From contig CAMAVQ010000004.1 of the NCBI GenBank assembly GCA_945861755.1, forward strand, positions 15,086 through 79,085: a DNA stretch of 64,000 bases, in the 5' to 3' direction. Both the position numbers and the translations under genes were made by a program. The notes under the pieces are model-generated. The model was not told the origin of the DNA, did no database searches, and was given only the letters and a program-made list of their open reading frames with translations. Below, piece by piece: positions 1-64,000 of this stretch (positions within the stretch are counted from its first letter, which is position 1; each line of letters begins with the position of its first letter). The stretch is from Gemmatimonas phototrophica (GTDB lineage Bacteria; Latescibacterota; UBA2968; UBA8231).

Positions 1-877
1 GCACATTGCCGGCGATGCGCAGGTCCTGGTCCATTTCGATAGGACCCCGCTGGGGGCCGGCCTCGGCAAGCTGATACACGAGCTTCACCGAGACCGTGTC
101 CCCCGCCAGCAAGAGATGTCCCTTGGCCTTGCTGATCAGCACCGCGGCCCGATCTTTGTGGCAGAGGACCTGCACATTCTCCCCGGCCTTGAGTGGCAGA
201 TCTTCGAGTTCCCGGCCGGCCTTGGCCGGCACTTCCCGGCCGGTGATATCTACCCCTGGCCGTCCGGAAGTGGCCGGGACCACCCGGCCCAACACCTGGC
301 CGGGCCAGACCATCCGCGCCCCGTTGCGCGCGCTGAAGTCCATAGTGCCGTCCTCGGTGATCCGGGAAGATGGGGGCGCCGTATCGAAGGCCCCGCGGAA
401 ATGCGCATCTGCCCCGTGTATGGGGGCGGTGCCTCGCGCCAGCAGCACGGCGTGCCTGAGGGGCACAGTACCCTGGCAGAGGGACTCGATCACCTCTTGC
501 TGCACACCGTGCTTCACCCCAGCCAGGTAGAGCAGCTCCTCCAGCCACTCGGACTGCAGTGGGAAAAGCGGCTGTGCCTGGGGGAAGAGGATCAGATGGA
601 CTTCCAGCAGGTCGGGGGAAAACCACAAGGGGGGTAGGACACCGAGGCGACCCTCCTCCAGGCAGGCATAACCAAGAATGCGGGAAAGGCAGCGGCCTTC
701 CTCCACCGCGACATGTTCCCCGACCTCCAACCTCTCACTCCCAGCCAGTTCTTCACCGGGCACCACCAGCCGGCTCCTCAGCTGGGCAGCCAGCACCTCT
801 TCGAGGTTGGGTCGCGCCAGGGCGGCGCGCAGCGCAGCTCCGGGCAGGGGATGAGGGCTCAGGGTGGTTGTGGACAC
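1..877 (-). CDS. FapA/DUF342-family protein, N-terminal part (gene runs off the window start)
   Basis: My translation of the minus strand is open from a GTG at 877-875, 4 nt after the stop of the REC-GAF gene, down to position 1: VSTTTLSPHP...VWPGQVLGRVVPATSGRPGVDITGREVPAKAGRELEDLPLKAGENVQVL... This glycine-rich segment is typical of DUF342/FapA. It is absent from the ORF track because there is no stop within the window. Confidence 0.6.
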   Translation of the reverse strand, partial: MSTTTLSPHPLPGAALRAALARPNLEEVLAAQLRSRLVVPGEELAGSERLEVGEHVAVEEGRCLSRILGYACLEEGRLGVLPPLWFSPDLLEVHLILFPQAQPLFPLQSEWLEELLYLAGVKHGVQQEVIESLCQGTVPLRHAVLLARGTAPIHGADAHFRGAFDTAPPSSRITEDGTMDFSARNGARMVWPGQVLGRVVPATSGRPGVDITGREVPAKAGRELEDLPLKAGENVQVLCHKDRAAVLISKAKGHLLLAGDTVSVKLVYQLAEAGPQRGPIEMDQDLRIAGNV

Positions 878-881
878 CGGG

Positions 882-1943
882 TTAGAGTTCGCCTCCCAGA
901 GGGTCTAAGGGCCCTGCTTCTCTGAGCACTTCGTCGAGCTGGCCTTTCCAGGTGTGGTACGTCTGTTGTAATTGGGCGTCCCTGATGGCCACTGCCGCCT
1001 GCAGGGCGAAACTGGCGACTGCCTCCAGTTCCTCCTTGGACATCGGCTGCCGGCTCCAGCGCTTGTCCACCTCGATGAGACCGAGCAGCTCGTCGCCGCG
1101 CGTCACCGGCACCACGGCAAAAGGCGGGAGCAGCGGGCTGCCGGTGTCGGCGACCCTGAGCGGCCGGCGCTCCCGACCCACCTGGGCAAAGGCCTCCAGA
1201 TGGAGGGGGCTGGGCTCCAGACCTGCCAATTCCGCGCCGGTGGTCGCCACCCCCTTTTTGGCCCTGAGGCCAATGGCGACCACCGGACGCATCCCCCCCA
1301 CCTCCTCGTGCAGATAGATGACCGCCCGGTCCAGCCCCAGCACCTCACAGATCACCTGGACCACCAGCCCCAGGGTTTCCTCCAGGGTGTGTACGGTGAG
1401 CAGGTGCTGGGCGATGCGGTCGCGGCCCTCCAATTCCCTCACCTTGAAGCTCAGCGCCCGGGTGCGCTCCCGCACCCGTTCCTCCAGTTCGGCGTTGAGT
1501 ACCTGCAGGGCTTCGTTTTTCTGAAAGAGTTCCTCGGTCAGCTCGCGGTTGTGCTGCTCCAACTCAAAGCGGTCGAGCAACTGGCGCACCACCAGTCTGA
1601 GCTGCCCGTCGTCCCAGGGTTTGCTGCAATAAAAGTGGATACCGCCCTCATTGATGGCCCGCGCTAGGGTCTCCACCTCGGAGTACCCGGTGAGCATGAT
1701 GCGCATGCTGTAGGGAGAGATCAAGCGGGCGCGGGCCAGGAATTCGGCACCAATCACCACCGGCATGCGCTGGTCCGAGATGATCAGCGAAATCTCGTTG
1801 TTCCGCAGCAGCTCCAGGCCCTCGGTACCGCTGGCGGCGGCTAAGACGCGGTAGCCTTCGCGCAAGAGCAGGCGTCGCAGAGCACTGAGGACCAGGGGAT
1901 CGTCGTCGACGATCAGGATGATGTGGGGCGTCGCAGTGGACAT
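882..1943 (-). CDS. Response regulator, receiver (REC) + coiled coil + GAF domain
   Basis: 353-aa ORF. N-terminus ILIVDDDP...ISDQRMP...CSKPW is a CheY-like receiver. The C-terminal half (LGLVVQVICEVLGLDRAVIYL...LLGLIEVDK) looks like a GAF domain. Confidence 0.85.
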   Translation of the reverse strand: MSTATPHIILIVDDDPLVLSALRRLLLREGYRVLAAASGTEGLELLRNNEISLIISDQRMPVVIGAEFLARARLISPYSMRIMLTGYSEVETLARAINEGGIHFYCSKPWDDGQLRLVVRQLLDRFELEQHNRELTEELFQKNEALQVLNAELEERVRERTRALSFKVRELEGRDRIAQHLLTVHTLEETLGLVVQVICEVLGLDRAVIYLHEEVGGMRPVVAIGLRAKKGVATTGAELAGLEPSPLHLEAFAQVGRERRPLRVADTGSPLLPPFAVVPVTRGDELLGLIEVDKRWSRQPMSKEELEAVASFALQAAVAIRDAQLQQTYHTWKGQLDEVLREAGPLDPLGGEL

Positions 1944-1964
1944 AGGTCGCTCCTAAAGAGGGGG

Positions 1965-3203
1965 TCAGAAGGAGGAGAACTCTTTCCTGGCGATGCGCTG
2001 TTTCAAGTCGGCGGTGATGCTGTCCAGTTCCAGTACTTCCATACCCAAGGCGTCGAGCAGCGGGAGCGACGGGGCTGCCGGCAGGGCGCAGGGCAGATCG
2101 GCAATGCCCAGGCGGTGTACCAGCACATCGGCCAGGTGGATCAGGCAGGCCAACGGATCGGGCTCCGGGCTGGCGGTAGGACGGCAGTGCCAGCGGATGG
2201 CTTCGGCCAGAGGAGCCGGCAGGTTCCACCACTCGGCCAAGTGGCCGCCCACTGCGGCGTGGGTGACGCCCAGCAAGTCTCGCTCGACAGCGGTAAAGGA
2301 GTGCTTCCCCTGGCGCGCCTGGCGGATCACCCGGGCGTACCGCCCGGGGATGGCGCTGGCCAGGACCAGCTTGCCCAGATCGTGCAGCAGACCAGCCAGG
2401 ATGGCGGCCTCCTGCTCCTGCTGGTCCCAGGACAGGCGCTGGGCGATCTGGCGGGCCAGCAGGCCGCAGGCCAGGGAGTGGCGCCACAGGGCCTCGTGGC
2501 TAAAACCTTCGACCTGCCGGATCTCCAGCACCTGGAAAACGCTGTGCGCCAGCACCAGGCCGTGTACCAAGGCCAGGCCCAGGACGGTCACGGCGCGCGC
2601 CACGTTTTCCACGTGGCGTCGCTGGCCGAAGAAGGTGGAGTTGGCCACCTGCAGCAGCTTGGCGGCCATGACCGGCTCGCGCAGGATGGCGCGGGCGATA
2701 GCCTCGACCGAAGGCTCCTCCTCTTCGAGCAGGTCTCGCACTTCAAAGTAGACCTGGGGCAGGACCGGCAGCGGACCGAGATGACTGAGAATAGCGTGTA
2801 ATCCGCGCGCCTCGTGCTCCTGGGACTCCTGCTGCCGCAGAAAACCGCGCAGGATGCCCTTGAGTTCCTCGTCGTCCCAGGGCTTGGCGATCATCTCGTG
2901 GATGCCCGCCTGTTCAAAGGCCCGCTGCACGGCCTCGCGTTCGGCGTAGCCAGTGAGCACTAGACGGGTCACTTGCGGGTACTGCCGGCGCACCTGCCCG
3001 AGAAAGACAGCGCCGTCCATGTGGGGCATGCGCATATCCGAGACTACCAGGTCCACGGGGTTGGCCGCCAGCAGCCTCAGGCCTTCTTGGCCGCTGCTGG
3101 CCAGCAGGAGCTTCCAGCCCTCCTTGCGCAGCAGGCGCCGCAGGGCAGAGAGTACATGGGGCTCGTCGTCCACCAAGAGCACGGTGTACTTTTCCGCGTT
3201 CAT
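1965..3203 (-). CDS. Response regulator, REC + HDOD domain
   Basis: 412-aa ORF. Receiver motifs VLLVDDEP, VSDMRMP and IAKPW. HDOD-like region PVLPQVYFEV...AAKLLQVANSTFFG...LLHDLGKLVL. ATGA overlap with the upstream kinase stop (3200-3203). Confidence 0.9.
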   Translation of the reverse strand: MNAEKYTVLLVDDEPHVLSALRRLLRKEGWKLLLASSGQEGLRLLAANPVDLVVSDMRMPHMDGAVFLGQVRRQYPQVTRLVLTGYAEREAVQRAFEQAGIHEMIAKPWDDEELKGILRGFLRQQESQEHEARGLHAILSHLGPLPVLPQVYFEVRDLLEEEEPSVEAIARAILREPVMAAKLLQVANSTFFGQRRHVENVARAVTVLGLALVHGLVLAHSVFQVLEIRQVEGFSHEALWRHSLACGLLARQIAQRLSWDQQEQEAAILAGLLHDLGKLVLASAIPGRYARVIRQARQGKHSFTAVERDLLGVTHAAVGGHLAEWWNLPAPLAEAIRWHCRPTASPEPDPLACLIHLADVLVHRLGIADLPCALPAAPSLPLLDALGMEVLELDSITADLKQRIARKEFSSF

Positions 3204-4471
3204 CGCGGTGGAATTCCTCCGGCATCACCTACGGGAATCCTGACCGTGAAGGTGGTGCCCACCCCTTCTTTGCTGTCCACCAGCAGTTCCCCGCCGTGTT
3301 TGTGGACGACGATGTTGTAGCTGGTGCTCAGGCCCAGGCCCGTGCCCTGGCCCACGGGTTTGGTAGTGAAAAAGGGCTCGAAGAGGCGCCTCCTGACCTC
3401 GGGGGACATGCCCTGGCCCGTGTCGGCAACGGCGGCGCACACCCAGCCCTCCTCCTGGAAGGTGCGGATGGAGACCACCCCCCGCTCGGCGATGGCCTGG
3501 GCGGCGTTGACCAACAAATTGATGAAAACCTGGTTGAGCTCCTGGGGATAACACAGCACCTGGGGCAGGAGGGCGTAGTTCTTTTCGACCTCGGCCTTGT
3601 ACTTGAGTTCGTTCGAAGCGATGCTGAGGGCGCTTTCCAGGCACTGGTTGAGGTCGGCGGGCGTTTTTTCCGTCTTGTCGAGGTGGGCAAATTCCCGGAG
3701 GTTCTGGATGATGTGGCACACCCGTTCGGCCCCTTCGCGCGATTCGCGGATGAGCTGGTCCAGGTCCCCAATCAGGTAGTCGACATCCACCTCGGCGCGG
3801 CAGCTGCCCACCTGCAGGCGGGCCTGGGCGATCTGGTCGGCGTTCCCGCTCTCTAGGGCCTGGTACAGGCCCTCGTACCCCCGGACCAGCCCGAGGATGT
3901 CGCGGCTGTATTCGGCCAGGGTGCCCAGATTGCTAAAGATGAAACCCAGGGGATTGTTGATTTCGTGGGCGATCCCGGCGGCCAGTTGGCCGATGGAGGC
4001 CAGCTTCTCCGATTGGAAGAGCTGGGCGACGAATTCCTTGCGTTCCGTGAGGTCAAAGGCGGTGCAGACCACGCCCTCCACCCGCCCCTGCTCATCGCGC
4101 AGCGCCGAACGCGAACAGAGCATGGGAATCAGGCGGCCATCCCGCGCCCGGTACCTGGTCTCCACCCGGACCAGGGCCAGGGATTCCGAATGCATGGCCG
4201 CCTCGGGCACGGCGGTCACTGGCAGTTCCGCGTTGGTGCAGATGGCGCTCAGGGGCCGGCCCAGCAGCTCCTCCTCGCTATAGCCGAGTAATTCGAGCAG
4301 GGCGCGGTTGACGGTCTGGATGAGCCCCTGGCTGTCGGTGACCACCACCGTGCCCTGCATGGAGGAAAACACCTGCTCAAGGTAGCGGTTGGCGCGGCGC
4401 TCCTGCTCGTAGCCCAACTTGGGGGCGACCTCTTGCAATGCCCCTGTTTCCGGCACCGACTCAGGCCTCAT
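3200..4471 (-). CDS. Cytoplasmic PAS sensor histidine kinase (complete HisKA + HATPase_c)
   Basis: PAS-like N-terminus. H-box AAGIAHEINNPL, N-box INLLVNAAQA, G1 DTGQGM, F/G2 FEPFFTTK..GTGLGLS. Start taken at ATG 4471, preceded by GGAGGTG. The ORF track extends to 4507. Confidence 0.9.
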   Translation of the reverse strand: MRPESVPETGALQEVAPKLGYEQERRANRYLEQVFSSMQGTVVVTDSQGLIQTVNRALLELLGYSEEELLGRPLSAICTNAELPVTAVPEAAMHSESLALVRVETRYRARDGRLIPMLCSRSALRDEQGRVEGVVCTAFDLTERKEFVAQLFQSEKLASIGQLAAGIAHEINNPLGFIFSNLGTLAEYSRDILGLVRGYEGLYQALESGNADQIAQARLQVGSCRAEVDVDYLIGDLDQLIRESREGAERVCHIIQNLREFAHLDKTEKTPADLNQCLESALSIASNELKYKAEVEKNYALLPQVLCYPQELNQVFINLLVNAAQAIAERGVVSIRTFQEEGWVCAAVADTGQGMSPEVRRRLFEPFFTTKPVGQGTGLGLSTSYNIVVHKHGGELLVDSKEGVGTTFTVRIPVGDAGGIPPR

Positions 4472-5075
4472 TGGTTTCCACCTCCGCCACAGCCCGCACC
4501 TCGACACCGGTCAGGCGGGAGACCTTTTCCACCAACGCGGCATTCTCAAAAGGCTTACCCAGCACCTCATCGGCGCCCCTGGCCACGGCTTCGTCGAGCC
4601 GCGGGCGCGGCAGCCCCGAGACCACGAGGATCTTGGTGCCCTGCAGGCGCGGGTGGCTGCGGACAAAACCGAGTACCTCCAGGCCCCCCAGCCCGGGCAT
4701 ACGCAGATCGAGGGTCATCACGTCCGGAGCCCAGGATTCCATCAGGGCCCCGGCGCTGAAGCCGTCAAAGGCCAGCTGGGTCTCGAAGCCGGCCCGGCGC
4801 AGGACCCGCTGTATCGCCCGGGCGGCGCCCTGGTCGTCGTCGACGATCAACACGCGCGGCGCAGCGTGTGGAGCGGGGCGCTGAAACTCCCCGGGCACCG
4901 GCAGGTTGTTTTGATGCAGAAAGCGGAGGAAATCATCCACCTCTACCCGGTTGTCGCCGCGCCCAGGCAGTTGGTAGGCCTTGAGGTGCCCCCGCTTGAT
5001 CCAGCGGATCACAGTGCGGAAATTGACTTTGCAGTATTGCGCAATCTCTCCGGTAGTCAACACGCTCTTTTCCAC
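4461..5075 (-). CDS. N-terminal MerR/excisionase-type HTH fused to a C-terminal receiver domain
   Basis: 204 aa. TTGEIAQYCKVNFRTVIRWIKRGHLKAY resembles an HTH_17-type helix-turn-helix. It is followed by VLIVDDD...LDLRMPGLGG...LGKPF, a receiver domain. Confidence 0.8.
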   Translation of the reverse strand: MEKSVLTTGEIAQYCKVNFRTVIRWIKRGHLKAYQLPGRGDNRVEVDDFLRFLHQNNLPVPGEFQRPAPHAAPRVLIVDDDQGAARAIQRVLRRAGFETQLAFDGFSAGALMESWAPDVMTLDLRMPGLGGLEVLGFVRSHPRLQGTKILVVSGLPRPRLDEAVARGADEVLGKPFENAALVEKVSRLTGVEVRAVAEVETNEA

Positions 5076-5204
5076 GGCTCAGCCGACCTCCAGAATGTCT
5101 TATTTGACTTAACGATATAACATACATTACCTGACTTTCATGTCAAGTAGAAAATTACTCTACCGCGATTTGTACCTTTAGCACCTTGGGGAAAGGAAGC
5201 CCGC

Positions 5205-6563
5205 ATGACCCAGAACCCCCCCCTCATCATCAGCATCTCCGGCATCCGCGGCATCGTCGGCCAATCCCTCACCGAAGAGGTGGCCGGCCACTTTGCCGCC
5301 GCCTTCGGCACCTGGCTGGGTGCCGGCCGGACCGTTGTGCTGGCCCGCGACCCCCGGCCTTCGGGCGAGGCCCTAGCCTGGGCCTGCGCCGCCGCCTTGC
5401 GGGAGATGGGCTGCCGGGTGCTCGACCTGGGGCTCTGCTCCACACCGGGGGCCAAGCTGATGGTCACTGAACTGGGGGCCGCCGGGGCGATCATCCTCAC
5501 CGCCAGCCACAATCCGCTGCCCTGGAACGGCCTCAAAATGATCCGGGGGGACGGCATCTTCCTCAATGCGGCCCAGGGCAAGGAGGTGGAAGCCCTCTTT
5601 CGCTCGCTGGCCTTTGCCCCCAGGGGGGGCGGCTCCCTGGAGCAGGTGGACCCGGCGCTGGTCTGCCGTCGGCACCTGGAACGCATCCTGGCCGCCGTAG
5701 ACGTGGAGCGCATCCGCCGAGCCCGCCTGCGGGTGGCGGTGGACCCCTGCAACGGGGCCGGCGGCCTGCTCCTGCCCCAATTGTTGCAGGCCCTGGAGGT
5801 GGAAGGCCATTTCATCCACGCCGAAGCGCACGGCCGCTTTGCCCACGAGCCCGAGCCAATACCGGCCAACCTGGTCGATCTGGGCCAGGCCGTGCGCCAC
5901 AGCCAGAGCGCCGTCGGTTTTGCCATCGACCCAGACGCCGACCGGGTAGCCCTGGTGGGGGAGGAGGGGGAGCCGGTGGGCGAGGACTACACCCTGGCGC
6001 TGGCGGTCCTGGCGATAGGCGCGCGGCGGCAGGGGCTCGTGGTCACCACCCTCTCCACCTCCCAGCTGGTCAGCGACGCCGCCCAAGCCCGTCAGTGTTC
6101 GGTGGTGCTCACCCCGGTGGGCGAGGTGCATGTGGTGGAGAAAATGGTCGAGGTAGGAGCGGTGATCGGCGGGGAAGGCAACGGCGGGGTCGTGCTCACC
6201 GAGGTGGACCCAGGACGGGACGCGGCCCTGGGGGTGGCCATTGTCCTCGAATCCCTGGCCCAACAGCCCCTGGCCGCCTGGCTGGCACAACTGCCCCGCT
6301 ACAGCATCGACAAACGCAAGGTGAGCTGTACTCCGGCCCAGTTGGCGCAGGCCCTCGAACGACTGCGCCACCACCACCCCACAGCCTTTGCCCATCCAGT
6401 GGTGGACGGGGTAAAGCTATACCTGAGCGGTCGGCTGGAATGTCCCTGGGTCCACCTGCGGGCCTCCAATACCGAGCCCGTGGTGCGTATCATCGCCGAA
6501 AGCATCACCCCTGTGGAAGCAGCGGCCCTGTGCGACGAGGCGGAGGAATTGTTGAAGGGATGA
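5205..6563 (+). CDS. alpha-D-phosphohexomutase (phosphoglucosamine/phosphomannomutase family)
   Basis: 452 aa. Active-site loop TASHNP, Mg loop DPDADR, sugar loop GGEGNGG, phosphate loop RASNTEP. Confidence 0.9.
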   Translation: MTQNPPLIISISGIRGIVGQSLTEEVAGHFAAAFGTWLGAGRTVVLARDPRPSGEALAWACAAALREMGCRVLDLGLCSTPGAKLMVTELGAAGAIILTASHNPLPWNGLKMIRGDGIFLNAAQGKEVEALFRSLAFAPRGGGSLEQVDPALVCRRHLERILAAVDVERIRRARLRVAVDPCNGAGGLLLPQLLQALEVEGHFIHAEAHGRFAHEPEPIPANLVDLGQAVRHSQSAVGFAIDPDADRVALVGEEGEPVGEDYTLALAVLAIGARRQGLVVTTLSTSQLVSDAAQARQCSVVLTPVGEVHVVEKMVEVGAVIGGEGNGGVVLTEVDPGRDAALGVAIVLESLAQQPLAAWLAQLPRYSIDKRKVSCTPAQLAQALERLRHHHPTAFAHPVVDGVKLYLSGRLECPWVHLRASNTEPVVRIIAESITPVEAAALCDEAEELLKG

Positions 6564-6771
6564 CAGAGCAATACAGGCTACAGGGTCGGATGGCGGAAAA
6601 TAGCAACAGTGACGATAGCGGCGGGGAGATGACCCTGGAAGTCTTTCCCGGGGAATGGTCGGGAAGGGAAATCCGCGTGGTGGTGGGCCGGGTAGCGGAG
6701 CAAAGCGAGCGAGGGGGAAGGACGCGCCTGGGGAAAGGCTGGAATGGGTCGCTCCCCGACGCTTCAGCAAC

Positions 6772-7152
6772 TCACTGCAACTCGAAGCCGGTGATCAGCA
6801 CCTCCACCACCCGGCCCTTCTTGAGCACCTTCTGGTTGACCAGCATCAGGATCTCCTTCTGCAGCTTCTCCACCCGCAGCGGATCTTCCAGGTACTGGGC
6901 ATCCTTGCTGCTGAGTAGGGCCAGCAGCGCGTGCTTCAGCTCGATATGTTTGCGCTGGATCTCCTCCAGACCCACCTGCGGCGGACAGACCCTGAAGACC
7001 ACCTGCACCTGTAAATGCCGGTCAGGAGCGCCGGCCGGGTTGGCGCGGATAGGCTCCAGGCTGTCGTACAGGGGACATTCGTCCTGCTGGTACTGCAGGG
7101 TACTCGCACAACCGCTAACAGCCAGCAGCCAGCACAGAGCGAGGCGTTTCAT
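6772..7152 (-). CDS. Small lipoprotein, FliL-like C-terminal region
   Basis: 126 aa. Signal peptide with lipobox LAVSGC. The C-terminal pattern ...LKHALLALLSSK...LQKEILMLVNQKV...VVEVLITGFELQ resembles the FliL family. Confidence 0.55.
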   Translation of the reverse strand: MKRLALCWLLAVSGCASTLQYQQDECPLYDSLEPIRANPAGAPDRHLQVQVVFRVCPPQVGLEEIQRKHIELKHALLALLSSKDAQYLEDPLRVEKLQKEILMLVNQKVLKKGRVVEVLITGFELQ

Positions 7153-7164
7153 CGGCGTCGCCGA

Positions 7165-7548
7165 TCAGGAGGTGGGGGCGTTTTGTTTCCTGACCACCGG
7201 AGCGCGGAAGAGCCGCTCCAGCGGAGCGTTCTCCGGCTGGGAGGCGGAGAGGCTGGCCCGTTCGTCGATCAGGCGGCTCAGCCGGTCGATCTTCTCGTGC
7301 GCCTTCTCGGTGATCAGCTGGCGTTCCTGGAGGACGTTGAGCAATTCGGCAGCGATATCCATGGCCGCCAACACGGCCACCTTGCCCCTGGGCAGAGTGC
7401 TCTGACGGGCCAACAACTCGCGCATTTTGCGATCCACGTACTCGGCCACCCGCTGCACCTCGGCCGGGTCGCCCTCGCTGGCGATGCGATATTCTTCGCC
7501 CAAAATGTGGACCAATACTCCCTGGACCTGCTTGCCCTTCTCGGCCAT
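7165..7548 (-). CDS. zapA: Cell division protein ZapA
   Basis: Internal ATG at 7548 is preceded by AAGGAGAGGG. Sequence MAEKGKQVQGVLVHILGEEYRIASEGDPAEVQRVAEYVDRKMREL...VAVLAAMDIAAEL is the ZapA pattern. The 217-aa track ORF has a Gly/Arg-rich extension that I consider non-coding. Confidence 0.8.
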   Translation of the reverse strand: MAEKGKQVQGVLVHILGEEYRIASEGDPAEVQRVAEYVDRKMRELLARQSTLPRGKVAVLAAMDIAAELLNVLQERQLITEKAHEKIDRLSRLIDERASLSASQPENAPLERLFRAPVVRKQNAPTS

Positions 7549-7559
7549 CGCCCTCTCCT

Positions 7560-8081
7560 TCAGGAAACTTGGGCGGCGCCGGCCGCCAACAGGTCGCTGT
7601 AGGATTCGGCGATCAGCTGATCGCCCCTGATCTCCAGGGCCCGCATCAGGGTTTCCACCCGGGCGTGGCTCTCCTCCAGCTTCTTCTCTTCGGTCACCGC
7701 TTCCAGCTCCACGAATTGGCCCAGATCCTTCACATCGTCCAGGTGGATGCGCACATTCTCCCACAGCCAGACCTGGCGGGTCTTCTCCACCTCGATCCAA
7801 GTGCCCAACACCTGGCACAGCATATTGCGCATGGCCTCGGGATCGGTGGTGAAGGCCAGGTCGTAGTCGCTGCGCTTGGGACCTGGCAGATTCTCGCGGC
7901 GGTAATAGATCAGGTGGGCCTCGTCAGGGCCGATCTGGCGCAGCTTCAGCCGGCCTTCCTTGATATTGAAATAGGTGTCGCGTTGGTGAAAGCTACCCGC
8001 CGGCCCGGCACCCAGGGCGTTGAGATTTCGCTCAGCGCGCCCTAAGTCCTGACAGTACGCCTTGATCTCGATATTGGTCAT
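7560..8081 (-). CDS. CYTH-domain protein / class IV adenylate cyclase-like
   Basis: 173 aa. N-terminal NIEIKA (ExExK motif). Size and pattern match CyaB/CYTH proteins. Confidence 0.75.
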   Translation of the reverse strand: MTNIEIKAYCQDLGRAERNLNALGAGPAGSFHQRDTYFNIKEGRLKLRQIGPDEAHLIYYRRENLPGPKRSDYDLAFTTDPEAMRNMLCQVLGTWIEVEKTRQVWLWENVRIHLDDVKDLGQFVELEAVTEEKKLEESHARVETLMRALEIRGDQLIAESYSDLLAAGAAQVS

Positions 8082-8167
8082 GGCAGAGTTTGAACACGGA
8101 CTGCGGGGATGCCGGCCGGGGAGCCGGACGAATTAAATGTAGGTGTTCACCTGGGCCCAGGCAAGAA

Positions 8168-9223
8168 TCACCGCCTCCAGCCGCCCACCTCCATGCCCAG
8201 ACCGGCCAGTTTGTCCAACACCACCTGCCACCGCTGCCGGTCAAAGGGAATGCCCAGCTGCTGGCGCTGAACCTGCAATTGGCGGGCCCGGTCGCCGGGG
8301 GCCCGCACCTGGTCCACCCCGGCGGCCGGCGGAATGACGCGGGCGCTGTCGGCCAGAAAACCGCAGCGCTCGGCAAAATGTTCAACGCCGCCAAAATAGG
8401 CCGGGTCCAGGACCAGGGAGAAAAAGCCGCAGCCATAGGACTGCTTCAGCTCGGTGACCGGCGGCACGTCCCGGCCGCAGGGACCGCCAGCCAGGCCGCC
8501 GCAGAGCAGATCCACCAGTAACCCAAAACCGTAACCCAGAGCGCCTCCCACCGGCAGCAGCACCCCAGCCAGCGCGGCGGCCGCATCGGTGGTGGGCTTC
8601 CCCTCCCGGTCCAGGGCGATGTCCGGGGCAATGGAACGGCCCTCTTCAAAGGCCTGTTTGATGCGCGCGGCGGCATGGCCGGTGGCCGCGTCGAAAACCA
8701 GCGGCTCTCCCCCCTCGGTGGGTGCGGCGTAGGCGATGGGGTTGGTGCCGTGCAGCCCCTCCCGGCCGCCCTGGGGCGCCACCCGCGGCGTGGAGTTGGC
8801 CGCGCACAGCCCCAGCATGCCCTGGCGGGCAGGGCGCACAGCATAAAAAGCCAGGGCACCCACATAGTTGCTGTCCACCAGACTCACCGCTCCCACCCCG
8901 CACTGGCGGGCCTTGGCCAGGGCCAGGTCCATGGCCGCGCAGGCCAGCACCGGTCCCAGGCCCTGCTGCCCGTCGCACAGCGCCGTACCCGGCCCCTCCT
9001 GCCGGATGAGCAACTCCTTGCCCGGAACGATCTGCCCGGAGCGGATGCGCTCGATATAAGTGGGCAGCATGGCCACCCCGTGGCTGTCCACCCCGCGCAG
9101 GCTGGCGTCCAGCAGACTTTGGGTGCAGATCAGAGCTTCCCCAGAGGGCACTCCAGCCTGGGCCAGCACCTCCATGCAGAACTCCTCGGCCTTCGCTACC
9201 GACAGCGTGATCGTTTCGCTCAT
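8168..9223 (-). CDS. Ldh_2 family (malate/L-lactate/ureidoglycolate) dehydrogenase
   Basis: 351 aa. LLDASLRGVDSHGVAMLPTYIERIRSG and GTNPIAYAAP are typical of the Ldh_2 family. Confidence 0.8.
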   Translation of the reverse strand: MSETITLSVAKAEEFCMEVLAQAGVPSGEALICTQSLLDASLRGVDSHGVAMLPTYIERIRSGQIVPGKELLIRQEGPGTALCDGQQGLGPVLACAAMDLALAKARQCGVGAVSLVDSNYVGALAFYAVRPARQGMLGLCAANSTPRVAPQGGREGLHGTNPIAYAAPTEGGEPLVFDAATGHAAARIKQAFEEGRSIAPDIALDREGKPTTDAAAALAGVLLPVGGALGYGFGLLVDLLCGGLAGGPCGRDVPPVTELKQSYGCGFFSLVLDPAYFGGVEHFAERCGFLADSARVIPPAAGVDQVRAPGDRARQLQVQRQQLGIPFDRQRWQVVLDKLAGLGMEVGGWRR

Positions 9224-9337
9224 GGGTGCCTTCCTCGATGAGTTTTAGGATTGGAGTAATCTACCACGCTCACGGCAGGCAGACCAGCGCGGAGAACTTG
9301 CGCCGAGCGGGCAAATGCCGCAAAGTATATCCACTCT

Positions 9338-10315
9338 ATGAAAGCCATGCTCATCGACGAACAGAGCCCCGAGCGCGCCCTGCGCTGGGCCGAAGTCCCC
9401 GATCCGGTCCCTGGGCCGGGAGAAGTGCTGGTGGATATCCATGCCACTGCCGTCAACCGGGCCGACCTACTGCAACGGGCCGGCAACTACCCGCCTCCTC
9501 CGGGTGCCCCGCCCTATCTGGGGCTGGAGATGGCCGGGGTGGTGGCCGGACTGGGCGCTGGGGTGAAGGGTTGGCAGCCGGGCGAGCGGGTCTGCGCCTT
9601 GCTGGCCGGGGGCGGATACGCCGAAAAGGTGGCGGTGCCGGAGCAGTTGCTGGTGCGCCTGCCTGCGGATTGGGATTTCGCCAAGGCCGCCGCCTTCCCC
9701 GAGGTCTTCTACACCGCCTTCGTCAACCTCTTCGTGGAAGCCCAACTGCAGCCAGGCGAGTCGGTGCTGATCCACGGAGGGGCCAGCGGGGTGGGCACTG
9801 CGGCGATCCAGTTGGCATGCGCCGCAGAGTGTCGGGTGGCGGTCACTGCCGGCACCCCAGTCAAGCGGACCCGCTGCCTGGAACTGGGGGCCGAGTTGGC
9901 CATCGACTACCGCGAAAGCGATTTCGCCGAGGTGGTGCTGGAGCGCCTGGGCGGGGTGGATGTAATCCTCGACATTTCGGGCGGGGCGTACCTGGAGCGA
10001 AATCTAAAGATCCTCAACCTCAAAGGCCGGCTGGTGCTCATCGCCCTGCTGGGCGGCCCCACCGCTCCCATCGACCTGGGCCTGATGCTGCGCAGGCGGC
10101 TGCGGCTGATCGGCTCGGTGCTGCGCAGCCGCTTGCTAGAGGAGAAAACCGCCATTGTCCAGGGATTCGCTGCGCGTTTCTGGCCCCTGCTGGTGGCGGG
10201 CCGCATCGCGCCGGTGATCGAGACGGTGCTGCCCATCCAGCAGGCCGCCGAGGCGCACCAACTGCTGGCGGAAAACCGCAATATCGGCAAGGTAGTACTC
10301 ACTGTGAGGGAATGA
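9338..10315 (+). CDS. NAD(P)H:quinone oxidoreductase (MDR/zeta-crystallin, PIG3-like)
   Basis: 325 aa. VLVDIHATAVNRADLLQRAGNYPPPPGAPPYLGLEMAGVV...IHGGASGVGTAAIQ...GKVVL. Confidence 0.85.
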   Translation: MKAMLIDEQSPERALRWAEVPDPVPGPGEVLVDIHATAVNRADLLQRAGNYPPPPGAPPYLGLEMAGVVAGLGAGVKGWQPGERVCALLAGGGYAEKVAVPEQLLVRLPADWDFAKAAAFPEVFYTAFVNLFVEAQLQPGESVLIHGGASGVGTAAIQLACAAECRVAVTAGTPVKRTRCLELGAELAIDYRESDFAEVVLERLGGVDVILDISGGAYLERNLKILNLKGRLVLIALLGGPTAPIDLGLMLRRRLRLIGSVLRSRLLEEKTAIVQGFAARFWPLLVAGRIAPVIETVLPIQQAAEAHQLLAENRNIGKVVLTVRE

Positions 10316-10319
10316 ACCC

Positions 10320-11381
10320 ATGACCACACCCACCCGCTACCGGGAAATAAACGTCAGCGGCCCGCCCTTTGTGTTGGGCTGCCAGCTCGGCGAGGCCGCC
10401 CGCGAGGAGGTGCGCGGCTTTGCGGCTATCGCCCTGGAAAGGGTGAACAAGACGGTGCAGATCTCGCGCGCCAAAGCCATGGAACTGGCCGCCGCCAGCC
10501 TGCCCCACATCGAGGCGTACAGCCCTGCCATGCTCGAAGAATTGCGCGGGGTGGCCCACAGCTCGGGGGTGCCGATAGAGGAACTGATCCTATTGCAGGT
10601 CCGCAACCAGCTCCAGCCCGAGAAAGAAGCCGGCTGCACCTCCTTTGCCCTGGCGTCCCAGACCGCAGGACCCGGAAGCGTGGTGGGCCAGAACTGGGAC
10701 AACGACCCGGCTCTGGACCCCTACACGGTGGTGCTCACCCGCCGGCCCGAGGGCAAGCCGGCCCTGATGAACGTCACCCAGGCCGGCCTGATCGCCTATA
10801 TCGGCCTCAACAGCGAAGGTCTGGGCCTGTGCCTGAACACCCTGCCAGCCCCAAGCCGGCCCCTGGGTGTGCCGCATTATTTCATGGTGCGCGGCATCTT
10901 CGAAGCCACCTCGCTCGACGGGGCGGTAGCAGCCGTGGCCCGCGCCCAGCGGGCCATTCCCGCCAACATCATCCTGGCCACCCCACAGGGACCGGCGGAT
11001 ATGGAAGTGACCGTGGACCAAGTCCACGTGCTGCGCGACCAGGGCGGCGGTCTGGTCACCCACACCAACCACTGCCTGCACCCGGACCTGACACCCATCA
11101 ACGACTCTTTTCCCGAGTTGATCCAATCCGGGCCGCGCAAAGAGCGCCTCGACCACCTGCTGCAAGCGGCAGGCGGACCGGTGGGCATAGAAACCCTCAA
11201 ACAGGCCCTGCGCGATCACCAGGACTACCCCCACTCCATCTGCCGGCATGCCAACGACCACCCCATCAACGGGTACTGGGTCAGTGTCTTTTCGGTGATC
11301 ATCGAGGCCGACGCCGGGCGCATGCACCTGAGCCGGGGCAATCCCTGCACCCAACCCTACGAAGTCTACAGCCTCAACTGA
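10320..11381 (+). CDS. C45-family Ntn-hydrolase (acyl-CoA:6-APA acyltransferase-like)
   Basis: 353 aa. Putative nucleophile context EAGCTSFAL. Length and pattern fit peptidase family C45. Confidence 0.65.
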   Translation: MTTPTRYREINVSGPPFVLGCQLGEAAREEVRGFAAIALERVNKTVQISRAKAMELAAASLPHIEAYSPAMLEELRGVAHSSGVPIEELILLQVRNQLQPEKEAGCTSFALASQTAGPGSVVGQNWDNDPALDPYTVVLTRRPEGKPALMNVTQAGLIAYIGLNSEGLGLCLNTLPAPSRPLGVPHYFMVRGIFEATSLDGAVAAVARAQRAIPANIILATPQGPADMEVTVDQVHVLRDQGGGLVTHTNHCLHPDLTPINDSFPELIQSGPRKERLDHLLQAAGGPVGIETLKQALRDHQDYPHSICRHANDHPINGYWVSVFSVIIEADAGRMHLSRGNPCTQPYEVYSLN

Positions 11382-11393
11382 GCGGAGGCGGCG

Positions 11394-12158
11394 ATGGCGC
11401 GTTTTGGCAAGGTGGGCCTCACCGGGGCCAACGGCGTGGTCGGCCGGGTGCTGATGAAAGGCCTGGAACAGGAATACCAGCTCAAGGCCTTCACCCGCCG
11501 GCCCGTGGATTTCCCCTCGACCCTCGTCAACTTCGAGAACGCCGCCCAGGTGCAGGGCGCCTTTGCCGGTTTGGAGGCCATCATCCACCTGGCCGCTGAC
11601 CCCAGCCCAGCAGCGCCCTGGGCAGCGGTGCGGGAGCACAACCTCGAAGGCATGTACCAGGTGTGCGAGGAGTGTCTGCGCTCCGGGGTGAAGCGGCTGA
11701 TCTTCGCCTCCACCAACCACACCCAGCACGGCAACACCATCCTGACCACCCCGGAGACCCTGGACCCGCGCAAGAAAATCCGCATGAAGCTGAGCGATCC
11801 GCCCAACCCCGACTCCCTCTACGCGGTCTCCAAACTCTTTGGGGAAAACATCGGCAAGCTCTACAGCCAGCGGCACGGCCTGGAGTTTGTCGGCCTGCGC
11901 ATCGGCTGGATCGTCGAAGCCGACGACCCCACCATCATGCGGGGCACATTCGCCGAGGACTACCTGCGGGCCATGTTCCTCAGCCACCGCGACTGCGTGC
12001 AGGCCCATTGCCGCGCCCTGGAGGTGGAGGCCAACTACCTGCTGGCCTACGTGGTCAGCAACAATGGCCGGCGGGTCTTCGATCTGGAGGAAACCAGGCG
12101 CACCCTGGGTTTTGTGCCCCAGGACGACGCCGAGACCTACTTCGCTGAGGTGAAATGA
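11394..12158 (+). CDS. NAD-dependent epimerase/dehydratase-fold enzyme, uronate-dehydrogenase-like
   Basis: 254 aa. LTGANGVVG Rossmann motif, FASTNHT, YAVSKLFGENIGKLY (YxxxK), VGLRIG. Confidence 0.7.
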   Translation: MARFGKVGLTGANGVVGRVLMKGLEQEYQLKAFTRRPVDFPSTLVNFENAAQVQGAFAGLEAIIHLAADPSPAAPWAAVREHNLEGMYQVCEECLRSGVKRLIFASTNHTQHGNTILTTPETLDPRKKIRMKLSDPPNPDSLYAVSKLFGENIGKLYSQRHGLEFVGLRIGWIVEADDPTIMRGTFAEDYLRAMFLSHRDCVQAHCRALEVEANYLLAYVVSNNGRRVFDLEETRRTLGFVPQDDAETYFAEVK

Positions 12159-13060
12159 TGGAGAGGCTCAACTACCACGGCTGGCCCCACTCCTGCCGCC
12201 TGCACAATGACACCGTGGAAGTGGTGCTGCTGGCCGATGTGGGGCCGCGCATCATTCGTTTTGGGTTCTTGGGCCAGGAGAACGAGTTCAAGGAATACCC
12301 CGAACTGGCCGGGCAGACGGGCGGGGACCAGTGGAATATCTACGGGGGCCACCGCCTCTGGCACGCCCCCGAGTCCATCCCGCGCACCTACCTGCCCGAC
12401 AACGGCCCGGTGGAGGTGGAGGAGCATCGCGGCTTTGTCCGCCTGATCCAGCCGGCAGAGCTGAGCACCGGCATCCAGAAGGAACTGGATGTCCACCTGG
12501 CCCCGCAGGGGGCGCGCGTGCAGGTGATTCACCGCCTGCGCAACCAGGGCCTGTGGCCGGTGTACCTGGCTCCCTGGGCCCTGTCGGTGATGGCGCCCGG
12601 CGGCTGCGCCATCGCCCCCCTGCCGCCCTATGGGGCGCACGGCGCCCACCTCTTGCCCACCCGCAGCCTGGCCCTGTGGCCCTACACCGACATGCAGGAC
12701 CCGCGCTGGCACTGGGGCACCCGCTATCTGCGGCTGCGCCAGGACCCCGAGGCGGCCACTCCCCAGAAAGCCGGGCTGAACACCCCGGACGGCTGGGTGG
12801 CCTACGCCCGCAATAGCCACCTCTTCGTCAAAAAATTTCACTATATACCCGAGGGCGTGTACCCGGACCTGGGCAGCTCGGTGGAGTTGTTCACCAACGC
12901 GGATATGCTCGAAGTGGAGACCCTGGGCCCGCTGGTCGAGCTGACCCCGGGCAGTCAGGTCGAACACCTGGAGCGCTGGTCGCTTTTTGAGGGGGTGCGC
13001 CCGCCGACCAGCGATGCGGAGGTCGAAGCCGAGGTGTTGCCCCGGGTGCGCGAGGACTGA
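12155..13060 (+). CDS. Conserved hypothetical protein (family not recognised)
   Basis: 301-aa ORF with normal composition and a 4-nt overlap with the upstream gene. No motif I can name. Confidence 0.6.
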   Translation: MMERLNYHGWPHSCRLHNDTVEVVLLADVGPRIIRFGFLGQENEFKEYPELAGQTGGDQWNIYGGHRLWHAPESIPRTYLPDNGPVEVEEHRGFVRLIQPAELSTGIQKELDVHLAPQGARVQVIHRLRNQGLWPVYLAPWALSVMAPGGCAIAPLPPYGAHGAHLLPTRSLALWPYTDMQDPRWHWGTRYLRLRQDPEAATPQKAGLNTPDGWVAYARNSHLFVKKFHYIPEGVYPDLGSSVELFTNADMLEVETLGPLVELTPGSQVEHLERWSLFEGVRPPTSDAEVEAEVLPRVRED

Positions 13061-13061
13061 G

Positions 13062-13802
13062 ATGGCGGAGCAGTCCTACGAGGAGTTGGTGGAGCGCGTC
13101 CGGGCCCTCTCCGGGGTGCGGGTCCGGGAGTTGGGCCAGGTCGGGGAGTACCCCATTTTCGCGGTGGAGCAGGGCAACGACCCGCAGCGGCCCACCGCCC
13201 TGATCACGGGCGGCACCCACGGGGACGAGCCAGCCGGTCCCGCCGCAGTGCTGGAGTTCTGTCGGCAAGGGGCCGGCGCCTGGCTGGAGGGCTTGAATTT
13301 CCTCGCCATCCCCTGCCTCAATCCCCACGGGTACGCACACGGCACCCGCCACAATGGGCAGGATGTGGACATCAACTGGGCGTACAAGCGGGACGATGTG
13401 CCCGAAGTCCAGGTGGTGCGGCAACTGGTGGCCGACCGCCGCTTTGCCTTTGTCATGGACTTTCACGAGGATTGGGAGAGCCCGGGTTTCTACCTGTACG
13501 AGCTGTACCGCAACAGGGTTCCGGTGGGCGCACAGATCATGGAAAGGGTGTCGCCCATCTGTCCGCTCAATACCCAGCCGGTGATCGAAGGACAGCGGGC
13601 CCGGGGCGGGATCATCATCCCCACCGCCGAGAAACACGAAGAACTGCGCGGCGAGGGCATTCCCGTGGTGCTCTTCGACCACCACACCGACCACCTGGTG
13701 GTCACCGAGACCCCCACCGCCCTGTCCCTCGAAAAGCGGGTGCAAGCACAACTGACCGCCCTCGAAGTGGTGGTCGAGGCCCATCTGCCCTCAGCCCAAT
13801 AA
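13062..13802 (+). CDS. M14-family zinc carboxypeptidase-like protein
   Basis: Start at ATG 13062 (MAEQSYEEL). Motifs ITGGTHGDEPAG (HxxE zinc site), NPHG, DFHED. The track ORF starts earlier at 12987. Confidence 0.75.
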   Translation: MAEQSYEELVERVRALSGVRVRELGQVGEYPIFAVEQGNDPQRPTALITGGTHGDEPAGPAAVLEFCRQGAGAWLEGLNFLAIPCLNPHGYAHGTRHNGQDVDINWAYKRDDVPEVQVVRQLVADRRFAFVMDFHEDWESPGFYLYELYRNRVPVGAQIMERVSPICPLNTQPVIEGQRARGGIIIPTAEKHEELRGEGIPVVLFDHHTDHLVVTETPTALSLEKRVQAQLTALEVVVEAHLPSAQ

Positions 13803-13816
13803 GTCGACCTGGCCCC

Positions 13817-15394
13817 ATGAAATCGCGACCACCCAAGAAAGCGCCGGCCCCGCCGGCCACCCTGCCCCTGCTCCAGCGCCTCGACCATCAGTTGGAGGTG
13901 CTGAGCTGGCGCCTGCTCTTGGGGCTGGGCCTGCTGGCCTTCTTGCTGGCGGCCTGGACCTTCGACCCCAAGCTGGCCCTCAGCGGCGACAACACCGAGT
14001 TCATGACCCTGGCCCGCAGCCTGGTCCAGGGCCAGGGCCTCAGCTATATCAGCCTGCCAGATCCCAAGCCGGCCACCAAGTACCCCTTTGGCTTTCCGCT
14101 GATGCTGGCGCCCCTGGAGTGGCTGGCCCCGGGCAACTGGGCCGCTATGAACTGGCTGGTGGTGCTCTTCTTTGCGGCCTCCATCCCGGTGATCTACCTC
14201 CTGGCCCGGGAGCCCCTGGGTCGCCTGCCGGCCCTGCTGGTGGCGCTGTGGTGTGCCACCCTGCCCCTGCTGCTAGACTTCTCCCATCAGGTGATGTCCG
14301 AGGTTCCCTATCTCTTCTTTTCTTTGCTGAGTCTGTGGCTGATCGAGCGGTCGCTGAAGGAAGAAGAAGGGATCATGGGGAACTACTGGTTCATCGGCGG
14401 TTTTGCCGCCATGATGTGGTCTTACTACGTGCGCAGTGCGGGGATCGTGCTGGTGGGGGCCATCTTCCTGTATCTGCTCCTGCAGCGCCGCTTCCGCCAG
14501 AGCCTGGTCCTGGGCGGTGGTGCGGTGCTGGTGGCCCTGCCCTGGTCGCTGCGCAACAGTGCCATCGGCGAAGAGATGTCCTACTTCCGGCAGCTGATTT
14601 CGGTAAATCCCTACTTCCCGGAGCAGGGGACCGTGGACCTGGCCGGCCTGCTGGAGCGGGTCCAGTTCAACGCCCAGGCGTATCTGTCCCGCATCTTGCC
14701 GCAGATCTTCTGGCCCACTGAAACCGGAAATGGCGCACCGCTGGTCTCGGCAATCCTGGTGGGCTTGGTGTTCTACGCGACCATTGTCTGTATCCGGCGG
14801 CGGCAGCATCGGTTGCTGCCCCTGTACGCAGGGCTCTATATCGCCCTGGTGCTGATGTGGCCCTCCCAGTGGACCGACGCCCGCTTCCTGGCGCCGCTGA
14901 CCCCAGTGCTGATCTTTCTGGCCGTGCTGGCAGCGGCCGACCTGCTGGAGAAACGCCCTCACCTGCGATTGCCGGGGATGGTGGTGGCCGGTGCCTTTCT
15001 GGCCGGGGTGCTGGTCCTCAACCTGGGCGCCCTGAACCGCCTCGCCCAGGCCGGCAAAGGCGACTATCCCCCGGCCTGGCGCAACTACTATGCCGCCGGC
15101 CAGTGGCTCAAGGCCAATACCCCGGCAGATGCGGTGATCTGCTGCCGCAAGGACTACTGGCTCTACATCGTCGCCGATCGCCCCTGCATGGTCTACCCCT
15201 TCAAGGAGCCCGCCGAGATCCTCGCCAGCATGGAGCAACACGGCGTGGACTACGTAGTGGTGGACCAATTGGGGTTCTCCTCCACCCCGCGTTTTTTGGT
15301 GCCGGCCATCCAGCAGTACCCCGAGCGTTTCGAGATCGCCTGGCAGCAGCCCGGCCCGGACACCTTTGTCCTGCGCGTTCTGCCCCCAAAATAA
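13817..15394 (+). CDS. Polytopic membrane glycosyltransferase, GT39/ArnT(PMT)-like
   Basis: Start at ATG 13817 (MKSRPPKK). About 525 aa with more than 10 hydrophobic helices and a C-terminal soluble domain. The 5' extension in the track ORF (13472) is Arg/Pro-rich and overlaps the M14 gene. Confidence 0.65.
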   Translation: MKSRPPKKAPAPPATLPLLQRLDHQLEVLSWRLLLGLGLLAFLLAAWTFDPKLALSGDNTEFMTLARSLVQGQGLSYISLPDPKPATKYPFGFPLMLAPLEWLAPGNWAAMNWLVVLFFAASIPVIYLLAREPLGRLPALLVALWCATLPLLLDFSHQVMSEVPYLFFSLLSLWLIERSLKEEEGIMGNYWFIGGFAAMMWSYYVRSAGIVLVGAIFLYLLLQRRFRQSLVLGGGAVLVALPWSLRNSAIGEEMSYFRQLISVNPYFPEQGTVDLAGLLERVQFNAQAYLSRILPQIFWPTETGNGAPLVSAILVGLVFYATIVCIRRRQHRLLPLYAGLYIALVLMWPSQWTDARFLAPLTPVLIFLAVLAAADLLEKRPHLRLPGMVVAGAFLAGVLVLNLGALNRLAQAGKGDYPPAWRNYYAAGQWLKANTPADAVICCRKDYWLYIVADRPCMVYPFKEPAEILASMEQHGVDYVVVDQLGFSSTPRFLVPAIQQYPERFEIAWQQPGPDTFVLRVLPPK

Positions 15395-15456
15395 TCTGCT
15401 GAGATGATAGGTGCCTCTGCGCCGCACCTCGGCCTTCATCCGGGACCGTGTGCCCA

Positions 15457-16341
15457 ATGACCACTATACTGAACAACCCATACGCAGATACGAGAGGGCA
15501 GTGGATACGCGGCAGCTTCCACGGCCACTGCCGCGAAAACAGCGCCTGCGCCTCGGTGCCCCTGGCTGAGAGTGTGCGCCGCTACCGGGAATTGGGCGTG
15601 GGCTTCGTGACCCTGACCGACCACGACGTGATCACCGACCTGTCGGCGATACGGGCGCGTTATCCCGAACTGGCCTTGCTGCACGGCTTTGAGTACAGCA
15701 CCCGCGAAAACATCGTTTTTGTGGGGCCAGAGGTGGAGCCGCTTTTCAAGCTGCCGCTGGAGGAAGCCCTGCAGCGGGCCAGCGCCCTGCTCACCGTGGT
15801 CTGCCATCCCCAACCCTCTGCTTCGGGCCGCGAGTACTGGACCCTGGACAAACTCGCGGCCTTGGGTACCTGGCCAGATGGCATCGAGGTGTACAACGGC
15901 CACTACGGCATTCCCAGCGCCCTGGCCCAAGGCCGCTGGCCGCTCTACACCCCGATCTGGGATGAGTTGCTCAGCGCCGGCCACCGGCTCTGGGGTTTCG
16001 CCAACGACGATTTCCACGATCCGGAAGATTTCGACAATGCCTTCAACATGGTGCTGGTCGAGGAGACGACACCCAGGGGGGTCGTGGCGGCAGCCAAGCG
16101 AGGTCGCAGTTACGCTTCTACCGGACTGCTGCTCAAAGCGCTGACGGTGGAAGAGGACCAGGTTTTCGTGGAGACCGACGCGCCCTGCCAGGGCCTCTTC
16201 ATCGGCCCCGGGGGTGAACAATTGGCAAAGGGCGAGGGCAACCGCTTTGCCTACCGCGCCGGCAGTGAAAGCTATGTGCGCTTCCAGGCCGAAGGGGAGA
16301 CCGGGCGGCTGTTCTTGCAGCCGATGTTCGGGGAAAAGTAG
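15457..16341 (+). CDS. PHP-family metal-dependent phosphoesterase-like protein
   Basis: GSFHGHCRENS...VTLTDHD...NDDFHD resemble the histidine/aspartate metal motifs of the PHP fold. ATG at 15457. The track start at 15448 is GTG. Confidence 0.6.
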   Translation: MTTILNNPYADTRGQWIRGSFHGHCRENSACASVPLAESVRRYRELGVGFVTLTDHDVITDLSAIRARYPELALLHGFEYSTRENIVFVGPEVEPLFKLPLEEALQRASALLTVVCHPQPSASGREYWTLDKLAALGTWPDGIEVYNGHYGIPSALAQGRWPLYTPIWDELLSAGHRLWGFANDDFHDPEDFDNAFNMVLVEETTPRGVVAAAKRGRSYASTGLLLKALTVEEDQVFVETDAPCQGLFIGPGGEQLAKGEGNRFAYRAGSESYVRFQAEGETGRLFLQPMFGEK

Positions 16342-16498
16342 CGTGTCCCTAGGTCACCCACCAACCAACTGCGGGGCAGATGGGCACGCCAGCAGTTCCC
16401 CCAGTGGCGAATGGTTGGTGAGCAGAACATCGGTGCCCTGGGCTTGGGCTGGCAGAAGTCGACGGGAACGGCGATTCTACGCGCAGGTAGTTCCCACC

Positions 16499-19345
16499 TC
16501 ACTGGGAGAGGAACTTGCGGTAGGTCGCCAGCGCCTCCGGCCCCTCGGTGGTGATGCGGAATGGGTTCGTTTCCTTAAACGAGGGACCGCCGATCCCCCA
16601 GCTATAGACATTGACGAGCGTGGCACCGTGGTTGAAACTGCGGGCGAGGTAGGTCTCCATGGTCATGCCCGAGTCGCCGGCCGGAGGAAGGAGATTGGTG
16701 CCCTCGGACGACGCCCACTCCGGCACGCCGTGCAGCGATCGCTCCTCCAGGATCTGGTCAAAGAGCCCTGCCACGGGGTACGTACTGAACCCCGGGCGCG
16801 CGTTGGCGGCGAACGCCACAGATGGCCGCTGCGAGCTGCGCATCATATCGACCAGGATCTCGTAGGTCGCGTTGGGCGGAACCGTCAGCGTGGCAAACTG
16901 CGCCTTGGTCAAAAAGGCGACATGCGTGTAGATCCGCGTGGGGTCGATCCCCGCCTGCGCCAATCCGCTCGTCCACAGACCGACGAACTCGGCGACGATG
17001 GAGGCGACCTCGGCGCTCACGTTCGACGGCGGATGACCAGGGCCGAAGCCGCGATTCGCGAGGGCGTGAAAACCCACCCGCTCCATCGTGACCACGTCCT
17101 GCCCCATGTGGCTCTCCCAGCCCGCGATGACGCCGGCGAAGAGGTGCTCCTTCCCCTGGGCCTTGAGGATCGCCAACTGAGAGACGATCTCCGCGCCGAT
17201 CACCTCACGCGCACGGCGGGTCACCTCCGCCTGAATCTTTGGCGCGTTGAAGCACATCCTCGCCGGAGGTTGAGCCCAGTCGAGTAATAGCCCGGTGCTG
17301 AGCTTGCCCGAAAAGTCCGTCCACTCCACATTGGCGGGATCTCCGATGAGATCGGTGCGGTTGCTCCAAAACATGGCATCATCGAGGTGAAACCCGACGG
17401 CGATGTTCTCGGCGAGGGCAATCGCGAACCCGTCGTCGATGATCTGCTGGGCCTCGGCGTCGGTGTGGTCGAACGAGATCGGACCGAGGACGAACGCCAG
17501 CTTCGCACGCGCGCCGCCCGTGACGCCGATCGTCGTGACGAGGTCGTGCGCGATGGCGGCGATCTTCGCTTTCGGGGTGTAGACCATGACCTGGTCGAAG
17601 GGGATCGTCGGATCGGGTCCCCCCTCGAAAATCTGGAAGGCGAGGTAGCGAGGTTCGGTTCCCGTGAGCGGCTTGAGGTTTTCGGGAAGTGCCGACCCCA
17701 AGGGTGACCCCTCATCGATACACCCCGCCAATACCATCGAAGGCAGCAGGCGGAACCAGTACTCGGGAGATTTGGTCTGGCGAAGGTCGCCGTTGGGCAG
17801 GCGCAGCAGCCCGTACTCATAGGCGCGCACATTGCCGTGGTTGTACAGGTTGATCGCCTCCAGAAAAGCCGAGATCCGCCCCCTGGGGGTGTCGAAAAAT
17901 CGGCTCAGGCGCAGATCCAGCCGGTGAAAGGCGGGGTAGTTCCGACCATAAGGAGCGCCGGTTTCTTCGTACACATAGCGCTGGCCGTCGGGCAAGGTGC
18001 CCACGCGCAGGAACCGTTCGGTATAGGGCCAGCCGCTGCGATACTGCCAGGCCAGGTTCAGGTGCCACTTGGGCCTGGGCCGGTAATTGGCGTCCAGATA
18101 GAAAGTACGCCGCTGGTCGTACCGGCCCGGCAACTCCTGATCGAGGGCAAGCTGGCCCGTCTCGATCTGTTCGCGGCTCCAGGCCAGGCCGTAACTGGCC
18201 CACCAGGTGAATTCCCTGCCCACCTCCTGTTTCAGGTAGACCTCCAGTCCTTTGGCTGTCGCCCCGCTCAGGTCGAGGGCCACTCGGTCGTCCTGCAGTT
18301 CGGGGAAGATCTCGATGGCATCGTGCCAATTGCGGTACACCGGGGGCAGGTGCGCGGCTTTCTCGTAATAAGCCTCCGCCCTCAGCTGCGGTCCGCCGGC
18401 AAAATGGTGCTCCAGCCCTACCACCCAGTGGGTGGACTCTTCTGATGGAAAAAACGCCCGCTCGCCTTCTTCCACCCGCAACCCGCTCAGACCCTGGGAC
18501 TGGCAAAAGCGCCCCCAGCCGGCGCGCAGCGAGGTCTGCTTGCCCAGGGTATAGAGTAGATTGAGGCGCGGGCTGAAGCGGCCTGCTCCCGCGTACGAGG
18601 CGCGGTCGTAGCGCAGGCCCGCTTCCGCCTTGAGCGGCGCGGCCAGCGAAATGCGGGCGGCCAGGTACCCTGCCCCCCGATTTCCCGCAGGCTCCAGCCG
18701 GACCTGGGTGGTGTCGGTCCAGTGGCGGAGACTGTCGCCGAGCACCTGGTCCTGTTCCTTCTGGCTCAGATAGTCGTACTGGGCCGATACCCGTCGCAGA
18801 TCCGTGCCCCACTTGAGAAAAAGATCCTCCCCTGCTTCCCATCTCCAGTCTTGCTTAAAACCCCAGAACCCGGCGTCGCGCTCGTCGCTGACCCGGAAAT
18901 CCACCCGGTCGTTCCCCCCTTCAAAGGCCAGGCCTTCGCGCTGGTGGTCGCCCTGTCCGCGGGCCAGCAGGGTCTGGGCCAGGAGATGCGGGCCAAAGGT
19001 GGAGCTGAGGGTCAGCCAGGTATAGGTGTTCTGGTATTTGGTGTTCGAGATATCGCGGTCGTCCTCGACAAAATCCATCTGGTCCTGCGCCCCCAGGAAA
19101 TGGGCAAAGAGGGTGTGGCGCTCGTCGAGGCGGTACCCGACCTTGGCCAGCGCGTCGTAATAGGTGGGCTTGGGCGCCTCGTCTTCGCCCATCAGATCCA
19201 GCACCAGATCCAGGTAGCCCCGCCGGGCCGATACCATCCAGTTGCCCCGGGCAAAATCGCCCCGCGCAAAGGCCCGGGTGTTCATCAGGCCGATCCCGGC
19301 GCCCACCTGGCGCTGGCCAGGCGGCGGCCGGGCGGGGTACCGCAC
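16499..19345 (-). pseudogene. Chimeric ORF: plug-less TonB-dependent-receptor beta-barrel fragment fused in frame to a ~410-aa lipoprotein-like domain
   Basis: The N-terminal ~535 aa are TBDR barrel-like (WMVSARRGYLDLVLD..., alternating strands, ...EYWFRLLPS) with no plug or TonB box. An orphan signal peptide MQTVYPSMLLAVLILCTS starts at 19397 in a different frame. At about 17740 the last barrel strand runs directly into MVLAGCIDEG, a lipobox remnant. An unrelated soluble domain then continues to 16499. Confidence 0.6.
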
Positions 19346-19473
19346 TGGTGCACAAGATCAAAACCGCCAGCAGCATCGAAGGATAAACGGTCTGCATGAT
19401 GACCCCTTTGGCAACAACCACCCGGAAAGTACTACCTCGGCCCCCAGCTCAACACCCGAGCCCCTCCCTGTGC

Positions 19474-19502
19474 TTGACCGGGTCCCTCCCCATTGGTTAG
19501 AT
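19474..19502 (+). promoter_or_regulatory. Candidate sigma70 promoter for rmlD (TTGACC-17 nt-TTAGAT)
   Basis: TTGACC at 19474-19479, a 17-nt spacer, then TTAGAT at 19497-19502, about 80 nt upstream of the rmlD ATG. Confidence 0.3.
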
Positions 19503-19580
19503 TAACCACGCCAGGGCGTGCCTTAGCTCCAAGTCTGTACTATACAAAAGACTTATCCCTTCCGCCTTCCCCTTATAGGC

Positions 19581-20489
19581 ATGGGTATGAAATTACTGGT
19601 CACCGGCGCCCACGGCCTCCTGGGGCGCAGCCTGCTGGAGCCGGACTTTGACGCCGAGATGATCGGCTGCGGCCGTGGGGAAACCCCCGTGGGCAAAGGG
19701 GCGTACCACCCGGTCGAACTGACCGATCCTCGAGCAGTTCTTGCCCTCTTGGAAAAGGTGAGGCCCGACTGGGTTATCCACACCGCAGCCCTCACCGATG
19801 TGGACCGCTGCGAATCCGACCGACCACTGGCCCTGCAGATCAACCTGGACATTGTCCGCCATTTGGCCTCGGCCTGCCGGCAACTGAACCTGGGCCTGGT
19901 CCAGCTCTCCACCGACTATGTCTTCGACGGCCACAACGGCCCCTATAGCGAGCAGGACCCGACCAACCCGCTCTCTTACTATGGCGCGATCAAATTGCAG
20001 AGCGAAGGGGTGGTGCTACAGGAGGGTCTCAAAGGGCTGGTGCTGCGCACCTTGTGGCTCTACGGGTACCTCCCGGAGACCCGGCGCAACCTGGTGACCT
20101 GGCCCCTGGAAGCGCTGGCCCGGGGCGACCAATTGAAAATGGTGGACGACCAGTGGGGCAATCCCACCCACGTCCACGACCTGGCCCAGGTGCTGGTGGA
20201 GTTGTGCCGACGCCAGGTCCAGGGTCTTTTTCACCTGGGCGGGGCCACCTACCTGACGCGCTATCAGCTGACGCAGGAGCTGGCCCGCTTCTTTGGCTTG
20301 AACCCCGGCCTGGTGCATCCCATTTCCACCGCCGATGCCGCCCAAAAGGCACCCCGCCCGCTGCGCTCGGGGCTGCGCACCCAGGCCCTCGAATCGCTGC
20401 TGGACCACACCCCGCTGAGCCTATCCCAGGGCCTGGAGCGGCTGGCAGGCCAGGAAAACTTCCGCCGCGATTTTCCCAACTTTTTTTGA
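19581..20489 (+). CDS. rmlD: dTDP-4-dehydrorhamnose reductase
   Basis: 302 aa. LLVTGAHGLLG, STDYVFDG, YGAIKLQSE (YxxxK), DQWGNPT. This is the RmlD substrate-binding pattern. Confidence 0.85.
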   Translation: MGMKLLVTGAHGLLGRSLLEPDFDAEMIGCGRGETPVGKGAYHPVELTDPRAVLALLEKVRPDWVIHTAALTDVDRCESDRPLALQINLDIVRHLASACRQLNLGLVQLSTDYVFDGHNGPYSEQDPTNPLSYYGAIKLQSEGVVLQEGLKGLVLRTLWLYGYLPETRRNLVTWPLEALARGDQLKMVDDQWGNPTHVHDLAQVLVELCRRQVQGLFHLGGATYLTRYQLTQELARFFGLNPGLVHPISTADAAQKAPRPLRSGLRTQALESLLDHTPLSLSQGLERLAGQENFRRDFPNFF

Positions 20490-20505
20490 TCAGGCTGTCC
20501 GGGTC

Positions 20506-21246
20506 ATGACCGATACGCCTTTGCGGGTCTCGCTGATCACCCCCACCTACAACGAGTGCGAGAATATCGCCCTGCTGGCCCAGGAGATCTTCCAGGTCCT
20601 GGAAAAGTTTCCCGACATCGACCTGGAACTGATCGTGGTGGACGACAACTCCCCCGACGGGACCGGCCGGGCCGCCGAAGCCCTGGCCGCCCAGTATCCG
20701 GTGAAGGTGGTACACCGTCCCGGCAAGCTGGGCCTGGGCTCGGCGGTGATGGCCGGCTTTGCCCGCTCCGACCGTTCTCTCCTGGGGGTGATCGACGCCG
20801 ATCTGAGCCACGACCCGGCCATCCTGCCCCAGCTGATCCGCGGCCTGCAGGAGTACGACCTGACCTTTGGCAGCCGCTTCGGGGAGACCAGCATTGTCGA
20901 AGACTGGGCCTGGCACCGCAAGCTCATCTCCAAGGTGGGGGTGGGGGCCGCCCGGCTGCTGACCGGGGCCGAGGACCCGCTGGCCGGGTATTTCTTTTTG
21001 CACCGCGAGGTGATCGAGGGACTGCAGCTCACCTCCTCAGGGTACAAGATCTTCCTCGAAATCCTGGTCAAGGGACACTGGAGCCGGCATATGTCCGTGC
21101 CCTTTGTCTTCCGCAACCGCCAGTTCAGCAGCAGCAAGCTCAACGTGCGCGAGCACCTGCTTTTCGCCAAGCAGCTCCTCTATTTTAGTTTTTATCGCCT
21201 ATTCAGGAAGCGCCGGCCCTCCACCCGGGCCGGGGGCAGAACCTGA
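20506..21246 (+). CDS. GT2 glycosyltransferase, polyprenol-phosphate mannose/glucose synthase (Dpm1-like)
   Basis: 246 aa. SLITPTYNECENI...VVDDNSPDGT...DADLSHDP. Confidence 0.85.
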   Translation: MTDTPLRVSLITPTYNECENIALLAQEIFQVLEKFPDIDLELIVVDDNSPDGTGRAAEALAAQYPVKVVHRPGKLGLGSAVMAGFARSDRSLLGVIDADLSHDPAILPQLIRGLQEYDLTFGSRFGETSIVEDWAWHRKLISKVGVGAARLLTGAEDPLAGYFFLHREVIEGLQLTSSGYKIFLEILVKGHWSRHMSVPFVFRNRQFSSSKLNVREHLLFAKQLLYFSFYRLFRKRRPSTRAGGRT

Positions 21247-22928
21247 TGGACCTGAGCGTGGTGCTGGTCAGCTACAACACCCGCGACCTGCTGGAACAAG
21301 CGCTGCGCACCGCCCTGGAAGCAGCTGCCGGCCTGCAGCTCGAGGTGTTTGTGGTGGACAACGCCTCGCGCGACGGCAGCGCCGACCTGGTGGCCGAGAA
21401 ATTTCCCCAGGTCCGACTGATCCGCAGCCCCCGCAACCTGGGTTTTGCCGGCGGCAACAACCTGGCCCTCCGGCAGGTGCAGGGCCGCCACGTCCTCTTG
21501 CTCAACACCGACACGGTGGTACGCCGCGACACCCTGCGCTGCCTGGTCGACTTCCTCGACGCCCATCCCGAGGCTGGGGCCGTGGGCTGCAAGATCCTCA
21601 ACCCGGACGGCACCCTGCAACTGGCCTGCCGCCGCGGTTTCCCCACCCCGATGGCCGCCTTCTGCAAGGTCTCGGGACTCAGCCGCCTCTTCCCCCGCAG
21701 CCGGCGTCTGGCCGCCTACAACCTCACCTATCTCGACCCGGAACAGACCAACGAGGTGGACGCCCTCTCCGGCTCGTGTATGATGGTGCGCAAGGCGGCC
21801 ATGGGCCAGGTGGGCCTGCTGGACGAGGACTACTTCATGTACGGGGAGGACCTGGACTGGTGCTACCGCCTGCGCCAGGCCGGCTGGGCAATCTACTATG
21901 TACCCCACACCGCCATCGTCCACTTCAAGGGCGAGAGTGGCCGCGCCGAGCAGATGCGGGTGCGCTACCGCTTCTACGAGGCCATGTCCATTTTTGTGCG
22001 CAAACACATGCAGCAGCGCTACCGCTTCTTCCCGCTCTGGCTGCTGCACGTGGGCATCGTCCTGTATGGTCTGGGCTCCCTGGGGGTGCGCGTGGGCCGA
22101 CGCCTGGCCCTGCCTGCCCTGGATGGATTGTTGGTGCTGACCGGGCTCAAGTTGGGCATCGCCCTGCGCTACCACTCCCACCTCACCCCGCTCATCCGCA
22201 ATCTAGAAAACCTCTGCAACCAGTTGGGCATCGGGGTGCATCCCACCCGCTGGCTCACCCCGCCGCCCTACACTGACCTGCAGTGGTTCGTAGTCTATAC
22301 CGCCACCACTTCTACCTGGCTGCTGTCCTTCTACCTGCTGGGCCTGTACGACCGCCACCGCCTCTCCGCCACCCGCGCCGCCGGGGCGGTGACCGTGGGT
22401 TTTGCCGGGGTGGTGACGGTGGTCTTTTTCTTTAAGGCCTACAACTTTTCGCGACTGGCCGCCGGGGCGGCCTGGCTCTTCAACATCGCCCTGGTGGCCG
22501 GCTGGCGTTTGGCCGCCGGGCATCTGGATCAGGCCCGCCGCCTGGGTCGGCGGCGGCTGCTGGTGGTGGGCACCGAACCAGTGGTAGTCCAGTTTCTGGA
22601 ACATCTGAAGACCCATCCGCAGTGGGAAGTGGTGGGGCTGGTGGGATTGAGCCCGGAGTGGCGCGGGCAGCTGCTGGCCGACAAGCAGGTGCTGGGCCTG
22701 GTGGAGGAGTTGCCCCAGCTGCTGCGCGACTACGAGATCACCGAACTGGTCTTCACCGAAAGCACCCTGGCCCACGCCCTGCCCCAGGCCCGGCAGGCCC
22801 GGCAGGGCTGGCGGCGCCGGCGGCTGCGCATCCACATGCTGCCTGGGTCCTTTGCCGAGTTGGCGGCCAGACGATCCCCAACTTCACCTGCCGAGTTGCC
22901 CCTGATCGAGATTTCCACCCGGCGCTAG
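21246..22928 (+). CDS. GT2 glycosyltransferase fused to the membrane + CoA-binding-like N-terminal module of a WbaP-type phosphoglycosyltransferase (Bac_transf catalytic domain absent)
   Basis: 560 aa. N-terminus VVLVSYNTRD...VVDNASRDGS...NTDT is GT2. About 5 TM helices follow, including LLSFYLLGLYDR. Then RRLLVVGTEPVVVQFLEHL...VVGLVG...VLGLVEELPQLLRDYEITELVFTE is Rossmann/CoA_binding_3-like. The ORF stops at ...ELPLIEISTRR. Confidence 0.7.
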   Translation: MDLSVVLVSYNTRDLLEQALRTALEAAAGLQLEVFVVDNASRDGSADLVAEKFPQVRLIRSPRNLGFAGGNNLALRQVQGRHVLLLNTDTVVRRDTLRCLVDFLDAHPEAGAVGCKILNPDGTLQLACRRGFPTPMAAFCKVSGLSRLFPRSRRLAAYNLTYLDPEQTNEVDALSGSCMMVRKAAMGQVGLLDEDYFMYGEDLDWCYRLRQAGWAIYYVPHTAIVHFKGESGRAEQMRVRYRFYEAMSIFVRKHMQQRYRFFPLWLLHVGIVLYGLGSLGVRVGRRLALPALDGLLVLTGLKLGIALRYHSHLTPLIRNLENLCNQLGIGVHPTRWLTPPPYTDLQWFVVYTATTSTWLLSFYLLGLYDRHRLSATRAAGAVTVGFAGVVTVVFFFKAYNFSRLAAGAAWLFNIALVAGWRLAAGHLDQARRLGRRRLLVVGTEPVVVQFLEHLKTHPQWEVVGLVGLSPEWRGQLLADKQVLGLVEELPQLLRDYEITELVFTESTLAHALPQARQARQGWRRRRLRIHMLPGSFAELAARRSPTSPAELPLIEISTRR

Positions 22929-22999
22929 GGACCGGCATACTACTTGCCGGGAACTGGTCTTTGGGTGTATGTTCTGCTTTTCTTGGTGGAAGACGCCTC

Positions 23000-24784
23000 A
23001 TGTCACCTCTCAGACGCCTGATTATCGCCGGCTGCGCGGTCCTGGCCATCCTCGGACTGGTGGAATCCCACCATCAGAGTGGGGCTGCAGGTGAGGAGCG
23101 CCCGGAGCTGAGGCTGATCGCCGAGGTGCGCGATAAGATCCACCGCTACTACGTAGAGCCCGTGGACAGCCTGCTGGTCATCGAAGGCGCCGTCGACGGC
23201 ATGGTCGAGGCTGTGGCCCAGGGAGAAGAGGGGATCCAGGACTCCAGCGCCCTTGCCGAGGTGGACAGCTTGTTGCGAGTACACGCCCCACTGAGCAACC
23301 GCCGCCAGTTGGAGCTGCTGGCCCATACCCTCGATCAATTGAGCCACAGTCGCCAGATGCCCTACCCGGCTGACTCGCTGGCCCGCGCGGCCGTCGGGGG
23401 CATGCTGATCGCCCTCGACCCCCACTCCAGCTACCTCGACCCGCAGGAGTCCGAGGAGATGGTGGAGCGTTTCCAGGCCCACTTCGAGGGCATCGGCATC
23501 TACTTCGACATCCACCAGGGCCAACTGGTGGTCATCTCCCCCATCGAGGGTTCTCCCTCTTATGGAAAGCTGCGGGCCGGCGACCACATCACGGCCATCG
23601 ACGGGATCTCCACCGAAGGCATCACCGCCGACCAAGTGATGCAGAAACTGCGCGGCCCCCGCGGCACCCAGGTGCGGGTGAGCGTGGCCCGGCCCGGCAC
23701 CGACGATCAACTCGAAATCGCCTTGACCCGCGACCGCATCCCGGTGCATAGCGTGCCCTACGCCTTTATGCTGGGCGAGGGAAACGGTTATATCCGCATC
23801 ACCCGCTTCGCCGAGCAGACCGGCGAGGAACTGGGCCAGGCCCTGAACCAGCTCAAAGCCCAGGGCATGGAGCGGCTGGTGCTGGACCTGCGGGGCAATG
23901 GCGGGGGGTTCCTCTCCCAGGCAGTTGAGGTGGCCGACTATTTCCTCGACCGGGGCCAGTTGATCGTCTACACCGAGGGCCGCGAAATCGGATCGCGCCT
24001 CGACTACCAGGACCAGAACCCCCTGAAGGACGATCCCCTCTCCCTGGTGGTGATGATCGACCACGGCAGCGCCAGCGCCTCCGAGATCGTCGCCGGCGCC
24101 ATCCAGGACCTGGATCTGGGCTTGATCGTGGGTCAGACCAGCTTTGGCAAAGGACTGGTGCAGGAGCAATTTCCCCTCTCCAACAACGGGCTGCTACTCT
24201 TGACCGTGGCGCGCTATTTCACCCCGCTGGGCCGGCTGATCCAACGCCCCTACACCAAGGATGTGGCAGCCTACATCGAAGAGGGCTTGGACACGCTGGA
24301 CGAAAATGCCGTGGACAGTCTGCACACCGACGCCCAGATCTTCCACACCGCCCAGGGCCGGTCCGTGTACGGGGGGGGCGGTATCACCCCGGACGTGTTC
24401 CTCAAAACCACGCCGCTGTCCAGCTTTGCAGAAGACGTGCTCGCGGAGGGGGCGGTCTTCGATTTCGGCAGCGGCTGGGTGGGCCGCCACCACGACTGGC
24501 CGGCCCGCTTCGAGGACTTCCTCGGCCACTACCAGGTCTCTGGTCAGGCCTTGGCCGAATTTCTCACCTTCCTCAGGGAAAAGAAAAAGATCCAGGTGGA
24601 GGACAGCACCTATGCGGCCCACCGGCCCTTTCTTGCGGGCGAACTGAAAGCTGAATTTGCCCGCGGTCTGTGGGGGGACGAAGAGCGCTACCGGATCCTG
24701 CTGGAAAGCGACGAGGAAGTGGCCCAGGCGCTCGGACTCTTCGACCAGGCCGATGCCCTGCGCCTGGCCCACACCAATCCCTGA
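23000..24784 (+). CDS. ctpA: C-terminal processing peptidase, family S41 (PDZ-containing)
   Basis: Start at ATG 23000 (MSPLRRLIIAGCAVLAI, signal/anchor). PDZ region GIGIYFDI...VISPIEGSPSYGKLRAGDHITAIDG. S41 core DLRGNGGG...IDHGSASASEI...TSFGKG. Confidence 0.85.
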   Translation: MSPLRRLIIAGCAVLAILGLVESHHQSGAAGEERPELRLIAEVRDKIHRYYVEPVDSLLVIEGAVDGMVEAVAQGEEGIQDSSALAEVDSLLRVHAPLSNRRQLELLAHTLDQLSHSRQMPYPADSLARAAVGGMLIALDPHSSYLDPQESEEMVERFQAHFEGIGIYFDIHQGQLVVISPIEGSPSYGKLRAGDHITAIDGISTEGITADQVMQKLRGPRGTQVRVSVARPGTDDQLEIALTRDRIPVHSVPYAFMLGEGNGYIRITRFAEQTGEELGQALNQLKAQGMERLVLDLRGNGGGFLSQAVEVADYFLDRGQLIVYTEGREIGSRLDYQDQNPLKDDPLSLVVMIDHGSASASEIVAGAIQDLDLGLIVGQTSFGKGLVQEQFPLSNNGLLLLTVARYFTPLGRLIQRPYTKDVAAYIEEGLDTLDENAVDSLHTDAQIFHTAQGRSVYGGGGITPDVFLKTTPLSSFAEDVLAEGAVFDFGSGWVGRHHDWPARFEDFLGHYQVSGQALAEFLTFLREKKKIQVEDSTYAAHRPFLAGELKAEFARGLWGDEERYRILLESDEEVAQALGLFDQADALRLAHTNP

Positions 24785-24858
24785 GTTGACCTGGGGGGGG
24801 TATATTTTGTTAGTTTATGGGCGCGCGCGGCACCAGCGCCCGCTGCGGAGGATAAAAG

Positions 24859-25566
24859 ATGAGTGAACAGCGACTACAGGTGGCAGGTGGCCGAGAGATC
24901 GTCCTGCCCATGAGCAAGGCGGTGGAGATCAGCATCCGGAGCCTGAAAATCCGCTTTGGCCGCTCCCTGATCACCACCAGCGGCATCATCCTGGCCATCG
25001 CCTTTCTGATGTCCGTGTGGAGCAGCAATGCCCTGATCGGCAGCCTCAAGGACGCCAACAAGAGCGAGATCAACCTCCTGCTCCAGAAGAACGGCATCGA
25101 AACCGGTTCTGCTGAGGGAGGCCGATCTTCGGCCGAAGCCCAGGCTCAGGCCCAGGAGGAGCGCTCCAAGCAGAGCTGGCTCATCGGCCTGTCCCTGCTG
25201 GTGTGTGTGGTGGGCATCGCCAACGCCATGCTCATGTCGGTGACCGAACGCTTCCGCGAGATCGGCACCATGAAGTGCCTGGGCGCCCTGGATTCCTTCA
25301 TCATCAAGCTCTTCCTGCTCGAATCCACCTTCCAGGGCGTGGTCGGCACCAGCATCGGCATTGTCATCGGCCTGTTGATGACCCTGGGCCTGACCCTGCT
25401 GGCGTATGGCAGCTACGTGTTCACCTACTTCCCGGTGGGGGAAATCTTGCAGTCGATGTTGGCCTCGCTGGTGGCCGGCACCCTGCTCTCGCTGGTGGGG
25501 GCCATGCTGCCGGCGTACAAGGCGGCCAAAATGGAGCCCGTCGAAGCCATGCGTTCGGACACCTGA
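24859..25566 (+). CDS. Small FtsX-like ABC transporter permease
   Basis: 235 aa. RFGRSLITTSGIILAIAFLM (TM1), a ~90-aa loop, then three C-terminal TM helices with ERFREIGTMKCLGA, the FtsX signature. Confidence 0.8.
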   Translation: MSEQRLQVAGGREIVLPMSKAVEISIRSLKIRFGRSLITTSGIILAIAFLMSVWSSNALIGSLKDANKSEINLLLQKNGIETGSAEGGRSSAEAQAQAQEERSKQSWLIGLSLLVCVVGIANAMLMSVTERFREIGTMKCLGALDSFIIKLFLLESTFQGVVGTSIGIVIGLLMTLGLTLLAYGSYVFTYFPVGEILQSMLASLVAGTLLSLVGAMLPAYKAAKMEPVEAMRSDT

Positions 25567-25580
25567 GAGGAGCGGAGGAG

Positions 25581-26342
25581 ATGGCGGAAGAAAAGGCCCA
25601 GGCCGAAGAACAGCGCACCGTGGTGCGCACCCAGCAAGTCAAGAAGATCTACCGCATGGGCAATACCGAAGTCCACGCCCTGCGCGGGGTAGATCTGGAA
25701 ATTTACACCGGCGAGTACCTCTCGCTCATGGGACCCTCGGGCTCGGGCAAGAGCACCTTGTTCAACATGGTCGGCGGCCTGGACAAACCCTCCGAAGGCA
25801 AGGTCTACATCGACGAAGTGGACGTGGCCCAGCTCGACGCCTACGAGCTGGCCTGGCTGCGCTGCCGCAAGATCGGCTACATCTTCCAGTCTTTCAACCT
25901 GATCCCAGTGATGACCGCTCTGGAGAACGTCACCCTGCCCATGGTTTTCGCCGGCCTAACCAGCGACGAGTCGCGCGACAAAGGCATGGTACTGCTCCAG
26001 AAGGTAGGCCTAGGGGATCGGCACTCCCACAAGCCCTACGAGCTTTCGGGTGGCCAGCAACAGCGCGTGGCCGTGGCCCGGGCCCTGGCCAACGATCCAG
26101 CCGTGGTGCTGGCCGACGAGCCCACCGCCAACCTGGATTTGCGCACCGGCACCGAGATCATCGAGCTGCTCAAGGAGATGAATGAGACCTCCGGGGTGAC
26201 CATCATCTCGGCCACCCACGATCACAAGATGCTCAGTATCTCGGACCGGGTGGTGTGGATCAAGGACGGCCAGATAGAACGCGTCGCCCTGCGCAAGGAC
26301 CTGGATATCGAGGTGGTGCAGGTAGCCGGGGAAGAGCAATAG
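25581..26342 (+). CDS. ABC transporter ATP-binding protein (MacB/LolD type)
   Basis: Start at ATG 25581 after GGAGCGGAGGAG. Walker [10 protein letters not shown], signature [15 protein letters not shown], Walker B VVLADEPT. Confidence 0.9.
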
Positions 26343-26365
26343 ATAGGAAGCACAAACACGTGTCT

Positions 26366-26402
26366 AACCGGCGGGGATCTGAATCCCTGCCGGTTTTTTT
26401 GT
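26366..26402 (+). terminator. Rho-independent terminator after the ABC ATPase gene
   Basis: AACCGGCGGGGA-tctgaa-TCCCTGCCGGTT followed by TTTTTTT. A 12-bp stem with one mismatch. Confidence 0.75.
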
Positions 26403-26434
26403 GGACGCCCTTTCGGTCGAAGCAATCCCTTTTT

Positions 26435-26450
26435 TCGACCTTTTGGTCGA
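26435..26450. promoter_or_regulatory. Perfect palindrome TCGACC-TTTT-GGTCGA, candidate enhancer (UAS) for a sigma54 activator
   Basis: 6-4-6 inverted repeat centred 109.5 bp upstream of the GG of the -24 element at 26552. An extra GGTCGA half-site lies at 26415-26420. Confidence 0.6.
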
Positions 26451-26550
26451 GATTCGGGGTACCCTGAAAGGGGCCGAATTTCTTTCGATATAGAAGGAAC
26501 CGTATTAGTTTTGGGATGTTAGCCCGCCAGTCGCCCTGCATCCTCCCGGC

Positions 26551-26565
26551 TGGCACCCCTTTTGC
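26551..26565 (+). promoter_or_regulatory. sigma54 -24/-12 promoter (TGGCAC-CCCTT-TTGC)
   Basis: Matches the consensus TGGCAC-N5-TTGC exactly in both conserved blocks and in spacing. It lies 41 nt upstream of ATG 26606. Confidence 0.7.
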
Positions 26566-26605
26566 CCCATCTCGACCACTGGTCATACATCGAGGAGGTG
26601 GTGCC

Positions 26606-27289
26606 ATGAGATTTTGCGGAGTGCTGATGGCGCTCTTGGCCTTGGCCTCCCCAGCTCTAGCCCAACCGGCAGCCCCCCCGCCCGCCAGTCAGCAGAACAC
26701 CCCTGACAAAAAAGAGGCGTTTCTAGGCTTTGTCGACGCCGATCGCGACGGCATCAACGACCGGTTCCGCGACGCCGAAGGCGACGGCCGAGACGACGTC
26801 AGCGGCAAGACCTACCCCCACCGCTTTGCCTTTGTCGACCAGAACAAGGACGGGGTCAACGATCTGTTTGTCGATCGCAACGGGGACGGGGTCAACGACC
26901 TGAATGCCGAATGCGGCCAGAGCGAGGATGGGGGCTGTGCCAATGTGGTGGACCAGGACCGCAACGGCGTCAACGATATCACCGGCCTGCGCTACACCAG
27001 GAATTCGCTGCGCGGCTACCGCTACGGACGGATCGCCGAAGAGTTGCGCCAGCCCCTGCCGCGTTTTGTGGACCAGGACGGAGACGGGATGAACGACCTG
27101 ATCCAGCGTTTCTTCAACCGCATGGAAATGGACGGTCATCCGCCCTTCGACCGCTTCATCGACGAAGACGGGGACGGCATCAACGACAACCGCCCCCACC
27201 CCCGGCCCTTTGACCGGGATGGGATGAACCACGGCGACCGGCCACCCCATCCCCGCCGGCCTCCGCCCAGGGGGGGACCGCATCGATGA
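26606..27289 (+). CDS. Secreted protein with seven EF-hand-like DxDxDG(x)ND calcium-binding loops and a Pro/Arg/His-rich tail
   Basis: ATG 26606 after GAGGAGG. Signal peptide MRFCGVLMALLALASPALA. Loops DADRDGIND, DAEGDGRDD, DQNKDGVND, DRNGDGVND, DQDRNGVND, DQDGDGMND, DEDGDGIND. Confidence 0.8.
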   Translation: MRFCGVLMALLALASPALAQPAAPPPASQQNTPDKKEAFLGFVDADRDGINDRFRDAEGDGRDDVSGKTYPHRFAFVDQNKDGVNDLFVDRNGDGVNDLNAECGQSEDGGCANVVDQDRNGVNDITGLRYTRNSLRGYRYGRIAEELRQPLPRFVDQDGDGMNDLIQRFFNRMEMDGHPPFDRFIDEDGDGINDNRPHPRPFDRDGMNHGDRPPHPRRPPPRGGPHR

Positions 27290-28377
27290 TCGTCCTGATC
27301 GCCGCCCTGCTCCTCAGCCTGAGCGCAGCCTTAGCCCAGCCCGCAGTGCGCCTCAATCTCTACTCCAGCTACACCGACAACCTGTTCCAGTCCAGCCAAC
27401 GCGATGCCGACTGGGTTGAGTTGCTGTACGTGGACCTGGACTGGGGATTGAGCGGCAACACGGGCCTATACTACACGGGCAATGCCAGCCTGTTCCGCCA
27501 ATACCGCGAGTTGTTCAACCACGCCCATGTCCTGGGCCTGAACTACGGCCGCGCCGGGCAGGCCGGCGAGTTGCATGCCGGCGCCACCCTCTCGACCCGT
27601 CTGGACCGCCGACGCTACGACTACCGCGATTTTGCCGGGGGCAGCGCCTTCGTCGAGGCCAAGCGCTATCTGCGGGAGGATCTGTTGGTGCGGACCGGCT
27701 ACACCCTGCGTTTGCAGGAGTACCTCAATGTCAGCCGTCAGAGCTACGTGGAGCAGAACGCCACGGCCCGGCTGACCCGCTTTTTGCCCAGCCGCACCAC
27801 GCTGGAGCTGCGCGCCGAACTGGGCGTCAAGTCGTACCTGAGGCGGGGTGAGGGAGAGTTCTTCGGCGCCGAGCGGGGACGGCATCTGGTCCAGGGCTTG
27901 GGCGGCCTGAAGCTGGCCCAGTCCCTGGGCGGCCGCACCGGCCTCCAGCTCGAATACACCCGCCAGCACAGCTTTTCGGGGCAGGGCCGCTTAGTACAGG
28001 TCGAAGATCTGTTCCAGATGCTCCGGGGCGATACCGCTGCCGCTGTCCTCTATTTCGACCTCAGCGCCCCCGTCTGCCCGGCGCCGCGTGGTCACCCGGA
28101 TCTGGCCGCTCTGGGTGGCTTCCACGGCATTGCTCAACAGATTCTGCACCGCCTGGACAAACTGGTCGGGGTCCAGTTGCCAGGTCCCCACCCCGCCGTA
28201 CTGGCGTTCCACCCGCAATCCCTTGGCCCGGGCCCGGGGTTCCTGGGCGGCCACTGCCTGTTCCACAATTTCCTCCAGATTCGCTGGGCGCCGCGCCAGC
28301 GCCGGCGGGCGGGCCAGGCTGAGAAAATCCCTGACGATGCGGTTGACCCGCCCCACCTCGCCGCGCACCACCTTTAG
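27286..28377 (+). CDS. Signal-peptide protein with outer-membrane beta-barrel-like strand pattern; native 3' end apparently missing
   Basis: ATGA overlap with the upstream gene. MIVLIAALLLSLSAALA, then alternating-strand sequence to about ...GLQLEYTRQHSFSGQG (about 27985). Beyond that the frame only stays open antisense to the kinase gene. Confidence 0.5.
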   Translation: MIVLIAALLLSLSAALAQPAVRLNLYSSYTDNLFQSSQRDADWVELLYVDLDWGLSGNTGLYYTGNASLFRQYRELFNHAHVLGLNYGRAGQAGELHAGATLSTRLDRRRYDYRDFAGGSAFVEAKRYLREDLLVRTGYTLRLQEYLNVSRQSYVEQNATARLTRFLPSRTTLELRAELGVKSYLRRGEGEFFGAERGRHLVQGLGGLKLAQSLGGRTGLQLEYTRQHSFSGQGRLVQVEDLFQMLRGDTAAAVLYFDLSAPVCPAPRGHPDLAALGGFHGIAQQILHRLDKLVGVQLPGPHPAVLAFHPQSLGPGPGFLGGHCLFHNFLQIRWAPRQRRRAGQAEKIPDDAVDPPHLAAHHL

Positions 28378-29874
28378 CAGACTTCGGTATTCCTGCTGGT
28401 CGCGCTGCGGCTCAAATTCGCGCTCCAGGCGCTGGGCGATGATGCCGATGGCGTTGAGCGGATTGCGCACCTCGTGGGCCACGCCCGAAGCCAGGGCGCC
28501 CATGGAGGCCATGCGCTCGCGGCGGCGCAGATCCGCCTCCAGGGCCGCCATTTCCGTCAGATCCTGGGCCACCACCACTACAGTCTCCACCTCGCCGCGG
28601 CTGTTGCGCACCAGGGAGGTGGACAGCGAGAGCAGGCGCTCCTGCCCCCCCACCAGATAGCGCTGCGCCCCTTCCTGGCCTTCGACGCTCTCGCGCAGGG
28701 CCCCTTCGACCGGGGGCAGGACCGCGCCCACCACCTCGGCGTAAGGGTGGCCTGTCGCCGCCGCTGCGGTGGTGCCGAAGAGCGTCTGAGCACTCTGGTT
28801 GAGCACCTCGATCCGGCCGGCGGTATCCATGGCCATCACCGCGTCGGTCATCTGCGCCAGGATGCGGCTGCTGTAGGTCTGCACCCGGGCGTAGGCCTCG
28901 TCGAGCAGGGCGTAGTTCTGGCGGATGGTCAGCACCCCGGCCCCGGCCGCCCCCAACACCGCCAGCAGGCCGGCTAACAGCACCAGCTGCAATTGATCCC
29001 GGTGCCTTTCGGCCTGCAGCGCCTCCACCGACAGCCCCACCCGCAACAGACCCAGGGGTTTGCCTTCGGGCGCAAAGGCCATGGCCGTCTCAAAGATCTC
29101 CTTGCCCTCGAATTGGGCAAGGCGCGAGACCGGCACCGAGCCGGCCAGGGCCCTGCTGAGGAAGGGATCGGTGGCGATCTTGCCCAGTTGGCCGATGCCG
29201 CTGGACCCCAGGAGAATGCCGGCCGAATCCTGCAGGGCGGCGAAGATCACCCCCTGGTTATCGCCGATCTCGCGGATCAGGCGGCCAATGCCGGCGGCCC
29301 GGCGCAGTTCGTGCAGGTACCGGGCCGAGGCCTGCACCAGGATAACCCCGCCTTCAGCAACCGGGGCCGCCACGGCGTAAAGTTCGGCTGCGTCGAGCAC
29401 CACTTGGTGAGAGAGGGCGGTGTGGTCGTACACCTCGGCCAATTCCTCCCACCACCAATCCAGCTCAAGACGGTCCATGGGCTGGGAACTGCTGCTGTAC
29501 CGCGGATACCCACGGCCATCGAAGACCTCGATACGCGCCAGGCTCTGTTCCTGGGTCACCTGGACCAGCAGCGCATCGTTCAGCCCCCGGTGCCCCTGGA
29601 GCCGGGCCAGGCCGCGGCCAATGCTCAGCAGGTGCTCCTGCACCAGCTGGTCTAGTTCCTCCTCGGCGCGCAGGGCGTTTTCGCCGGCCCGGGCCATGGC
29701 CTGCACCAGGGCGGCCGAGCTGTGTTCCAGGGTTTCGAGGGTGTTCTTGCGGGAGGTGTGTAACTCGTACCAGGCAAAACCTCCCAGCGCGGCGATCAGC
29801 ACCCCGGCCAGGGCAGCCAGGTATCCGGGCCGGAACGGGGTGGGCTTGAGGGCGGGAGAGAGGGTCCGGACCAT
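27991..29874 (-). CDS. Membrane sensor histidine kinase, ZraS/AtoS/NtrB-like (2 TM + periplasmic domain + PAS + HisKA), truncated inside HATPase_c
   Basis: H-box ALASGVAHEVRNPLNAI, N-box NLLSNAVEA, G1 box EDSGSGI. It then ends ...EHLEQIFDLY-stop, where IFDPFFTTK...GTGLGL (F and G2 boxes) is expected. Confidence 0.8.
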   Translation of the reverse strand: MVRTLSPALKPTPFRPGYLAALAGVLIAALGGFAWYELHTSRKNTLETLEHSSAALVQAMARAGENALRAEEELDQLVQEHLLSIGRGLARLQGHRGLNDALLVQVTQEQSLARIEVFDGRGYPRYSSSSQPMDRLELDWWWEELAEVYDHTALSHQVVLDAAELYAVAAPVAEGGVILVQASARYLHELRRAAGIGRLIREIGDNQGVIFAALQDSAGILLGSSGIGQLGKIATDPFLSRALAGSVPVSRLAQFEGKEIFETAMAFAPEGKPLGLLRVGLSVEALQAERHRDQLQLVLLAGLLAVLGAAGAGVLTIRQNYALLDEAYARVQTYSSRILAQMTDAVMAMDTAGRIEVLNQSAQTLFGTTAAAATGHPYAEVVGAVLPPVEGALRESVEGQEGAQRYLVGGQERLLSLSTSLVRNSRGEVETVVVVAQDLTEMAALEADLRRRERMASMGALASGVAHEVRNPLNAIGIIAQRLEREFEPQRDQQEYRSLLKVVRGEVGRVNRIVRDFLSLARPPALARRPANLEEIVEQAVAAQEPRARAKGLRVERQYGGVGTWQLDPDQFVQAVQNLLSNAVEATQSGQIRVTTRRRADGGAEVEIEDSGSGIAPEHLEQIFDLY

Positions 29875-29944
29875 GGCTTAAAGGTAGCGCCCCCCATCCT
29901 TCAGCGCACCCTGGCGCAGGGAGAAGAGCGCCGACTGCCAGGGG

Positions 29945-30814
29945 TTAGTGGCCTGCTTCTGTCGCCAGCACGACCATGACCCAAAGTTGCAGTGGCTGAG
30001 GCTGCACTCCACCTGAGGGTGGCCTTCTCCTGCCGCCACTCGGCATCATACCCTCTCCACGGCCGCCGCCCATACCCATGCCATCCGGCCCCAGGCCGCT
30101 ATCCCCTCTGCCCATGCCCTCCGGCCCCATGCCGCCGTCCCTCCGACTTCTCATCGCCCCCCGGCCCGGCACGCTCGTTTCAAAGGCAACACTCAACTGC
30201 TGGCCGGGTCGGACGCCCAGGCCATAGGGATGGTCCTGGTCGCGCCTGAGCGGAATTTTTAACTCGTAGACCAGCCGGTTGTCGACCTGCACCACCTTGA
30301 GATCAACCCCGGGTGCATCGGTATCCTTCATCTGGTGCCGCTCGCCCTTTCCGGGCCCGATGATCTCCATTTGGCCCAGCGCGATGGCCGGCGGAGGCTC
30401 CAGGGACGCCCGCTCCATCCGCTCCCCGCGGTCGGGTTGCGCTGCCTCATCGTCCTCGCCGGCAGCAAAGGGCTGGTCCCTGCCTCCTGTCGCATTTGGA
30501 AAGTGGATGCCGAAATTTCTCTGCCTTCCCCCGCTGACATCGAACCACACCGTGAAGCCCAGCCTCATCACCTGGGCCTGGGTGACTCGGTCGGCCGAGG
30601 CGAGGCGGAGATACAGGAAGTCCTCGTCATTGAGCAGGCTGACGACGGTATTGCCCGTGGCCACATAGGTCAGGGTGCCCTGCCATTCAGCGTCCCTGCC
30701 GTCGATGGTGATCTCGCGGGTCCGCCAGTTGCTGTCCATCTCGAGTTTGCCACATCCGGCAGCCGAAAGGACCAGTCCCCAACTGAGTACCAGTCGGGCA
30801 ACTGCGCTTTTCAT
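29945..30814 (-). CDS. Lipoprotein with Gly/Met/Arg-rich low-complexity C-terminal region
   Basis: 289 aa. Lipobox LSAAGC. The globular N-domain is followed by GGMGPEGMGRGDSGLGPDGMGMGGGRGEGMMPSGG. Confidence 0.75.
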   Translation of the reverse strand: MKSAVARLVLSWGLVLSAAGCGKLEMDSNWRTREITIDGRDAEWQGTLTYVATGNTVVSLLNDEDFLYLRLASADRVTQAQVMRLGFTVWFDVSGGRQRNFGIHFPNATGGRDQPFAAGEDDEAAQPDRGERMERASLEPPPAIALGQMEIIGPGKGERHQMKDTDAPGVDLKVVQVDNRLVYELKIPLRRDQDHPYGLGVRPGQQLSVAFETSVPGRGAMRSRRDGGMGPEGMGRGDSGLGPDGMGMGGGRGEGMMPSGGRRRPPSGGVQPQPLQLWVMVVLATEAGH

Positions 30815-30834
30815 TTTTCGCCTCCCCTTTCCGG

Positions 30835-30993
30835 TCAGGGGGTGATTTTCAGCGTTTCCCCTTCCACGCTCACCGCCACCTGGGCCAGGTTGCGGCGGGC
30901 CGGCCCCGTGAGCACCTTGCCCCTCAGGTCGAGAGGATAGGAGCCATCGGCGGTTGTCGTCAAGGATGCTCCGGTATTATTCGATCCGGTCAT
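30835..30993 (-). CDS. Possible 52-aa micro-ORF between the DUF3300-like gene and the lipoprotein gene
   Basis: ATG 30993 is preceded by GGAGGGGG and overlaps the upstream stop by 17 nt. Sequence MTGSNNTGASLTTTADGSYPLDLRGKVLTGPARRNLAQVAVSVEGETLKITP. The stop lies 20 nt before the lipoprotein ATG. Confidence 0.35.
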   Translation of the reverse strand: MTGSNNTGASLTTTADGSYPLDLRGKVLTGPARRNLAQVAVSVEGETLKITP

Positions 30994-31513
30994 CCCCCTC
31001 CGGCTCGTCGAGGCCGTTGAGGTCGTAATCGTAACGATCCGCACGGGATCGGGACACCTGCCGCACCTCTTTCCCTCTGGAGGCCACCCTGTCCGGGGGT
31101 GTTCTATCAGAGCGCCCCGGATACAGCTGGGCCAGCTGCTGCCGGACCTGGCCGGGGTCCTGGCGGTATGCGTCGCCCAGCAGGACGACCTGATCCAAGT
31201 CCTTTTCCAGCAGTTCCACGAATTCCGGGTACTGCAAGAGCAGACGCGCCTGATCCTGGGCCTGGGCAGGGTAGTTGGAGAGTAGGACAGTGGAATTGGT
31301 TTCGGCCCGCTGGTTTAACGCGGCGATTTCGGCCAGCACCCGGGCATCCCGGCGCACCCACTTGCGGGCGACGGGGCCGACCTCCGCGGGGTACTGGGCG
31401 AGGGTCTGACGGACGGCGCGTTGTTCGTCGCGCCCCCCGCGTTCCGCAGCCACGCCGACTCCGGGATGGGCCAGGAGTATCGTGGTAAGAGCCATACAAC
31501 TCAGCGTTTTCAT
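30977..31513 (-). CDS. Secreted protein with repeated (Q/N)YP motifs, DUF3300-like
   Basis: ATG 31513 lies 7 nt after GAGGAGG. Signal peptide MKTLSCMALTTILLAHPGVGVAA. Repeats LAQYPAEV, LSNYPAQA, LLQYPEFV, LAQLYPGR. Confidence 0.65.
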   Translation of the reverse strand: MKTLSCMALTTILLAHPGVGVAAERGGRDEQRAVRQTLAQYPAEVGPVARKWVRRDARVLAEIAALNQRAETNSTVLLSNYPAQAQDQARLLLQYPEFVELLEKDLDQVVLLGDAYRQDPGQVRQQLAQLYPGRSDRTPPDRVASRGKEVRQVSRSRADRYDYDLNGLDEPEGDDRIE

Positions 31514-31612
31514 GGGCACACCTCCTCGGTCAGGAGCCAGACGAGACCTCTAGTGGCGAAAAACCGGGACAGCCTCTTTGGTGTGCAGACTGTCCTGGCA
31601 CAATAATTGTTC

Positions 31613-32275
31613 CTAATCCGCGTTCTTGAGCTGACCCCAGGAGGTCGATTCGACCGCGGTGGCCGGCTCGTCATCCGACACGACCACCTTGGCGGCAGAC
31701 AGGGTGCTGGTGCCGGTGCTGCTGGTACCCGCAGCCGGTATCTCAGCTCCCGCCCTGGTGCATATACCAAAGGGGCCCGCAGCGCGCAGCGCGGCCAACT
31801 TAGCCTGCTGTTCTTCGGTGAGCAGGGCCTCAAAGGCGGTCTGGAACTCGGCGTGCAGGGCCTGGTGTTTGTCCCCGTACTCGGTGCGCAGGGCCGCGAA
31901 CTGGGTCTGCTGATCAGCGCTGAGATTCAACACTGGCCTCCGGTGATGCCGGCCTCCGCCGCTAGCGGCCGTTTCGGCCAGCACGGCCTGCTGCTCTGGG
32001 GTGAGCAGAGCGCTGACCGCGGCCTGCTCCTCGTCGCGCAGGGCCAGTTCTTTTTCCTCCAGGGTAGCCTTCAGGGCGTCGAGCTGGGCCTGCTGCTCAA
32101 TGCTCAACCCCAGCTGGGTACTCAACCCCACCCGAGCACCCTTCACCATACCCATACCCCGGCCCATACCCATGCCGCCCTGACGAGTGCCCCCCTTATT
32201 GCCGTGGGCGCTCGCGCCCATAGCAGAAGCGGCGATGACCAGCAGCGCGCCGGCCAGGATCCATGTCTTCTTCAT
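31613..32275 (-). CDS. Periplasmic Spy/CpxP/ZraP-family protein (four LTxxQ-type motifs, GMGMG tract)
   Basis: 220 aa. Signal peptide. GGMGMGRGMGM near the mature N-terminus. LSIEQQAQL, LTPEQQAVL, LSADQQTQF and LTEEQQAKL. An extra ~55-aa Ser/Thr-rich tail. Confidence 0.8.
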   Translation of the reverse strand: MKKTWILAGALLVIAASAMGASAHGNKGGTRQGGMGMGRGMGMVKGARVGLSTQLGLSIEQQAQLDALKATLEEKELALRDEEQAAVSALLTPEQQAVLAETAASGGGRHHRRPVLNLSADQQTQFAALRTEYGDKHQALHAEFQTAFEALLTEEQQAKLAALRAAGPFGICTRAGAEIPAAGTSSTGTSTLSAAKVVVSDDEPATAVESTSWGQLKNAD

Positions 32276-32368
32276 ACCCTTCCTCCTTGTGATTTGAATG
32301 AGTTGCAGGCGCCCGACAGCTTCGTTTGCCTGCCAGCCGCCTGACTCTTGCGGCTGAGCTATGGATTA

Positions 32369-32383
32369 GCAAAGGGGATGCCG
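32369..32383 (-). promoter_or_regulatory. sigma54 -24/-12 promoter (CGGCAT-CCCCT-TTGC on the minus strand) for the ZraP-like gene
   Basis: The minus strand reads GCGCGGCATCCCCTTTGCTAAT. GG and GC have the correct spacing. From the GG to the GC, 13 of 14 positions are identical to the promoter at 26551. It lies about 95 nt upstream of ATG 32275. Confidence 0.6.
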
Positions 32384-32483
32384 CGCTGAGATCCTGGGGA
32401 TTCATCTATTTACAAGCCGCTGCTAAATAACACTTTACAAACAATAACCCCCGCCATCTTCGCTTGGCAGCCCCTCGGGAACA

Positions 32484-32499
32484 GCGACCGAATGGTCGA
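32484..32499. promoter_or_regulatory. Palindrome GCGACC-GAAT-GGTCGA, candidate UAS
   Basis: Same 6-4-6 architecture as 26435-26450. Its centre is 109.5 bp from the GG of the minus-strand -24 element, the same distance as at the other promoter. Confidence 0.6.
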
Positions 32500-32564
32500 G
32501 GGTGGAGGAGGGGGAGATGTTGTTTTTGTTGCGCTTCCCCGCCCATCGGGCTGCTACTTTACAT

Positions 32565-32580
32565 TCGACCAAATGGTCGA
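32565..32580. promoter_or_regulatory. Palindrome TCGACC-AAAT-GGTCGA, second candidate UAS
   Basis: Perfect 6-4-6 inverted repeat, centre-to-centre 81 bp from the 32484 site. It also lies 21 bp upstream of the -35 of the trp leader promoter. The flanks repeat as well (AATGGTCGAGGG). Confidence 0.55.
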
Positions 32581-32600
32581 GGGCAGGGGCTTTTCCGCAC

Positions 32601-32629
32601 TTGACAGGGGCAGGGGGGGCTTGTATCTT
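32601..32629 (+). promoter_or_regulatory. sigma70-type promoter for the trp leader (TTGACA-17 nt-TATCTT)
   Basis: TTGACA at 32601-32606, a 17-nt G-rich spacer, then TATCTT at 32624-32629. Confidence 0.55.
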
Positions 32630-32668
32630 GACTGCACCAAATTTTCACCCTGCATGAGGACTGAAGAC

Positions 32669-32761
32669 ATGAAACTCCGCTCTACCCATAGCAACCGTTG
32701 GTGGCGCTCCTGGCCATATACTTGGAGTATTGCAGGAGTGCGTCCACCCCACAGCGCATAG
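32669..32761 (+). CDS. trpL: trp operon leader peptide (30 aa, 4 Trp codons including a WW pair)
   Basis: MKLRSTHSNRWWRSWPYTWSIAGVRPPHSA. GAGGA lies 8 nt upstream of the ATG. A strong terminator follows, immediately before trpE(G). Confidence 0.75.
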   Translation: MKLRSTHSNRWWRSWPYTWSIAGVRPPHSA

Positions 32762-32785
32762 CAGCCGATTCACTGGAGCAAGCTA

Positions 32786-32826
32786 AAACCGCGGGCGCAC
32801 CTAAAGCGCTCGCGGTTTCTTTTTTT
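32786..32826 (+). terminator. Attenuator terminator upstream of trpE(G)
   Basis: AAACCGCGGGCGC-acctaaa-GCGCTCGCGGTTT (13-bp stem with one G-U pair) followed by CTTTTTTT. It ends 14 nt before ATG 32840. Confidence 0.85.
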
Positions 32827-32839
32827 GGGAGAGGATGAC

Positions 32840-34981
32840 ATGTATACCTATCTGACCGCCGGCGGCGTTGAGATCACCTGCGCCGTCGAGGAGTTGCCCG
32901 TCGCCGGGGCCCTGGACCAAGTGCTGGCGCGGCTGGATGCCCACCGCGGCGCGGTGTTTGCCAGCGGCTACGAATATCCGGGGCGGTACAGCCGCTGGGA
33001 CATCGGCTTCGTCGATCCGCCGGTGGAGCTGGTGGCCCGCAGCCGCGACTTCACCGTGCGCGCCCTCAACGAGCGGGGCCGGCCCCTGCTGCAGATCTTC
33101 CGCCAAGGGCTGGAGGGCCATGCCCACCTCAGCGCCCTGGAGGGCAGCGGGGACGAGTTGCGCGGCCAGGTGGCGCCCATGCCCACCCACTTCCCCGAGG
33201 AGGAGCGCTCCAAGCAGCCCACCATCTTCAGCCTGCTGCGCGCCCTGGTCCAGCAGTTCGGCGCCCCCGGCGAGCCCCACCTGGGCTTCTACGGGGCCAT
33301 GGGCTACGACCTGGTCTTCCAATTCGAGCCCATAACCCTGCGCCACCGGCGCCCGGCCCAACACCCCGACCTGCACCTCTTTTTGCCCGACGAGCTGATC
33401 GTCGTCGACCATCGCAAGGAGCAGGCCCTCAGGTACCGCTACGATTTCCGCCTCGGCCAACGCTCCACCCACGGCGTGGCCGGCGGCGGCCAAACCATCC
33501 CGCCGGTAAAGGGTGCCCCTTCCTCCCTGACGAGCGACCATGCCCCCGGCGAGTACGCCGACAAGGTGCGCCGGATCATCGAGGGCACCGGCCGGGGCGA
33601 CTTCTTTGAGGTCGTGCCCAGCCAGGTGCTCAGCGCCGGTTTTGCCGGGGCGCCCAGCGAACTCTTCGCCAATATCCGCCGCACCAATCCCAGCCCGTAC
33701 GAGTTCCTCATCAACCTGGGCCATGAGCAACTGGTGGGCGCCTCGCCCGAGATGTTCGTGCGGGTCGAAGGCACCCAGGTGGAGACCTGCCCCATCGCCG
33801 GCACTATCCGGCGCGGAGCTTCACCCATCGAGGACGCCGACCAGATCCTGACCCTGCTCAACTCGCAGAAGGACGAGGCCGAGTTGACCATGTGTACCGA
33901 CGTGGACCGCAACGACAAGGCCCGCGTCTGCAAGGCCGGCAGTGTGCGGGTGCTGGGCCGCCGGCTGATCGAGACCTACTCGCGGCTCATCCACACCGTG
34001 GATCACGTGGTGGGCGAACTGCGGCCCGGCTTCGACGCCTTCGACGCGCTGCTCTCCCACCTGTGGGCCGTCACCCTGACCGGAGCGCCCAAGCCAGCGG
34101 CCATGCAGATGATCGAGACGCTGGAAAACTCGGCGCGGCGCTGGTACGGGGGCTGTGTGGGCATGTTGCGCTTCAACGGCGACATCAACACCGGCATCAC
34201 CATCCGCACCGTCCACCTGGAGGGGGGAGAGGCCAGGGTGCGGGTGGGGGCCACTATCCTCTGCGATTCAGATCCCGACGAGGAAGAGCGGGAATGCCGC
34301 ACCAAGGCCGAGGCCTTCACCAACGCGGTGCTGGGGGCCCCGCAGCGGCAGCAAAGTGCGGCTGTCCTGCGTGCCACCGGCACTGGCAAGAAGGTGCTCT
34401 TTGTCGACAACCGCGACTCCTTTGTGCACACCCTGGGGGATTATGTGCGCCAGACCGGGGCCCAGGTCACCACCCTGCGGGCCGGCTTTCCCTATCACCT
34501 GCTCGACGAGATGAAGCCCGACCTGGTCTTCATCTCCCCAGGGCCGGGCACCCCCGAGGAGTTCGGGGTGCCCGAGCTGGTGCGCCAGTGTGTGCAGCGC
34601 CGACTGCCGGTCTTTGGGGTGTGCCTGGGGCTGCAGGGCATGGTCGAGGCTTTTGGCGGCAAGCTGGGGGTACTGGGGTACCCCATGCACGGCAAGAGTT
34701 CGGTGGTCGAATGCTCAGGAGAGGGTTTTCTCGAAGGCTTCCCCGCCCGCTTCGTGGCTGGCCGCTACCACTCCCTCTTCGCCGTGCCCGAGGCCCTGCC
34801 CGCCTGCCTCAAGGTGCGGGCCCACACCGAGGAAGGGGTGATCATGGCCGTGGAGCACGAGAGCTATCCGGCGGCGGCGGTGCAGTTCCACCCCGAATCC
34901 ATCCTCACCCTCAAGGAGGACCTGGGCCTCCGGCTCATCTCTCGGGTGATGGAAAGACTGGCGAAGGGAGCGAAGGCATGA
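32840..34981 (+). CDS. trpE: Anthranilate synthase, fused component I + glutamine amidotransferase component II, TrpE(G)
   Basis: The N-terminal ~500 aa are a chorismate-binding enzyme (FEVVPSQ, GASPEMFV, DRNDKARV, LTGAPK, RWYGG). The C-terminal ~200 aa are GATase-1 (FVDNRDSFVHTL, FGVCLGLQ, VQFHPES). ATG 32840 follows GGGAGAGGA. Confidence 0.92.
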   Translation: MYTYLTAGGVEITCAVEELPVAGALDQVLARLDAHRGAVFASGYEYPGRYSRWDIGFVDPPVELVARSRDFTVRALNERGRPLLQIFRQGLEGHAHLSALEGSGDELRGQVAPMPTHFPEEERSKQPTIFSLLRALVQQFGAPGEPHLGFYGAMGYDLVFQFEPITLRHRRPAQHPDLHLFLPDELIVVDHRKEQALRYRYDFRLGQRSTHGVAGGGQTIPPVKGAPSSLTSDHAPGEYADKVRRIIEGTGRGDFFEVVPSQVLSAGFAGAPSELFANIRRTNPSPYEFLINLGHEQLVGASPEMFVRVEGTQVETCPIAGTIRRGASPIEDADQILTLLNSQKDEAELTMCTDVDRNDKARVCKAGSVRVLGRRLIETYSRLIHTVDHVVGELRPGFDAFDALLSHLWAVTLTGAPKPAAMQMIETLENSARRWYGGCVGMLRFNGDINTGITIRTVHLEGGEARVRVGATILCDSDPDEEERECRTKAEAFTNAVLGAPQRQQSAAVLRATGTGKKVLFVDNRDSFVHTLGDYVRQTGAQVTTLRAGFPYHLLDEMKPDLVFISPGPGTPEEFGVPELVRQCVQRRLPVFGVCLGLQGMVEAFGGKLGVLGYPMHGKSSVVECSGEGFLEGFPARFVAGRYHSLFAVPEALPACLKVRAHTEEGVIMAVEHESYPAAAVQFHPESILTLKEDLGLRLISRVMERLAKGAKA

Positions 34982-35163
34982 TCCGCGTCTACGGCCTGCG
35001 CGAAAAACTGAACCCCATCAAGAGCCGGCTCTCGGACCTCATCAACACCTGCATGGTCGAGGCGCTAAAGTTTCCCCCAAACAAAAGGGCGCATCGTTTC
35101 TTCCCGCTGGAACGCGAGGACCTCTACTACCCAGAGGGCCGCACCGACGCGTACACCGTGTAG
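34978..35163 (+). pseudogene. Truncated tautomerase-family (Tautomerase_2-like) gene fragment, 61 codons
   Basis: MIRVYGLREKLNPIKSRLSDLINTCMVEALKFPPNKRAHRFFPLEREDLYYPEGRTDAYTV-stop. From memory, full-length relatives are about 125-130 aa and continue after ...TDAYT. ATGA overlap with the trpE(G) stop. Confidence 0.5.
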
Positions 35164-35252
35164 CCCTCAACGCGGTATGGTGTCGCGCCTCTTGATCTAG
35201 TTCAACCCATTGCCTACACTCTGAAACGCTTTTTCCCCTGGAGGATGGAGCC

Positions 35253-36263
35253 ATGATCAAAGAAGCCATCCAGCAACTGATCGACCGGAAAAACCTCAGC
35301 CGCGAGACGGCCCGGCAGGTCATGGACCAGATCATGAGCGGCCAGACCACCGACGCCCAGATCGCCGGCTTCCTAGTGGCCCTGCGCTGCAAAGGCGAGA
35401 CCGCCGAGGAGATCGCCGGCTGCGCCGAAGCCATGCGCCAGAAGGCCACCCCCATCCACACCAGCCGCCAGCCCCTGATCGACACCTGCGGCACCGGCGG
35501 CGACGGGTCGGGCACCTTCAACATCTCCACCACTGTGGCCTTTGTGGCTGCCGGTGCCGGCCTAGGCGTGGCCAAACACGGCAACCGGGCCATGTCCAGC
35601 CAGTGCGGCTCGGCCGATGTACTCCAGGCCCTGGGCGTCAACGTGGAGATCAGCCCCGAGCAGGTGGGCGCCTGCCTCGACGAGGCCGGCATCGGCTTCC
35701 TCTTTGCCCCCAAATTGCACGGGGCGATGAAACACGCCATCGGCCCGCGCCGCGAGTTGGGCACCCGCACCGTCTTCAACGCCCTGGGGCCCCTGACCAA
35801 TCCAGCCGGAGCCCGCCGCCAGCTCATCGGCGTGTACAGCGGCAACCTCACCGAGAAGCTGGCCCAGGTGCTCAAGGCCCTGGGCTCGGAACGGGCCTTG
35901 GTGGTCCACGGCAGCGACGGCCTCGACGAACTCACCCTCACCGGCCCCTCCCAGGTAGCCGAGCTGAAGGAGGGCCAGGTCTCCACCTACGAGGTGCACC
36001 CCGAAGAATTCGGGCTCAAGACCGCCCCCGCCGCTGCCCTCAAGGGGGGCGACGCCCCGCACAACGCCCAGATTCTCAGCGCGGTGCTCAAGGGCGAGCA
36101 AGGGCCGCCGCGCGATATCGTGCTGCTCAATGCCGCTGCCGCCATCCTCGCCGGTGGCCTGGCCGCCGATCTGAACGAGGGTGTAGAACTGGCCCGTCAA
36201 TCCCTCGCCTCCGGCAAAGCCCTAGAGGCCCTGGAAAAGCTCAGGCAGGTGAGCAACCGGTGA
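35253..36263 (+). CDS. trpD: Anthranilate phosphoribosyltransferase
   Basis: 336 aa. DTCGTGGDG, FNISTT, KHGNRAMSS, GPLTNP. Confidence 0.93.
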   Translation: MIKEAIQQLIDRKNLSRETARQVMDQIMSGQTTDAQIAGFLVALRCKGETAEEIAGCAEAMRQKATPIHTSRQPLIDTCGTGGDGSGTFNISTTVAFVAAGAGLGVAKHGNRAMSSQCGSADVLQALGVNVEISPEQVGACLDEAGIGFLFAPKLHGAMKHAIGPRRELGTRTVFNALGPLTNPAGARRQLIGVYSGNLTEKLAQVLKALGSERALVVHGSDGLDELTLTGPSQVAELKEGQVSTYEVHPEEFGLKTAPAAALKGGDAPHNAQILSAVLKGEQGPPRDIVLLNAAAAILAGGLAADLNEGVELARQSLASGKALEALEKLRQVSNR

Positions 36264-37045
36264 ACGGCCGCGACATTCTCCAGGAGATCGCCACCTACAA
36301 ACGCGAGGTGGTGCAGCGCGACAAACACCTGCACTCCCTAGCCGACCTGCGCCACGCCGCTGCCGACGCCCCGCCCCCCCTCGACTTTGCCGACGCTCTG
36401 CGGGGGGAGGAAGTGGCACTGATCGCCGAAATCAAGAAAGCCTCCCCTTCCAAGGGCCTCATCCGCGCCGATTTCGACCCTGAGCGCATCGCCGCCACCT
36501 ATGCCGAGCAGGGGGCGCGGGCGCTTTCGGTGCTGACCGACGAGGCTTATTTTCAAGGGTGCAACGAGTACTTACAGGCGGCCCGCAGGGTAGCCGGGCT
36601 GCCGACACTGCGCAAGGACTTCACCCTGGACCCGTACCAGCTCTACCAAGCCCGGGTACTGGGCGCCGACGCAGTCTTATTGATCGTGGCATTGATGGAC
36701 GGCAGCCAGTTGGAGGACTTCCTCGGTCTGGCCGCCGAGTTGGCCCTGGCCGCCCTGGTGGAGGTACACACCCGCGCCGAGGCCGAGCGGGCCGTGCAGG
36801 CGGGCGCCGGGCTGGTGGGGGTCAACAACCGCGACCTCAAGACTTTCAAGACCACCCTGGACACCACCTTTGAACTCTTCCCCCTGCTTCCGGAGGGGTG
36901 CCTGAAAGTGAGCGAGAGCGGCATCAATACCCGCGCCGATGTGGAACGCCTGCAGGAAGCCGGCGCCGACGCCATCCTGGTGGGCGAAGCCCTGATGCGG
37001 GAGGCGGACATCGGCGCTAAAGTCAGAGAGCTGTTGGGACGATGA
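36260..37045 (+). CDS. trpC: Indole-3-glycerol-phosphate synthase
   Basis: GTG 36260 overlaps the trpD stop (GTGA). IAEIKKASPSKG, SVLTDEAYFQG, LRKDF, VEVH, GVNNRDL, SESGI. Confidence 0.9.
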   Translation: MNGRDILQEIATYKREVVQRDKHLHSLADLRHAAADAPPPLDFADALRGEEVALIAEIKKASPSKGLIRADFDPERIAATYAEQGARALSVLTDEAYFQGCNEYLQAARRVAGLPTLRKDFTLDPYQLYQARVLGADAVLLIVALMDGSQLEDFLGLAAELALAALVEVHTRAEAERAVQAGAGLVGVNNRDLKTFKTTLDTTFELFPLLPEGCLKVSESGINTRADVERLQEAGADAILVGEALMREADIGAKVRELLGR

Positions 37046-38025
37046 AAAAACGCGTTTTCTCGGGCATCAAACCTTCGGGCAGCCTGCACCTGGGCAACTA
37101 CCTGGGGGCTATCCGCAACTGGGTGGCCGACCAGCACCAATGCGAAAACATCTTCTGCGTAGTGGATCAGCACGCCCTCACCGTCGACTACGAGCCGGCT
37201 GCCCTGCGCCAGAACGTGCGCGAACTGGTGGGCCTGTACCTGGCCTGCGGCCTCGATCCCGCACAGTGCGCCCTCTTTGTGCAATCCCATGTGCCCGAGC
37301 ACACCGAGCTGGCCTGGCTCTTCAACTGTATCACCCCCATGGGCTGGCTGCAGCGCATGACCCAGTTCAAGGAAAAATCCGAGGACTTGCGCGAACAGGT
37401 CAGCGCCGGACTCTTCACCTATCCCACGCTGATGGCCGCCGACATCCTGCTCTACCAGACCCAGGAAGTGCCGGTGGGCGACGACCAGAAGCAGCATGTA
37501 GAACTGGCCCGCGACATTGCCCAGCGCTTCAACCATCTCTTCGGGGAGACCTTTGTGTTGCCCGAGCCGGTGATCCGCAAGGTGGCGGCGCGGGTGATGG
37601 GCCTGGACGATCCGAGCAAGAAGATGTCCAAGTCCACCACCAGCGACAGCCACGGCATCGGGCTGCTCGACCCGCCGGCCCTGATCCGCAAGAAGTTGAG
37701 CCGGGCCACCACCGACTCGCAGCGCGAGATTGTCTTCGACCGCGAGCGCCCCGGGGTCTTCAATCTGTTGACCATCTTTCAGGCCCTCTCCGGCCAGAGC
37801 CAGGAAGAGATCGCCGCCCACTTCGAAGACAAGGGCTACGCCCAGCTCAAGGGCGACCTGGCCGACCTGGTGGTCGCCACCCTCGAACCGATCCAGGCCC
37901 GCTATCGCCAGATCACCAGTGAACCCGAACAAATCGACCAGATCCTGGCCCAGGGCGTGACGCGGCTGCGCCCCCTGGTCGATGCCACCATGACCCGCGT
38001 GCGCCACGCCATGGGGCTGAGGTAG
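37042..38025 (+). CDS. trpS: Tryptophan--tRNA ligase
   Basis: 327 aa. FSGIKPSGSLHLGNYLG (HIGH-type) and KMSKS. ATGA overlap with trpC. Confidence 0.93.
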   Translation: MKKRVFSGIKPSGSLHLGNYLGAIRNWVADQHQCENIFCVVDQHALTVDYEPAALRQNVRELVGLYLACGLDPAQCALFVQSHVPEHTELAWLFNCITPMGWLQRMTQFKEKSEDLREQVSAGLFTYPTLMAADILLYQTQEVPVGDDQKQHVELARDIAQRFNHLFGETFVLPEPVIRKVAARVMGLDDPSKKMSKSTTSDSHGIGLLDPPALIRKKLSRATTDSQREIVFDRERPGVFNLLTIFQALSGQSQEEIAAHFEDKGYAQLKGDLADLVVATLEPIQARYRQITSEPEQIDQILAQGVTRLRPLVDATMTRVRHAMGLR

Positions 38026-38032
38026 GGCCGCC

Positions 38033-38296
38033 ATGGATCTGAGCGAATGGCGGGCCCGCATCGACGCGGTGGATCAGCAACTAGTGGACCTGCTCAACCA
38101 GCGCTTGCAGTACGTGCTGGAGATCGGCCGGCTCAAACGCGAGCACGGCCGGCCCGTCCAGGACCGCGAGCGGGAAAGAGCCATCCTCGAACGGCTCAGC
38201 GCCTACAACCAGGGACCGCTCAGCACCCAGGCCATCGAGGACCTCTTCAACCGCATTATGCAAGAAGCCCGCCACCTCGAAGAAGGGCAGGCATGA
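38033..38296 (+). CDS. Chorismate mutase, AroQ class (monofunctional)
   Basis: 87 aa. WRARIDAVDQQLVDLLNQRL...GRLK...VQDRERE pattern. Confidence 0.85.
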   Translation: MDLSEWRARIDAVDQQLVDLLNQRLQYVLEIGRLKREHGRPVQDRERERAILERLSAYNQGPLSTQAIEDLFNRIMQEARHLEEGQA

Positions 38297-38300
38297 CCTG

Positions 38301-39410
38301 TTGGAGGATCTAGTCTTCTTCAAGCGCATTGCCATCGTCGGGGTGGGGCTGATCGGCGGCTCCCTGGGCCTGGCCCTCAAGCGGCTGGGCCACCCGGCCC
38401 GCCTGGTGGGGGTCAGCCGGCCCGAGACCATCGCCCAGGCCCTGGAGCTGGGGGTCATCGATGAGGGCTTTGACTACCCCGATCTGGCCAAGGCCCTCGA
38501 CGGGGCCGACCTAGTCGTGCTGTGTACGCCCATCCAGCGCATCCTCTCCCTGTTAGAAGAAGTGGGCCGCTGCGCCGCCCCCGGTGCCCTGATCACCGAC
38601 GTGGGCAGCACCAAGCGCCGCATCGGGGCCCAGGCCGCCGCCCAGCTGCGCCCCGACCTTCACTTTGTGGGCGGCCATCCCATGGCCGGCTCCGAAAAGG
38701 CCGGGGTCAGCGCCGCCGATCCCTTCCTCTTTCAGAACGCCATCTACATCCTGGTGCCCGGCGGCGCAGTACCCGCGCCGCTCTACGGGGCCCTGGTGCA
38801 ATTGCTCAGGGAGGTGGGTGCCAAGGTGCTGGAACTCGACGCCGAAACCCACGACGAGGTGGTGGCCGCCATCAGCCACCTGCCGCAGATGATCGCCACT
38901 TCTCTAGTGGAAATGGTGGGCCGGCTCCACGAGGGAAAGGGCTATTTCCTCACCTTGGCCGCCGGCGGCTTCCGCGATTTGACCCGCATCGCCTCCAGCC
39001 CGTACGCCCCGGTGTGGCAGGACATCTGCCGCACCAACGAGGACCAGATCGGCCGCATGATCGACCAGTACATCGCCCTTCTTCAAGATATGCGCGGTCG
39101 TATTGCCGACCCGAGCCTGGGACAGGATTTCGCCTTTGCCAATCACACCCGCAACCGCATCCCGCGCGACGCCAAGGGTTTCATCCACACCCTCTCCGAG
39201 ATCCTGGTGGTGGCCGAGGACAAACCTGGAATCATCGGCCAGATCGCCCAGGCACTGGCGCACGAAAAAATCAACATCAACGACATCGAGGTGATGAAGG
39301 TGAGGGAAGGGGAGGGCGGCACCCTGCGCCTGGGATTCGACAGCCAGCCGGCCGCCGATCGCGCACTGGACGTGTTGGCCAGCCTGGGTTACCAGGCCAG
39401 GAGGCGCTAG
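38301..39410 (+). CDS. tyrA: Prephenate dehydrogenase with C-terminal ACT domain
   Basis: 369 aa, TTG start. IAIVGVGLIGGS, DVGSTK, GGHPMAGSE. ACT-like C-terminus ILVVAEDKPGIIGQIAQAL. Confidence 0.9.
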   Translation: MEDLVFFKRIAIVGVGLIGGSLGLALKRLGHPARLVGVSRPETIAQALELGVIDEGFDYPDLAKALDGADLVVLCTPIQRILSLLEEVGRCAAPGALITDVGSTKRRIGAQAAAQLRPDLHFVGGHPMAGSEKAGVSAADPFLFQNAIYILVPGGAVPAPLYGALVQLLREVGAKVLELDAETHDEVVAAISHLPQMIATSLVEMVGRLHEGKGYFLTLAAGGFRDLTRIASSPYAPVWQDICRTNEDQIGRMIDQYIALLQDMRGRIADPSLGQDFAFANHTRNRIPRDAKGFIHTLSEILVVAEDKPGIIGQIAQALAHEKININDIEVMKVREGEGGTLRLGFDSQPAADRALDVLASLGYQARRR

Positions 39411-40690
39411 TGGAACGCATTGTGCGCCCGGCGCGCAAGCTGGCCGGCGAAGCCACCGTCCCCGGCGAACTGGAGAGCGCCTCCCAGGCCCTGGTGCTGG
39501 CGGCCTTGGCCCAGGGCGAAAGTCGCATCCGCAATGCGCCCCTCTCCTGCCAGCGGCTGGTGGGGTTGCTGCGCGATCTGGGCATCGCCATCACCGAAGA
39601 GCCCGGAGTGCTGGTGGTCCAGGGACGGGGCCGGCTCGGCTTCAGCGCCCCTCGCGACACCGTGAACCTAGAAGGACTGGGCGAGGAAGCCCTATACTTG
39701 CTGGCCCTGCTCTGCGGCCAGGAGTTCAGCACCCGCGTGTATTTGGGCGAGGCCCAGGAAGAGGGCCGGCAGTTGCTAACCGCCCTCGCCCCGGCCGGGG
39801 TGGAGACCCGCAGCGAAACACAGCACCTGTGGCTGGTGGGCGGCGGGTCGCCCCTGCAACCCATCACCCATGCGGCCGCCGAACTGAGCGCCGGGATCAA
39901 AACGGCCCTCTTGGTGGCGGGCCTCTACGCCCAGGGCACCACGGTCCTGCGCGAATTGCTCAAGACCGGCGAACGGGCAGAGCGCCCCCTGCGCCAGTGG
40001 GGCGCCGAGGTGCTGCGCCGCCGGCAGGACAGCGAGGGCGAGTGGGCCCTCTCCATCGAAGGCGGGCAGGAGTTGCAGGCGCGGGAGCTGGAGATCGCCG
40101 GAGCCCCCCCCCTGGCTCTTCCTCTAGTAGTGGCGGCCCTGGGGCTGCGGCGTTCGGAGCTGCGCCTGCGGCGGCTGGCCCTGCGCCCGGGACGCCGCTT
40201 CTTTTTTGATCTGCTGCGCCAGCTGGGCGCCCCACTCACATTAGAAGAAAATGACGACGGCACCACCGACGTGCTGGTGCGCGCGGGCAAACTCAAACCC
40301 ACCCGCATCGCCGGACAGCGCGCCGAGAAATTACTCGACCAGGTGCCACTGCTGGCGGTGATGGCCACCCAGACCGAAGGGGAGTTTGTCATCCGCGACG
40401 TCGAGATGCTGCGCCAGGGCAAATCCGACTACCTGGCCCACCTGGTCCAACAGCTGCGCCTCATCGAGGCCAAGGTGGGCGAATTCCCCGAAGGCCTGGT
40501 CGTCGAGGGCGGGTACCCGCTCAAGGGCGCGGCCATCGATACCCGCGGGGATGCCGGCCTGTGTTTTGCCTTTGCCGTGGCCGGACTGTGGGCCGAGGGC
40601 GAGATGACCCTCTCTGACACCCGGGGCGTGGAGGAGGTCTTTCCGGCTTTCTTCCCGACCTTGGAAAAACTCCAGGAGCGCAAAAAATGA
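39410..40690 (+). CDS. EPSP-synthase (AroA) fold homolog lacking the canonical catalytic/substrate-binding motifs; probable pseudoenzyme or neofunctionalised paralog
   Basis: 426 aa. GTG 39410 overlaps the tyrA stop. It aligns along its full length with class II EPSPS, but the motifs are replaced: PGDKSISHR to PGELESASQ, GNAATGCR to EGLGEEAL, GDASLTKRPM to GEAQEEGRQL, TRDHTE to TGERAE, PGDPSS to AGAPPL, ELRVKESDR to EMLRQGKSDY, DHRIAM to GDAGLC. Confidence 0.75.
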   Translation: MERIVRPARKLAGEATVPGELESASQALVLAALAQGESRIRNAPLSCQRLVGLLRDLGIAITEEPGVLVVQGRGRLGFSAPRDTVNLEGLGEEALYLLALLCGQEFSTRVYLGEAQEEGRQLLTALAPAGVETRSETQHLWLVGGGSPLQPITHAAAELSAGIKTALLVAGLYAQGTTVLRELLKTGERAERPLRQWGAEVLRRRQDSEGEWALSIEGGQELQARELEIAGAPPLALPLVVAALGLRRSELRLRRLALRPGRRFFFDLLRQLGAPLTLEENDDGTTDVLVRAGKLKPTRIAGQRAEKLLDQVPLLAVMATQTEGEFVIRDVEMLRQGKSDYLAHLVQQLRLIEAKVGEFPEGLVVEGGYPLKGAAIDTRGDAGLCFAFAVAGLWAEGEMTLSDTRGVEEVFPAFFPTLEKLQERKK

Positions 40691-40827
40691 GGGGACTAAT
40701 TAAGCTGTGCGCGTTGGCCGCCGTGATTTTTGGCGGCGGAGTGGTGCTGATCCGCTGGCGCTACGGGGCCTCCTGGCGCGAGAGCTTGGGCATCGCCGAA
40801 CAATTCGTCGAGGATCTTTTGCCGTGA
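40687..40827 (+). CDS. 46-aa single-pass membrane micro-protein, translationally coupled between the aroA-like gene and aroE
   Basis: Not in the ORF track (under 60 aa). [50 protein letters not shown] overlap with the upstream stop (40687-40690) and GTGA overlap with the aroE start (40824-40827). Confidence 0.5.
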   Translation: MRGLIKLCALAAVIFGGGVVLIRWRYGASWRESLGIAEQFVEDLLP

Positions 40828-41690
40828 TCAGCGGCAAGACCCGGGTGCTAGGCGTCATCGGCCACCCGGTGGAGCACACCTCCTCGCCGGCCATGCACAA
40901 CGCCGCCCTGGCAGCCCTGGGGCTGGACTACGTGTACACCGCCTTTGCGGTGCGGCCCGAGAACCTGGGCCAGGCCATCGCCGGGATGCGCGCCCTGCAG
41001 ATTTGCGGCCTCAATGTGACCGTGCCGCACAAGGTGGGGGTGATGGCCCTGCTCGACGAGGTCTCCCCCGAGGCCCGGGCCATCGGTGCGGTGAACACCA
41101 TCGACCACCGCGAGGGCCGGCTGATCGGGCACAACACCGATGCCTACGGGATAATGCAGAGCCTGCGCCTGGACGGGGGCCTGGAAACCCTGCCCTCGCG
41201 GGTGGCACTGCTGGGGGCCGGCGGCGCAGCACGGGCCATCCTCTATGCTCTATTGCAGCGCCCCGAGGTGGAGCACATCGCCCTGTTCAACCGCACCCCA
41301 GAAAAAGCCGCGGCCCTGGCCGTTACCCTCGATCCAGAGTGCAAGCGGGTCCAGCCCGGAGTATTGGACGCGTCTTCCAGCGACCTGCTGCGCGATACCG
41401 GCCTGCTGATCAACGCCACGGCCATCGGCATGTATCCCCATCCCGACGCCTCGCCCCTGTTAGACCCCGCCTGCCTACACCCAGGCATGGTGGTGCTGGA
41501 CATCGTGTATAATCCGCTCGAAACCCTGCTTCTGCGCCAGGCCCGGCAGGCCGGTGCCCGCCCAGTGGATGGCCTGGGCATGCTGGCCCGGCAGGGGGCG
41601 CGGGCCTTTGCCATCTGGACCGGAGTAGAACCGCCGGTCGAGGTGATGCGGGCTGCGGCGCTAGAACGCCTCGCCAAAGCTGCCAGCTGA
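40824..41690 (+). CDS. aroE: Shikimate dehydrogenase
   Basis: GTG 40824 gives [45 protein letters not shown]. The upstream ATG in the track (40707) adds an Arg-rich extension that is unlikely to be coding. Confidence 0.9.
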
Positions 41691-41759
41691 AAGCGGGTAC
41701 TCGCCGTCGCGCCAGTCTGCCATCGACCATCCCTATCACCTTCACCTGGAGACCCCCCC

Positions 41760-42572
41760 ATGTACACCCTCGCCAACCACCAACTCACCGTCTCTGTCCT
41801 CGACCCTGTGGCCGACCAGGAACGCATGGGCCCCCGCTACTGCACCGGCGGGTACATCTTTCAGATCACCGACCACAAGCTGGGGGACCTACTCAGCGGC
41901 CCCACCTACCCGGACAGCTTCAATGTCTTCGACGGCCAGGGCATTCCCGATGCCTTCAACCTCAGCCCGCTGCGCGACAACTACTCGGCCGACCCCACCA
42001 GCCTGATCGTCGGCATCGGCCTCTGCGACCTGAAAGCCAACAAGGTGCTGGAGTTCTGCAAGTGGGAGGTGAGCCACCAGACCGACCAGGTGCGCATGGT
42101 CACCGAGCAGCGCTTCCAGAGCCACGCCCTGCGCCTGGAACGCACCCTCACCCTGATCGAGCGCACCGTGCGCTCCGAGATTCGGGTGGAGAATCTGGGC
42201 CAGGGATTCCTCAACCTGCGCTGGTTTCCCCATCCCTTCTACCCCCATCCCGAAACCGACGAACTCTTCCGGGTCAACTTCCCGGTGTCCTTTGCGGAAA
42301 GCCAGGGCTACACGCTGGCCCCCAACGGGTACATCTGCCGCAAAGGCCGGCCCTGGCCCGGAGACTCGGCCAAACTAGACCACGAAGGCGACACCAAGCT
42401 GGTGATCCAGCAGCGGCATCCCAAGTTGGGCATGGTGACCGCCACTTGCAGTTTTGCCCCCGACTTCTTCCTGATCTGGGGCAACCCCCGCACCTTCTCG
42501 TGGGAACCCTACCTGGAGCGCAGCCTGCTGGGCAGCCAGGAATACGCCTGGTCCATCGACTACGACTTCTGA
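41760..42572 (+). CDS. Conserved hypothetical protein (270 aa), family not recognised
   Basis: ORF with normal composition, preceded by GGAGA. No motif I can name. Confidence 0.6.
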
Positions 42573-42596
42573 ACCTCTCCCAATCGCGTTCAAAAT

Positions 42597-42625
42597 TTGC
42601 GCGTATAGGTCCGCCCGACTATTAT
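42597..42625 (+). promoter_or_regulatory. Candidate internal sigma70 promoter upstream of argS (TTGCGC-17 nt-TATTAT)
   Basis: Located in the only AT-rich gap of the operon (42573-42673). Confidence 0.35.
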
Positions 42626-42673
42626 CTATCTGTCTTTTTATTATCGAGTTACCTGACAAGGACCCTCCTATTC

Positions 42674-44407
42674 ATGACCCTCCGCAACCTCTTGGAATCC
42701 CGGCTGGCCCAGGCCCTGCAAAAAGCCGGCGCCCCCGCTGACGCCCCGCCCATGCTGGGCCTGGCCACCCGGCCAGAATTCGGCGACTACCAGGGCAACG
42801 GGGTGATGGGGGCCGCCAAGAGAATGGGCCTCAAGCCGCGGCAGCTGGCCGAGCAGGTGGTGGCCGCCCTGGACCTGGGGGACATCGCCGAAAAGGTGGA
42901 GATCGCCGGCCCGGGTTTCATCAACATCACCCTGAAAAACGAATGGCTGGCCGCCCATCTGGGCCAGGTGCTGGCCGATGAACGCCTGGGCTTGGCTCCG
43001 GCGGCCTCGCCGCAGACCGTGGTGGTGGACTACTCGCATCCCAACCTTGCCAAGGAAATGCACGTCGGCCACCTGCGCAGCACCATCATCGGCGATGCCC
43101 TGGTCCGTATCCTCGAATTTCTCGGGCACCGGGTCATCCGCCACAACCATGTGGGCGACTGGGGCACTCAGTTCGGCATGCTCATCGCCTACCTGGACCA
43201 TCTGGAGCGCGAGGGCCAGGATCTGTCGGGGGAACTGGCCGACCTGGAGGCCTTCTACCGGGCGGCCAAGCAGCGCTTCGACGAGGACGAGGCCTTTGCC
43301 CGCCTCGCCCGGGAGTACGTGGTGCGGCTGCAGGGGGGCGATGCCCACTGCCGGCAGGTGTGGCAGCGTTTCATCGACGAGTCACTGCATCACTGCGAGC
43401 AGGTGTACGCGCGATTGGGCGTCACCCTGAAGCGCGAGGACGTGCGGCCCGAAAGTGCGTACAACGACGACCTAGCGCACGTAGTGGAAGACCTGGACAA
43501 AGCCGGACTGCTGCGCGAATCGCAGGGCGCCCAGTGTGTTTTTCTGGAAGAATTCAAGGACCACGAGGGAGAAATCGCTCCGGTGATCATCCAGAAATCC
43601 GACGGCGGTTACCTCTATGCCACCACCGACCTGGCCGCGGTGCGCTACCGGGCCGGGGAACTGAAGGCCGACCGCATCCTCTACATCGTCGACGCCCGCC
43701 AGGACCTGCACCTGCGCCAGGTCTTTGCCGTGGCCCGCGCCGCCGGCTTTGCCCCGGCCAGCTGCTCGCTGGAACACCATCCTTTTGGCACCATGATGGG
43801 CAAAGACGGCAAACCCTTCCGCACCCGGCAGGGCGGCACGGTCAAGCTGCTGGAGCTGCTGGACGAGGCCGAGGTGCGGGCGTTGGCGCTGGTCTCCGAG
43901 AAGAACCCCGAACTGCCCGAGGCAGAGCGCCGGCACATCGCCCAGGTGGCGGGCATCGGCAGCGTCAAATACGCCGACCTCTCGCTCAACCGCACCACGG
44001 ACTATATCTTCGATTGGGACCGGATGCTGGCCCTGGACGGCAACACCGCCCCCTACCTACAGTACTCCTACACGCGGGTGCAGAGCATTTTCCGCAAGAG
44101 TGGCATAGAAAGCCTCGGGACCCAGCCGGGCCTGCACCTGACCGAAGTGGCCGAACGCAACCTGGCCCTCAGGCTGGCCCAGTTCGCCGAGACGGTGGAG
44201 AGTGTGGCCAGGGAGTGTTATCCCAACATCCTCTGCGCCTATCTCTACAACCTGGCTGAGATCTTCATGCGCTTCTACGAATCCTGCCCGGTGCTCAAGG
44301 CCGAGGAGCCCACCCGCAGCAGCCGGCTCCTGCTCTGCCAGGGCACCGCCCGCACCATCCGCACCGGCCTGGGCCTCTTGGGCATCGAGACCATCGAGCG
44401 GATGTAG
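42674..44407 (+). CDS. argS: Arginine--tRNA ligase
   Basis: ATG 42674 ([11 protein letters not shown]). [20 protein letters not shown] (HIGH), and the DALR anticodon-binding C-terminus ending ...ETIERM. Confidence 0.92.
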
Positions 44408-44434
44408 CCCCGGAGCGCCCGCGAGGGAAAGCTG

Positions 44435-44602
44435 ATGACGCAGAAAAAAATGCGCTGCGACACCTGCGGCAAGGAGACCAAGCAACTGCGGCGAGACGTG
44501 GTGGACGAGGGATACAACGCGCTGAACAAACCGCCGCTGTGGAACTGCGAACAGTGTTACGCGCAGAAGCGCGCCAAGCGGCAGGAGCCCCCGTCGCGGT
44601 GA
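44435..44602 (+). CDS. 55-aa CxxC...CxxC zinc-ribbon micro-protein
   Basis: Not in the ORF track. MTQKKMRCDTCGKETKQLRRDVVDEGYNALNKPPLWNCEQCYAQKRAKRQEPPSR. GAGGGAAAG lies upstream. The stop overlaps the aroK GTG (GTGA). Confidence 0.55.
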   Translation: MTQKKMRCDTCGKETKQLRRDVVDEGYNALNKPPLWNCEQCYAQKRAKRQEPPSR

Positions 44603-45147
44603 AAGGCCCAGTCTTTCTCACTGGCTTCATGGGCACCGGCAAGACCAAGATCGGCCGGCTCCTGGCCCAGCGCCTGGGCCGCGTCTTCGTCGACACCGAC
44701 CACCTGATCGAGGAGCAGGCCGGCCTGAGCATCCCCCAGATCTTCGCCACCCAGGGGGAGGGGCCGTTCCGCCAGCTCGAGCACCAGTGCCTGGCCGAGG
44801 CGGCTGCCCGCCCCGACGCGGTGATCGCCCTGGGCGGGGGTGCCATCGCCCAAGAGCGCAACTGGGAAGTACTCGGCCGGGCCGGGGGCGTGGTGGTCTG
44901 CCTGCAGGCCTCGGTGGATACCATCCTCGAACGAGTCGGCCGCAAGGAGGATCGGCCCCTGCTGGCCGGCCTGAGCCCCCAGGAGAAACGCGCCAAAGTC
45001 GAGCGCCTGCTGGCCGAGCGCGCCCCCTTCTACAACCGGGCGGATATCCAGTTCCACACCAGCGACGAGGTGGACCCCGAAACCACCGCCGACCGCCTGG
45101 CCCAAACTCTGGAGCAGTGGCATGCAGACCATAGCCGTAGCCCTTGA
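44599..45147 (+). CDS. aroK: Shikimate kinase
   Basis: VKGPVFLTGFMGTGKTKIG (Walker A), VDTDHLIE, LGGGA. Confidence 0.9.
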   Translation: MKGPVFLTGFMGTGKTKIGRLLAQRLGRVFVDTDHLIEEQAGLSIPQIFATQGEGPFRQLEHQCLAEAAARPDAVIALGGGAIAQERNWEVLGRAGGVVVCLQASVDTILERVGRKEDRPLLAGLSPQEKRAKVERLLAERAPFYNRADIQFHTSDEVDPETTADRLAQTLEQWHADHSRSP

Positions 45148-46219
45148 ACCCCATGCCTACGCCATCCACGTGGGGCACGGCGTCTTATCGCGCCTGGGAG
45201 AATTGTGCCGGGCTGCGGGCCTGGGCCGGCAGGTGGCGCTGATCACCGACCACACCGTGGCCGGCCTGCACCTGGCTCCGGCCGCCGCCAGCTTGCGGGA
45301 GGCCGGCTTCGAGGTCACCGAAGTGCGCTTTGCCGGCACCGACGCCGCCAAAAACCTGCGCACTGCCGAGGAGGTCTTCGGGCAACTGATCCAGGCCGGC
45401 CTGGATCGCAAGGCCTGGGTGCTGGCCCTGGGCGGAGGCGTGGTGGGGGATCTGGCCGGCTTTGTGGCCGCCACCTTTCTGCGCGGCATCCCCTTTGTCC
45501 AGGTGCCCACCACTATCGTCTCGCAGGTGGACGCCAGCATCGGCGGCAAGACCGGGGTCAACCACGCCCTGGGCAAGAACATGATCGGCGCCTTTCACCA
45601 GCCCCGCCTGGTGTGCATCGACACGGCGCTCTTACACACCCTGCCGCGCCGCGAGCTGGTGGCCGGTATGGCCGAGGTGGTCAAACACGCCGTGATCCGC
45701 GACCCGGAACTCTTCGCCTTCCTGGAGCGCCATATCGAGCAGGTGGTCGGGCTGGAACTCGAGCCCGACGAGCTGGACTGGCTCATCGCCGGCAATGCGC
45801 GCATCAAGGCCGAGGTGGTGGCTGCCGACGAAAAGGAGGGTGAGCTGCGGGCTATTCTCAACTACGGCCACACCATCGGCCACGCCATCGAATCGGCCAG
45901 CCAGTACGGGTACCTGCACGGGGAGGCGGTGATCCTGGGCATGGTCGGAGCCGGCGAACTGGCGGTGCAGCGCGATATGTGGACCGAGGCCGAGCGAGAG
46001 CGCCAGGACCTGCTGCTGGCACGGCTGGGCATACCCTCTGGCCTGTCGCAGCTCTCCGCTGACCTTATCGTCGAGCGCACCCGCGCCGACAAGAAGCGCC
46101 TGGAAGGCCGGCACCGCTTTGTCCTGGCCCGCCGCATCGGCCAGGTGGAAATCGTCGACGGGGTCAGCGATGCACAGGTGCGCGCCGCTGTCGAATACGT
46201 GCAAACCCGGCACCCCTAA
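45122..46219 (+). CDS. aroB: 3-dehydroquinate synthase
   Basis: 365 aa. GGGVVGDLAGF, VPTT...QVDASIGGKTGVN, GKNMIGAFHQP, LNYGHTIGHAIE, HGEAV. Confidence 0.93.
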   Translation: MQTIAVALEPHAYAIHVGHGVLSRLGELCRAAGLGRQVALITDHTVAGLHLAPAAASLREAGFEVTEVRFAGTDAAKNLRTAEEVFGQLIQAGLDRKAWVLALGGGVVGDLAGFVAATFLRGIPFVQVPTTIVSQVDASIGGKTGVNHALGKNMIGAFHQPRLVCIDTALLHTLPRRELVAGMAEVVKHAVIRDPELFAFLERHIEQVVGLELEPDELDWLIAGNARIKAEVVAADEKEGELRAILNYGHTIGHAIESASQYGYLHGEAVILGMVGAGELAVQRDMWTEAERERQDLLLARLGIPSGLSQLSADLIVERTRADKKRLEGRHRFVLARRIGQVEIVDGVSDAQVRAAVEYVQTRHP

Positions 46220-46237
46220 GCCCTGAAGGAGCAGGTC

Positions 46238-46660
46238 ATGACCGAGATGGACGAGGAAGACCGCTTCAAAACCGCGTACGAATGCTTTGTCGAGGAATTG
46301 GACACCATCATCGGCAAAGAAGCGGTACTCAAATACCTGCAACTCGACCTGACCCCCGACGTCTTTGTCGACGCCGATGTGTGCGAAATGGCGCTGGTCG
46401 CCGCCGAGTTGCTGCTGCGCGCTGGGGGCGAAGGCATCGGCGAGATTCCCGAAGAGGCCGAGCAGGCCGCGCGCAACTGGAAATTCTCCTACGCCCCCGC
46501 AGACTACCTGGCCGCGGCGAGAACCGTGGTCAAGTTGGGCCAGGCCGGTTCGGAGCTGGATCTGGCCATGGAAGCCGATGGGGAAGAAGGGTACCAGGCC
46601 TGGAAGGATTACCTCGATGAGCTGGGCGGAGCATTAACCGCCAGAGCCGGCGGCCGCTGA
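46238..46660 (+). CDS. Acidic hypothetical protein (140 aa)
   Basis: ORF with coherent composition, 18 nt after aroB. Family not recognised. Confidence 0.55.
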   Translation: MTEMDEEDRFKTAYECFVEELDTIIGKEAVLKYLQLDLTPDVFVDADVCEMALVAAELLLRAGGEGIGEIPEEAEQAARNWKFSYAPADYLAAARTVVKLGQAGSELDLAMEADGEEGYQAWKDYLDELGGALTARAGGR

Positions 46661-46664
46661 ACCC

Positions 46665-47984
46665 ATGACCCAGACCAAACCCCATAAGGTCCACCTGGTC
46701 AACCTCGGTTGTCCCAAGAACCTGGTGGACTCGGAAAAAATGAGCGGCCTGCTCCAGGGCAACGGGTACGAGCTGACCTCAGACCCGCACGAAGCCGATG
46801 TGGTGGTGGTGAACACCTGCGGCTTCATCGGCCCGGCCAAGGAGGAGTCCATCCAGGCCATCCTCGAAGCCCACCGCCTCAAGAAAGAAGGCCGGGTCCA
46901 GGCGGTGATCGCCACTGGCTGTCTGGCCCAGCGCTACCAGGAGGAGTTGCAGATCGAGCTGCCCGAGGCCGACCAGATTCTACCATTGGCCGAGGAAGCC
47001 AACATCGCCGCCCACGTGGACCGCGCCCTGGGCAAAACCCGGACCACCTATATCGACAGCGCGCCCAGGCTGCAGCTGACCCCGCGCCACTGGGCGTACT
47101 TGCGCATCTCCGACGGCTGCGACCACCAGTGCGCCTTCTGCGCCATCCCCGCCATCCGCGGCAAACACCACAGCGAACCAGTGGATCAACTGGTGGAAGA
47201 GGCCCGGAATCTGGCCGAGAGCGGAGTGCGCGAGTTGGTGTTGATCTCCCAGGACTCGGTGCGCTACGGGGCCGACCTGTACGGGCGGGCCCAACTGGTG
47301 CCGCTCATGGAAAAGTTGGGCGCCATCGAGGGCATCGAGTGGCTGCGGCTGATGTACACCTATCCGGCCTTCTGGACCGAGGAGATGATCGCCCTTTTTG
47401 CCGACCACCCCAAGATCTGCGCGTACATCGACATGCCCCTGCAGCACATCTCCGACCCGGTGCTGCGGCGCATGAAGCGGGCCACCACCCGCCAGAAGAC
47501 CCTCGACCTCCTGACCGAGTTGCGCGGGCGCATCCCCGGCGTGGGGCTGCGCTCTTCTTTCATCGTCGGCTTTCCGGGGGAGACGGAGGCGCAGTTCGAG
47601 GAGTTGCTGGCCTTTGTCGAGCAAACCCGCTTCGACTACGCCACCGCCTTCCTCTACTCTCCCGAGGAAGGCACCAGCGCGTATCTGTTGGATGGAGAAG
47701 TAGAGGAAGAGGTCGTGGCCGAGCGCTATCGCCGGATCACCGAATTGCAGGAGCGCATCTCCGGCGAACTCAACCACGGCCTGGTGGGCACCCGCCAGCA
47801 GGTGCTGGTGGACGAGCGCACCCCCGAGGGCCAGCACCTGGGCCGCATGGAGCGGGACGCCCCCGAGATCGACGGCCAGGTGCTTATCGAGGGCCCGGTC
47901 GAGGTGGGACAGTTCGCCGAGGTGGAGATCACCGGAGCTGCCCCCTACGAACTGACCGCCCGCATGCTGAGCACAGCGCCGTGA
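46665..47984 (+). CDS. rimO: Ribosomal protein S12 methylthiotransferase RimO (radical SAM MTTase)
   Basis: 439 aa. HLVNLGCPKN, NTCGF, radical-SAM CDHQCAFC, and a TRAM-like C-terminus. Confidence 0.9.
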   Translation: MTQTKPHKVHLVNLGCPKNLVDSEKMSGLLQGNGYELTSDPHEADVVVVNTCGFIGPAKEESIQAILEAHRLKKEGRVQAVIATGCLAQRYQEELQIELPEADQILPLAEEANIAAHVDRALGKTRTTYIDSAPRLQLTPRHWAYLRISDGCDHQCAFCAIPAIRGKHHSEPVDQLVEEARNLAESGVRELVLISQDSVRYGADLYGRAQLVPLMEKLGAIEGIEWLRLMYTYPAFWTEEMIALFADHPKICAYIDMPLQHISDPVLRRMKRATTRQKTLDLLTELRGRIPGVGLRSSFIVGFPGETEAQFEELLAFVEQTRFDYATAFLYSPEEGTSAYLLDGEVEEEVVAERYRRITELQERISGELNHGLVGTRQQVLVDERTPEGQHLGRMERDAPEIDGQVLIEGPVEVGQFAEVEITGAAPYELTARMLSTAP

Positions 47985-48316
47985 ACCTGCCCAAGAAAAG
48001 ACCCGCAGAGATCGGCCTGAGCGACACCGACCTGGCCATCCGCTGGCAGGACGGCAGCGAGAGCCGCTACTCGCTGGAAGCGCTGCGCCGCAACTGCCCC
48101 TGCGCCCTGTGCCGCGCCCTGCGCGAAGAGCCCGGGGTGCAGACCCCGCCCCGGCCTGGCCCCCTGGAGTTGCCCATGCTCAGCAAGGAAGCCGCCACCG
48201 CCACCGCTCAGGCCAGCGGCTGGGAGTTGGTGGGCCGCTACGGCCTGCGCATCACCTGGGCCGACGGCCACGACCACGGCATCTACACCTTCGAGTACCT
48301 GCGCGAGCAGGGGTAA
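47981..48316 (+). CDS. DUF971-family protein
   Basis: GTG 47981 overlaps the rimO stop. ...LAIRWQDGSESRYSLEALRRNCPCALC...YGLRITWADGHDHGIYTFEYLR is the DUF971 pattern. Confidence 0.7.
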   Translation: MNLPKKRPAEIGLSDTDLAIRWQDGSESRYSLEALRRNCPCALCRALREEPGVQTPPRPGPLELPMLSKEAATATAQASGWELVGRYGLRITWADGHDHGIYTFEYLREQG

Positions 48317-48320
48317 ACGC

Positions 48321-49511
48321 TCAATCGAAGAAGCCCCCGTCTTCCTCCCGCAGATATTTCCGCGCCGCCTTCTCGTTTAAATCAATCCCCATGCCCGGCC
48401 GGTCCCACACCTGGATGTAGCTATCCTTGACGATGGGATCGGGCACCCCATCGACGATATCATACCACCACTCGGGCCGGCCCGTCGGGTACTCGAAGGC
48501 GATGTAGTTCTGCGGCATGGCCGCTGCCACCTGCACCAGGGCCGCCAGGCCCAGCAGACCATTGCCCGTGCCGTGGGGGGCCATCAGGACGCCGTGCAAA
48601 TCGGCGTATTCGGCCACCCACTTGAGTTCGGCGATACCGCCCACGTCGCAGGGGTCTGGCCCGACAATGCTCACTGCCCGCTTCTCGATCAACTCCTGAA
48701 AATTTTGCCGCAGGTAGATCTGCTCGCCGGTGTGGATGGGCGTGGTGGTGCTGCGGGTGACCTCGCGGTACAGATCGGCCTGCACGTACGGAGTGTAGTC
48801 GCCCGTGAGCATGTCCTCCAGCCACATCACGTTGAAGGGTTCTACCGCCTTGGCCAGGCGGATGGCGTCGGGCACGGTCCAGCCCGGGCCGCAGTCCAGG
48901 GCCAGGCCCACCTCGTCGCCCAGCACCTTTTTCATCGCCTCGACACAAGCGACGACATGTTTGAGCCCCCTTTCGGTCAACAGCCCGCGACTGGCGTACG
49001 GGCTGCCGCTGCGCACCTCCCCGTACATGTAGTTGGGCACCTCCTGGGGCATCTGGCTGTGGAAGGCGATGCCCTGCTTGATGATGCTGAAGTTCTCTGG
49101 ACTCGCCTTCATCTTGGCCACGTTCTCGGCATGGGCCTCGGGCGAGGAATCGGCCAGGGGGAAACGCACCGCCCCGTTGTAGACCAGCACCTTATCGCGG
49201 ATCTTGCCGCCCAGCAACTTGTGTACCGGCAGGCCCGCTGCCTTGCCGGCCAGATCCCACAGGGCCATCTCGATAGCGCTCACCGCGCTGCCCCAGGGCT
49301 TGAAGCTGCCCAGCTTGCGGATCTTGAGCATCACCCGCTCCACGTCGGTGGGGTCTTCGCCGAGAATGAACTGCTTGTAGTAGGCCACGTGGGCCTTGAG
49401 GTAAGGCTTGCTGGCCTCCACCTCGCCGTACCCGCTGATCCCCTGGTCGGTGACGATCCGCACCACGGGGTTCTGGCCGAAGATGGCGCACTTCAGGTCG
49501 GTGATTTTCAT
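48321..49511 (-). CDS. Enolase-superfamily enzyme (mandelate racemase / D-galactonate dehydratase-like)
   Basis: 396 aa. MKITDLK...VVRIVTDQGISGYGE, ALWDLAGK, LDCGPGW, WLED, IHTGE. Confidence 0.85.
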   Translation of the reverse strand: MKITDLKCAIFGQNPVVRIVTDQGISGYGEVEASKPYLKAHVAYYKQFILGEDPTDVERVMLKIRKLGSFKPWGSAVSAIEMALWDLAGKAAGLPVHKLLGGKIRDKVLVYNGAVRFPLADSSPEAHAENVAKMKASPENFSIIKQGIAFHSQMPQEVPNYMYGEVRSGSPYASRGLLTERGLKHVVACVEAMKKVLGDEVGLALDCGPGWTVPDAIRLAKAVEPFNVMWLEDMLTGDYTPYVQADLYREVTRSTTTPIHTGEQIYLRQNFQELIEKRAVSIVGPDPCDVGGIAELKWVAEYADLHGVLMAPHGTGNGLLGLAALVQVAAAMPQNYIAFEYPTGRPEWWYDIVDGVPDPIVKDSYIQVWDRPGMGIDLNEKAARKYLREEDGGFFD

Positions 49512-49655
49512 CGGAGCTGACCTCTCTTCAAAGTGAACTGAGGAATATCTTGGCGATGGGCCTCAGATTAGGCACACCTCTTGCCCAGGTCAAGCCACCG
49601 CTTTGACAGGTGCCCTGGCTGGAGAAGTACCTCCGGTAGAACCCGGCGGCACTCT

Positions 49656-50168
49656 TCAGCCGGCGGCGGGAGGCCGCCCTTCCCGAATGGCGCCCAGCAG
49701 TCCGGTGGTCGAATACCCGGCGGCAAAAGGCAGGATGCGGAGTTGTCCGCCACCCTGGCGGACAACTCCGGCCTCGGGCAGGGCCTCGGCGGTATAGTCA
49801 CCCCCCTTGCAGTGGATGTCGGGCCGGAGCAGGGCCAACAGCTCGTTGGCCAGGGGCTGGGCAAAGATCACCACGTGGTCCACGCAGCGCAGCGCCGCCA
49901 GCATCGCGGCCCGGTCCTCCTGGCCGAGCAGGGGCCGGCCTGGGCCCTTGAGCTGCCGCACCGACTCGTCGCTGTTGAGCCCCACGATCAGCACCTCGCC
50001 CAGAGCCCTGGCTTGCTGCAGGAAGCGCACATGGCCCGGGTGTAAGAGGTCGAAGCAGCCGTTGGTGGTGACCACCGCGCACCCCTCAACCCGGCAGGCC
50101 TGGCGGGCGGCGAGCAACTCGTCGAGGGGTCGGGAGCCAGAAGGAGTCCAGACAAAAGCAGCGGTCAT
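49656..50168 (-). CDS. D-glycero-beta-D-manno-heptose-1-phosphate adenylyltransferase-like cytidylyltransferase (RfaE domain II)
   Basis: 170 aa. VVTTNGCFDLLHPGHVRFL...LIVGLNSDESV...VVIF. Confidence 0.8.
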   Translation of the reverse strand: MTAAFVWTPSGSRPLDELLAARQACRVEGCAVVTTNGCFDLLHPGHVRFLQQARALGEVLIVGLNSDESVRQLKGPGRPLLGQEDRAAMLAALRCVDHVVIFAQPLANELLALLRPDIHCKGGDYTAEALPEAGVVRQGGGQLRILPFAAGYSTTGLLGAIREGRPPAAG

Positions 50169-50992
50169 CTACTCACCCTATCGAAAAGCCGCAGGAGCAA
50201 GGGATAGAGCCGGCCCCGCAAGGGGCCGTAGTGCTTGCGCATGAAAACACTCTGGCTCTGGCGCATCCAGGTCTTGCGCTGACCTGGCTTCACCGGCGCC
50301 TTGTTGTGATAGTGGAAAAGCTCGGACTGCGCGACATAGCGAACTTTGTATCCCGCCTGCCGCGCCCGGTAACACAGGTCCACATCCTCGTAGTACATGA
50401 AGAAGTTCACCCCGTCCCACCCCCCTGCTTTTTCCAGGGTCTCGCGGCGTATCCACAGGCAGGCGCCGGTCACCCAGTCCACCTCGCGCTGCTCTTCGTA
50501 CCCACAAAAATGGCGCTGGGAAAAACGCTCCAATGCAGGCCGGAGCGGGGGCAGGTATTGGAGCAGGCGGTCCAGAAAGATGCTGACCAGAGTGGGGAAG
50601 CGGCCCATCGAGCGCTCCACCCCGCACTCGCCATCGAGCAGCCGGCTGCCGAAGACCCCGCACTCGGGATGCAGCGCTGCCACTCCGAGCATGGCCCGCA
50701 GACTGCCGGGCAGGACTTCGGTATCGGGGTTGAGGAAGAGCAGCAGCGGCGCGCTGCTGGCCAAAGCCCCGGTATTGTTGTTGGCGGCAAAGCCCTGACG
50801 CTGCGCATTGCAGATCAGTTTCACCTCGGGGAACTGCGTCCGCACCAACTCCCCGCTGCCGTCGTCCGAGCAGTTCTCGACCACGATGATCTCGGCCGCC
50901 ACCTCCGCGTGGGCGCGCAGGGACCCCAGACACTGCCCCAACCAATGGCGGGCATTGTGGCTGACGATGATGATGGAGAGTTCGGGGGTCAT
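50165..50992 (-). CDS. GT2 glycosyltransferase
   Basis: ATG 50992 (MTPELSIIIVSHNARHWL) overlaps the Wzx stop (ATGA). VVENCSDDGS, NPDTE, and a DVDLCYR-type motif. Confidence 0.85.
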   Translation of the reverse strand: MTPELSIIIVSHNARHWLGQCLGSLRAHAEVAAEIIVVENCSDDGSGELVRTQFPEVKLICNAQRQGFAANNNTGALASSAPLLLFLNPDTEVLPGSLRAMLGVAALHPECGVFGSRLLDGECGVERSMGRFPTLVSIFLDRLLQYLPPLRPALERFSQRHFCGYEEQREVDWVTGACLWIRRETLEKAGGWDGVNFFMYYEDVDLCYRARQAGYKVRYVAQSELFHYHNKAPVKPGQRKTWMRQSQSVFMRKHYGPLRGRLYPLLLRLFDRVSR

Positions 50993-52464
50993 GCGCGCCG
51001 CTCCGCCAGCAACCGGCGCACCTGGGCCACACTCTCGGCGATCTGCCGCCGCTCCAGCAGACCCACCACTCCGGCGTAGATCCCCACCATCAGGGCGCTG
51101 CGCAGCACAAAGTCCACCAGGGGCTGATCCTGAGCAACGGAGGTATAGCCCACCCCGGCCCCGGCGGCCAACCCCAGCCCCAAGAGCGGGGCCCCGAAGA
51201 TCTTTGGCCATGAAACACTCACGTAGCGCCGCACCCCCCAGAGCAGGCTGAACAGACCCAGGGCAGCCACCAAACCCATGCTGAAGGCCACGCCCTGCAC
51301 CCCCCACCAGACGGCCATCGCCGGCACCAGCACCGCAGCCACCAATGCCTGCAATCCCATGAGCCGGGCACTCAACCGCGTGCCGCCCACTGCCCACAGC
51401 AGGCCGAAGCAGTCATCCATGAGTGGGCGCAGAAAGGCATACCCAGCGAGCCAGACGATCACCGCCGCCGAGACGCCCCACGCGGGCATCAGCACCATCA
51501 CCTCGCGCGCGTTGAGCACCAACACCAGGGCCAGGGGCCAGGCGATCCACACCTCCAGGCTGATCATGCGCGAGAACACCTCGCTCAGGCGCGGACGGTC
51601 GTGCTGGTAGCGCGCGTATACCGTATTGGTGTAGTTGAAGATGATGTGGGTGAGGATGGCCGTGGGGATCTGCACCAGCCACCAGGCGTTTTCGTACAGG
51701 GCCATCTCGGTCCTGCCCACCAGCAGCCGCACCACCAGCTTGTCGTACCACAAGATGAAAGTCTGCAGCATCCAGCCCACCCAGATCCACACCCCATAGT
51801 CGAGCAGGCGCCGCGTCCAGACCGGGTCCAGGTGCAGGCGGCTGAAACCCTGGGGCCGGCTCAGACCCACGGCCCCGGCAAAGAAAAACACATAGACCGC
51901 GCTGAACACCGAGAAGGTGCCCCACCCGCCGATGATCAGGCTCCACTCCGCCCACCCGGCCCAGGCTGCCAAGAGCGCCCCCAGCAGGGCCAGCACCGTG
52001 CCCAGGCCGTGGAAAAGGGAAAGCCGGCCGAACTCCAGATCCATGCGCAACAAGCCCTCGGCGGTCAGGGTGAGGTTGCGCAAAAAGAAGAGGACAGACA
52101 GGATGCCGGCCACCAACACCGCGGTACTGGTGAAGGTCTGGGGCCACAGATAATACAGTGCCCCCATCACCCCCAGGCCGAAAAGCAGGGTGAGGCCGCA
52201 GATGATCAGATTGAGGGTGAAGTGGGTCTGGACGAAGGCGCGGGACTTTTCCTGGAAGTGCAGCAGCGCGTACATCAACCCGAACTCGCGCGGGCTGGCC
52301 AGCAGGGTGAAGAGGGTCACTCCCAGAAAGGCGTCGGCAAAGACCCCGCTGGGGCCCAGCTCGCGCTTGATCAGCACCGTGAGCGCCACGCTGGCCAGGC
52401 GGGCCAGGTACCCGCTGCCCAGGGTGTAGAGAAACCCCTTGAGGAGTTTCTGCGGGGTGCTCAT
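50989..52464 (-). CDS. Polysaccharide flippase, Wzx/PST (MOP superfamily)
   Basis: ATG 52464 (MSTPQKLLKGFLYTLGSGYLARL) overlaps the upstream stop. About 12-14 TM helices. Confidence 0.75.
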   Translation of the reverse strand: MSTPQKLLKGFLYTLGSGYLARLASVALTVLIKRELGPSGVFADAFLGVTLFTLLASPREFGLMYALLHFQEKSRAFVQTHFTLNLIICGLTLLFGLGVMGALYYLWPQTFTSTAVLVAGILSVLFFLRNLTLTAEGLLRMDLEFGRLSLFHGLGTVLALLGALLAAWAGWAEWSLIIGGWGTFSVFSAVYVFFFAGAVGLSRPQGFSRLHLDPVWTRRLLDYGVWIWVGWMLQTFILWYDKLVVRLLVGRTEMALYENAWWLVQIPTAILTHIIFNYTNTVYARYQHDRPRLSEVFSRMISLEVWIAWPLALVLVLNAREVMVLMPAWGVSAAVIVWLAGYAFLRPLMDDCFGLLWAVGGTRLSARLMGLQALVAAVLVPAMAVWWGVQGVAFSMGLVAALGLFSLLWGVRRYVSVSWPKIFGAPLLGLGLAAGAGVGYTSVAQDQPLVDFVLRSALMVGIYAGVVGLLERRQIAESVAQVRRLLAERRA

Positions 52465-54938
52465 GCGGGGGAGACGGCGCGCCCCTTCCGCCAATCCCAG
52501 GCCCCCACCCCGACCACCACCAGCAGGCTCCACCAGGCGGCCCAGCGGGAGAGGGTCACCACCCGGGAGTGATAGCGCAACTCCACCTGATGCTCACCGG
52601 CCGGCACATACACCGCCTGCCACACGTAGTCGGCGCGCAGGATCTCCGCCGGCTGCCCATCCACGGTGGCCTGCCAGTTGGGGAAGAAGTTCTCGGCGAT
52701 CAGCAGCAGGCGGGCCCCGTCGGCCCGGGTCTTGAGCGACACCCGGCCCCCGGCCAGGTCATAGACCTGCCGCTCCACCTGGTCCTGGGCCGGGTCCCCT
52801 TCGCTGCCCAGGCTGGCGGGGGGTTCCTTTTCCAGCAGCACCGTGCGCCGCAGATCTACCTTGCCGGCCTTGAGTAATTCGAGGGCCTCGTCCTGGCTGG
52901 ACACCACCTGCGCTCCCGGCACCAGGCTGTGCCAGGGCAGGGCCGTGGGATTGTCGTAGAGCAGGTATTGCTCCCCCTTGAAGGCCAGGGGGAAGGAGGG
53001 AGAATTCAACTCGATGCCACCGGGAGCGGCGATGTACCGGGCGCTCAAGAGATTCAACAGGGGATGGATGGCTTCCAGCAACTGCTCGTCGCTGTAGGGC
53101 ACCTGCTGTCCGCGGTAATATTTGGCGCCCAGGTACGAGCTGACCGGGGCCACCTCCTGCAAGAGCCGGTCGTAGCGCTGCAGGGTGAAATCGTGGAAAC
53201 CGCTCACGCCGGGAATGCCGTAGAGGTGGTACCCGGCGTTGTCGAGCACGCTGTAGTCGGGCAGGGGGAAGACCCGCCAGAGCCGGTTGTCCCGCTTGAT
53301 GAACTCCACCGTGCGCGGGTTCTCCTGGCGAATATCGGTGCTGCGTGCCGGGTCCTCGTATTTGAGAAAGACCCGGTCGATGCGCCAGGTATCCACCAGG
53401 GTCAGGCCGATCAGTCCGGCCAGCAGCCAGCCCGAGGCCAGCCGCCGCTGGGTCCGCAGATAGAGCAACCCCGTGCCCGCCCCGGCCACCGCCGCCGCGA
53501 TCAGGCTGCCTCGGGACAGCCACTCCAGGCCGGCTTCGAGGATCTGGCTTTTGTGCGGGGCGATATCGCCGTAGAAAAGCGAAATCCACATGCCGGTGAG
53601 CGCGCCGGGCGCGAGGGCCAGGAGCAGGGCCAGACCCGTCAGCACCCCGCCGCAGATCAACAGGTGCCGATCCAGACCCGCTTCGCCTTCGAGCAGGCGG
53701 TGCAGGCTGTGGGCCGCCAGCACACAGGCGGGAAAGGCAAAGAGAAAGGCGATCATGCCCGGGGTGCGCAGCACCTTGGCACCGGGGGCCAACTGGTAGA
53801 AGAGCCAGTGTACCGGGGTGTGCGGCCCCAGGGCGTACCCCAGGGCAAAAAGAAAGAGTAAGCCCATAAAAGCGAGCCGGGGCTGGGCCCGCAACTGCGA
53901 CAGGGCCAGCAGCGCCAGCAAGAGCACCAGGATGCCGAAGTACTCGGAGTTGAGCTTGAGGGCATTGCGGCCCCAATAGTAGTTCTCGTTGCCCTTGGGG
54001 TCGGCAAAGCCGCCGAACTCGGGCACCACCAGCGAGCCCACCTCCTCGGGATGCAGGGACCAGCTGCGGGAGAACTCGAGCTGTTCCTCGGGGCTGCGGC
54101 CCTGCTCGCCGGCAGCGCGTTTGGACTCGCTGCGGGTATAGAAGAAGGAGGGGAAGAGCCCTTCGGCGCCCACACCCAATCCCAGGACGATGGCCAGGGC
54201 AAAGAGGCCGGTGCGCTGGGCCAGGATGGGCCTGGGGGTGCCGGCCCGGTGGAGTTGGTACAGCTTGAAGAGCAGATAGAAACCCGCCCCCCACAGGGCG
54301 TAGTAGAGCATCTGCAGATGCGGGGAATAGATGCCGGCGGCCACCAGCAGGGCCAGGCCGGCAAAATAGAGCGGCCGCCCCTCATCCATGCCTCGCTCGA
54401 TCATCAGACCCATCAGCGGGAAGAGGGCGATCACCGCCATCTTGGCATAGTGCCCGGCGTAGGGAAAGGCCAGGAAGGTGGGTGCCGACATATACGCCAC
54501 TCCGGCCCAGATCGCCGCGCTGCGGTTTACGCCCAGTTGGCGCAGGTACAGGTACATGGCCAGGCCGGCCAAAAACACGGTCAGGATATAGCGCCAGCCG
54601 ATATGCCGCTGAAAAGTGGTGAACAGGTAGAGGGGAAAGGTGGGGAAGTACTGCCAGCGCAGGCCCTCGCCCTCGGGGAAGCCACCCATGCGCTCGCTCC
54701 ACAGCGGCTGGGCTAGCTCTCCCAGCTTGGCGCTCAGCGAGGTTTCGCCCCGGTGGAAATCCGTGCCGATATCGCTGCCAAAGACGATCTTGCCAGAGAA
54801 GAGGAACTCGGAGAAGTAGACCAGGCTCAGCAGCAGGAAGAGAGCTGCGGGGAACCAGGGACGATGCCAGATGGAGGTGCCCGTATCGGTCACCGCTGCA
54901 CTGGGGGGAGCCGGCTGGCCCGGCGCTTTCTTGGCCAT
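52461..54938 (-). CDS. Large polytopic membrane protein, YfhO-like
   Basis: 825 aa. N-terminal multi-TM domain with DIGTDFHRGE, a late TM, and a large extracytoplasmic C-terminal domain ending in a TM helix. Confidence 0.6.
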   Translation of the reverse strand: MAKKAPGQPAPPSAAVTDTGTSIWHRPWFPAALFLLLSLVYFSEFLFSGKIVFGSDIGTDFHRGETSLSAKLGELAQPLWSERMGGFPEGEGLRWQYFPTFPLYLFTTFQRHIGWRYILTVFLAGLAMYLYLRQLGVNRSAAIWAGVAYMSAPTFLAFPYAGHYAKMAVIALFPLMGLMIERGMDEGRPLYFAGLALLVAAGIYSPHLQMLYYALWGAGFYLLFKLYQLHRAGTPRPILAQRTGLFALAIVLGLGVGAEGLFPSFFYTRSESKRAAGEQGRSPEEQLEFSRSWSLHPEEVGSLVVPEFGGFADPKGNENYYWGRNALKLNSEYFGILVLLLALLALSQLRAQPRLAFMGLLFLFALGYALGPHTPVHWLFYQLAPGAKVLRTPGMIAFLFAFPACVLAAHSLHRLLEGEAGLDRHLLICGGVLTGLALLLALAPGALTGMWISLFYGDIAPHKSQILEAGLEWLSRGSLIAAAVAGAGTGLLYLRTQRRLASGWLLAGLIGLTLVDTWRIDRVFLKYEDPARSTDIRQENPRTVEFIKRDNRLWRVFPLPDYSVLDNAGYHLYGIPGVSGFHDFTLQRYDRLLQEVAPVSSYLGAKYYRGQQVPYSDEQLLEAIHPLLNLLSARYIAAPGGIELNSPSFPLAFKGEQYLLYDNPTALPWHSLVPGAQVVSSQDEALELLKAGKVDLRRTVLLEKEPPASLGSEGDPAQDQVERQVYDLAGGRVSLKTRADGARLLLIAENFFPNWQATVDGQPAEILRADYVWQAVYVPAGEHQVELRYHSRVVTLSRWAAWWSLLVVVGVGAWDWRKGRAVSPA

Positions 54939-54939
54939 C

Positions 54940-56070
54940 TCAGTTATCCTCTTGTCTGTTCGCTGCCGCCATGTTCAGGTAGACCTTTTCCTGATCGAGA
55001 GCGATCTGGGCCCAGTCAAAACGCCGCGCCCATTCCCGGCCCTGCCGGCCCAGGCGCTGCCGCAGCTCGGGCTGGTCGAGCAACTGCCGCATGCCCCCGG
55101 CCAAAGCCTCGGGCTGGCCGGCCTCCATCAACAATCCGGTCTCGCCCTCGCGCACCGCATCGCGCAGGCCGCTGACGCGGGTGCCCAGCACCGCCTTGCC
55201 GGCGGCCTGGGCCTCCACTGCCGCAATGCCCCAACCCTCGTAGCGCGAGGGCATACACAGGAAGAGGGCCTGGCGCAACAACTCGCACTTCTGGGTCTCG
55301 TCCACCGCGCCCAGCAGCTCCACCCGCTCCTCAATGCCGGCCTGGCGCACCAGTTGCCGCACCTGCGCCACGGCCTGGGATGCGCCGCGCCCAGCCATCT
55401 TGAGCTGGATCTGGGGATACTGGGCGGCCACCCGCGCAAAGGCGGCGATCAGGGTGTCCAGCCCCTTGGTGTGTACATCCATACGCCCGAAGTAGAGCAG
55501 GTAGGGTTGTTCTTCGGGTTCGAGGTCAAAGTAGCGGGCATCGACGCCGGTGTACACGCAGTCCACCTGCACTGGCCGGCCCGCCAAACGGCGCCGCACC
55601 TCCTCCTGCACGCTGGGGGAGATGGTCACCAGGTGGCGATACCCCCGCAGGGTGAGGGTTTCGGCCGCCCAGGCAACAATGCCCACCAGCGGGTGTTTGA
55701 CCAGCGCGTGGGCCCCGACGAAATGGTAAAAAAAAAGCAGGCCCCGGCGCCGCAGCCGCGCCTCGGGCCACAGCGGCGCAAAGGCCGAGAATTCGTGGAC
55801 CCACACATCCCATTCCTGCCGCCGCAGGCAGGCCAGGGCCTGGCGGCAATAGCTGAGGCGGCTGCGCATGTAACTGGCATCGCTGCCCACCCGCAGGAAA
55901 CGCACGCCTTCCTCCACCTCTTCGCGCGCCGCACCGGGAAAATTTCCGGTGACCACCGTGATCTGATGGCGTTCGGCCAGCCGGCGGTAAATCTCGCGCG
56001 CGCGCAGCGCACCCCCGCCCCCCAGCCAGGGGTTCTTGACGTCGTCGTAGATCAGGTGGCAGATCTTCAC
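54940..56070 (-). CDS. GT4 (GT-B, group 1) glycosyltransferase
   Basis: 376 aa. GGGGALRAREI N-terminus. C-terminal ...PSRYEGWGIAAVEAQAAGKAVLGTRVSGLRDAV (EX7E motif). Confidence 0.85.
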   Translation of the reverse strand: MKICHLIYDDVKNPWLGGGGALRAREIYRRLAERHQITVVTGNFPGAAREEVEEGVRFLRVGSDASYMRSRLSYCRQALACLRRQEWDVWVHEFSAFAPLWPEARLRRRGLLFFYHFVGAHALVKHPLVGIVAWAAETLTLRGYRHLVTISPSVQEEVRRRLAGRPVQVDCVYTGVDARYFDLEPEEQPYLLYFGRMDVHTKGLDTLIAAFARVAAQYPQIQLKMAGRGASQAVAQVRQLVRQAGIEERVELLGAVDETQKCELLRQALFLCMPSRYEGWGIAAVEAQAAGKAVLGTRVSGLRDAVREGETGLLMEAGQPEALAGGMRQLLDQPELRQRLGRQGREWARRFDWAQIALDQEKVYLNMAAANRQEDN

Positions 56071-56079
56071 GCCGGCGGG

Positions 56080-56670
56080 CTAGAGGACGCCCTTGGTCGA
56101 GGGCACGCCCTGCTCCCCCGGCCGCTGGGCCACGGCCTGGGCCAGGGCGCGACCGCAGGCTTTGAAGAGGGCCTCGATGCCGTGGTGGTCATCGCTGCCG
56201 CGCAACAGATCCAGATGCAGATTCATGCGGGCCTGGTCGGCCAGGGCGCGCATAAACTCGCGCACCAGGCCCACCGGCAGGCCGCCCACTTGCGGGCCGT
56301 GGAAAGCCGCCTGCAGCACCAGGTACGGCCGGCCCGACAAATCGATCACCGCCCGGGCCAGGGCCTCGTCCATGGGCACATAGCTGTGGCCGAAGCGCTG
56401 GATGCCGGCCTTGTCGCCCAGGGCCAGGGCGATGGCCTGCCCCAGGCAGATGCCCACGTCTTCCACGGTGTGGTGGGGGTCCACGTGTAAGTCGCCGCGG
56501 CATTTGAGTTTTAGGTCGAAGAGCCCGTGGCGGGCAAAGGCGGTGAGCATGTGATCGAAGAAGCCGATGCCCGTATCGATCTGAAGCTGCCCGCTTCCGT
56601 CCAGGCCCAACTCCACTTCGATGTCGGTCTCGCTGGTCCGGCGCTGTACGCGGCCGATGCGCTGGCTCAT
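56080..56670 (-). CDS. hisB: Imidazoleglycerol-phosphate dehydratase
   Basis: 196 aa. RTSETDI, GIGFFDHML, DLHVDPHHTVEDVGI, HHGIEALFKA. Confidence 0.93.
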   Translation of the reverse strand: MSQRIGRVQRRTSETDIEVELGLDGSGQLQIDTGIGFFDHMLTAFARHGLFDLKLKCRGDLHVDPHHTVEDVGICLGQAIALALGDKAGIQRFGHSYVPMDEALARAVIDLSGRPYLVLQAAFHGPQVGGLPVGLVREFMRALADQARMNLHLDLLRGSDDHHGIEALFKACGRALAQAVAQRPGEQGVPSTKGVL

Positions 56671-57980
56671 GGCTTGCTCCTGTAATCTTCTAGGCGGAGG
56701 CGCACGGCCTCGGCGTGGGCGGCAAACCCCTCAGCCTCAGCCAGGCGGATGATCTGCTCGCCCACCTTGGCCAGCCGGGCCGGGGTGTAGGCGACAATAC
56801 TGGTGGTCTTGAGGAAATCCCCCACTCCCAGCGAAGAGGCAAAGCGGGCCGCCCCGTTGGTGGGCAACACGTGGTTGGTGCCGGCAAAGTAGTCGCCCAC
56901 CGGCTCAGTAGAAGCCGACCCTAGGAAGAGGGCGCCGGCGTTTTTGACCTGGTCCACCCAGCTCCAGGGGTCCTGCACCAGCAATTCGGCGTGTTCGGGG
57001 GCCAGCCGGTTGAGCAGTTCGATGCCGGTCTGCAGATTGGGCACCACCACCAGGGCCCCAAAGTTTTCCAGCGCCTTCCCGGCGGCCTCGGCGCGGGGCA
57101 GGCGGGTCAACTGCTCTTCCACCGCCTGCTGCACCTGGGCAGCCAGCGCTGCCGAAGGCGTGATACAGACCACGGCCTCGAAACCGCTGCCATGTTCGGC
57201 CTGAGAGAGCAGGTCGGCGGCCACATAACGCGGGTCGGCCTGCGCATCGGCCAGCACCACTAGCTCCGAGGGGCCGGGGATCATCTCGATGCCCACCACC
57301 CCGTACACTTGTTGCTTAGCCGCCACCGTGTACAGACTGCCCGGCCCGACGATCTTGTGCACGCCTTTGACGGTGGCCGTGCCAAAGGCCATGGCCCCCA
57401 CCGCCTGCGCCCCACCCAGGCCGTAGACCTCGGTGAGGCCCAGCAGCTGCGCCGTGGCCAGGATGGTGGGATGGGGCCGGCCATCGGCCTGCGGGGGAGA
57501 GACCACACACAACTCCGGCACGCCGGCCACCTGGGCGGGGATAGCCGCCATCAGCAGGCTGGAGAAGAGCGGCGCCTGGCCACCGGGCACACAAATGCCC
57601 ACCCGGCCGATGGGCAACACCTTCTTGCCCAGGATCACCCCGTCGCCGTCCTCCATGAACCACGAGTTGAGCCGCTGCCGCTCGTGGAAGGCGCGGATAT
57701 TGGCCGCTGCTGCCTCGATGGCCTGCCGCAGCTCCGGGTCCAGCGCCGCCAGTGCCGCTGCCAACGCCGCCGCTGGCACGCGGAATTGCTCGGGCCGCAA
57801 CCGCACCCGGTCGAACTTCTCGGTGAACTCGGCCAGGGCCTCGTCCCCGCGTGTGCGTACCGCTGCCAACACCTGGCGCACTGCCTGTTCGACCTCGGCG
57901 GGCACGCCGCCGCTGCGGTCGAGGATGGCCTGGAGTTTGGCCGGCAGGGGCGTGGCCGGGTAGGAGAGGATCTCGATCAA
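56667..57980 (-). CDS. hisD: Histidinol dehydrogenase
   Basis: 437 aa. PGGQAPLFSSLLM, IVGPGSLYTVAAK, GPSE, SQAEHG, GDYFAGTNHVLPT. Confidence 0.93.
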   Translation of the reverse strand: MIEILSYPATPLPAKLQAILDRSGGVPAEVEQAVRQVLAAVRTRGDEALAEFTEKFDRVRLRPEQFRVPAAALAAALAALDPELRQAIEAAAANIRAFHERQRLNSWFMEDGDGVILGKKVLPIGRVGICVPGGQAPLFSSLLMAAIPAQVAGVPELCVVSPPQADGRPHPTILATAQLLGLTEVYGLGGAQAVGAMAFGTATVKGVHKIVGPGSLYTVAAKQQVYGVVGIEMIPGPSELVVLADAQADPRYVAADLLSQAEHGSGFEAVVCITPSAALAAQVQQAVEEQLTRLPRAEAAGKALENFGALVVVPNLQTGIELLNRLAPEHAELLVQDPWSWVDQVKNAGALFLGSASTEPVGDYFAGTNHVLPTNGAARFASSLGVGDFLKTTSIVAYTPARLAKVGEQIIRLAEAEGFAAHAEAVRLRLEDYRSKP

Positions 57981-57982
57981 GG

Positions 57983-58861
57983 TCAGTACACCACTTTGTT
58001 GAGCGGGTACTCGATGATGCCTTCGGCGCCGCTCTTCTTCAACTGCGGGATCAGGTCGCGCACCACCTTCTCGTCGGTGATGATCTCCAGCGCCACCCAG
58101 TCTGGGTCGGACTGGCCGGAAATTGTGGGGGTATGCAGGGCCGGCAACTGGGCCATCACCTCATCGAGTTTGCTGCGCGGCACATTCATCTTGAGGCCCA
58201 CCTTGGCTTCGGCCTCCAGGGCCCCCTTGAGCAGCAGGAGCAGGTTCTGGGCCTTCTCCCTTTTCCAAGCAACCTCCCAGGAAGCCCGGTTGGCAATGAG
58301 GCGGGTGGTGGACTCGAACATGGTCTCGAGGATCCTCAGGCGATTGGCCCGCAGCGAGGAACCGGTCTCCGTGCCGTCGACAATGGCATCTGCTAGGCCG
58401 GGGATATTGGCCTTGACCTCGGTGGTGCCCCAGGAGAACTCGATCTGGGCCTCGACGCCGCGCTCTGCCAGGAAACGGCGGGTGACGCCCGGCAGTTCCG
58501 TGGCGATGCGTTTGCCCTGGAGGTCTTCGACCTTCTGGATCGGCGAGTCCTCGGGCACGGCGATCACCCAGCGGTAGGGCCTTGAGCTGGTCTTGCTGTA
58601 GACCAACTCGGCCACTTCCACCACTTGGGCACTACTCTCCAGAATACAGTCCTTGCCGCTCAGGCCCACGTCCACCACCCCGCGCTCCACGTACTGGGGA
58701 ATTTCCTGGGCGCGGAACATCAGGCCCTCCAGTTCGGGATCGTCGATCTCGGGCACATAGGAGCGGGAGGGGAGACGCACATTGTATCCCGCTTTGGCAA
58801 AGAGCTTAAAAGTGGCCTCCTGCAGACTGCCTGAGGGAAAAGCAATTTTCAACACGTTCAT
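57983..58861 (-). CDS. hisG: ATP phosphoribosyltransferase, long form
   Basis: ATG 58861 (MNVLKIAFPSGSLQEAT). GLSGKDCILE, DGTETGSSLRAN, and a C-terminal regulatory domain. Confidence 0.88.
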   Translation of the reverse strand: MNVLKIAFPSGSLQEATFKLFAKAGYNVRLPSRSYVPEIDDPELEGLMFRAQEIPQYVERGVVDVGLSGKDCILESSAQVVEVAELVYSKTSSRPYRWVIAVPEDSPIQKVEDLQGKRIATELPGVTRRFLAERGVEAQIEFSWGTTEVKANIPGLADAIVDGTETGSSLRANRLRILETMFESTTRLIANRASWEVAWKREKAQNLLLLLKGALEAEAKVGLKMNVPRSKLDEVMAQLPALHTPTISGQSDPDWVALEIITDEKVVRDLIPQLKKSGAEGIIEYPLNKVVY

Positions 58862-59012
58862 GACATCACTTCTGCGAGAGGGGGGCGTCGATTGAAAAGA
58901 GTCTCTAAAGATAAAGAACCTCACTGGTTTCCGTCCATTTCGGCCTCGCGACTAACTCAATGTGCCAAGACGTCTTTCCTGGTCGCCGTAGCTGCCAGTA
59001 CGAGTTCGACGC

Positions 59013-61949
59013 TTACCTGCCGGCAGGCACTTCGCCCGCCTCTTCTTTTCGGCAGCGCTCCAGCGCCGAACGGGCCACCAGGGCCCAGCCCGATTTACTG
59101 TAGTCCTCGCTGAGGCGCTGGTAATAGGGCCGGGCCTGGGCGCAGCCGCCGGCCTTTTCGCCCAGTTCGGCCAGTCGCCCCAACGCTTCGTCGGCCAGTT
59201 CGTGGTCGGGGTGTTTGGTCACCAACTGTTTCAGTCGCTCCACCGCGCCCTTGTTATCCCCCTGCTGCTCGGCCACCCGCGCCAGATAGAAGAGCCCCTG
59301 GGCTTCGGGGTCCTCCCCCTGGATCAGCAGTTGGGAGAAAAACTGGGCGGCCTCGGCCGGGTGGCCCTGCTGCATCTGAAAGCGGCCCTGGCGCAGGTAG
59401 GCTTCGGCGGTGCGGTGGTTCCAGGGCAGATGGGTGATCTGCTGGTACAGGTCCTGGGCCAGGGTATCGGCAGAGATGCGCTCGGCCTGGCCCGCCTGGG
59501 CAAAGAGCCCTTCGGCCTCGCCCAGAAAACGGGTTTCCCCGGTGAAGTACTCACTCAGCCTGAGGGTGTCGGCAAAAACCAGGAAGAGCCCCACCGGGCT
59601 GTTGAGCCGGCCCAGGGTCTGGGGGGCCAGCTCACCGGCCGACAACTGGAGGTGCGCTGCATCCACCTCGATCTCATCCCAGGCCGGGTCCACGCTCATC
59701 CAATAGCCCACGTACACCTCGGCCCACAAGTGGGGGATAAGCATGCCCGAAGGCGAAGCCACCAGGCCGGCGCAGGCCCGGGCCGGGAGGCCGGCAGCCC
59801 GGCACAGCGAAATAAAGAGCACGGTGTACTCGCTGCAAGTGCCCTCCATCTCCGCCAGGATCTCTGCGGTGGATTTGAAACGCACGGCGGTTTCCCCGGG
59901 GGTCATCCGGTCGTAGACCCAGCGCTGCAAGCGCAGGGCCACCTGCCAGGCGTCGCGTTCCTGCCCCCGTAGCTCCAGGGCCAGTTCCCGGATGCGGGGA
60001 TCATCTGACTGGATGTAGAGCGAAGGCTGGAGGAAAGGCGCCAGCTCCGGTTTGAGGATGGGCAGCCGGACCGCATCCCGGTGGCGGTCTTCCTGCCGCT
60101 GCACCGCCAGGCGCACTTTGCCGTCCATGCCCTCCACCACCTGCTGGCGCTGGTCCTGGACCACCAGCGAACCCAGCAGGTGGGAGGGCAGTTCCAGGAC
60201 CAGCCGCTCGACCTTGGCGGGGGTCGGCACCGGATAGTCGAGGTAGGTTTCCTTGACCGGCCCGGGCATGCCCCAGGCGCAGGCTCGGGCTGCGTCCACC
60301 CGCGCCTCCTCGTCGCCCGTCAGTGGCACCTGGCGGTGTATCTGCCGGCCCTGCGCATCCAGCCAGCAGAGCACATCGCCGCTCCCGGGCTCGGACCCCA
60401 GGCGCGCCAAGAGCAGGGCCTCGCCTTCGCCCGCTTCAAAGTTTATATAGAGGGTGCCGGTGGTCTCGGAGGTGGGGTCGAAGATGCGCAGGGAATCCTG
60501 CCGGCCCACCTGGGCCCGGCCCTCCCGGACCAGCTTGAGCAGGGCCACCTCGGCCAGCACCGCCCCGGTTTCAGTGGTCACCTGGCGCGGTACGGTCTGC
60601 CCTGCTAAATGCTGTTCCAGGCGCACCTGGTCTCCATCCCAGGCCCCCACTACTTCTAGCAGCTGACCCTCTTCGCGGCGCTGCTCCACAAAGGCCAGGG
60701 GCCGGTACACTAGGTCGGTCCACAGTTCAAAGCGCCGGCGCACAAAACCTCCGGCCCAGGACACTTCCTCTTCCAAAAAGTGCCAGCCCACGGTATCCTG
60801 AAAGCGGTCGGAGCGCAGCGTCTGATGCTTGTACCCGGTCTTGGCACCCCGCCCGAAAACCTCCTGCCAGTTCTCCCACGCCGCCTCCTGGGTCGGAGGC
60901 ATGGGCGGGGGCACGCGAAATGCGTAGAGGTATCCATCCACCGCGCCAGCAAAGAGCCAGGAACCCGCCGCTTGCAGATAAAGCCCGCCTCTGGCCAAGA
61001 TCTGTTGACGCCACAGCAGACGCCCGGTGCGGGGCTCCAGGGCCAGAATCTGCCCCTGGTCGGTGGCCACCAGCACCTCGCCGGCCGGGCCCAGGACCAG
61101 CGGGCCAGAACCCTTGGCCTCCAGCGCAAAACGCCACTTCACCTCGCCCCTGCCCGGCTCCAGGCCGTAGACCCAGCCATTGCCGGCCAGGCAGACCAGC
61201 CGGCCCTGGGTCCAGACTGGATCGGTCTGCAGCGGGGCGCCCAGGCGCTGCTGCCAGAGAGAGGCCAGGCTCTGCCGGCGATACGCCCGCACATAGCCGT
61301 CTTCGCAGCCCACCACCAGCTGGTCTTCGGCGCCCACCGGCCCGACTACCACCGGCGACTGGGTGTCGGCCTGGCCCAGCCGGACGCCACTGGTCAGGTC
61401 TAGGGACAAGAGTTGGCCCGAACGGGCCGCCGTATAGAGCTGCCCCTGGCTGGCCCAGGGTCTGGAGGGCAGGGAATCTCCGGTATAGAGCCGCCAGGCC
61501 TCGCTCCCATCGGTGGCAGCAAGGGCGTAGAGCCAGCCGTCGGCACTGCCCAGAAAACAGCGACCCGCCTCGACCACCGCGCCGGCCTCGCCCCAGCCCT
61601 GCCGCTGCGTGCTCCACAGAGGCGCCCCGGCGCTGGCCTCCAGCAATTCCACCCGTCCCCAGGTATCGGCCAATAACACCTGGCCACCGGCCAGAACCAG
61701 GGGCCGGCGCAAAGGGCCATATCCGCGCCGCTGCCACACCTGCGTCCCGTCCTGCAGGCGCAGCGCACTCACCAGGCCCTCGCCCTCGCCCGCATAGATC
61801 AGCGAATCCCCCAGGGCCAGGGCCGTGGCCGGCGTGCGGGTGAAGTGTTTCCACTGCAGGGTGTAGGGAAAAGACTCCTGGGCCGCGCCGATTCCGCTCG
61901 TCAATAAGACTACCCCCAAGAGTACCGCCCAACAAAGGCCCCCGATCAT
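59013..61949 (-). CDS. Secreted 978-aa multidomain protein: PQQ-like beta-propeller + uncharacterised middle region + transglutaminase-like core + C-terminal TPR
   Basis: Signal peptide MIGGLCWAVLLGVVLLTSGIGAA. Repeated ...G.L.ALD..TG...W strands over the first ~340 aa. GTCSEYTVLFISLCRAAGLPAR...HLWAEVYV...SVDP is a Cys-His-Asp transglutaminase core. TPR-like helices follow at the C-terminus. Confidence 0.75.
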   Translation of the reverse strand: MIGGLCWAVLLGVVLLTSGIGAAQESFPYTLQWKHFTRTPATALALGDSLIYAGEGEGLVSALRLQDGTQVWQRRGYGPLRRPLVLAGGQVLLADTWGRVELLEASAGAPLWSTQRQGWGEAGAVVEAGRCFLGSADGWLYALAATDGSEAWRLYTGDSLPSRPWASQGQLYTAARSGQLLSLDLTSGVRLGQADTQSPVVVGPVGAEDQLVVGCEDGYVRAYRRQSLASLWQQRLGAPLQTDPVWTQGRLVCLAGNGWVYGLEPGRGEVKWRFALEAKGSGPLVLGPAGEVLVATDQGQILALEPRTGRLLWRQQILARGGLYLQAAGSWLFAGAVDGYLYAFRVPPPMPPTQEAAWENWQEVFGRGAKTGYKHQTLRSDRFQDTVGWHFLEEEVSWAGGFVRRRFELWTDLVYRPLAFVEQRREEGQLLEVVGAWDGDQVRLEQHLAGQTVPRQVTTETGAVLAEVALLKLVREGRAQVGRQDSLRIFDPTSETTGTLYINFEAGEGEALLLARLGSEPGSGDVLCWLDAQGRQIHRQVPLTGDEEARVDAARACAWGMPGPVKETYLDYPVPTPAKVERLVLELPSHLLGSLVVQDQRQQVVEGMDGKVRLAVQRQEDRHRDAVRLPILKPELAPFLQPSLYIQSDDPRIRELALELRGQERDAWQVALRLQRWVYDRMTPGETAVRFKSTAEILAEMEGTCSEYTVLFISLCRAAGLPARACAGLVASPSGMLIPHLWAEVYVGYWMSVDPAWDEIEVDAAHLQLSAGELAPQTLGRLNSPVGLFLVFADTLRLSEYFTGETRFLGEAEGLFAQAGQAERISADTLAQDLYQQITHLPWNHRTAEAYLRQGRFQMQQGHPAEAAQFFSQLLIQGEDPEAQGLFYLARVAEQQGDNKGAVERLKQLVTKHPDHELADEALGRLAELGEKAGGCAQARPYYQRLSEDYSKSGWALVARSALERCRKEEAGEVPAGR

Positions 61950-62947
61950 TCATTTACCTCCTCGTAATGAGCGTCTGCCCGCACGACCACCGCATCGCTG
62001 CCAAAAGGATAGACATACCCCCAGAACAGGGCCCCGACCAGCACCACGGCCAGATAATATCCCAACAGACGTCTGCCGAATACCGCCCCCAGCGCCGCCA
62101 GGGTGGGGAATTTGGTGGCCGGGCCGGCGATGAAAAAAGCCAGCGCCGCCCCCTGACTCATGCCCATCTCCATCATGATCTGGACAATGGGGATGGTCCC
62201 GCCGCCGCAGGCGTAGAGCGGCACCCCCATGCCCACGGCCAGAGGCACCCCCCACTGGCTGCCCGGCCCCAGCCACTGGCGCACCAGCTCGGCTGAAAGA
62301 AAGGTCTTGGTGAGGGCGGCGATAAAGATCCCGAGGGCAAAGAACTTACCGATGAACACCAGATCCTTGCCCAGGCGACGGCCCAAGGTCTTCAACTCCG
62401 CCACCAGGGGGTGGTCCCCCCCACTCACTCCTCCCGGCGCCGGATCGAGGGCTAGTCCGGAGAAATCGAGCAGACCCCGCCGCATTGCCATCTGGGTGCC
62501 CAGCCCGGCGACTATGCCCAGGCTGAAGGCGGTGAGCACCCGGGCCAAGGCCATCTCCCAGCCCAGAACACCGGCAGTAAATACAAATAAAGCGGGGTTC
62601 ATCAGGGGGGAGGCCACCAGGAAGGCCACTAAGGGTGCGGCCGGAGCGCCGGCGGCCAGCAAGCTGCCCACCACCGGAATGGCGGCAAAGGTGCACAGCG
62701 GCGAGACCAGGGCCAGCACTGCGGCGACCAGGATGGACCCTCGCCTAGACAGGACCCGGCCCACCTGGCCCCGGGGCAGGAAGCGCCAGGCCAGGGTGCT
62801 GAGGAGGGCCCCGATCAGCACAAAGTACCACATCTGCCCCACCAAGTCCCAGCACACGGACAGGATGCGACCGGTGTAGGTGTCCTGAAAGGCGCTCTGC
62901 ACGGCGCCCAGCAAACGCAGGAGGGGACGCCACAGGGTTTCCAGCAT
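61946..62947 (-). CDS. Permease, DUF318/ArsP-like family
   Basis: 333 aa, about 8-10 TM helices. VPLYACGGGTIPIV...ALAFFIAGPATK resembles the DUF318 signature region. Confidence 0.65.
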   Translation of the reverse strand: MLETLWRPLLRLLGAVQSAFQDTYTGRILSVCWDLVGQMWYFVLIGALLSTLAWRFLPRGQVGRVLSRRGSILVAAVLALVSPLCTFAAIPVVGSLLAAGAPAAPLVAFLVASPLMNPALFVFTAGVLGWEMALARVLTAFSLGIVAGLGTQMAMRRGLLDFSGLALDPAPGGVSGGDHPLVAELKTLGRRLGKDLVFIGKFFALGIFIAALTKTFLSAELVRQWLGPGSQWGVPLAVGMGVPLYACGGGTIPIVQIMMEMGMSQGAALAFFIAGPATKFPTLAALGAVFGRRLLGYYLAVVLVGALFWGYVYPFGSDAVVVRADAHYEEVNE

Positions 62948-63055
62948 GGTTAGAGTGTATGGGCAACATCTGGTTGTGACAATATCTCCACATTGATAAT
63001 CAGCTATTCCAATATATATTTATATCCTCTTACCCCGACCCTTAGGAGGCGCGCA

Positions 63056-64000
63056 TTGATCCGACTTTTCTGGCTCTGCTCACTGCTGCTCCTGCCGGCG
63101 CGCTGGGCCCAAGCCCAGACCCCGGAGGCCGCCGAACACTACCGGGCCGGCTACCAGCTGCTCCAGGCCCAGAACTTCCGCAACGCCGCCCTCGAATTTG
63201 AACGCGCCGTGGCCGCCGACTCCACCTACGGCGACGCCTTTTATGCCCTGGGCAAAGCCTACAAAGCCCTGGGAGACTACGACAAGGCCGTCAGGGCTCT
63301 GGAGGCGGCCGGCCGCCAGACCCTCTCCCAACCCAGCGCCAAAGACCGGCTGCCCGCCGAACTTTCCGAGACCTACCAGAAGTCTGCCGCCAAACTCTTC
63401 GAGCAGCGCAACTACCAGGAGGCCATCTCTGGTTTCGAGAAGTCCCTGGCCATCAACCCCAAGAATGCCAAGGCCCACTACGGCCTGGGGGTGTGCTACG
63501 GTCGCATGCGCAACACCGAGGCGGCCCGCCAGGCCTACACCAAAGCCATCGAGGTGGACCCTACCTACGCCAAGGCGTACAAAGCCCTGGGAGACCTCCA
63601 GCGGCAGAGCCGCAACTATGGCCCGGCAGCCGAGGCGTACCAAAAGGCCCTCTCGGTAGATTCGACCCTGTCGGACGCCTGGGGCGGCTGGGCCCGCTCC
63701 CAGATCGACAACCAGGACCCGGAAGGGGCCCTGAAAACCCTGGAAAAGGCCGTGGCGGTTGACCCCAAATACCAAGAGGGTTATCTGCTGATGGGCGCCA
63801 CCCTCAACGAGCTGGGCCGGCAGCAGGATGCCATCGAGCCGCTGCGCCGGGCCGTCGACCTACAGGGCAAGGACCCCGAAGCCCACTTCCGCCTGGCCGA
63901 GGCCTATTACGCCCTGGGGGACTATGCCAATGCCCTCAGCGCTGCCCAGAACGCCCTGCAGCACAAAAAAGACTATCATCCGGCCGAAGTGGTGCTGGCC
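63056..64000 (+). CDS. Secreted TPR-repeat protein (3' end beyond window)
   Basis: My translation from TTG 63056, 7 nt after AGGAGG: (M)IRLFWLCSLLLLPARWAQAQTPEAAEHYRAGYQLLQAQNFRNAALEFERAVAADSTYGDAFYALGKAYKALGDYDKAV... It continues as TPR units to position 64000 without a stop. It is absent from the ORF track because it is open-ended. Confidence 0.75.
   Translation, partial: MIRLFWLCSLLLLPARWAQAQTPEAAEHYRAGYQLLQAQNFRNAALEFERAVAADSTYGDAFYALGKAYKALGDYDKAVRALEAAGRQTLSQPSAKDRLPAELSETYQKSAAKLFEQRNYQEAISGFEKSLAINPKNAKAHYGLGVCYGRMRNTEAARQAYTKAIEVDPTYAKAYKALGDLQRQSRNYGPAAEAYQKALSVDSTLSDAWGGWARSQIDNQDPEGALKTLEKAVAVDPKYQEGYLLMGATLNELGRQQDAIEPLRRAVDLQGKDPEAHFRLAEAYYALGDYANALSAAQNALQHKKDYHPAEVVLA

Follow-up and report, generated by a model that had tools for sequence, protein, structure and literature searches.

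The region between positions 26606 and 32275 of the window (the whole 64-kb stretch of DNA analysed here) appears to be a decaying remnant of a conserved sigma54-controlled two-component module, a reading to which we give a probability of about 80%. The sequence-only reading had described an apparently complete module of seven genes at this position. Open reading frames (ORFs) were indeed called at 26606-27289 and 27286-28377 on the plus strand, and at 27991-29874, 29945-30814, 30835-30993/31044, 30977-31519 and 31613-32275 on the minus strand, and these ORFs were confirmed, as were both sigma54 promoters and all seven DxDxDG loops, but the module is not intact. Block mapping and alignment to relatives, with the Latescibacterota MAG contigs L006, L013 and L014 as intact references, revealed that the regulator gene has been deleted, that the kinase and barrel genes are truncated and that two of the seven supposedly separate genes are remnants or fragments. 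The window copy of the module is probably dead. The following features were mapped:

26366..26395, plus strand: intrinsic terminator (13 pairs, then a T-run; terminator scan) 3' of the upstream ABC-transporter gene
26406..26449, no strand: enhancer (UAS) region of promoter 1, with two copies of a palindrome, CGACCTTTTGGTCG (exact) at 26436-26449 and another with one mismatch at 26406-26419
26551-26566, plus strand: sigma54 promoter 1, TGGCAC-N5-TTGC (TGGCACCCCTTTTGCC), 40 nt upstream of the DxDxDG-protein gene
26606..27289, plus strand: gene for a secreted acidic 227-aa DxDxDG protein, seemingly intact; the protein has seven DxDxDG(x)ND loops, and its tail is basic and rich in Pro
27286..27992, plus strand: remnant of an outer-membrane beta-barrel gene, codons 1-236 of about 360; no homology to P0001 or P0005 from residue 237 onwards
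27992..27993, no strand: deletion A junction; the deletion measures about 1.87-2.05 kb, varying with the relative compared (blastn, junction alignment)
27991..29874, minus strand: truncated sensor histidine kinase gene, 627 of about 672 aa (TM1, periplasmic domain of about 260 aa, TM2, PAS, HisKA)
29945..30814, minus strand: seemingly intact lipoprotein gene (289 aa; the family has no name)
30835..30993, minus strand: remnant of a gene for a 168-aa Rieske-like lipoprotein (block mapping, L014 orthologue)
30966..30999, no strand: deletion C junction region; about 1.0 kb is missing by comparison with L014 (blastn block offsets)
30977..31519, minus strand: shortened, 180-aa copy of a secreted 341-343-aa protein (tblastn, block mapping)
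31613..32275, minus strand: gene for a secreted 220-aa LTxxQ-family protein, seemingly intact and the first gene of the left-pointing operon
32368-32383, minus strand: sigma54 promoter 2, CGGCAT-N5-TTGCT (CGGCATCCCCTTTGCT), about 93 nt upstream of the LTxxQ gene
32485..32579, no strand: enhancer (UAS) region of promoter 2, with the exact palindromes CGACCGAATGGTCG at 32485-32498 and CGACCAAATGGTCG at 32566-32579

The junction of deletion A was mapped by blastn to 10707|12580 in L006, 10707|12597 in L014 and 10665|12713 in L013. Relative to these contigs, three genes are affected in the window: the 360-aa, 16-strand barrel has lost its last ~124 codons, the gene for a sigma54 response regulator of NtrC/ZraR type is missing entirely, and the kinase lacks its last ~45 codons, among them those for the ATP lid. 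The kinase had been taken for a ZraS/AtoS-like protein with a periplasmic sensor of ~270 aa; its cytoplasmic part is AtoS/ZraS-like and about 260 aa lie between the hydrophobic segments, but its C-terminus is truncated. The HATPase_c domain is cut after the G1 box, such that the F and G2 boxes are missing and only positions 2-59 of the 111 in the Pfam profile are matched, compared with 2-109 in L006. The protein ends at ...IFDLY (stop), where the L006 orthologue runs on ...IFDLYFTTKAEGTGLGL.... Its ATP-binding domain does not have the full set of N, G1, F and G2 boxes: the window sequence stops at ...DSGSGIAPEHLEQIFDLY (stop) and the orthologue continues FTTKAEGTGLGL....

On the other side of the junction, the start of the barrel gene overlaps the stop of the DxDxDG gene (ATGA). 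Its own stop has been lost, and the reading frame stays open as far as 28377 on the strand opposite the kinase gene, with a GC3 of 0.87 up to 27990 that changes thereafter. The assignment as a beta-barrel-like protein stands at the level of the family (779 representatives at the 50% identity level): the AF2 model of the intact homologue P0005 has 16 strands (pLDDT 86.8), and the nearest solved folds are the generic monomeric channels OprD/Occ, AlgE and CymA (TM about 0.5). However, the window copy matches its 360-aa relatives only to residue ~236. It ends after strand 11, the last five strands are missing, and the antisense-kinase continuation supplies neither a closed barrel nor a C-terminal beta-signal. 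By contrast, the neighbouring secreted protein, credited previously with seven EF-hand-like loops, does have seven DxDxDG-type loops, at aa 44, 56, 78, 90, 116, 156 and 186. The motif D-x-[DN]-x-[DN]-G-x-x-[DN] occurs seven times in the window protein and 8-9 times in the family consensus, and its Asp, Asn and Gly positions are near-invariant across a family of at least 138 clusters, none of which is named or has a Pfam domain. The AF2 model of the DxDxDG protein is unusable (pLDDT 57.5).

The left-pointing operon has also been eroded. Deletion C took the 5' part of the Rieske-like gene, the whole gene for a DUF4136 lipoprotein and the last ~90 codons of the gene for the 341-aa protein; DUF4136 and p109 queries found no match in the window by tblastn. 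What had been listed as a possible 52-aa ORF is a fragment of the Rieske-like gene, from which an in-frame internal deletion of 201 nt (junction 30923-30932, 10-nt microhomology) has removed the Rieske core. The N-terminus is lost too, and ~45 residues outside the core remain. The L014 orthologue (15468-15974) matches Pfam Rieske (PF00355) at 6.8e-9, with 36 bits against a cut-off of 20.3, and its second box reads SPGHG, not CPxHG. Two stretches are absent from the adjoining 180-aa protein: a repeat unit of 78 codons in its interior (deletion D, near 31383-31396) and, at the C-terminus, a segment of ~90 aa rich in Tyr, Trp and Pro. When the 343-aa L006 protein was searched against the window by tblastn, residues 110-258 aligned, as did residues 1-105 over a part of the ORF that overlaps the first match; no alignment extended past residue 258. 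Its description as DUF3300-like did not survive: PF11737 scores 15.2 bits against a cut-off of 25, and the full-length L014 orthologue has no match at E<=0.05.

Two genes of this operon seem intact. The LTxxQ protein has a GMGMGRGMGM stretch after its signal peptide and four L[ST]xxQ motifs, and consists of a duplicated unit followed by a long Ser/Thr/Ala-rich C-terminal extension. Its proposed kinship with Spy, CpxP and ZraP was upheld, with a Pfam LTXXQ score barely above the cut-off (25.5 versus 24.3 bits; 33.4 bits for the L014 orthologue); no solved structure was matched by sequence. In the lipoprotein, a variable linker rich in Gly separates the conserved N-terminal domain of ~210 aa from a last strand that is also conserved. 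The lipobox Cys, invariant in the alignment, and the Gly-rich character of the tail agree with the earlier description of a lipoprotein with a Gly/Met-rich tail, but that tail is the variable linker and its Met residues are not conserved. None of the family's clusters, about 100 in number, has a Pfam domain or a name. A homologue follows an ECF sigma factor gene in L008 and L011; ahead of the sigma gene lie a sigma54 promoter and two palindromes in L008, and one palindrome at the equivalent position in L011.

The terminator at 26366..26395 marks the left boundary of the module. As the sequence-only reading had proposed, there are two sigma54 promoters: both have -24 and -12 elements with GG-N10-GC spacing and are kept at orthologous positions, promoter 1 in L006, L007, L013, L014 and L025, and promoter 2 identically in L006 and L014; in L025 the -12 GC of promoter 2 is mutated to CC. 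The promoter motif is weak evidence alone, as GGCAY-N5-TTGC has five matches in the 64 kb against 1.83 expected, and 4 of 100 shuffles reached five. Of only four exact matches to the palindrome CGACC-N4-GGTCG in the 64 kb, three are located ahead of these promoters, at a distance of ~105-185 nt, and at up to one mismatch the observed count was reached by none of 100 shuffles. In L013 and L014 the palindrome of promoter 1 likewise precedes the orthologous gene; the promoter 2 sites, 81 nt apart, are identical in L006 and L025 and have equivalent pairs in L008 and L023. In relatives, sigma54 promoters and the shared palindrome precede the LTxxQ, DxDxDG and barrel genes, and this conservation extends to L012, where neither kinase nor regulator adjoins. 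The palindromes are predicted sites at which the regulator may bind.

No sigma54 activator is encoded anywhere in the 64-kb window: tblastn matches were to receiver domains only, and Sigma54_activat-type sequence is absent. Without an activator, sigma54 promoters would be unable to fire, and the surviving DxDxDG, lipoprotein and LTxxQ genes are therefore probably silent, barring a paralogous activator elsewhere that uses the same enhancer. The kinase remnant is under relaxed selection. Window-specific changes number N=30 and S=40, compared with 4/41 for L006 and 5/29 for L014 (9/70 pooled; Fisher p=1.4e-5), whereas the flanking ABC genes have a normal N/S of 5/33. The losses form a step-wise record, running from the intact L014 locus, through a Rieske-gene deletion whose junction is identical in the window and L025, to a window that has lost the regulator, the kinase tail and the barrel tail. 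On the L025 branch, almost everything was lost after the shared deletion, and a promoter was mutated.

Against decay, no frameshift interrupts any of the surviving window ORFs, and non-synonymous changes are not in excess in either the DxDxDG gene (N/S of 8/16, against 2/8 to 9/11 in relatives) or the barrel remnant. Both promoters and the three palindromes also remain perfect, with the same sequences as in intact, regulator-bearing relatives. The loss may therefore be recent, or the genes may still serve via another activator. Another reading is that of an intact, self-contained seven-gene module for envelope stress or metal handling that works as encoded in the window. The ORFs, signal peptides, paired sigma54 promoters, LTxxQ motifs and DxDxDG loops that suggested it are all present, but a barrel that stops at residue 236 of 360, a kinase without an ATP lid, the absent regulator and two 'genes' that are fragments make it very improbable, and the alignments to L006, L013 and L014 refute it. 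It is scarcely credible, too, that 27992|27993 is a mis-join and that the real genome has a complete locus, even though the source is a metagenome assembly. The identical junction is found in L001, L002 and L005, independent assemblies from different samples and pipelines (99.94-100% identity), and L028 and L029 have the same 627-aa kinase or its start. Furthermore, the junction has no repeat that could cause a mis-join, the relaxed selection on the kinase remnant is lineage-specific, and the closest relative, L025 (flanks 94% identical to the window), has independent as well as shared deletions at the same locus, among them a larger one that fuses codon ~113 of the DxDxDG gene to codon ~59 of the kinase.

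More serious is the proposal that the locus has been rewired and still functions, with only kinase, regulator and barrel discarded, and the DxDxDG, LTxxQ and lipoprotein genes expressed from their sigma54 promoters via a paralogous enhancer-binding protein. The perfect control elements and the DxDxDG gene's freedom from relaxed selection favour it, and the L012 arrangement suggests that a DxDxDG-barrel pair could be driven in trans by a non-adjacent regulator. We nevertheless consider it distinctly unlikely. The window has no such activator, the barrel that partners the DxDxDG protein in relatives has been destroyed, and the sister lineage L025 has deleted half of the DxDxDG gene and mutated the LTxxQ promoter. 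Such further losses would be expected of genes that have ceased to be useful.

Conservation of the gene neighbourhood in relatives, which the sequence-only reading had proposed as a check, was borne out: in a survey of gene linkage across 17 related loci, the DxDxDG gene, barrel, kinase and sigma54 regulator occur together in 12, five of which also have an LTxxQ-like gene. Gene order and orientation vary. Of the other loci, no DxDxDG gene was detected in L015; L012 has the DxDxDG-barrel pair without two-component genes, L021 only barrel and kinase, and L022 the two-component genes with a 22%-identical barrel match; in L025 the module has decayed. The earlier statement that some components lie outside described systems also holds, as HMM searches (Pfam, NCBIfam) and the source records gave the DxDxDG protein, barrel and lipoprotein neither family nor name, and literature searches found nothing on these extra components. 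The novelty applies to the module in the relatives, not to the window copy.

We infer the effector roles and the sensed signal as follows. In the intact form, represented by L006, L013 and L014 and by more distant relatives, a membrane kinase with a periplasmic sensor of ~260 aa would phosphorylate an NtrC/ZraR-type enhancer-binding regulator, which would bind CGACC-N4-GGTCG palindromes ~100-200 nt upstream of sigma54 promoters. It would thereby induce a periplasmic protein of the LTxxQ (Spy/CpxP/ZraP) family, a secreted acidic protein with 7-9 DxDxDG loops predicted to bind cations, and a 16-strand outer-membrane barrel that would be translationally coupled to it; some lineages add accessory lipoproteins (the 289-aa family, Rieske-like, DUF4136) and an ECF sigma factor. 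By analogy with ZraPSR, the module most likely serves a response to envelope or divalent-cation stress. A metal or calcium signal as such is not borne out, because the Met residues of the lipoprotein are not conserved and neither His nor Cys occurs among the conserved residues of the kinase periplasmic domain.

A bolder version, tentative and in our view unlikely, is that Latescibacterota and neighbouring candidate phyla possess an envelope system not described before, in which a ZraSR-like sigma54 pair would sense periplasmic or cation stress through a new ~260-aa domain and induce, besides the LTxxQ chaperone, a Slam-related 16-strand barrel that would export or anchor its coupled, polyanionic partner with 7-9 putative DxDxDG calcium loops. 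If so, sigma54 would control either a cargo-translocon pair of a new kind or a cation buffer at the cell surface, and the window and L025 would be natural knock-outs of a system that is dispensable in some habitats.

Since the activator gene has been lost and the kinase and barrel cut, the uncharacterised system is best studied in the relatives. Cloning or modelling the window ORFs would mean working with pseudogenes, as the apparent seven-gene stress module hides what is probably a dead locus. What the comparison yields is a conserved, unnamed module in poorly known phyla, in which a poly-DxDxDG protein and a 16-strand barrel accompany a kinase and a sigma54 regulator, joined in some lineages by an LTxxQ-like gene, together with an explicit predicted regulator site, CGACC-N4-GGTCG, usable for regulon prediction in other genomes.

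Several known systems share features with this module. The DxDxDG protein resembles EF-hand, dockerin and thrombospondin type 3 proteins in its repeated loop motif, from which calcium binding is predicted. It matched no Pfam or NCBIfam repeat model of these classes at E<=0.1, other than the thrombospondin-type-3 protein MtsD (E=0.095), and, unlike EF-hands, it appears from its low-confidence model to lack flanking helices. Slam/DUF560 outer-membrane proteins constitute type XI secretion, and their genes adjoin those of their cargo. The barrel gene likewise adjoins that of its secreted partner. Among 54 distant barrel-family members, 10 match SlipAM (PF04575) at E<=0.01 (best 3.1e-7), one of which, P0300, exceeds the cut-off (30.1 versus 22 bits). 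However, these matches cover only the C-terminal third of the profile, the window barrel and its close relatives, including P0005, have no SlipAM match, and the 16-strand P0005 model has no periplasmic TPR domain. Moreover, known Slam substrates carry a beta-barrel cargo domain, which the DxDxDG partner lacks.

The closest parallel is ZraPSR of E. coli and Salmonella, in which ZraR drives the sigma54 promoters of zraP and zraSR in a zinc-dependent envelope-stress response (PMC4987338). The ZraPSR-like logic ascribed to the locus, an LTxxQ protein, a sensor kinase and sigma54, is present in intact relatives, but the window has no regulator: a ZraR-type activator accompanies the kinase in L006, L013 and L014, and tblastn found none in the window. 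Full-length alignment of the regulator of these relatives with E. coli ZraR gives 49% identity, and the DHp-CA core of their kinase is 42% identical to E. coli ZraS (BLASTP). The system is apparently autoregulated, and an LTxxQ-family periplasmic protein lies behind a sigma54 promoter from which its transcription is predicted, an arrangement retained by sequence in the window. The window protein reaches the Pfam gathering score of the Spy/CpxP/ZraP family (PF07813), has the signal peptide and L[ST]xxQ motifs, and has a GMGMG-type stretch in common with ZraP. It differs in being twice the length of ZraP, with four motifs, and barely alignable (E~0.01), and is further still from CpxP (NCBIfam 16.2 versus 148 bits). 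Likewise, the window kinase is not a full-length ZraS equivalog with its periplasmic sensor (NF007688; 135.8 bits versus a cut-off of 479, aligned over residues 443-627 only) or an AtoS (205 versus 646 bits). The module kinase has a cytoplasmic PAS domain and a periplasmic domain of ~260 aa whose similarity to the ZraS sensor is marginal (E about 0.01-0.03), and the regulon of the module extends the ZraPSR plan by a poly-DxDxDG protein, by an outer-membrane barrel and by lipoproteins.

The locus has a GC content of about 65% across 26.3-32.6 kb and is flanked on the left by an S41 peptidase and FtsX/ABC operon and on the right by a trpEG-led aromatic amino-acid operon. A sequence-only reading had proposed a candidate envelope-stress or metal-handling module here, with seven genes (26606-32275) in two convergent units behind two sigma54 promoters. 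All seven open reading frames exist in the window, and both promoters are present:

26551-26566, plus strand: sigma54 promoter 1, TGGCACCCCTTTTGCC, 40 nt 5' of the first gene and directly past the intrinsic terminator of the ABC operon
32368-32383, minus strand: sigma54 promoter 2, CGGCATCCCCTTTGCT, about 93 nt 5' of the LTxxQ gene
26436, 32485 and 32566: three exact CGACC-N4-GGTCG palindromes with A/T-rich spacers

Each palindrome is found 105-185 nt 5' of one of the two promoters. Only four exact matches occur in the 64 kb, three of them at these positions, and with up to one mismatch there are 11 matches where 4.3 are expected, a number reached in none of 100 shuffles. This is the layout expected for the enhancers of an NtrC-type activator, and we regard the palindromes as putative binding sites.

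Other regulatory elements were noted in the flanks. A sigma54-like element, CGGCATACTACTTGCC, is found at 22933-22948 (plus strand), directly 5' of the S41 (CtpB-like) peptidase gene; an identical sequence occurs at 15088 (minus strand) in L025, the closest relative of the window, and a pattern search of three relatives with an intact regulator gene (L006, L013 and L014) did not find it. On the other side, a classical trp attenuator (32601-32840) precedes trpEG. It comprises a sigma70-like promoter (TTGACA-17-TATCTT, 32601-32629), a leader peptide of 30 codons, MKLRSTHSNRWWRSWPYTWSIAGVRPPHSA (about 32670-32761), with four Trp including a WW pair, and a strong terminator hairpin (32786-32818) directly ahead of the trpEG start. 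Further along this operon (35253-42000, from the gene calls of L001, another assembly of the same locus), a tRNA-synt_1b gene, encoding a Trp- or Tyr-tRNA synthetase of 327 aa, lies 3' of trpEG, between trpC and a chorismate mutase/prephenate dehydrogenase/EPSP synthase block.

The module itself is not intact: its regulator is absent, and both the kinase and the barrel are truncated. The cytoplasmic part of the kinase is indeed AtoS/ZraS-like (PAS-HisKA-HATPase), well under the equivalog cut-offs, but the kinase is incomplete. It ends in IFDLY and a stop codon directly past the G1 box, matches Pfam HATPase_c over profile positions 2-59 of 111 only, and is predicted not to bind ATP. Similarly, the reading frame described as beta-barrel-like (27286-28377) shares homology with its 360-aa relatives no further than residue ~236; the remainder is antisense of the kinase gene, and GC3 changes from 0.87 up to 27990 to 0.76 further on. 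Since the AlphaFold model of an intact 360-aa homologue, P0005, has 16 strands (pLDDT 86.8, pTM 0.80), the window barrel is predicted to stop after strand 11, without a C-terminal signal. These truncations meet at one deletion junction, listed here with the further deletions B, C and D, which are defined relative to L014:

27992/27993: main deletion junction, from DNA alignment to three relatives
30923-30932: deletion B, in-frame, 201 nt, inside the Rieske-like gene, with 10-nt microhomology at the junction
30966 to 30999: deletion C, ~1.0 kb, which took away the 5' part of the Rieske-like gene, DUF4136 and the final ~90 codons of the gene for the 341-aa protein
near 31383-31396: deletion D, in-frame, 234 nt, inside the 341-aa gene

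The main junction corresponds to 10707/12580 in L006, 10707/12597 in L014 and 10665/12713 in L013, so that 1.87-2.05 kb are missing. Gone with this span are the final ~124 barrel codons, the entire gene for a 453-aa REC-Sigma54_activat-HTH_8 response regulator, and the final ~45 kinase codons, which in L006 read FTTKAEGTGLGL.... Inspection of the ~400-500-aa reading frames together with tblastn found no sigma54-activator sequence in the 64-kb window. The matches obtained were a PAS kinase and an RR-HDOD protein, neither of them a sigma54 activator. An unrelated signalling pair is encoded at 1965-4507 (minus strand), where a PAS histidine kinase of 435 aa precedes a 412-aa response regulator that carries HDOD and HD domains.

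The fullest version of the locus is that of L014 (contig JADZBP010000019.1, a Candidatus Latescibacterota MAG), in which the genes for LTxxQ, a 341-aa protein, a DUF4136 lipoprotein, a 168-aa Rieske-like lipoprotein, a 298-aa lipoprotein, the kinase and the regulator follow one another, convergent with the DxDxDG-barrel unit. Because of the deletions relative to L014, the possible 52-aa gene of the sequence-only reading is a fragment of the Rieske-like gene, left by deletions B and C, and its 180-aa DUF3300-like protein is a shortened derivative of the 341-aa protein. The DUF3300 label is also lost, as the 180-aa protein scores under threshold and its full-length orthologue gives no match. We noted that the Rieske-like lipoprotein of L014 (15468-15974) has CTHEGC as box I and SPGHG in place of CPxHG as box II, and it may not bind a normal 2Fe-2S cluster.

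Mis-assembly at 27992/27993 was considered and is ruled out by multiple assemblies, relaxed selection and a sister lineage. Three assemblies from different samples contain the main junction at 99.94-100% identity to the window, and two further assemblies contain the 627-aa kinase or its start. Codon changes unique to the window lineage number 30 non-synonymous and 40 synonymous in the kinase, compared with 4/41 in L006, 5/29 in L014 and 13/26 in L013 (window versus L006 plus L014, Fisher p=1.4e-5), and with 5/33 in the flanking ABC and FtsX genes of the window lineage; the kinase remnant has therefore been drifting. No comparable non-synonymous excess is seen in this lineage for the DxDxDG gene or for what is left of the barrel gene. 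In L025 (GCA_009691525.1), whose flanking genes are 94% identical to those of the window, a Rieske-gene deletion has exactly the same junction, and decay therefore began in the common ancestor of the two. L025 has decayed further: a larger deletion of its own joins codon ~113 of the DxDxDG gene to codon ~59 of the kinase gene, the 341-aa gene is missing, the LTxxQ gene has a frame break near its start and the LTxxQ promoter has lost the -12 GC. Thus, the window represents an intermediate stage of module loss within the clade.

Sigma54 promoters require an activator and, since that of the module is gone, the genes that survive at this locus are most probably relics that stay silent. That its promoters and palindromes are perfectly conserved would fit a paralogous activator that still drives these genes, which we consider improbable. 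The window copy is a decaying remnant.

In relatives the module is better preserved. Among 17 related loci examined, 12 contain the DxDxDG gene, barrel, kinase and sigma54 regulator together. The source records label the MAGs Latescibacterota, Gemmatimonadetes or Planctomycetota, some without a phylum. The kinase match is approximately full length, periplasmic domain included, in 11 of the 12 complete loci (L023 among them); in L024 the kinase is shorter and the catalytic core alone aligns. The five exceptions are the decayed L025; L015, where the DxDxDG gene was not detected; L012, with a DxDxDG-barrel pair and no two-component genes; L021, with barrel and kinase only; and L022, a Chlorobium contig retrieved through a 22%-identical barrel match, which has two-component genes and no barrel match in a stricter comparison. 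The units are convergent in L006, L008, L011, L016 to L018 and L023, co-directional in L010, L015, L019 and L024, and 4 kb apart in L020. That the linkage persists through such changes of order and orientation speaks for a functional unit. An LTxxQ-like gene comes first in the DxDxDG-barrel operon of L008, L011, L017 and L023, and a homologue occupies the same position ahead of the barrel in L015 and L019, the DxDxDG gene of L019 lying 3' of the regulator. TGGCAC-N5-TTGC promoters and CGACC-N4-GGTCG palindromes precede these operons in relatives, and L012 has both although neither kinase nor regulator is adjacent. Of 1.84 billion representatives, 779 fall into the barrel family at E<=1e-3. We found no description of the module in the literature on Latescibacteria or ZraP-like systems. 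Intact genomes in which the conserved module and the predicted enhancer site merit further study include L014, L006 and the 4.3-Mb contig that contains L023.

Scanned against Pfam and NCBIfam, the seven reading frames gave a real assignment for the kinase only, with LTXXQ marginal, and sequence searches against solved structures (LTxxQ protein, lipoprotein, kinase sensor domain and barrel profile) gave nothing meaningful. The protein encoded at 26606-27289 (227 aa) carries a signal peptide, a basic Pro-rich tail and, as previously read, seven D-x-[DN]-x-[DN]-G-x-x-[DN] loops, whose residues are near-invariant across its family. The clusters of that family (at least 138 at 90% identity) are all 'hypothetical', none with a Pfam domain. 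The AlphaFold (AF2) model of the protein, from a 40-sequence alignment, was of low confidence (pLDDT 57.5), and for this reason no fold search was made. The LTxxQ protein (31613-32275, 220 aa) only just reaches the Pfam LTXXQ threshold; it contains a GMGMGRGMGM stretch as well as four L[ST]xxQ motifs. For the 289-aa lipoprotein, about 100 clusters make up a family that has no name. In this family the Gly-rich tail is a variable linker followed by a conserved last strand, and the reading as a Met-rich metal site is rejected, since Met is not conserved in the alignment.

Other proteins accompany these families in relatives. In the distant relatives L008 and L011 an ECF sigma factor gene lies 5' of the homologue of the 289-aa lipoprotein gene. 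A sigma54 promoter of its own, GGCACAGTCTTTGCA (minus strand), precedes the ECF operon of L008 (4736-4970 / 2975-4736), along with two CGACC-N4-GGTCG palindromes; the same gene pair in L011 (801-2810) has one palindrome, at the equivalent position. In relatives of this type the sigma54 two-component system may thus control an ECF sigma factor. The sole exact TGGCAC-N5-TTGC of L010 (12799-13552) sits 3' of the regulator gene and precedes a different protein, 223 aa long and built of repeats of the DxDGDG type. Several types of protein with Asp-rich repeats seem to be recruited to the regulon.

Gene linkage and cis-elements are established by the comparison; we infer what the regulator binds, the signal sensed and the effector roles in intact relatives. 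The ~260-aa domain would sense a periplasmic signal, upon which the kinase would phosphorylate the regulator, and this would bind the palindromes and activate sigma54 holoenzyme. Induced products would be the LTxxQ protein, acting as a chaperone or a modulator, the barrel together with its polyanionic DxDxDG partner and, depending on the lineage, lipoproteins or an ECF sigma. The outcome would be a response to envelope or divalent-cation stress, with feedback of the ZraP type.

Comparison of the barrel with PDB structures returned only generic 16-18-strand channels of similar fold (OprD/Occ, AlgE and CymA; TM about 0.5), and no family could be assigned. Of 54 distant members of the barrel family, 10 match Pfam SlipAM (Slam/DUF560), in the C-terminal third only and one over threshold; this hints that the barrel might treat its neighbour protein as cargo, and does not amount to Slam membership.

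The closest analogue of the module is ZraPSR. There, ZraR drives transcription from the sigma54 promoters of both zraP and zraSR as part of an envelope-stress response that depends on zinc (PMC4987338). The proposed likeness in logic is borne out through relatives only: along its entire length the L006 regulator shares 49% identity with E. coli ZraR, identity between the kinase core and that of ZraS is 42%, and ZraP has a GMGMG tract similar to that of the window LTxxQ protein. However, the window kinase scores far under the ZraS and AtoS equivalog cut-offs, the sensor domain (~260 aa) is longer than that of ZraS and only marginally similar, with no His or Cys among its conserved positions, and the LTxxQ protein is barely alignable with ZraP. 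Because of these differences in equivalog score, sensor domain and LTxxQ-ZraP alignment, the module fails ZraPSR membership; it is a previously undescribed version of a sigma54 two-component stress system of the ZraPSR type, and its effectors are uncharacterised.

Follow-up and report, generated by a model that had tools for sequence, protein, structure and literature searches.

The two sigma-54-type promoters of this locus, P1 and P2, are probably the targets of a single sigma-54 two-component system whose activator gene has been deleted, leaving both operons orphaned. Comparison with close relatives indicates that the absence of the activator is a recent, strain-level event, a deletion of 1,866 bp. 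The case is built from the structure of the deleted region, from the conservation of the promoters and of a palindrome that they share, and from the co-occurrence of this palindrome with one family of NtrC-type activators (bEBPs). The coordinates of all features are collected in Table 1; they refer to the window, by which we mean the whole 64-kb stretch of DNA that was analysed.

The two operons and the deletion between them

The product of the first gene of the P2 operon matches its Pfam family with 25.5 bits, just over the cut-off of 24.3, and has an N-terminal part rich in Gly and Met; its homologues also contain PF07813 and carry the source name 'Spy/CpxP family protein refolding chaperone'. 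The middle part of the operon differs between lineages. The leader of the P2 transcript has a fold energy of -29.6 kcal/mol (z-score -2.65), and an Rfam scan of 26.0-33.2 kb gave no match for it, returning only a sub-threshold Trp_leader. The first gene of the P1 operon encodes a secreted Asp-rich protein with 136 homologues, all named 'hypothetical'. This protein has no Pfam or NCBIfam assignment; its AlphaFold model is mediocre (pLDDT 61), and a Foldseek comparison of the model with the PDB returned nothing meaningful. From the DxDxDG-like repeats we infer that it may bind calcium or metal.

Table 1. Positions of genes, promoters, candidate enhancer sites (UAS) and the deletion junction in the window. 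Distances run from the palindrome centre to the first G of the promoter GG.
Feature	Position	Strand	Sequence or basis
P1 distal degenerate UAS site	26405-26420		ACGCCC-TTTC-GGTCGA; 139.5 bp from GG
P1 proximal UAS palindrome	26435-26450		TCGACC-TTTT-GGTCGA, perfect; 109.5 bp from GG
Nearly invariant block between UAS and P1	26496-26524		CGTATTAGTTT..GTTAGCC; alignments, 7 lineages
P1, consensus sigma-54 -24/-12 promoter	26551-26565	plus	TGGCAC-CCCTT-TTGC, TGGCACCCCTTTTGC
Secreted 227-aa protein, first P1 gene	26606-27289	plus	7-8 DxDxDGxND repeats
Truncated outer-membrane-like protein gene, second P1 gene	27286-27992	plus	233 of 359 codons kept
1,866-bp deletion junction	27992/27993		Base-by-base comparison with L134
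Truncated sensor histidine kinase (PAS-HisKA-HATPase_c), 627 aa, last P2-operon gene	27991-29874	minus	Pfam domains
P2 operon middle genes, 178 + 42 + 289 aa	29945-31513	minus	No family assignment
LTXXQ (Spy/CpxP/ZraP) family secreted protein, 220 aa, first P2 gene	31613-32275	minus	Pfam PF07813
Conserved 5' leader of P2 transcript	32276-32357	minus	Two predicted hairpins; alignment
P2, sigma-54-type -24/-12 promoter, 5' of the Spy/CpxP/ZraP-like gene	32383-32369	minus	CGGCAT-CCCCT-TTGC, CGGCATCCCCTTTGC
A/T-rich stretch between UAS and P2	32404-32448		Sequence
P2 proximal UAS palindrome	32484-32499		GCGACC-GAAT-GGTCGA, one mismatch; 109.5 bp from GG
P2 distal UAS palindrome	32565-32580		TCGACC-AAAT-GGTCGA, perfect; 190.5 bp from GG

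The kinase that ends the P2 operon is catalytically incomplete. Its HATPase_c match covers only profile positions 2-59 of 111, and the N, G1, F and G2 boxes of a complete domain are not all present: the G2 box and the C-terminus are missing (FTTKAEGTGLGL..., present in the relative L134). The outer-membrane-like gene that runs toward it continues out of frame past codon 233, antisense to the kinase gene, and the two truncated genes abut at ∼27,990. A tblastn search of the window with the bEBP of relatives found receiver domains only (1494-1919, 2850-3194 and 4515-4853, all far from the locus) and no GAFTGA motif, which bears out the statement in the preliminary description that no AAA+/sigma-54 protein is encoded here.

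That description had also pointed to the 27.99-kb junction as the place where relatives might carry a kinase together with a bEBP, and this is where the pair lies in L001, L002, L134, L135, L136 and L142: in every relative with an intact locus a PAS kinase of 672-675 aa is followed at this position by an NtrC-family bEBP of 451-455 aa. L001 and L002 are Candidatus Latescibacterota MAGs that were found in a kinase scan of one genome per species; their kinases (672-673 aa) are directly followed by bEBPs of 453-455 aa, which have the full NtrC-family architecture (Response_reg, PF00072; Sigma54_activat, PF00158, E = 1e-73; AAA_lid, PF25601; HTH_8, PF02954) and contain the GAFTGA motif. Close homologues of these bEBPs led to L134 (ENA ERZ27280287), whose locus is intact and whose identity to the window is 97.4-98.9%. 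Its gene order is trp operon, Spy-like protein (220 aa), proteins of 256, 42 and 289 aa, kinase (673 aa) and bEBP (451 aa), then on the opposite strand the outer-membrane-like (359 aa) and Asp-rich (227 aa) proteins, and finally an ABC transporter.

Measured against L134, the 1,866-bp deletion has taken away the whole bEBP gene together with the ends of both its neighbours: 46 C-terminal residues of the kinase, among them the GTGLGL G2 box, and the final 126 codons of the gene for the outer-membrane-like protein. The junction is blunt, with no microhomology relative to L134. It is because of this deletion that the window has no bEBP and that its kinase has no partner. Thus the earlier picture of a small regulon with no activator in sight holds for the two promoters, the shared operator and the missing bEBP, while the cause appears to be a deletion and not control from elsewhere. 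The same 627-aa truncated kinase, with the same junction, recurs in five samples (ERZ27280297, ERZ27280310, ERZ27280328, ERR5863107 and ERR3719144), where at least six contigs carry it; they stem from two assembly sources, Logan and the ENA assemblies. These contigs are 99.8-100% identical to the window, and one of them is colinear with it over 21.9 kb. Samples with the intact locus are ERZ27280287 and ERZ27265269.

A larger deletion, of 4,638 bp, encloses the same region in L003, a Lake Baikal MAG whose flanks are ∼94% identical to those of the window. In this lineage the Asp-rich gene has an early frameshift, the P1 palindrome is mutated (TCGACT-TTTT-AGTCGA) and the -12 element of P2 has decayed from TTGC to TTCC. 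In the window, by contrast with L003, the surviving target genes are intact and show no decay, with dN/dS of 0.19-0.32 for the P2 genes. Intact target genes are expected after a recent loss and are equally compatible with continued use. Relaxed selection after loss of the activator was considered and rejected, as these dN/dS values are no higher than those against an intact-locus lineage. The higher divergence of the P2 genes from L003 is synonymous as well (dS 0.5-1.0, versus 0.08-0.29 in the flanks), a pattern more suggestive of recombination or of an older allele than of decay.

Promoter cores and paired palindromes

Both promoters have the sequence expected of the sigma-54 class, with GG and GC 10 bp apart and a gene on the same strand shortly downstream: the ATG at 26606 lies ∼41 bp from P1, and the ATG at 32275 lies ∼94 bp from P2. 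Upon re-reading the sequence, we found P2 to be placed correctly on the minus strand, but two statements made earlier about the pair need correction. Between GG and GC, the cores have different bases at 2 of 14 positions (position 5, C/T; position 9, T/C), not at one, and the operons served by P1 and P2 converge rather than diverge. The pattern GGCAY-N5-TTGC occurs five times in the whole 64-kb window. The P1 core is kept in an alignment of seven lineages, and that of P2 is unchanged in L134, L142 and L001; between the window and the intact strain, the P2 region differs by two SNPs, both outside the motifs. A consensus search found no sigma-70-like promoter before the first gene of either operon. 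Within the P2 operon, a sigma-70-like sequence (a consensus match only) is present at 30963-30934, 5' of the gene for the 289-aa protein. The 64-kb window contains no rpoN gene and encodes no RpoN box.

Upstream of each promoter lies a pair of palindromic sites. The proximal palindromes of P1 and P2 are indeed centred at the same distance, 109.5 bp from GG, and P2 has a second, perfect copy 81 bp further out; both P2 copies share the flank AATGGTCGAGGG, as had been described. Enhancer sites for bEBPs typically lie 80-200 bp upstream of sigma-54 promoters, and the pairs at P1 (109.5 and 139.5 bp) and P2 (109.5 and 190.5 bp) are placed in just this way. The palindrome does not behave like a common genome-wide repeat: allowing at most one mismatch, there are five copies in 64 kb, versus 0.13 expected from shuffled sequences, and the three non-coding copies are all upstream of P1 or P2. 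The distal P2 palindrome is only ∼22 bp from the -35 element of a divergent trp-leader promoter.

Comparison across lineages shows which parts of this arrangement are constrained. The P1 and P2 motifs have been retained at orthologous positions within intergenic DNA that has otherwise diverged. At P1, the proximal palindrome is conserved in seven lineages, and in the distal site of the same seven the half-site GGTCGAA is invariant. At P2, the four lineages that could be read (the window, L134, L003 and L142) all have the proximal palindrome at 109.5 bp; a perfect distal copy is found at 190.5-191.5 bp in the last three, so that a two-site spacing of 81-82 bp is kept in all four. A spacing of ∼80 bp between the two sites is also seen in L037 and L137-L141.

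The spacing at P1 is more variable: 109.5 bp is found only in the window and L142, versus 97.5-99.5 bp in L134, L001, L002, L003 and L136. We therefore rejected an equal spacing of 109.5 bp as a universal rule. The earlier argument that chance is a very unlikely source of the arrangement stands as far as it concerns the number of palindromes, which is far above that in shuffled sequences, but the part of it that relied on identical spacing is weakened by this dimorphism. What distinguishes the two forms of P1 is a segment of 11 bp, equal to one helical turn, which is compatible with a face-of-helix constraint but does not prove one.

The DNA between the sites and the promoters has features of its own. 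The A/T-rich stretch upstream of P2 may be a site of bending or an IHF-like site; in the wider family, A/T content is highest at 25-40 bp upstream of GG. The nearly invariant block upstream of P1 could be the site of a bending protein or of a second regulator. By eye, both the block and the A/T-rich stretch fit the E. coli IHF consensus poorly, and neither was assigned to IHF.

Linking the palindrome to the activator

To connect the palindrome with a regulator, we can compare searches that run in opposite directions. A metagenome search for the DNA pattern (the palindrome, 85-115 bp, then GGCAY-N5-TTGC) returned at least 120 loci, partly chance matches inside coding sequence. Among the matches listed, about 30 form a coherent class in which TTCGACC-W4-GGTCGAA lies 100.5-106.5 bp from a near-consensus TGGCAC-N5-TTGC, usually with a second, weaker site 21-22 or ∼80 bp off. 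The genes downstream of these coherent sites encode Gly/Met-rich Spy-like proteins, secreted proteins with FVDANGDG, or small membrane proteins. A bEBP 41-65% identical to that of L001 is encoded at 15-17 loci among the matches listed, where the usual order is promoter, Spy-like gene, kinase and bEBP, all on one strand. Such a bEBP was more common among the matches listed when the spacer was A/T-rich (12 of 46, versus 3 of 74; Fisher p = 0.001).

The reverse search is independent of the DNA pattern, since its loci were retrieved solely via orthologues of the bEBP (64-68% identity); the source names of their proteins include Gemmatimonadetes and Handelsmanbacteria. Each of these loci has a perfect TGGCAC-N5-TTGC together with two copies of TCGACn-N4-GGTCGA, at 98.5 and 177.5-187.5 bp, and the promoter lies before a convergent operon encoding proteins of 190, 230 and 366 aa. 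The recognition region of the C-terminal HTH_8 domain (..GVQSRAA.LLGLTERNLRYKLKKYG) is strongly conserved across the family. Together, these observations support TCGACC-N4-GGTCGA as the predicted operator of the lost bEBP. In the literature that could be searched, we met no account of this operator, which does not prove that none exists. The original proposal of two sigma-54-type promoters sharing one enhancer-type operator thus finds support in comparative sequence evidence, namely conservation and co-occurrence with the bEBP.

Could P1 and P2 nevertheless still be driven from elsewhere in the genome, by a paralogous bEBP of the NtrC family that recognises the same palindrome, so that the deletion has only rewired the input signal? 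Such a regulator would agree with the fully intact cis elements and target ORFs of the window. Moreover, bEBPs are numerous in the genomes of these phyla (thousands of homologues were scored), and the Fis-type HTH is alike among family members. We nevertheless consider this reading unlikely. In a collection of 5.8 billion proteins, the cluster at 90% identity or more around the bEBP of the intact strain (P0004) is recorded on two contigs only, both with intact loci. For the samples with the deletion allele, the collection lists no copy that has moved to another place, and the motif adjoins its own bEBP gene in every lineage examined. Moreover, the targets have decayed in L003, which has the larger deletion (-12 GC to CC, frameshift in the P1 gene, mutated palindrome). 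It is much less probable again that the palindromes are operators of a regulator of another class, for instance a repressor or an activator of sigma-70 promoters, and that -24/-12-like sequences just happen to be close by. Palindromes of the 6-N4-6 type are typical of many dimeric regulators, and the distal P2 copy is close to the trp-leader promoter, but pairs at ∼100-190 bp upstream have the geometry of bEBP enhancers and not that of repressors, and the combination of palindrome, TGGCAC-N5-TTGC and adjacent orthologous bEBP recurs across phyla in both directions of search, which are independent of each other. In L003, the distal palindrome lies ∼950 bp away from the trp promoter and therefore belongs to P2.

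An assembly artefact, with a chimeric or collapsed contig mimicking the loss of the activator, is the least credible of these explanations and can hardly be maintained: although the window probably comes from a metagenome assembly and no repeat or microhomology explains the junction, the kinase and junction are the same on all the contigs described above, and the deletion must be real because the identical truncated kinase is present in five independent samples. Deletion of the cognate activator is thus the reading that we prefer. It might be extended to the view that loss of the sensor and activator is recurrent and selected in natural Latescibacterota, with the regulon switched off or its orphan promoters captured by another bEBP. 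This extension, to which we assign a low probability, is based on the 1,866-bp deletion in five samples beside intact strains and on the 4,638-bp deletion in the Lake Baikal MAG; if true, it would mean that the natural rewiring of a sigma-54 regulon has been caught in progress.

Proposed mechanism and comparison with known systems

At the -24/-12 elements, RNA polymerase containing sigma-54 stays in a closed complex that it cannot open unaided; activation requires that a bEBP binds, oligomerises, contacts the polymerase by looping, and drives opening with ATP. On our model, the ancestral P2 operon would have comprised the Spy/CpxP/ZraP-like gene, variable small genes, the PAS kinase and the NtrC-family bEBP, with the ancestral P1 operon (Asp-rich repeat protein and outer-membrane-like protein) convergent on it. 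Phosphorylated bEBP dimers would occupy the paired TCGACC-N4-GGTCGA sites ∼100-190 bp upstream, form an ATPase ring, loop across the A/T-rich stretch or the conserved block, and open the sigma-54 closed complex. Induction would then produce an envelope or periplasmic response and, by positive autoregulation, more kinase and bEBP, whose basal expression could come from the sigma-70-like match within the P2 operon. In this strain, the model would leave the system with its activator gone, its kinase catalytically incomplete and one of its target genes truncated. Since promoters of this class need an activator in order to fire, the prediction is that both operons are silent and transcriptionally orphaned, unless another bEBP cross-activates them. 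On this view, the cis elements of P1 and P2 are still perfect only because the loss is recent.

Judged by its sequence features, the closest analogue of this system is ZraPSR (HydH/HydG) of E. coli and Salmonella, which is not its orthologue. Like ZraPSR, the locus is a sigma-54 two-component system of kinase and NtrC-family bEBP whose principal target belongs to the LTXXQ/CpxP/Spy/ZraP group of periplasmic proteins (here carrying PF07813), and it shares with ZraPSR the activation of its own operon and the paired inverted-repeat enhancers upstream of -24/-12, both of which are predicted here. The bEBP of the relatives resembles ZraR (456 bits to the NCBIfam model; Salmonella ZraR, PDB 1ojl, E = 5e-98), but 456 bits is below the equivalog cut-off of 760. 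Its best NCBIfam match is AtoC, with 520 bits and a cut-off of 714; none of the family models reaches its curated cut-off. The operators also differ. By our own count on the genome sequence, the E. coli zraP-zraS operator has GAGTAAAAATGACTCGC in inverted pairs ∼55-60 bp from GG, whereas the locus has TCGACC-N4-GGTCGA at ∼100-190 bp, unlike the E. coli zra operator in both sequence and distance, and has no GAGTAAAAATGACTC inverted repeats. The chaperone gene heads the kinase-bEBP operon here, whereas zraP is divergent from zraSR, and the second, convergent target operon (Asp-rich and outer-membrane-like) is a feature of the locus that ZraPSR lacks. The kinase, with its PAS domain, is closer to AtoS than to the ZraPSR kinase.

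Other comparisons concern the broader class. The two palindromes ∼100-140 bp upstream recall NtrC/AtoC-type bEBPs with tandem enhancers, such as NtrC at glnAp2, as does the architecture of receiver, AAA+ domain with GAFTGA loop and Fis-type HTH. Among solved structures, the bEBP finds its best match in Aquifex NtrC4 (4l4u), and Salmonella ZraR also ranks among its best. However, the operator is another one, and the genes of the locus concern the envelope and periplasm, not nitrogen or acetoacetate metabolism. The locus also resembles cases of strain-level gene decay in which loss of a regulator leaves orphan cis elements: the deletion is small and clean and the sites persist, with L003 decayed further. 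Compared with other regulator losses, the promoters here belong to a strictly activator-dependent class, and a complete off-switch is predicted for both operons.

The analysis thus describes a previously uncharacterised, ZraPSR-like envelope regulon that appears to have lost its activator recently: a system of an ordinary kind with a natural knockout of its regulator, which overturns none of the known principles of sigma-54 regulation. It accounts for the annotation of a truncated kinase without a partner and of a truncated outer-membrane-like gene, and it defines the predicted regulon by its operator, tTCGACC-AwwT-GGTCGAa in pairs, by two promoter types, and by a cognate kinase-bEBP pair. From the sequences compared, the same system appears to reach lineages labelled Gemmatimonadota and other environmental lineages. 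To our knowledge, the Latescibacterota have no cultured, genetically studied members; the pair of intact and deleted loci, 97-99% identical and present in one metagenome set, offers a natural isogenic-like comparison in this phylum.

Receiver-domain regions and putative regulatory elements in the window

Three regions of the window encode receiver domains, at distances of over 23 kb from the locus. An AAA+ sigma-54 domain is absent from all three, and we therefore ruled them out as the missing NtrC-family activator.

At P1, the sigma-54-type promoter of the Asp-rich protein gene, a block of sequence lies between the enhancer sites and the -24 element. Its segments CGTATTAGTTT and GTTAGCC are invariant or nearly invariant across seven lineages. 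The block fits the IHF consensus of E. coli poorly; it could be a site for a bending protein or for a second regulator. The 5' leader of the transcript from P2, the second such promoter, is conserved far above its surroundings and is predicted to form two hairpins (-29.6 kcal/mol, z-score -2.65); an Rfam scan returned no match for it. Judged by its sequence, a sigma-70-like match within the P2 operon could be a source of basal kinase-bEBP expression in intact strains.

A classic-looking trp attenuator was also observed 5' of the fused trpE(G) gene. Its leader reaches only 23 bits against Rfam Trp_leader, below the gathering score of 41.

Positions of the features in the window
Feature	Position	Strand	Detail
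Receiver-domain regions	1494-1919, 2850-3194, 4515-4853	-	
Conserved block at P1	26496-26524		GGAACCGTATTAGTTTTGGGATGTTAGCC
Asp-rich secreted protein gene	26606-27289		
P2 operon, part compared with L003	29714-32383	-	
Sigma-70-like match	30934-30963	-	TTGACG-18-TATCCT, 5' of 289-aa gene
Site of 210-bp deletion	31380-31403		
P2 5' leader	32276-32357	-	CAGCCGCAAGAGTCAGGCGGYTGGCAGGCAAAC
trp attenuator	32601-32830		
trp sigma-70-like promoter	32601-32629		TTGACA-17-TATCTT
trp leader peptide	32669-32761		30 codons, four Trp; MKLRSTHSNRWWRSWPYTWSIAGVRPPHSA
trp terminator	32786-32828		13-bp hairpin, then T-run
trpE(G) start	32840		
61-aa ORF	34978-35163		
Site of 194-bp deletion	about 35154-35157		

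The Asp-rich secreted protein

The family of the Asp-rich protein has at least 136 members, all annotated as hypothetical, with seven to eight DxDxDGxND repeats and source labels of Latescibacterota, Gemmatimonadota and Glassbacteria. The protein has no Pfam domain, and comparison of its AlphaFold model (pLDDT 61) with the PDB gave no match. Our guess is that it binds divalent cations.

Variation and loss at the locus

Besides the main deletion, the window strain has two more small deletions relative to the intact strain L134. One, of 210 bp and flanked by a 24-bp repeat, lies within the 178-aa gene, whose L134 version encodes 256 aa. The other, of 194 bp, truncates a Tautomerase_2 gene, leaving an ORF of 61 aa; the product of this gene is 127 aa in both L134 and L142, a further intact relative.

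Compared with L003, a related Lake Baikal MAG, the P2 operon shows dS values of 0.5-1.0, whereas those of the flanking housekeeping genes are much lower (0.08-0.29). Gene content in the middle of the operon varies by lineage: a search of L003 for the 178-aa gene found no match, and L142 carries genes of 343, 175 (DUF4136) and 109 aa instead. This divergence, together with the lineage-specific middle genes, suggests that the operon is a variable, recombining island.

At the same locus (SICG01000003.1, 7740-10560), L003 has a larger deletion than the window, of 4,638 bp. Its Asp-rich gene is frameshifted, the -12 element of P2 has changed from TTGC to TTCC, and the P1 palindrome has changed symmetrically at two positions, to TCGACT-TTTT-AGTCGA. 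As read from the sequence, these changes look like the progressive decay of the orphaned regulon, though some may be errors in the MAG sequence.

What the first reader, a model, noticed from the sequence alone, without database searches (positions are those of the whole stretch)
39410..40690. EPSP-synthase homolog in the aroA slot has lost nearly every catalytic motif
The 426-aa product aligns end to end with class II EPSP synthases and keeps the structural segments (LVLAALAQGESRI, SAGIKTALLVAGL, VPLLAVMATQTEG, FAFAVAGL, FPAFF). The residues that bind shikimate-3-phosphate and PEP are replaced: PGDKSISHR to PGELESASQ, GNA(A/G)T..R to EGLGEEAL, GDASL.KRPM to GEAQEEGRQL, RDHTE to GERAE, PGDPS to AGAPP, ELRVKESDR to EMLRQGKSDY, DHRIAM to GDAGLC. 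All neighbouring pathway enzymes (trpD, trpC, tyrA, aroE, aroK, aroB) keep their motifs. The ORF is intact and translationally coupled on both sides, so it is probably expressed. It may be a pseudoenzyme or regulatory subunit, or an enolpyruvyl-transferase-fold protein with a new function.
Basis: partly seen in the sequence, partly recalled or inferred. Interest (0 to 1): 0.7.

Follow-up and report, generated by a model that had tools for sequence, protein, structure and literature searches.

The report
Catalytically dead EPSP synthase, conserved
The gene sitting where aroA belongs in this Latescibacterota aromatic amino acid operon encodes a well-folded EPSP synthase look-alike that has lost its whole substrate-binding site, yet has been kept under selection across a deep bacterial lineage, always followed by a tiny conserved membrane peptide.

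Summary
Window 39410-40690 (+) encodes a 426-aa protein that matches EPSP synthase end to end: Pfam PF00275, AlphaFold pLDDT 93.5, and TM 0.84 to unliganded Coxiella AroA. It lacks essentially every S3P/PEP-binding residue and scores 164 bits against the 287-bit aroA equivalog cut-off.

It is not a pseudogene. Intact orthologues lie in the same slot (tyrA-X-46aa-aroE) in 26 GTDB species genomes, mostly Ca. Latescibacterota, and in many metagenomes. dN/dS is 0.21-0.28.

The former catalytic positions are more variable than the average site. Only nine residues are specific to the clade, and none suggests a new active site.

A related genome carries a canonical aroA in the identical slot. So this is a degenerated positional orthologue.

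It also follows the canonical aroA of related lineages.

Best reading: a non-catalytic pseudoenzyme kept for a structural or scaffolding role, with EPSP made elsewhere. Whether these genomes hold another EPSP synthase could not be settled. No close canonical copy lies on the same chromosomes.

The parts
39410..40690 (+). psAroA: a degenerate EPSP synthase homologue (426 aa) with the full EPSPS fold and no S3P/PEP-binding residues
40687..40827 (+). pep46: a conserved 46-aa peptide with a predicted TM helix (residues 2-26), a turn, and an acidic amphipathic helix (30-44). It overlaps the psAroA stop (ATGA) and the aroE start (GTGA).
38301..39410 (+). tyrA (prephenate dehydrogenase with an ACT domain). 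Its stop overlaps the psAroA start (TAGTG).
40824..41690 (+). aroE (shikimate dehydrogenase); passes the equivalog cut-offs
38033..38296 (+). AroQ-type chorismate mutase (87 aa)
32840..34981 (+). fused anthranilate synthase TrpE-TrpG; first gene of the conserved operon
35253..36263 (+). trpD
36260..37045 (+). trpC
37042..38025 (+). trpS (tryptophanyl-tRNA synthetase), embedded in the operon
42674..44407 (+). argS, a conserved member of the operon
44435..44602 (+). 55-aa Cys-rich ORF (CxxC...CxxC) in the position where a related genome with canonical aroA carries aroC
44629..45147 (+). aroK (shikimate kinase)
45122..46219 (+). aroB (3-dehydroquinate synthase)

Best explanation
The ORF encodes a pseudoenzyme. 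It descends in place from the aroA of an ancestral trp/aro operon and keeps the two-domain EPSP synthase fold. It can no longer bind shikimate-3-phosphate or PEP, so it does not make EPSP.

It is translated as part of the operon and has been kept by purifying selection for a non-catalytic job. The most likely job is structural: a scaffold or assembly partner, working with the conserved 46-aa membrane hairpin peptide encoded immediately downstream. That peptide already accompanied the canonical AroA of this lineage. The pair may organise or tether aromatic-pathway enzymes.

The EPSP synthase step would then be supplied by a different gene elsewhere in the genome.

**Shown:** fold, loss of residues, selection, positional orthology, and peptide linkage.

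**Inferred:** lack of activity, physical interaction with the peptide, the scaffold role, and the existence of a replacement EPSPS.
For: **Fold kept.** PF00275 matches full length. AlphaFold pLDDT is 93.5 and pTM 0.88. Foldseek top hits are all EPSPS, with TM 0.84 to unliganded Coxiella AroA 3roi.

**Residues lost.** K22, S23, R27, N94, T97, R100, S169, Q171, K340, E341, R344, H385 and R386 (E. coli numbering) are replaced, and the R124 loop is shortened, in all 62 clade members. They are kept in all canonical comparators. TIGR01356 scores 164 against a cut-off of 287.

**Former active site unconstrained.** Mean entropy at these positions is 2.24 bits against 1.59 overall; only 6 of 10,000 random position sets are as variable. 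The same positions score 0.16 bits in canonical enzymes. Constraint has shifted to the C-terminal domain (1.31 against 1.86 bits).

**No new conserved polar cluster.** Only nine residues are clade-specific.

**Functional gene.**
- 26 of 26 GTDB loci carry intact ORFs.
- dN/dS is 0.21-0.28.
- The operon is identical in all loci.
- A Shine-Dalgarno sequence and overlapping start/stop codons are present.

**Positional orthology.** L041 has tyrA ... canonical aroA, a 48-aa peptide, aroE, argS, aroC, aroK.

**Peptide.** It follows psAroA in the 26 GTDB loci and in the two further loci checked (L006, L010). It follows the other degenerate type in marine contigs, and it follows canonical aroA in L040, L041 and L050. 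It evolves more slowly than psAroA and is predicted as a helical hairpin.
Against: - No biochemical data exist. Loss of activity is inferred from residues alone.
- No second, canonical EPSPS was found for any genome that carries psAroA. None of the 120 closest relatives of the Latescibacteria-type canonical AroA lies on a contig whose length matches a psAroA contig, including complete chromosomes.
- aroK, trpE and chorismate mutase remain under selection, so the pathway still needs EPSP from somewhere.
- The interaction with the peptide is inferred from gene linkage only.
- psAroA is the fastest-evolving gene of the operon, which fits a weakly constrained role.
Confidence: 0.5

Rival explanations
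1. It is a metabolite-sensing regulatory subunit. The EPSPS fold has been re-used to bind a pathway intermediate or end product and to modulate TyrA, AroE or another pathway enzyme. HisZ, a dead HisRS paralogue, regulates HisG in this way.
For: It is co-transcribed and translationally coupled with tyrA and aroE. Purifying selection acts on it. Pseudoenzymes often become allosteric partners (general knowledge).
Against: The inter-domain cleft positions are more variable than the rest of the protein, so there is no conserved ligand site there. The nine clade-specific residues form no obvious pocket.
Confidence: 0.13
2. It is a relic kept only for operon architecture. The reading frame is maintained because translation through it is needed to express pep46 and aroE by coupling, and the protein itself is useless.
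For: Start and stop codons overlap on both sides, and this is conserved in most loci. It evolves about twice as fast as its neighbours.
Against: dN/dS of 0.21-0.28 is far from neutral. The full-length fold is predicted with pLDDT 93.5 from an alignment that spans 39-100% identity. Length is kept at about 423-432 aa with no truncations in 26 species. A coupling spacer would tolerate deletions and would lose foldability.
Confidence: 0.1
3. It is an enzyme with a new activity on the enolpyruvyl-transferase fold.
For: The fold is intact and under selection. Other family members (MurA, NikO) use other acceptors (general knowledge).
Against: The PEP-binding residues shared by the family (K22, R124, R344/R386 equivalents, D313) are lost and variable. 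No alternative conserved polar constellation exists. The MurA models score 44 bits or less against cut-offs of 297 or more.
Confidence: 0.07
4. It is still the organism's EPSP synthase and uses a radically different set of residues, possibly together with pep46.
For: It is the positional orthologue of aroA. No other close AroA was detected on the same chromosomes. The rest of the pathway is kept under selection.
Against: Every residue known to contact S3P or PEP is lost, and the positions are not even conserved within the clade. An enzyme needs some conserved substrate-binding residues. The N-terminal domain, which carries most S3P contacts, is the least conserved part.
Confidence: 0.05

Closest known systems
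Class II EPSP synthase (AroA; e.g. Coxiella burnetii 3roi/3slh, Agrobacterium CP4 2gg4)
   Same: Same length, the same two-domain inside-out alpha/beta-barrel fold, an end-to-end alignment at 25-31% identity, and the same operon position after tyrA.
   Different: All S3P/PEP/glyphosate-contacting residues are replaced, and the R124 loop is shortened by three residues. The score is below the aroA equivalog cut-off.
Latescibacteria-type canonical AroA (P0103, P0261, P0268, P0273, P0280)
   Same: These are the nearest canonical relatives (best canonical score to the clade profile, 319 bits). They share lineage motifs (LLAVAATQ, GExVIRD, AKVGExPDG). Some are followed by the same small peptide, and P0280 sits in the identical operon slot.
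   Different: They keep the complete catalytic motif set (P0268/P0273 have R100K and Q171T). Some lie outside the operon, next to uvrC or to pyruvate kinase.
Bifunctional TyrA-AroA (NCBIfam PRK14806, Pseudomonas type)
   Same: The same tyrA-aroA adjacency. This is the top NCBIfam hit for the AroA half (174.7 bits).
   Different: Here the two are separate genes, the score is far below the 902-bit cut-off, and the AroA part has no catalytic residues.
HisZ and other metabolic pseudoenzymes (from general knowledge)
   Same: A catalytically dead homologue of an enzyme kept under selection inside a biosynthetic operon. This is the suggested way it works.
   Different: HisZ is a paralogue that coexists with the active HisRS and has a demonstrated regulatory partner. 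Here no partner is demonstrated, and the protein appears to be the orthologue, not a paralogue.
EPSPS domain of the fungal AROM complex (6hqv)
   Same: An EPSPS fold embedded in a multi-enzyme shikimate assembly. It is a structural match at TMq 0.73.
   Different: The AROM EPSPS domain is catalytically active and covalently fused. Here the protein is free-standing and degenerate.

Membership tests
EPSP synthase (EC 2.5.1.19; TIGR01356 aroA equivalog) | EPSP_synthase fold/domain over the full length (PF00275) | tested here: met
   146.6 bits against a cut-off of 22.8, model positions 2-417 of 417. The AlphaFold model matches EPSPS structures.
EPSP synthase (EC 2.5.1.19; TIGR01356 aroA equivalog) | Score at or above the curated equivalog cut-off | tested here: not met
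   164.1 bits against a cut-off of 287.25. NCBI names clade members 'hypothetical protein'.
EPSP synthase (EC 2.5.1.19; TIGR01356 aroA equivalog) | S3P-binding residues (K22, S23, R27, S169, S170, Q171, N336, K340; E. coli numbering) | tested here: not met
   These are replaced and variable in all 62 clade members.
EPSP synthase (EC 2.5.1.19; TIGR01356 aroA equivalog) | PEP/phosphate-binding and catalytic residues (R124, D313, E341, R344, H385, R386, K411, and the G96 loop) | tested here: not met
   The R124 loop is shortened. E341, R344, H385 and R386 are replaced. The D313 position is variable.
EPSP synthase (EC 2.5.1.19; TIGR01356 aroA equivalog) | Genomic context with shikimate/aromatic genes | tested here: met
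   tyrA-X-pep46-aroE-argS-aroK-aroB is conserved in the 26 GTDB loci and in L006 and L010. A canonical aroA occupies the same slot in L041.
EPSP synthase (EC 2.5.1.19; TIGR01356 aroA equivalog) | Catalyses S3P + PEP -> EPSP + Pi | not testable with these tools
   Needs an enzyme assay or complementation of an aroA mutant.
MurA (UDP-GlcNAc enolpyruvyl transferase) | Score at or above the MurA equivalog cut-offs | tested here: not met
   TIGR01072 scores 43.8 against 392.7, and PRK09369 scores 44.2 against 297, with only partial stretches matched.
Pseudoenzyme (operational definition) | Clear homologue of an enzyme, with the fold kept | tested here: met
Pseudoenzyme (operational definition) | Catalytic and substrate-binding residues lost | tested here: met
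Pseudoenzyme (operational definition) | Maintained by purifying selection (not a pseudogene) | tested here: met
   dN/dS is 0.21-0.28 in three close pairs. ORFs are intact in 26 species that span 39-89% identity.
Pseudoenzyme (operational definition) | Demonstrated absence of the ancestral activity, and the protein is expressed | not testable with these tools
   Requires biochemistry and proteomics.

The most novel reading that the evidence does not exclude
A deep lineage (Latescibacterota and related marine clades) has no conventional EPSP synthase at all. In that case one of two things holds. Either the degenerate AroA, together with the conserved 46-aa membrane peptide, makes EPSP with an unrecognisable active site. 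Or a non-homologous, undiscovered enzyme (or a bypass of the EPSP and chorismate synthase steps, since aroC is also missing from these operons) supplies chorismate to the retained trpE, chorismate mutase and tyrA.
Probability: 0.15. Interest if true: 0.9.

Novelty: new variant of a known kind. Interest (0 to 1): 0.6.

Why it matters
EPSP synthase is the glyphosate target and one of the best-studied enzymes, and its active-site residues are treated as universal. I found no report of a conserved, catalytically dead EPSPS in the paper library.

**Annotation.** JGI annotation labels clade members '3-phosphoshikimate 1-carboxyvinyltransferase'. Pathway reconstructions and glyphosate-sensitivity predictions for Latescibacterota and their relatives therefore count an enzyme that is almost certainly inactive.

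**Biology.** This is a clean natural case of an orthologue turning into a pseudoenzyme in place. A graded series of intermediates exists in related lineages: partly degenerate Zixibacteria forms, and P0146- and P0158-type forms. It also exposes a previously unnoticed micropeptide, genetically locked to aroA, that may explain why the dead enzyme is kept.

**The open stake.** If no replacement EPSPS exists in the closed genomes, this points to an unknown route to chorismate.

Tried and rejected
**Second aroA in the window.** tblastn with seven canonical AroAs found only the one locus. Pfam annotation of the rest of the window found no other aro genes.

**Second aroA in the same genomes.**
- The single genome-contig scan went to the degenerate family, so whole chromosomes could not be scanned.
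- Instead I compared contig lengths as fingerprints between psAroA hits and the 120 best relatives of the Latescibacteria-type canonical AroA. There was no match.
- This excludes only canonical copies at least about 51% identical to P0103.
- The same test on the peptide family found one peptide per large contig.
- Cluster look-ups of the top canonical representatives gave nothing.

**'Gained' motifs as a new site.** The first list of clade-specific conserved residues mostly turned out to be lineage features shared with the nearest canonical AroAs. I dropped the idea of a new basic patch.

**Other dead ends.**
- Cluster names for clade members returned no names.
- Looking up the exact product of window 19581-20489 found no record.
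- Rfam found no RNA elements in the window.
- Pfam and NCBIfam gave no significant hit for pep46, the 61-aa ORF, the 55-aa ORF, or the 270-aa and 140-aa ORFs.
- Literature searches on Latescibacteria with shikimate or chorismate, on EPSPS pseudoenzymes and on EPSPS classes found nothing relevant. The 2015 WS3 paper only says most amino acid pathways are present.

**Single or multiple degeneration.** The NJ tree groups all strongly degenerate forms (90 of 100 bootstraps), but long-branch attraction cannot be excluded. psAroA is closer to canonical L041 AroA (37%) than to the marine degenerate type (29-31%).

**Caveat.** All conclusions also rest on database canonical sequences and the PDB alignment.
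Full report
**What is there**

The ORF at window 39410-40690 (+) is real.
- Its GTG start overlaps the TAG stop of tyrA (TAGTG), and AGGAGG lies just upstream.
- Its TGA stop overlaps an ATG. That ATG does not start aroE. It starts a 46-aa ORF (40687-40827), whose own stop overlaps the GTG of aroE (GTGA).
- The 426-aa product matches Pfam EPSP_synthase over the whole model (146.6 bits).
- It matches class II AroA structures end to end (Coxiella 3roi, 163.7 bits).
- It reaches only 164.1 bits against the 287.25-bit cut-off of the aroA equivalog TIGR01356, and 44 bits or less against the MurA models.

**The losses are real and apply to the whole clade**

A search of 5.8 billion proteins returned 65 clusters at 39-100% identity that all share the losses. 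After these there is a score gap, and then canonical enzymes that keep every motif.

In E. coli numbering, K22, S23, R27, N94, T97, R100, S169, Q171, K340, E341, R344, H385 and R386 are replaced, and the R124 loop is three residues shorter.

The positions are not replaced by a new conserved set.
- Their mean entropy within the clade is 2.24 bits, against 1.59 for all positions. Only 6 of 10,000 random position sets are as variable.
- The same positions score 0.16 bits in canonical enzymes.
- Constraint has moved to the C-terminal domain (1.31 against 1.86 bits), whereas canonical enzymes are even across both domains.

**It is a working gene, not a pseudogene**
- A scan of one genome per GTDB species found it in 26 species. 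Most are labelled Ca. Latescibacterota, and four are closed chromosomes.
- All 26 ORFs are intact.
- The gene order trpEG-trpD-trpC-trpS-CM-tyrA-X-pep46-aroE-argS-aroK-aroB-rimO is the same everywhere.
- Pairwise dN/dS against three close relatives is 0.21-0.28. Neighbouring genes give 0.10-0.30.
- It is nevertheless the fastest-evolving gene in the operon: 40-55% identity where neighbours keep 51-75%.
- AlphaFold2 with a 30-sequence alignment gives pLDDT 93.5 and pTM 0.88.
- Foldseek returns only EPSPS and MurA structures. The best is the unliganded, open Coxiella enzyme (TM 0.84), against 0.67-0.70 for the liganded, closed forms.

**Where it came from**

An exhaustive profile search of 1.84 billion representatives showed that the best-scoring canonical relative is P0103. 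Its cluster and relatives are annotated as Latescibacteria AroA.

One relative, P0280, lies on a 2.03-Mb contig in the order tyrA ... aroA, 48-aa peptide, aroE ... argS, aroC, aroK. The slot, the small peptide and the flanks are all the same, but the motif set is fully canonical. The degenerate protein is therefore the positional orthologue of aroA.

Other canonical relatives sit outside the operon:
- next to uvrC, again followed by the peptide (L040);
- next to pyruvate kinase, without the peptide (L042, L075).

The same search exposed further degenerate or half-degenerate forms.
- P0146-type proteins occupy the same slot, with the peptide, in marine metagenome contigs (L055-L067).
- A P0158-type protein occupies the slot without the peptide (L044).
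- Zixibacteria proteins have lost only some residues (P0102).

A neighbour-joining tree places all strongly degenerate forms together (90 of 100 bootstraps), next to the Latescibacteria-type canonical clade. Long-branch attraction is possible, so I cannot tell whether degeneration happened once or several times.

**No sign of a new active site**

My first list of 'gained' conserved residues mostly dissolved when the nearest canonical relatives were added. LLAVLATQ, GExVIRD, LKxTR and AKVGE are lineage features shared with active enzymes.

Only nine residues are specific to the clade: E20, A24, P44, L235, R304, F326, G337, L345 and E361. These are conservative or hydrophobic changes and do not form a catalytic constellation.

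**The peptide**

The 46-aa ORF is present after psAroA in the 26 GTDB loci and in the two further loci checked (L006, L010).
- It is nearly always exactly 46 aa.
- It is more conserved than psAroA.
- Its dN/dS is 0.10-0.20.
- Its family has 191 clusters and none carries an annotation. It has no Pfam match.
- It is predicted as a helical hairpin: a hydrophobic helix at 2-26, a turn, and an acidic amphipathic helix at 30-44 (SWRESLEIADQFVEDLL) (pLDDT 93).
- It also follows canonical aroA in L040, L041 and L050, so the aroA-peptide pairing is older than the loss of catalysis.

**Mechanism proposed**

I propose a non-catalytic EPSPS-fold protein that was retained because AroA in this lineage already had a second, structural role tied to the membrane peptide. 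That role may be a scaffold or tether for the aromatic pathway. It outlived the transfer of catalysis to another gene.

The steps shown are the fold, the loss of residues, selection, orthology and genetic linkage. The steps inferred are inactivity, physical interaction, and the existence of a replacement enzyme.

**The main gap**

I could not scan the closed chromosomes for another EPSPS.
- Indirectly, none of the 120 closest relatives of the Latescibacteria-type canonical AroA (at least 51% identity to P0103) lies on a contig whose length matches any psAroA contig.
- Each large contig shows only one peptide gene.
- So there is no close canonical paralogue. A distant, horizontally acquired aroA is not excluded and is what I expect.
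- In the related genome, aroC sits between argS and aroK. It is missing from that position in every degenerate operon whose locus covers it, and no aroC, DAHP synthase or dehydroquinase lies within 10 kb.
- The last two steps to chorismate therefore appear to have left the operon together.
- The retained aroK, trpE, chorismate mutase and tyrA are under selection and mostly pass curated cut-offs. This argues that chorismate is still made.

**Known or new**

The paper library holds nothing on a dead EPSPS, on Latescibacteria shikimate genes, or on this peptide.

I rate it a new variant of a known kind: a pseudoenzyme, here derived from EPSPS. Interest is 0.6. There is a 15% chance of the far more interesting case that these bacteria have no conventional EPSPS.

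Noticed in passing
window 40687-40827 (+); also L006-L010, L014-L039, L040 11471-11611, L041 11305-11451, L055-L067: A conserved 46-aa (rarely 48-aa) helical-hairpin membrane peptide, MRGLxRLxxLxAVLFGGGVVLIRLLYxVSWRESLEIADQFVEDLL, lies immediately after aroA in this lineage, whether AroA is canonical or degenerate. It has no Pfam family and 191 protein clusters.
   Followed up: yes
window 44435-44602 (+): A 55-aa Cys-rich ORF (CDTC...CEQC, zinc-ribbon-like) lies between argS and aroK. It is conserved as a 55-66-aa ORF in other psAroA operons. A related genome with canonical aroA has chorismate synthase (aroC) at this position (L041).
   Followed up: partly
L055-L067, L044; proteins P0100, P0102, P0105, P0109, P0122, P0146, P0154, P0158, P0215: Other lineages carry independently recognisable degenerate or half-degenerate AroA homologues in the same tyrA-X-aroE slot. 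These include marine contigs and Zixibacteria; P0102 has K22R, R27Q, R100Y, Q171L and R386L. Together they suggest a graded series of decay.
   Followed up: partly
L042 10001-12772, L075 6751-9535, L045: The canonical AroA of some 'Latescibacteria' MAGs is a stand-alone gene directly upstream of pyruvate kinase (ApbE-SecDF-PBP1A | aroA-pyk). It carries R100K and Q171T substitutions.
   Followed up: partly
window 41760-42572 (+) and 46238-46660 (+): A 270-aa ORF and an acidic 140-aa ORF, neither with a Pfam or NCBIfam match, are inserted into the operon (aroE|argS and aroB|rimO). They occur only in the window's close relatives (L014, L016, L038).
   Followed up: partly
window 34978-35163 (+): A 61-aa ORF follows the fused trpE-trpG, overlaps its stop, and has no family match. 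In more distant psAroA genomes this position holds a separate 187-aa trpG.
   Followed up: no
window 37042-38025 and 42674-44407: Two aminoacyl-tRNA synthetase genes (trpS, argS) are fixed members of the aromatic biosynthesis operon across the whole lineage. argS comes in two very different versions (about 35% or about 70% identity to the window's).
   Followed up: no
record titles (L015, L020, L023, L024, L026, L029, L036, L037): Several MAGs with this Latescibacterota-type operon are deposited as Gemmatimonadetes, Handelsmanbacteria or Planctomycetota. Their submitter taxonomy is probably wrong or outdated.
   Followed up: no
window 56080-58924 (-): A hisG-hisD-hisB cluster lies on the minus strand downstream. 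Polysaccharide and glycosyltransferase genes and a large PQQ-beta-propeller/transglutaminase protein (59013-61949) flank it. The left third of the window holds several response-regulator and histidine-kinase genes.
   Followed up: no
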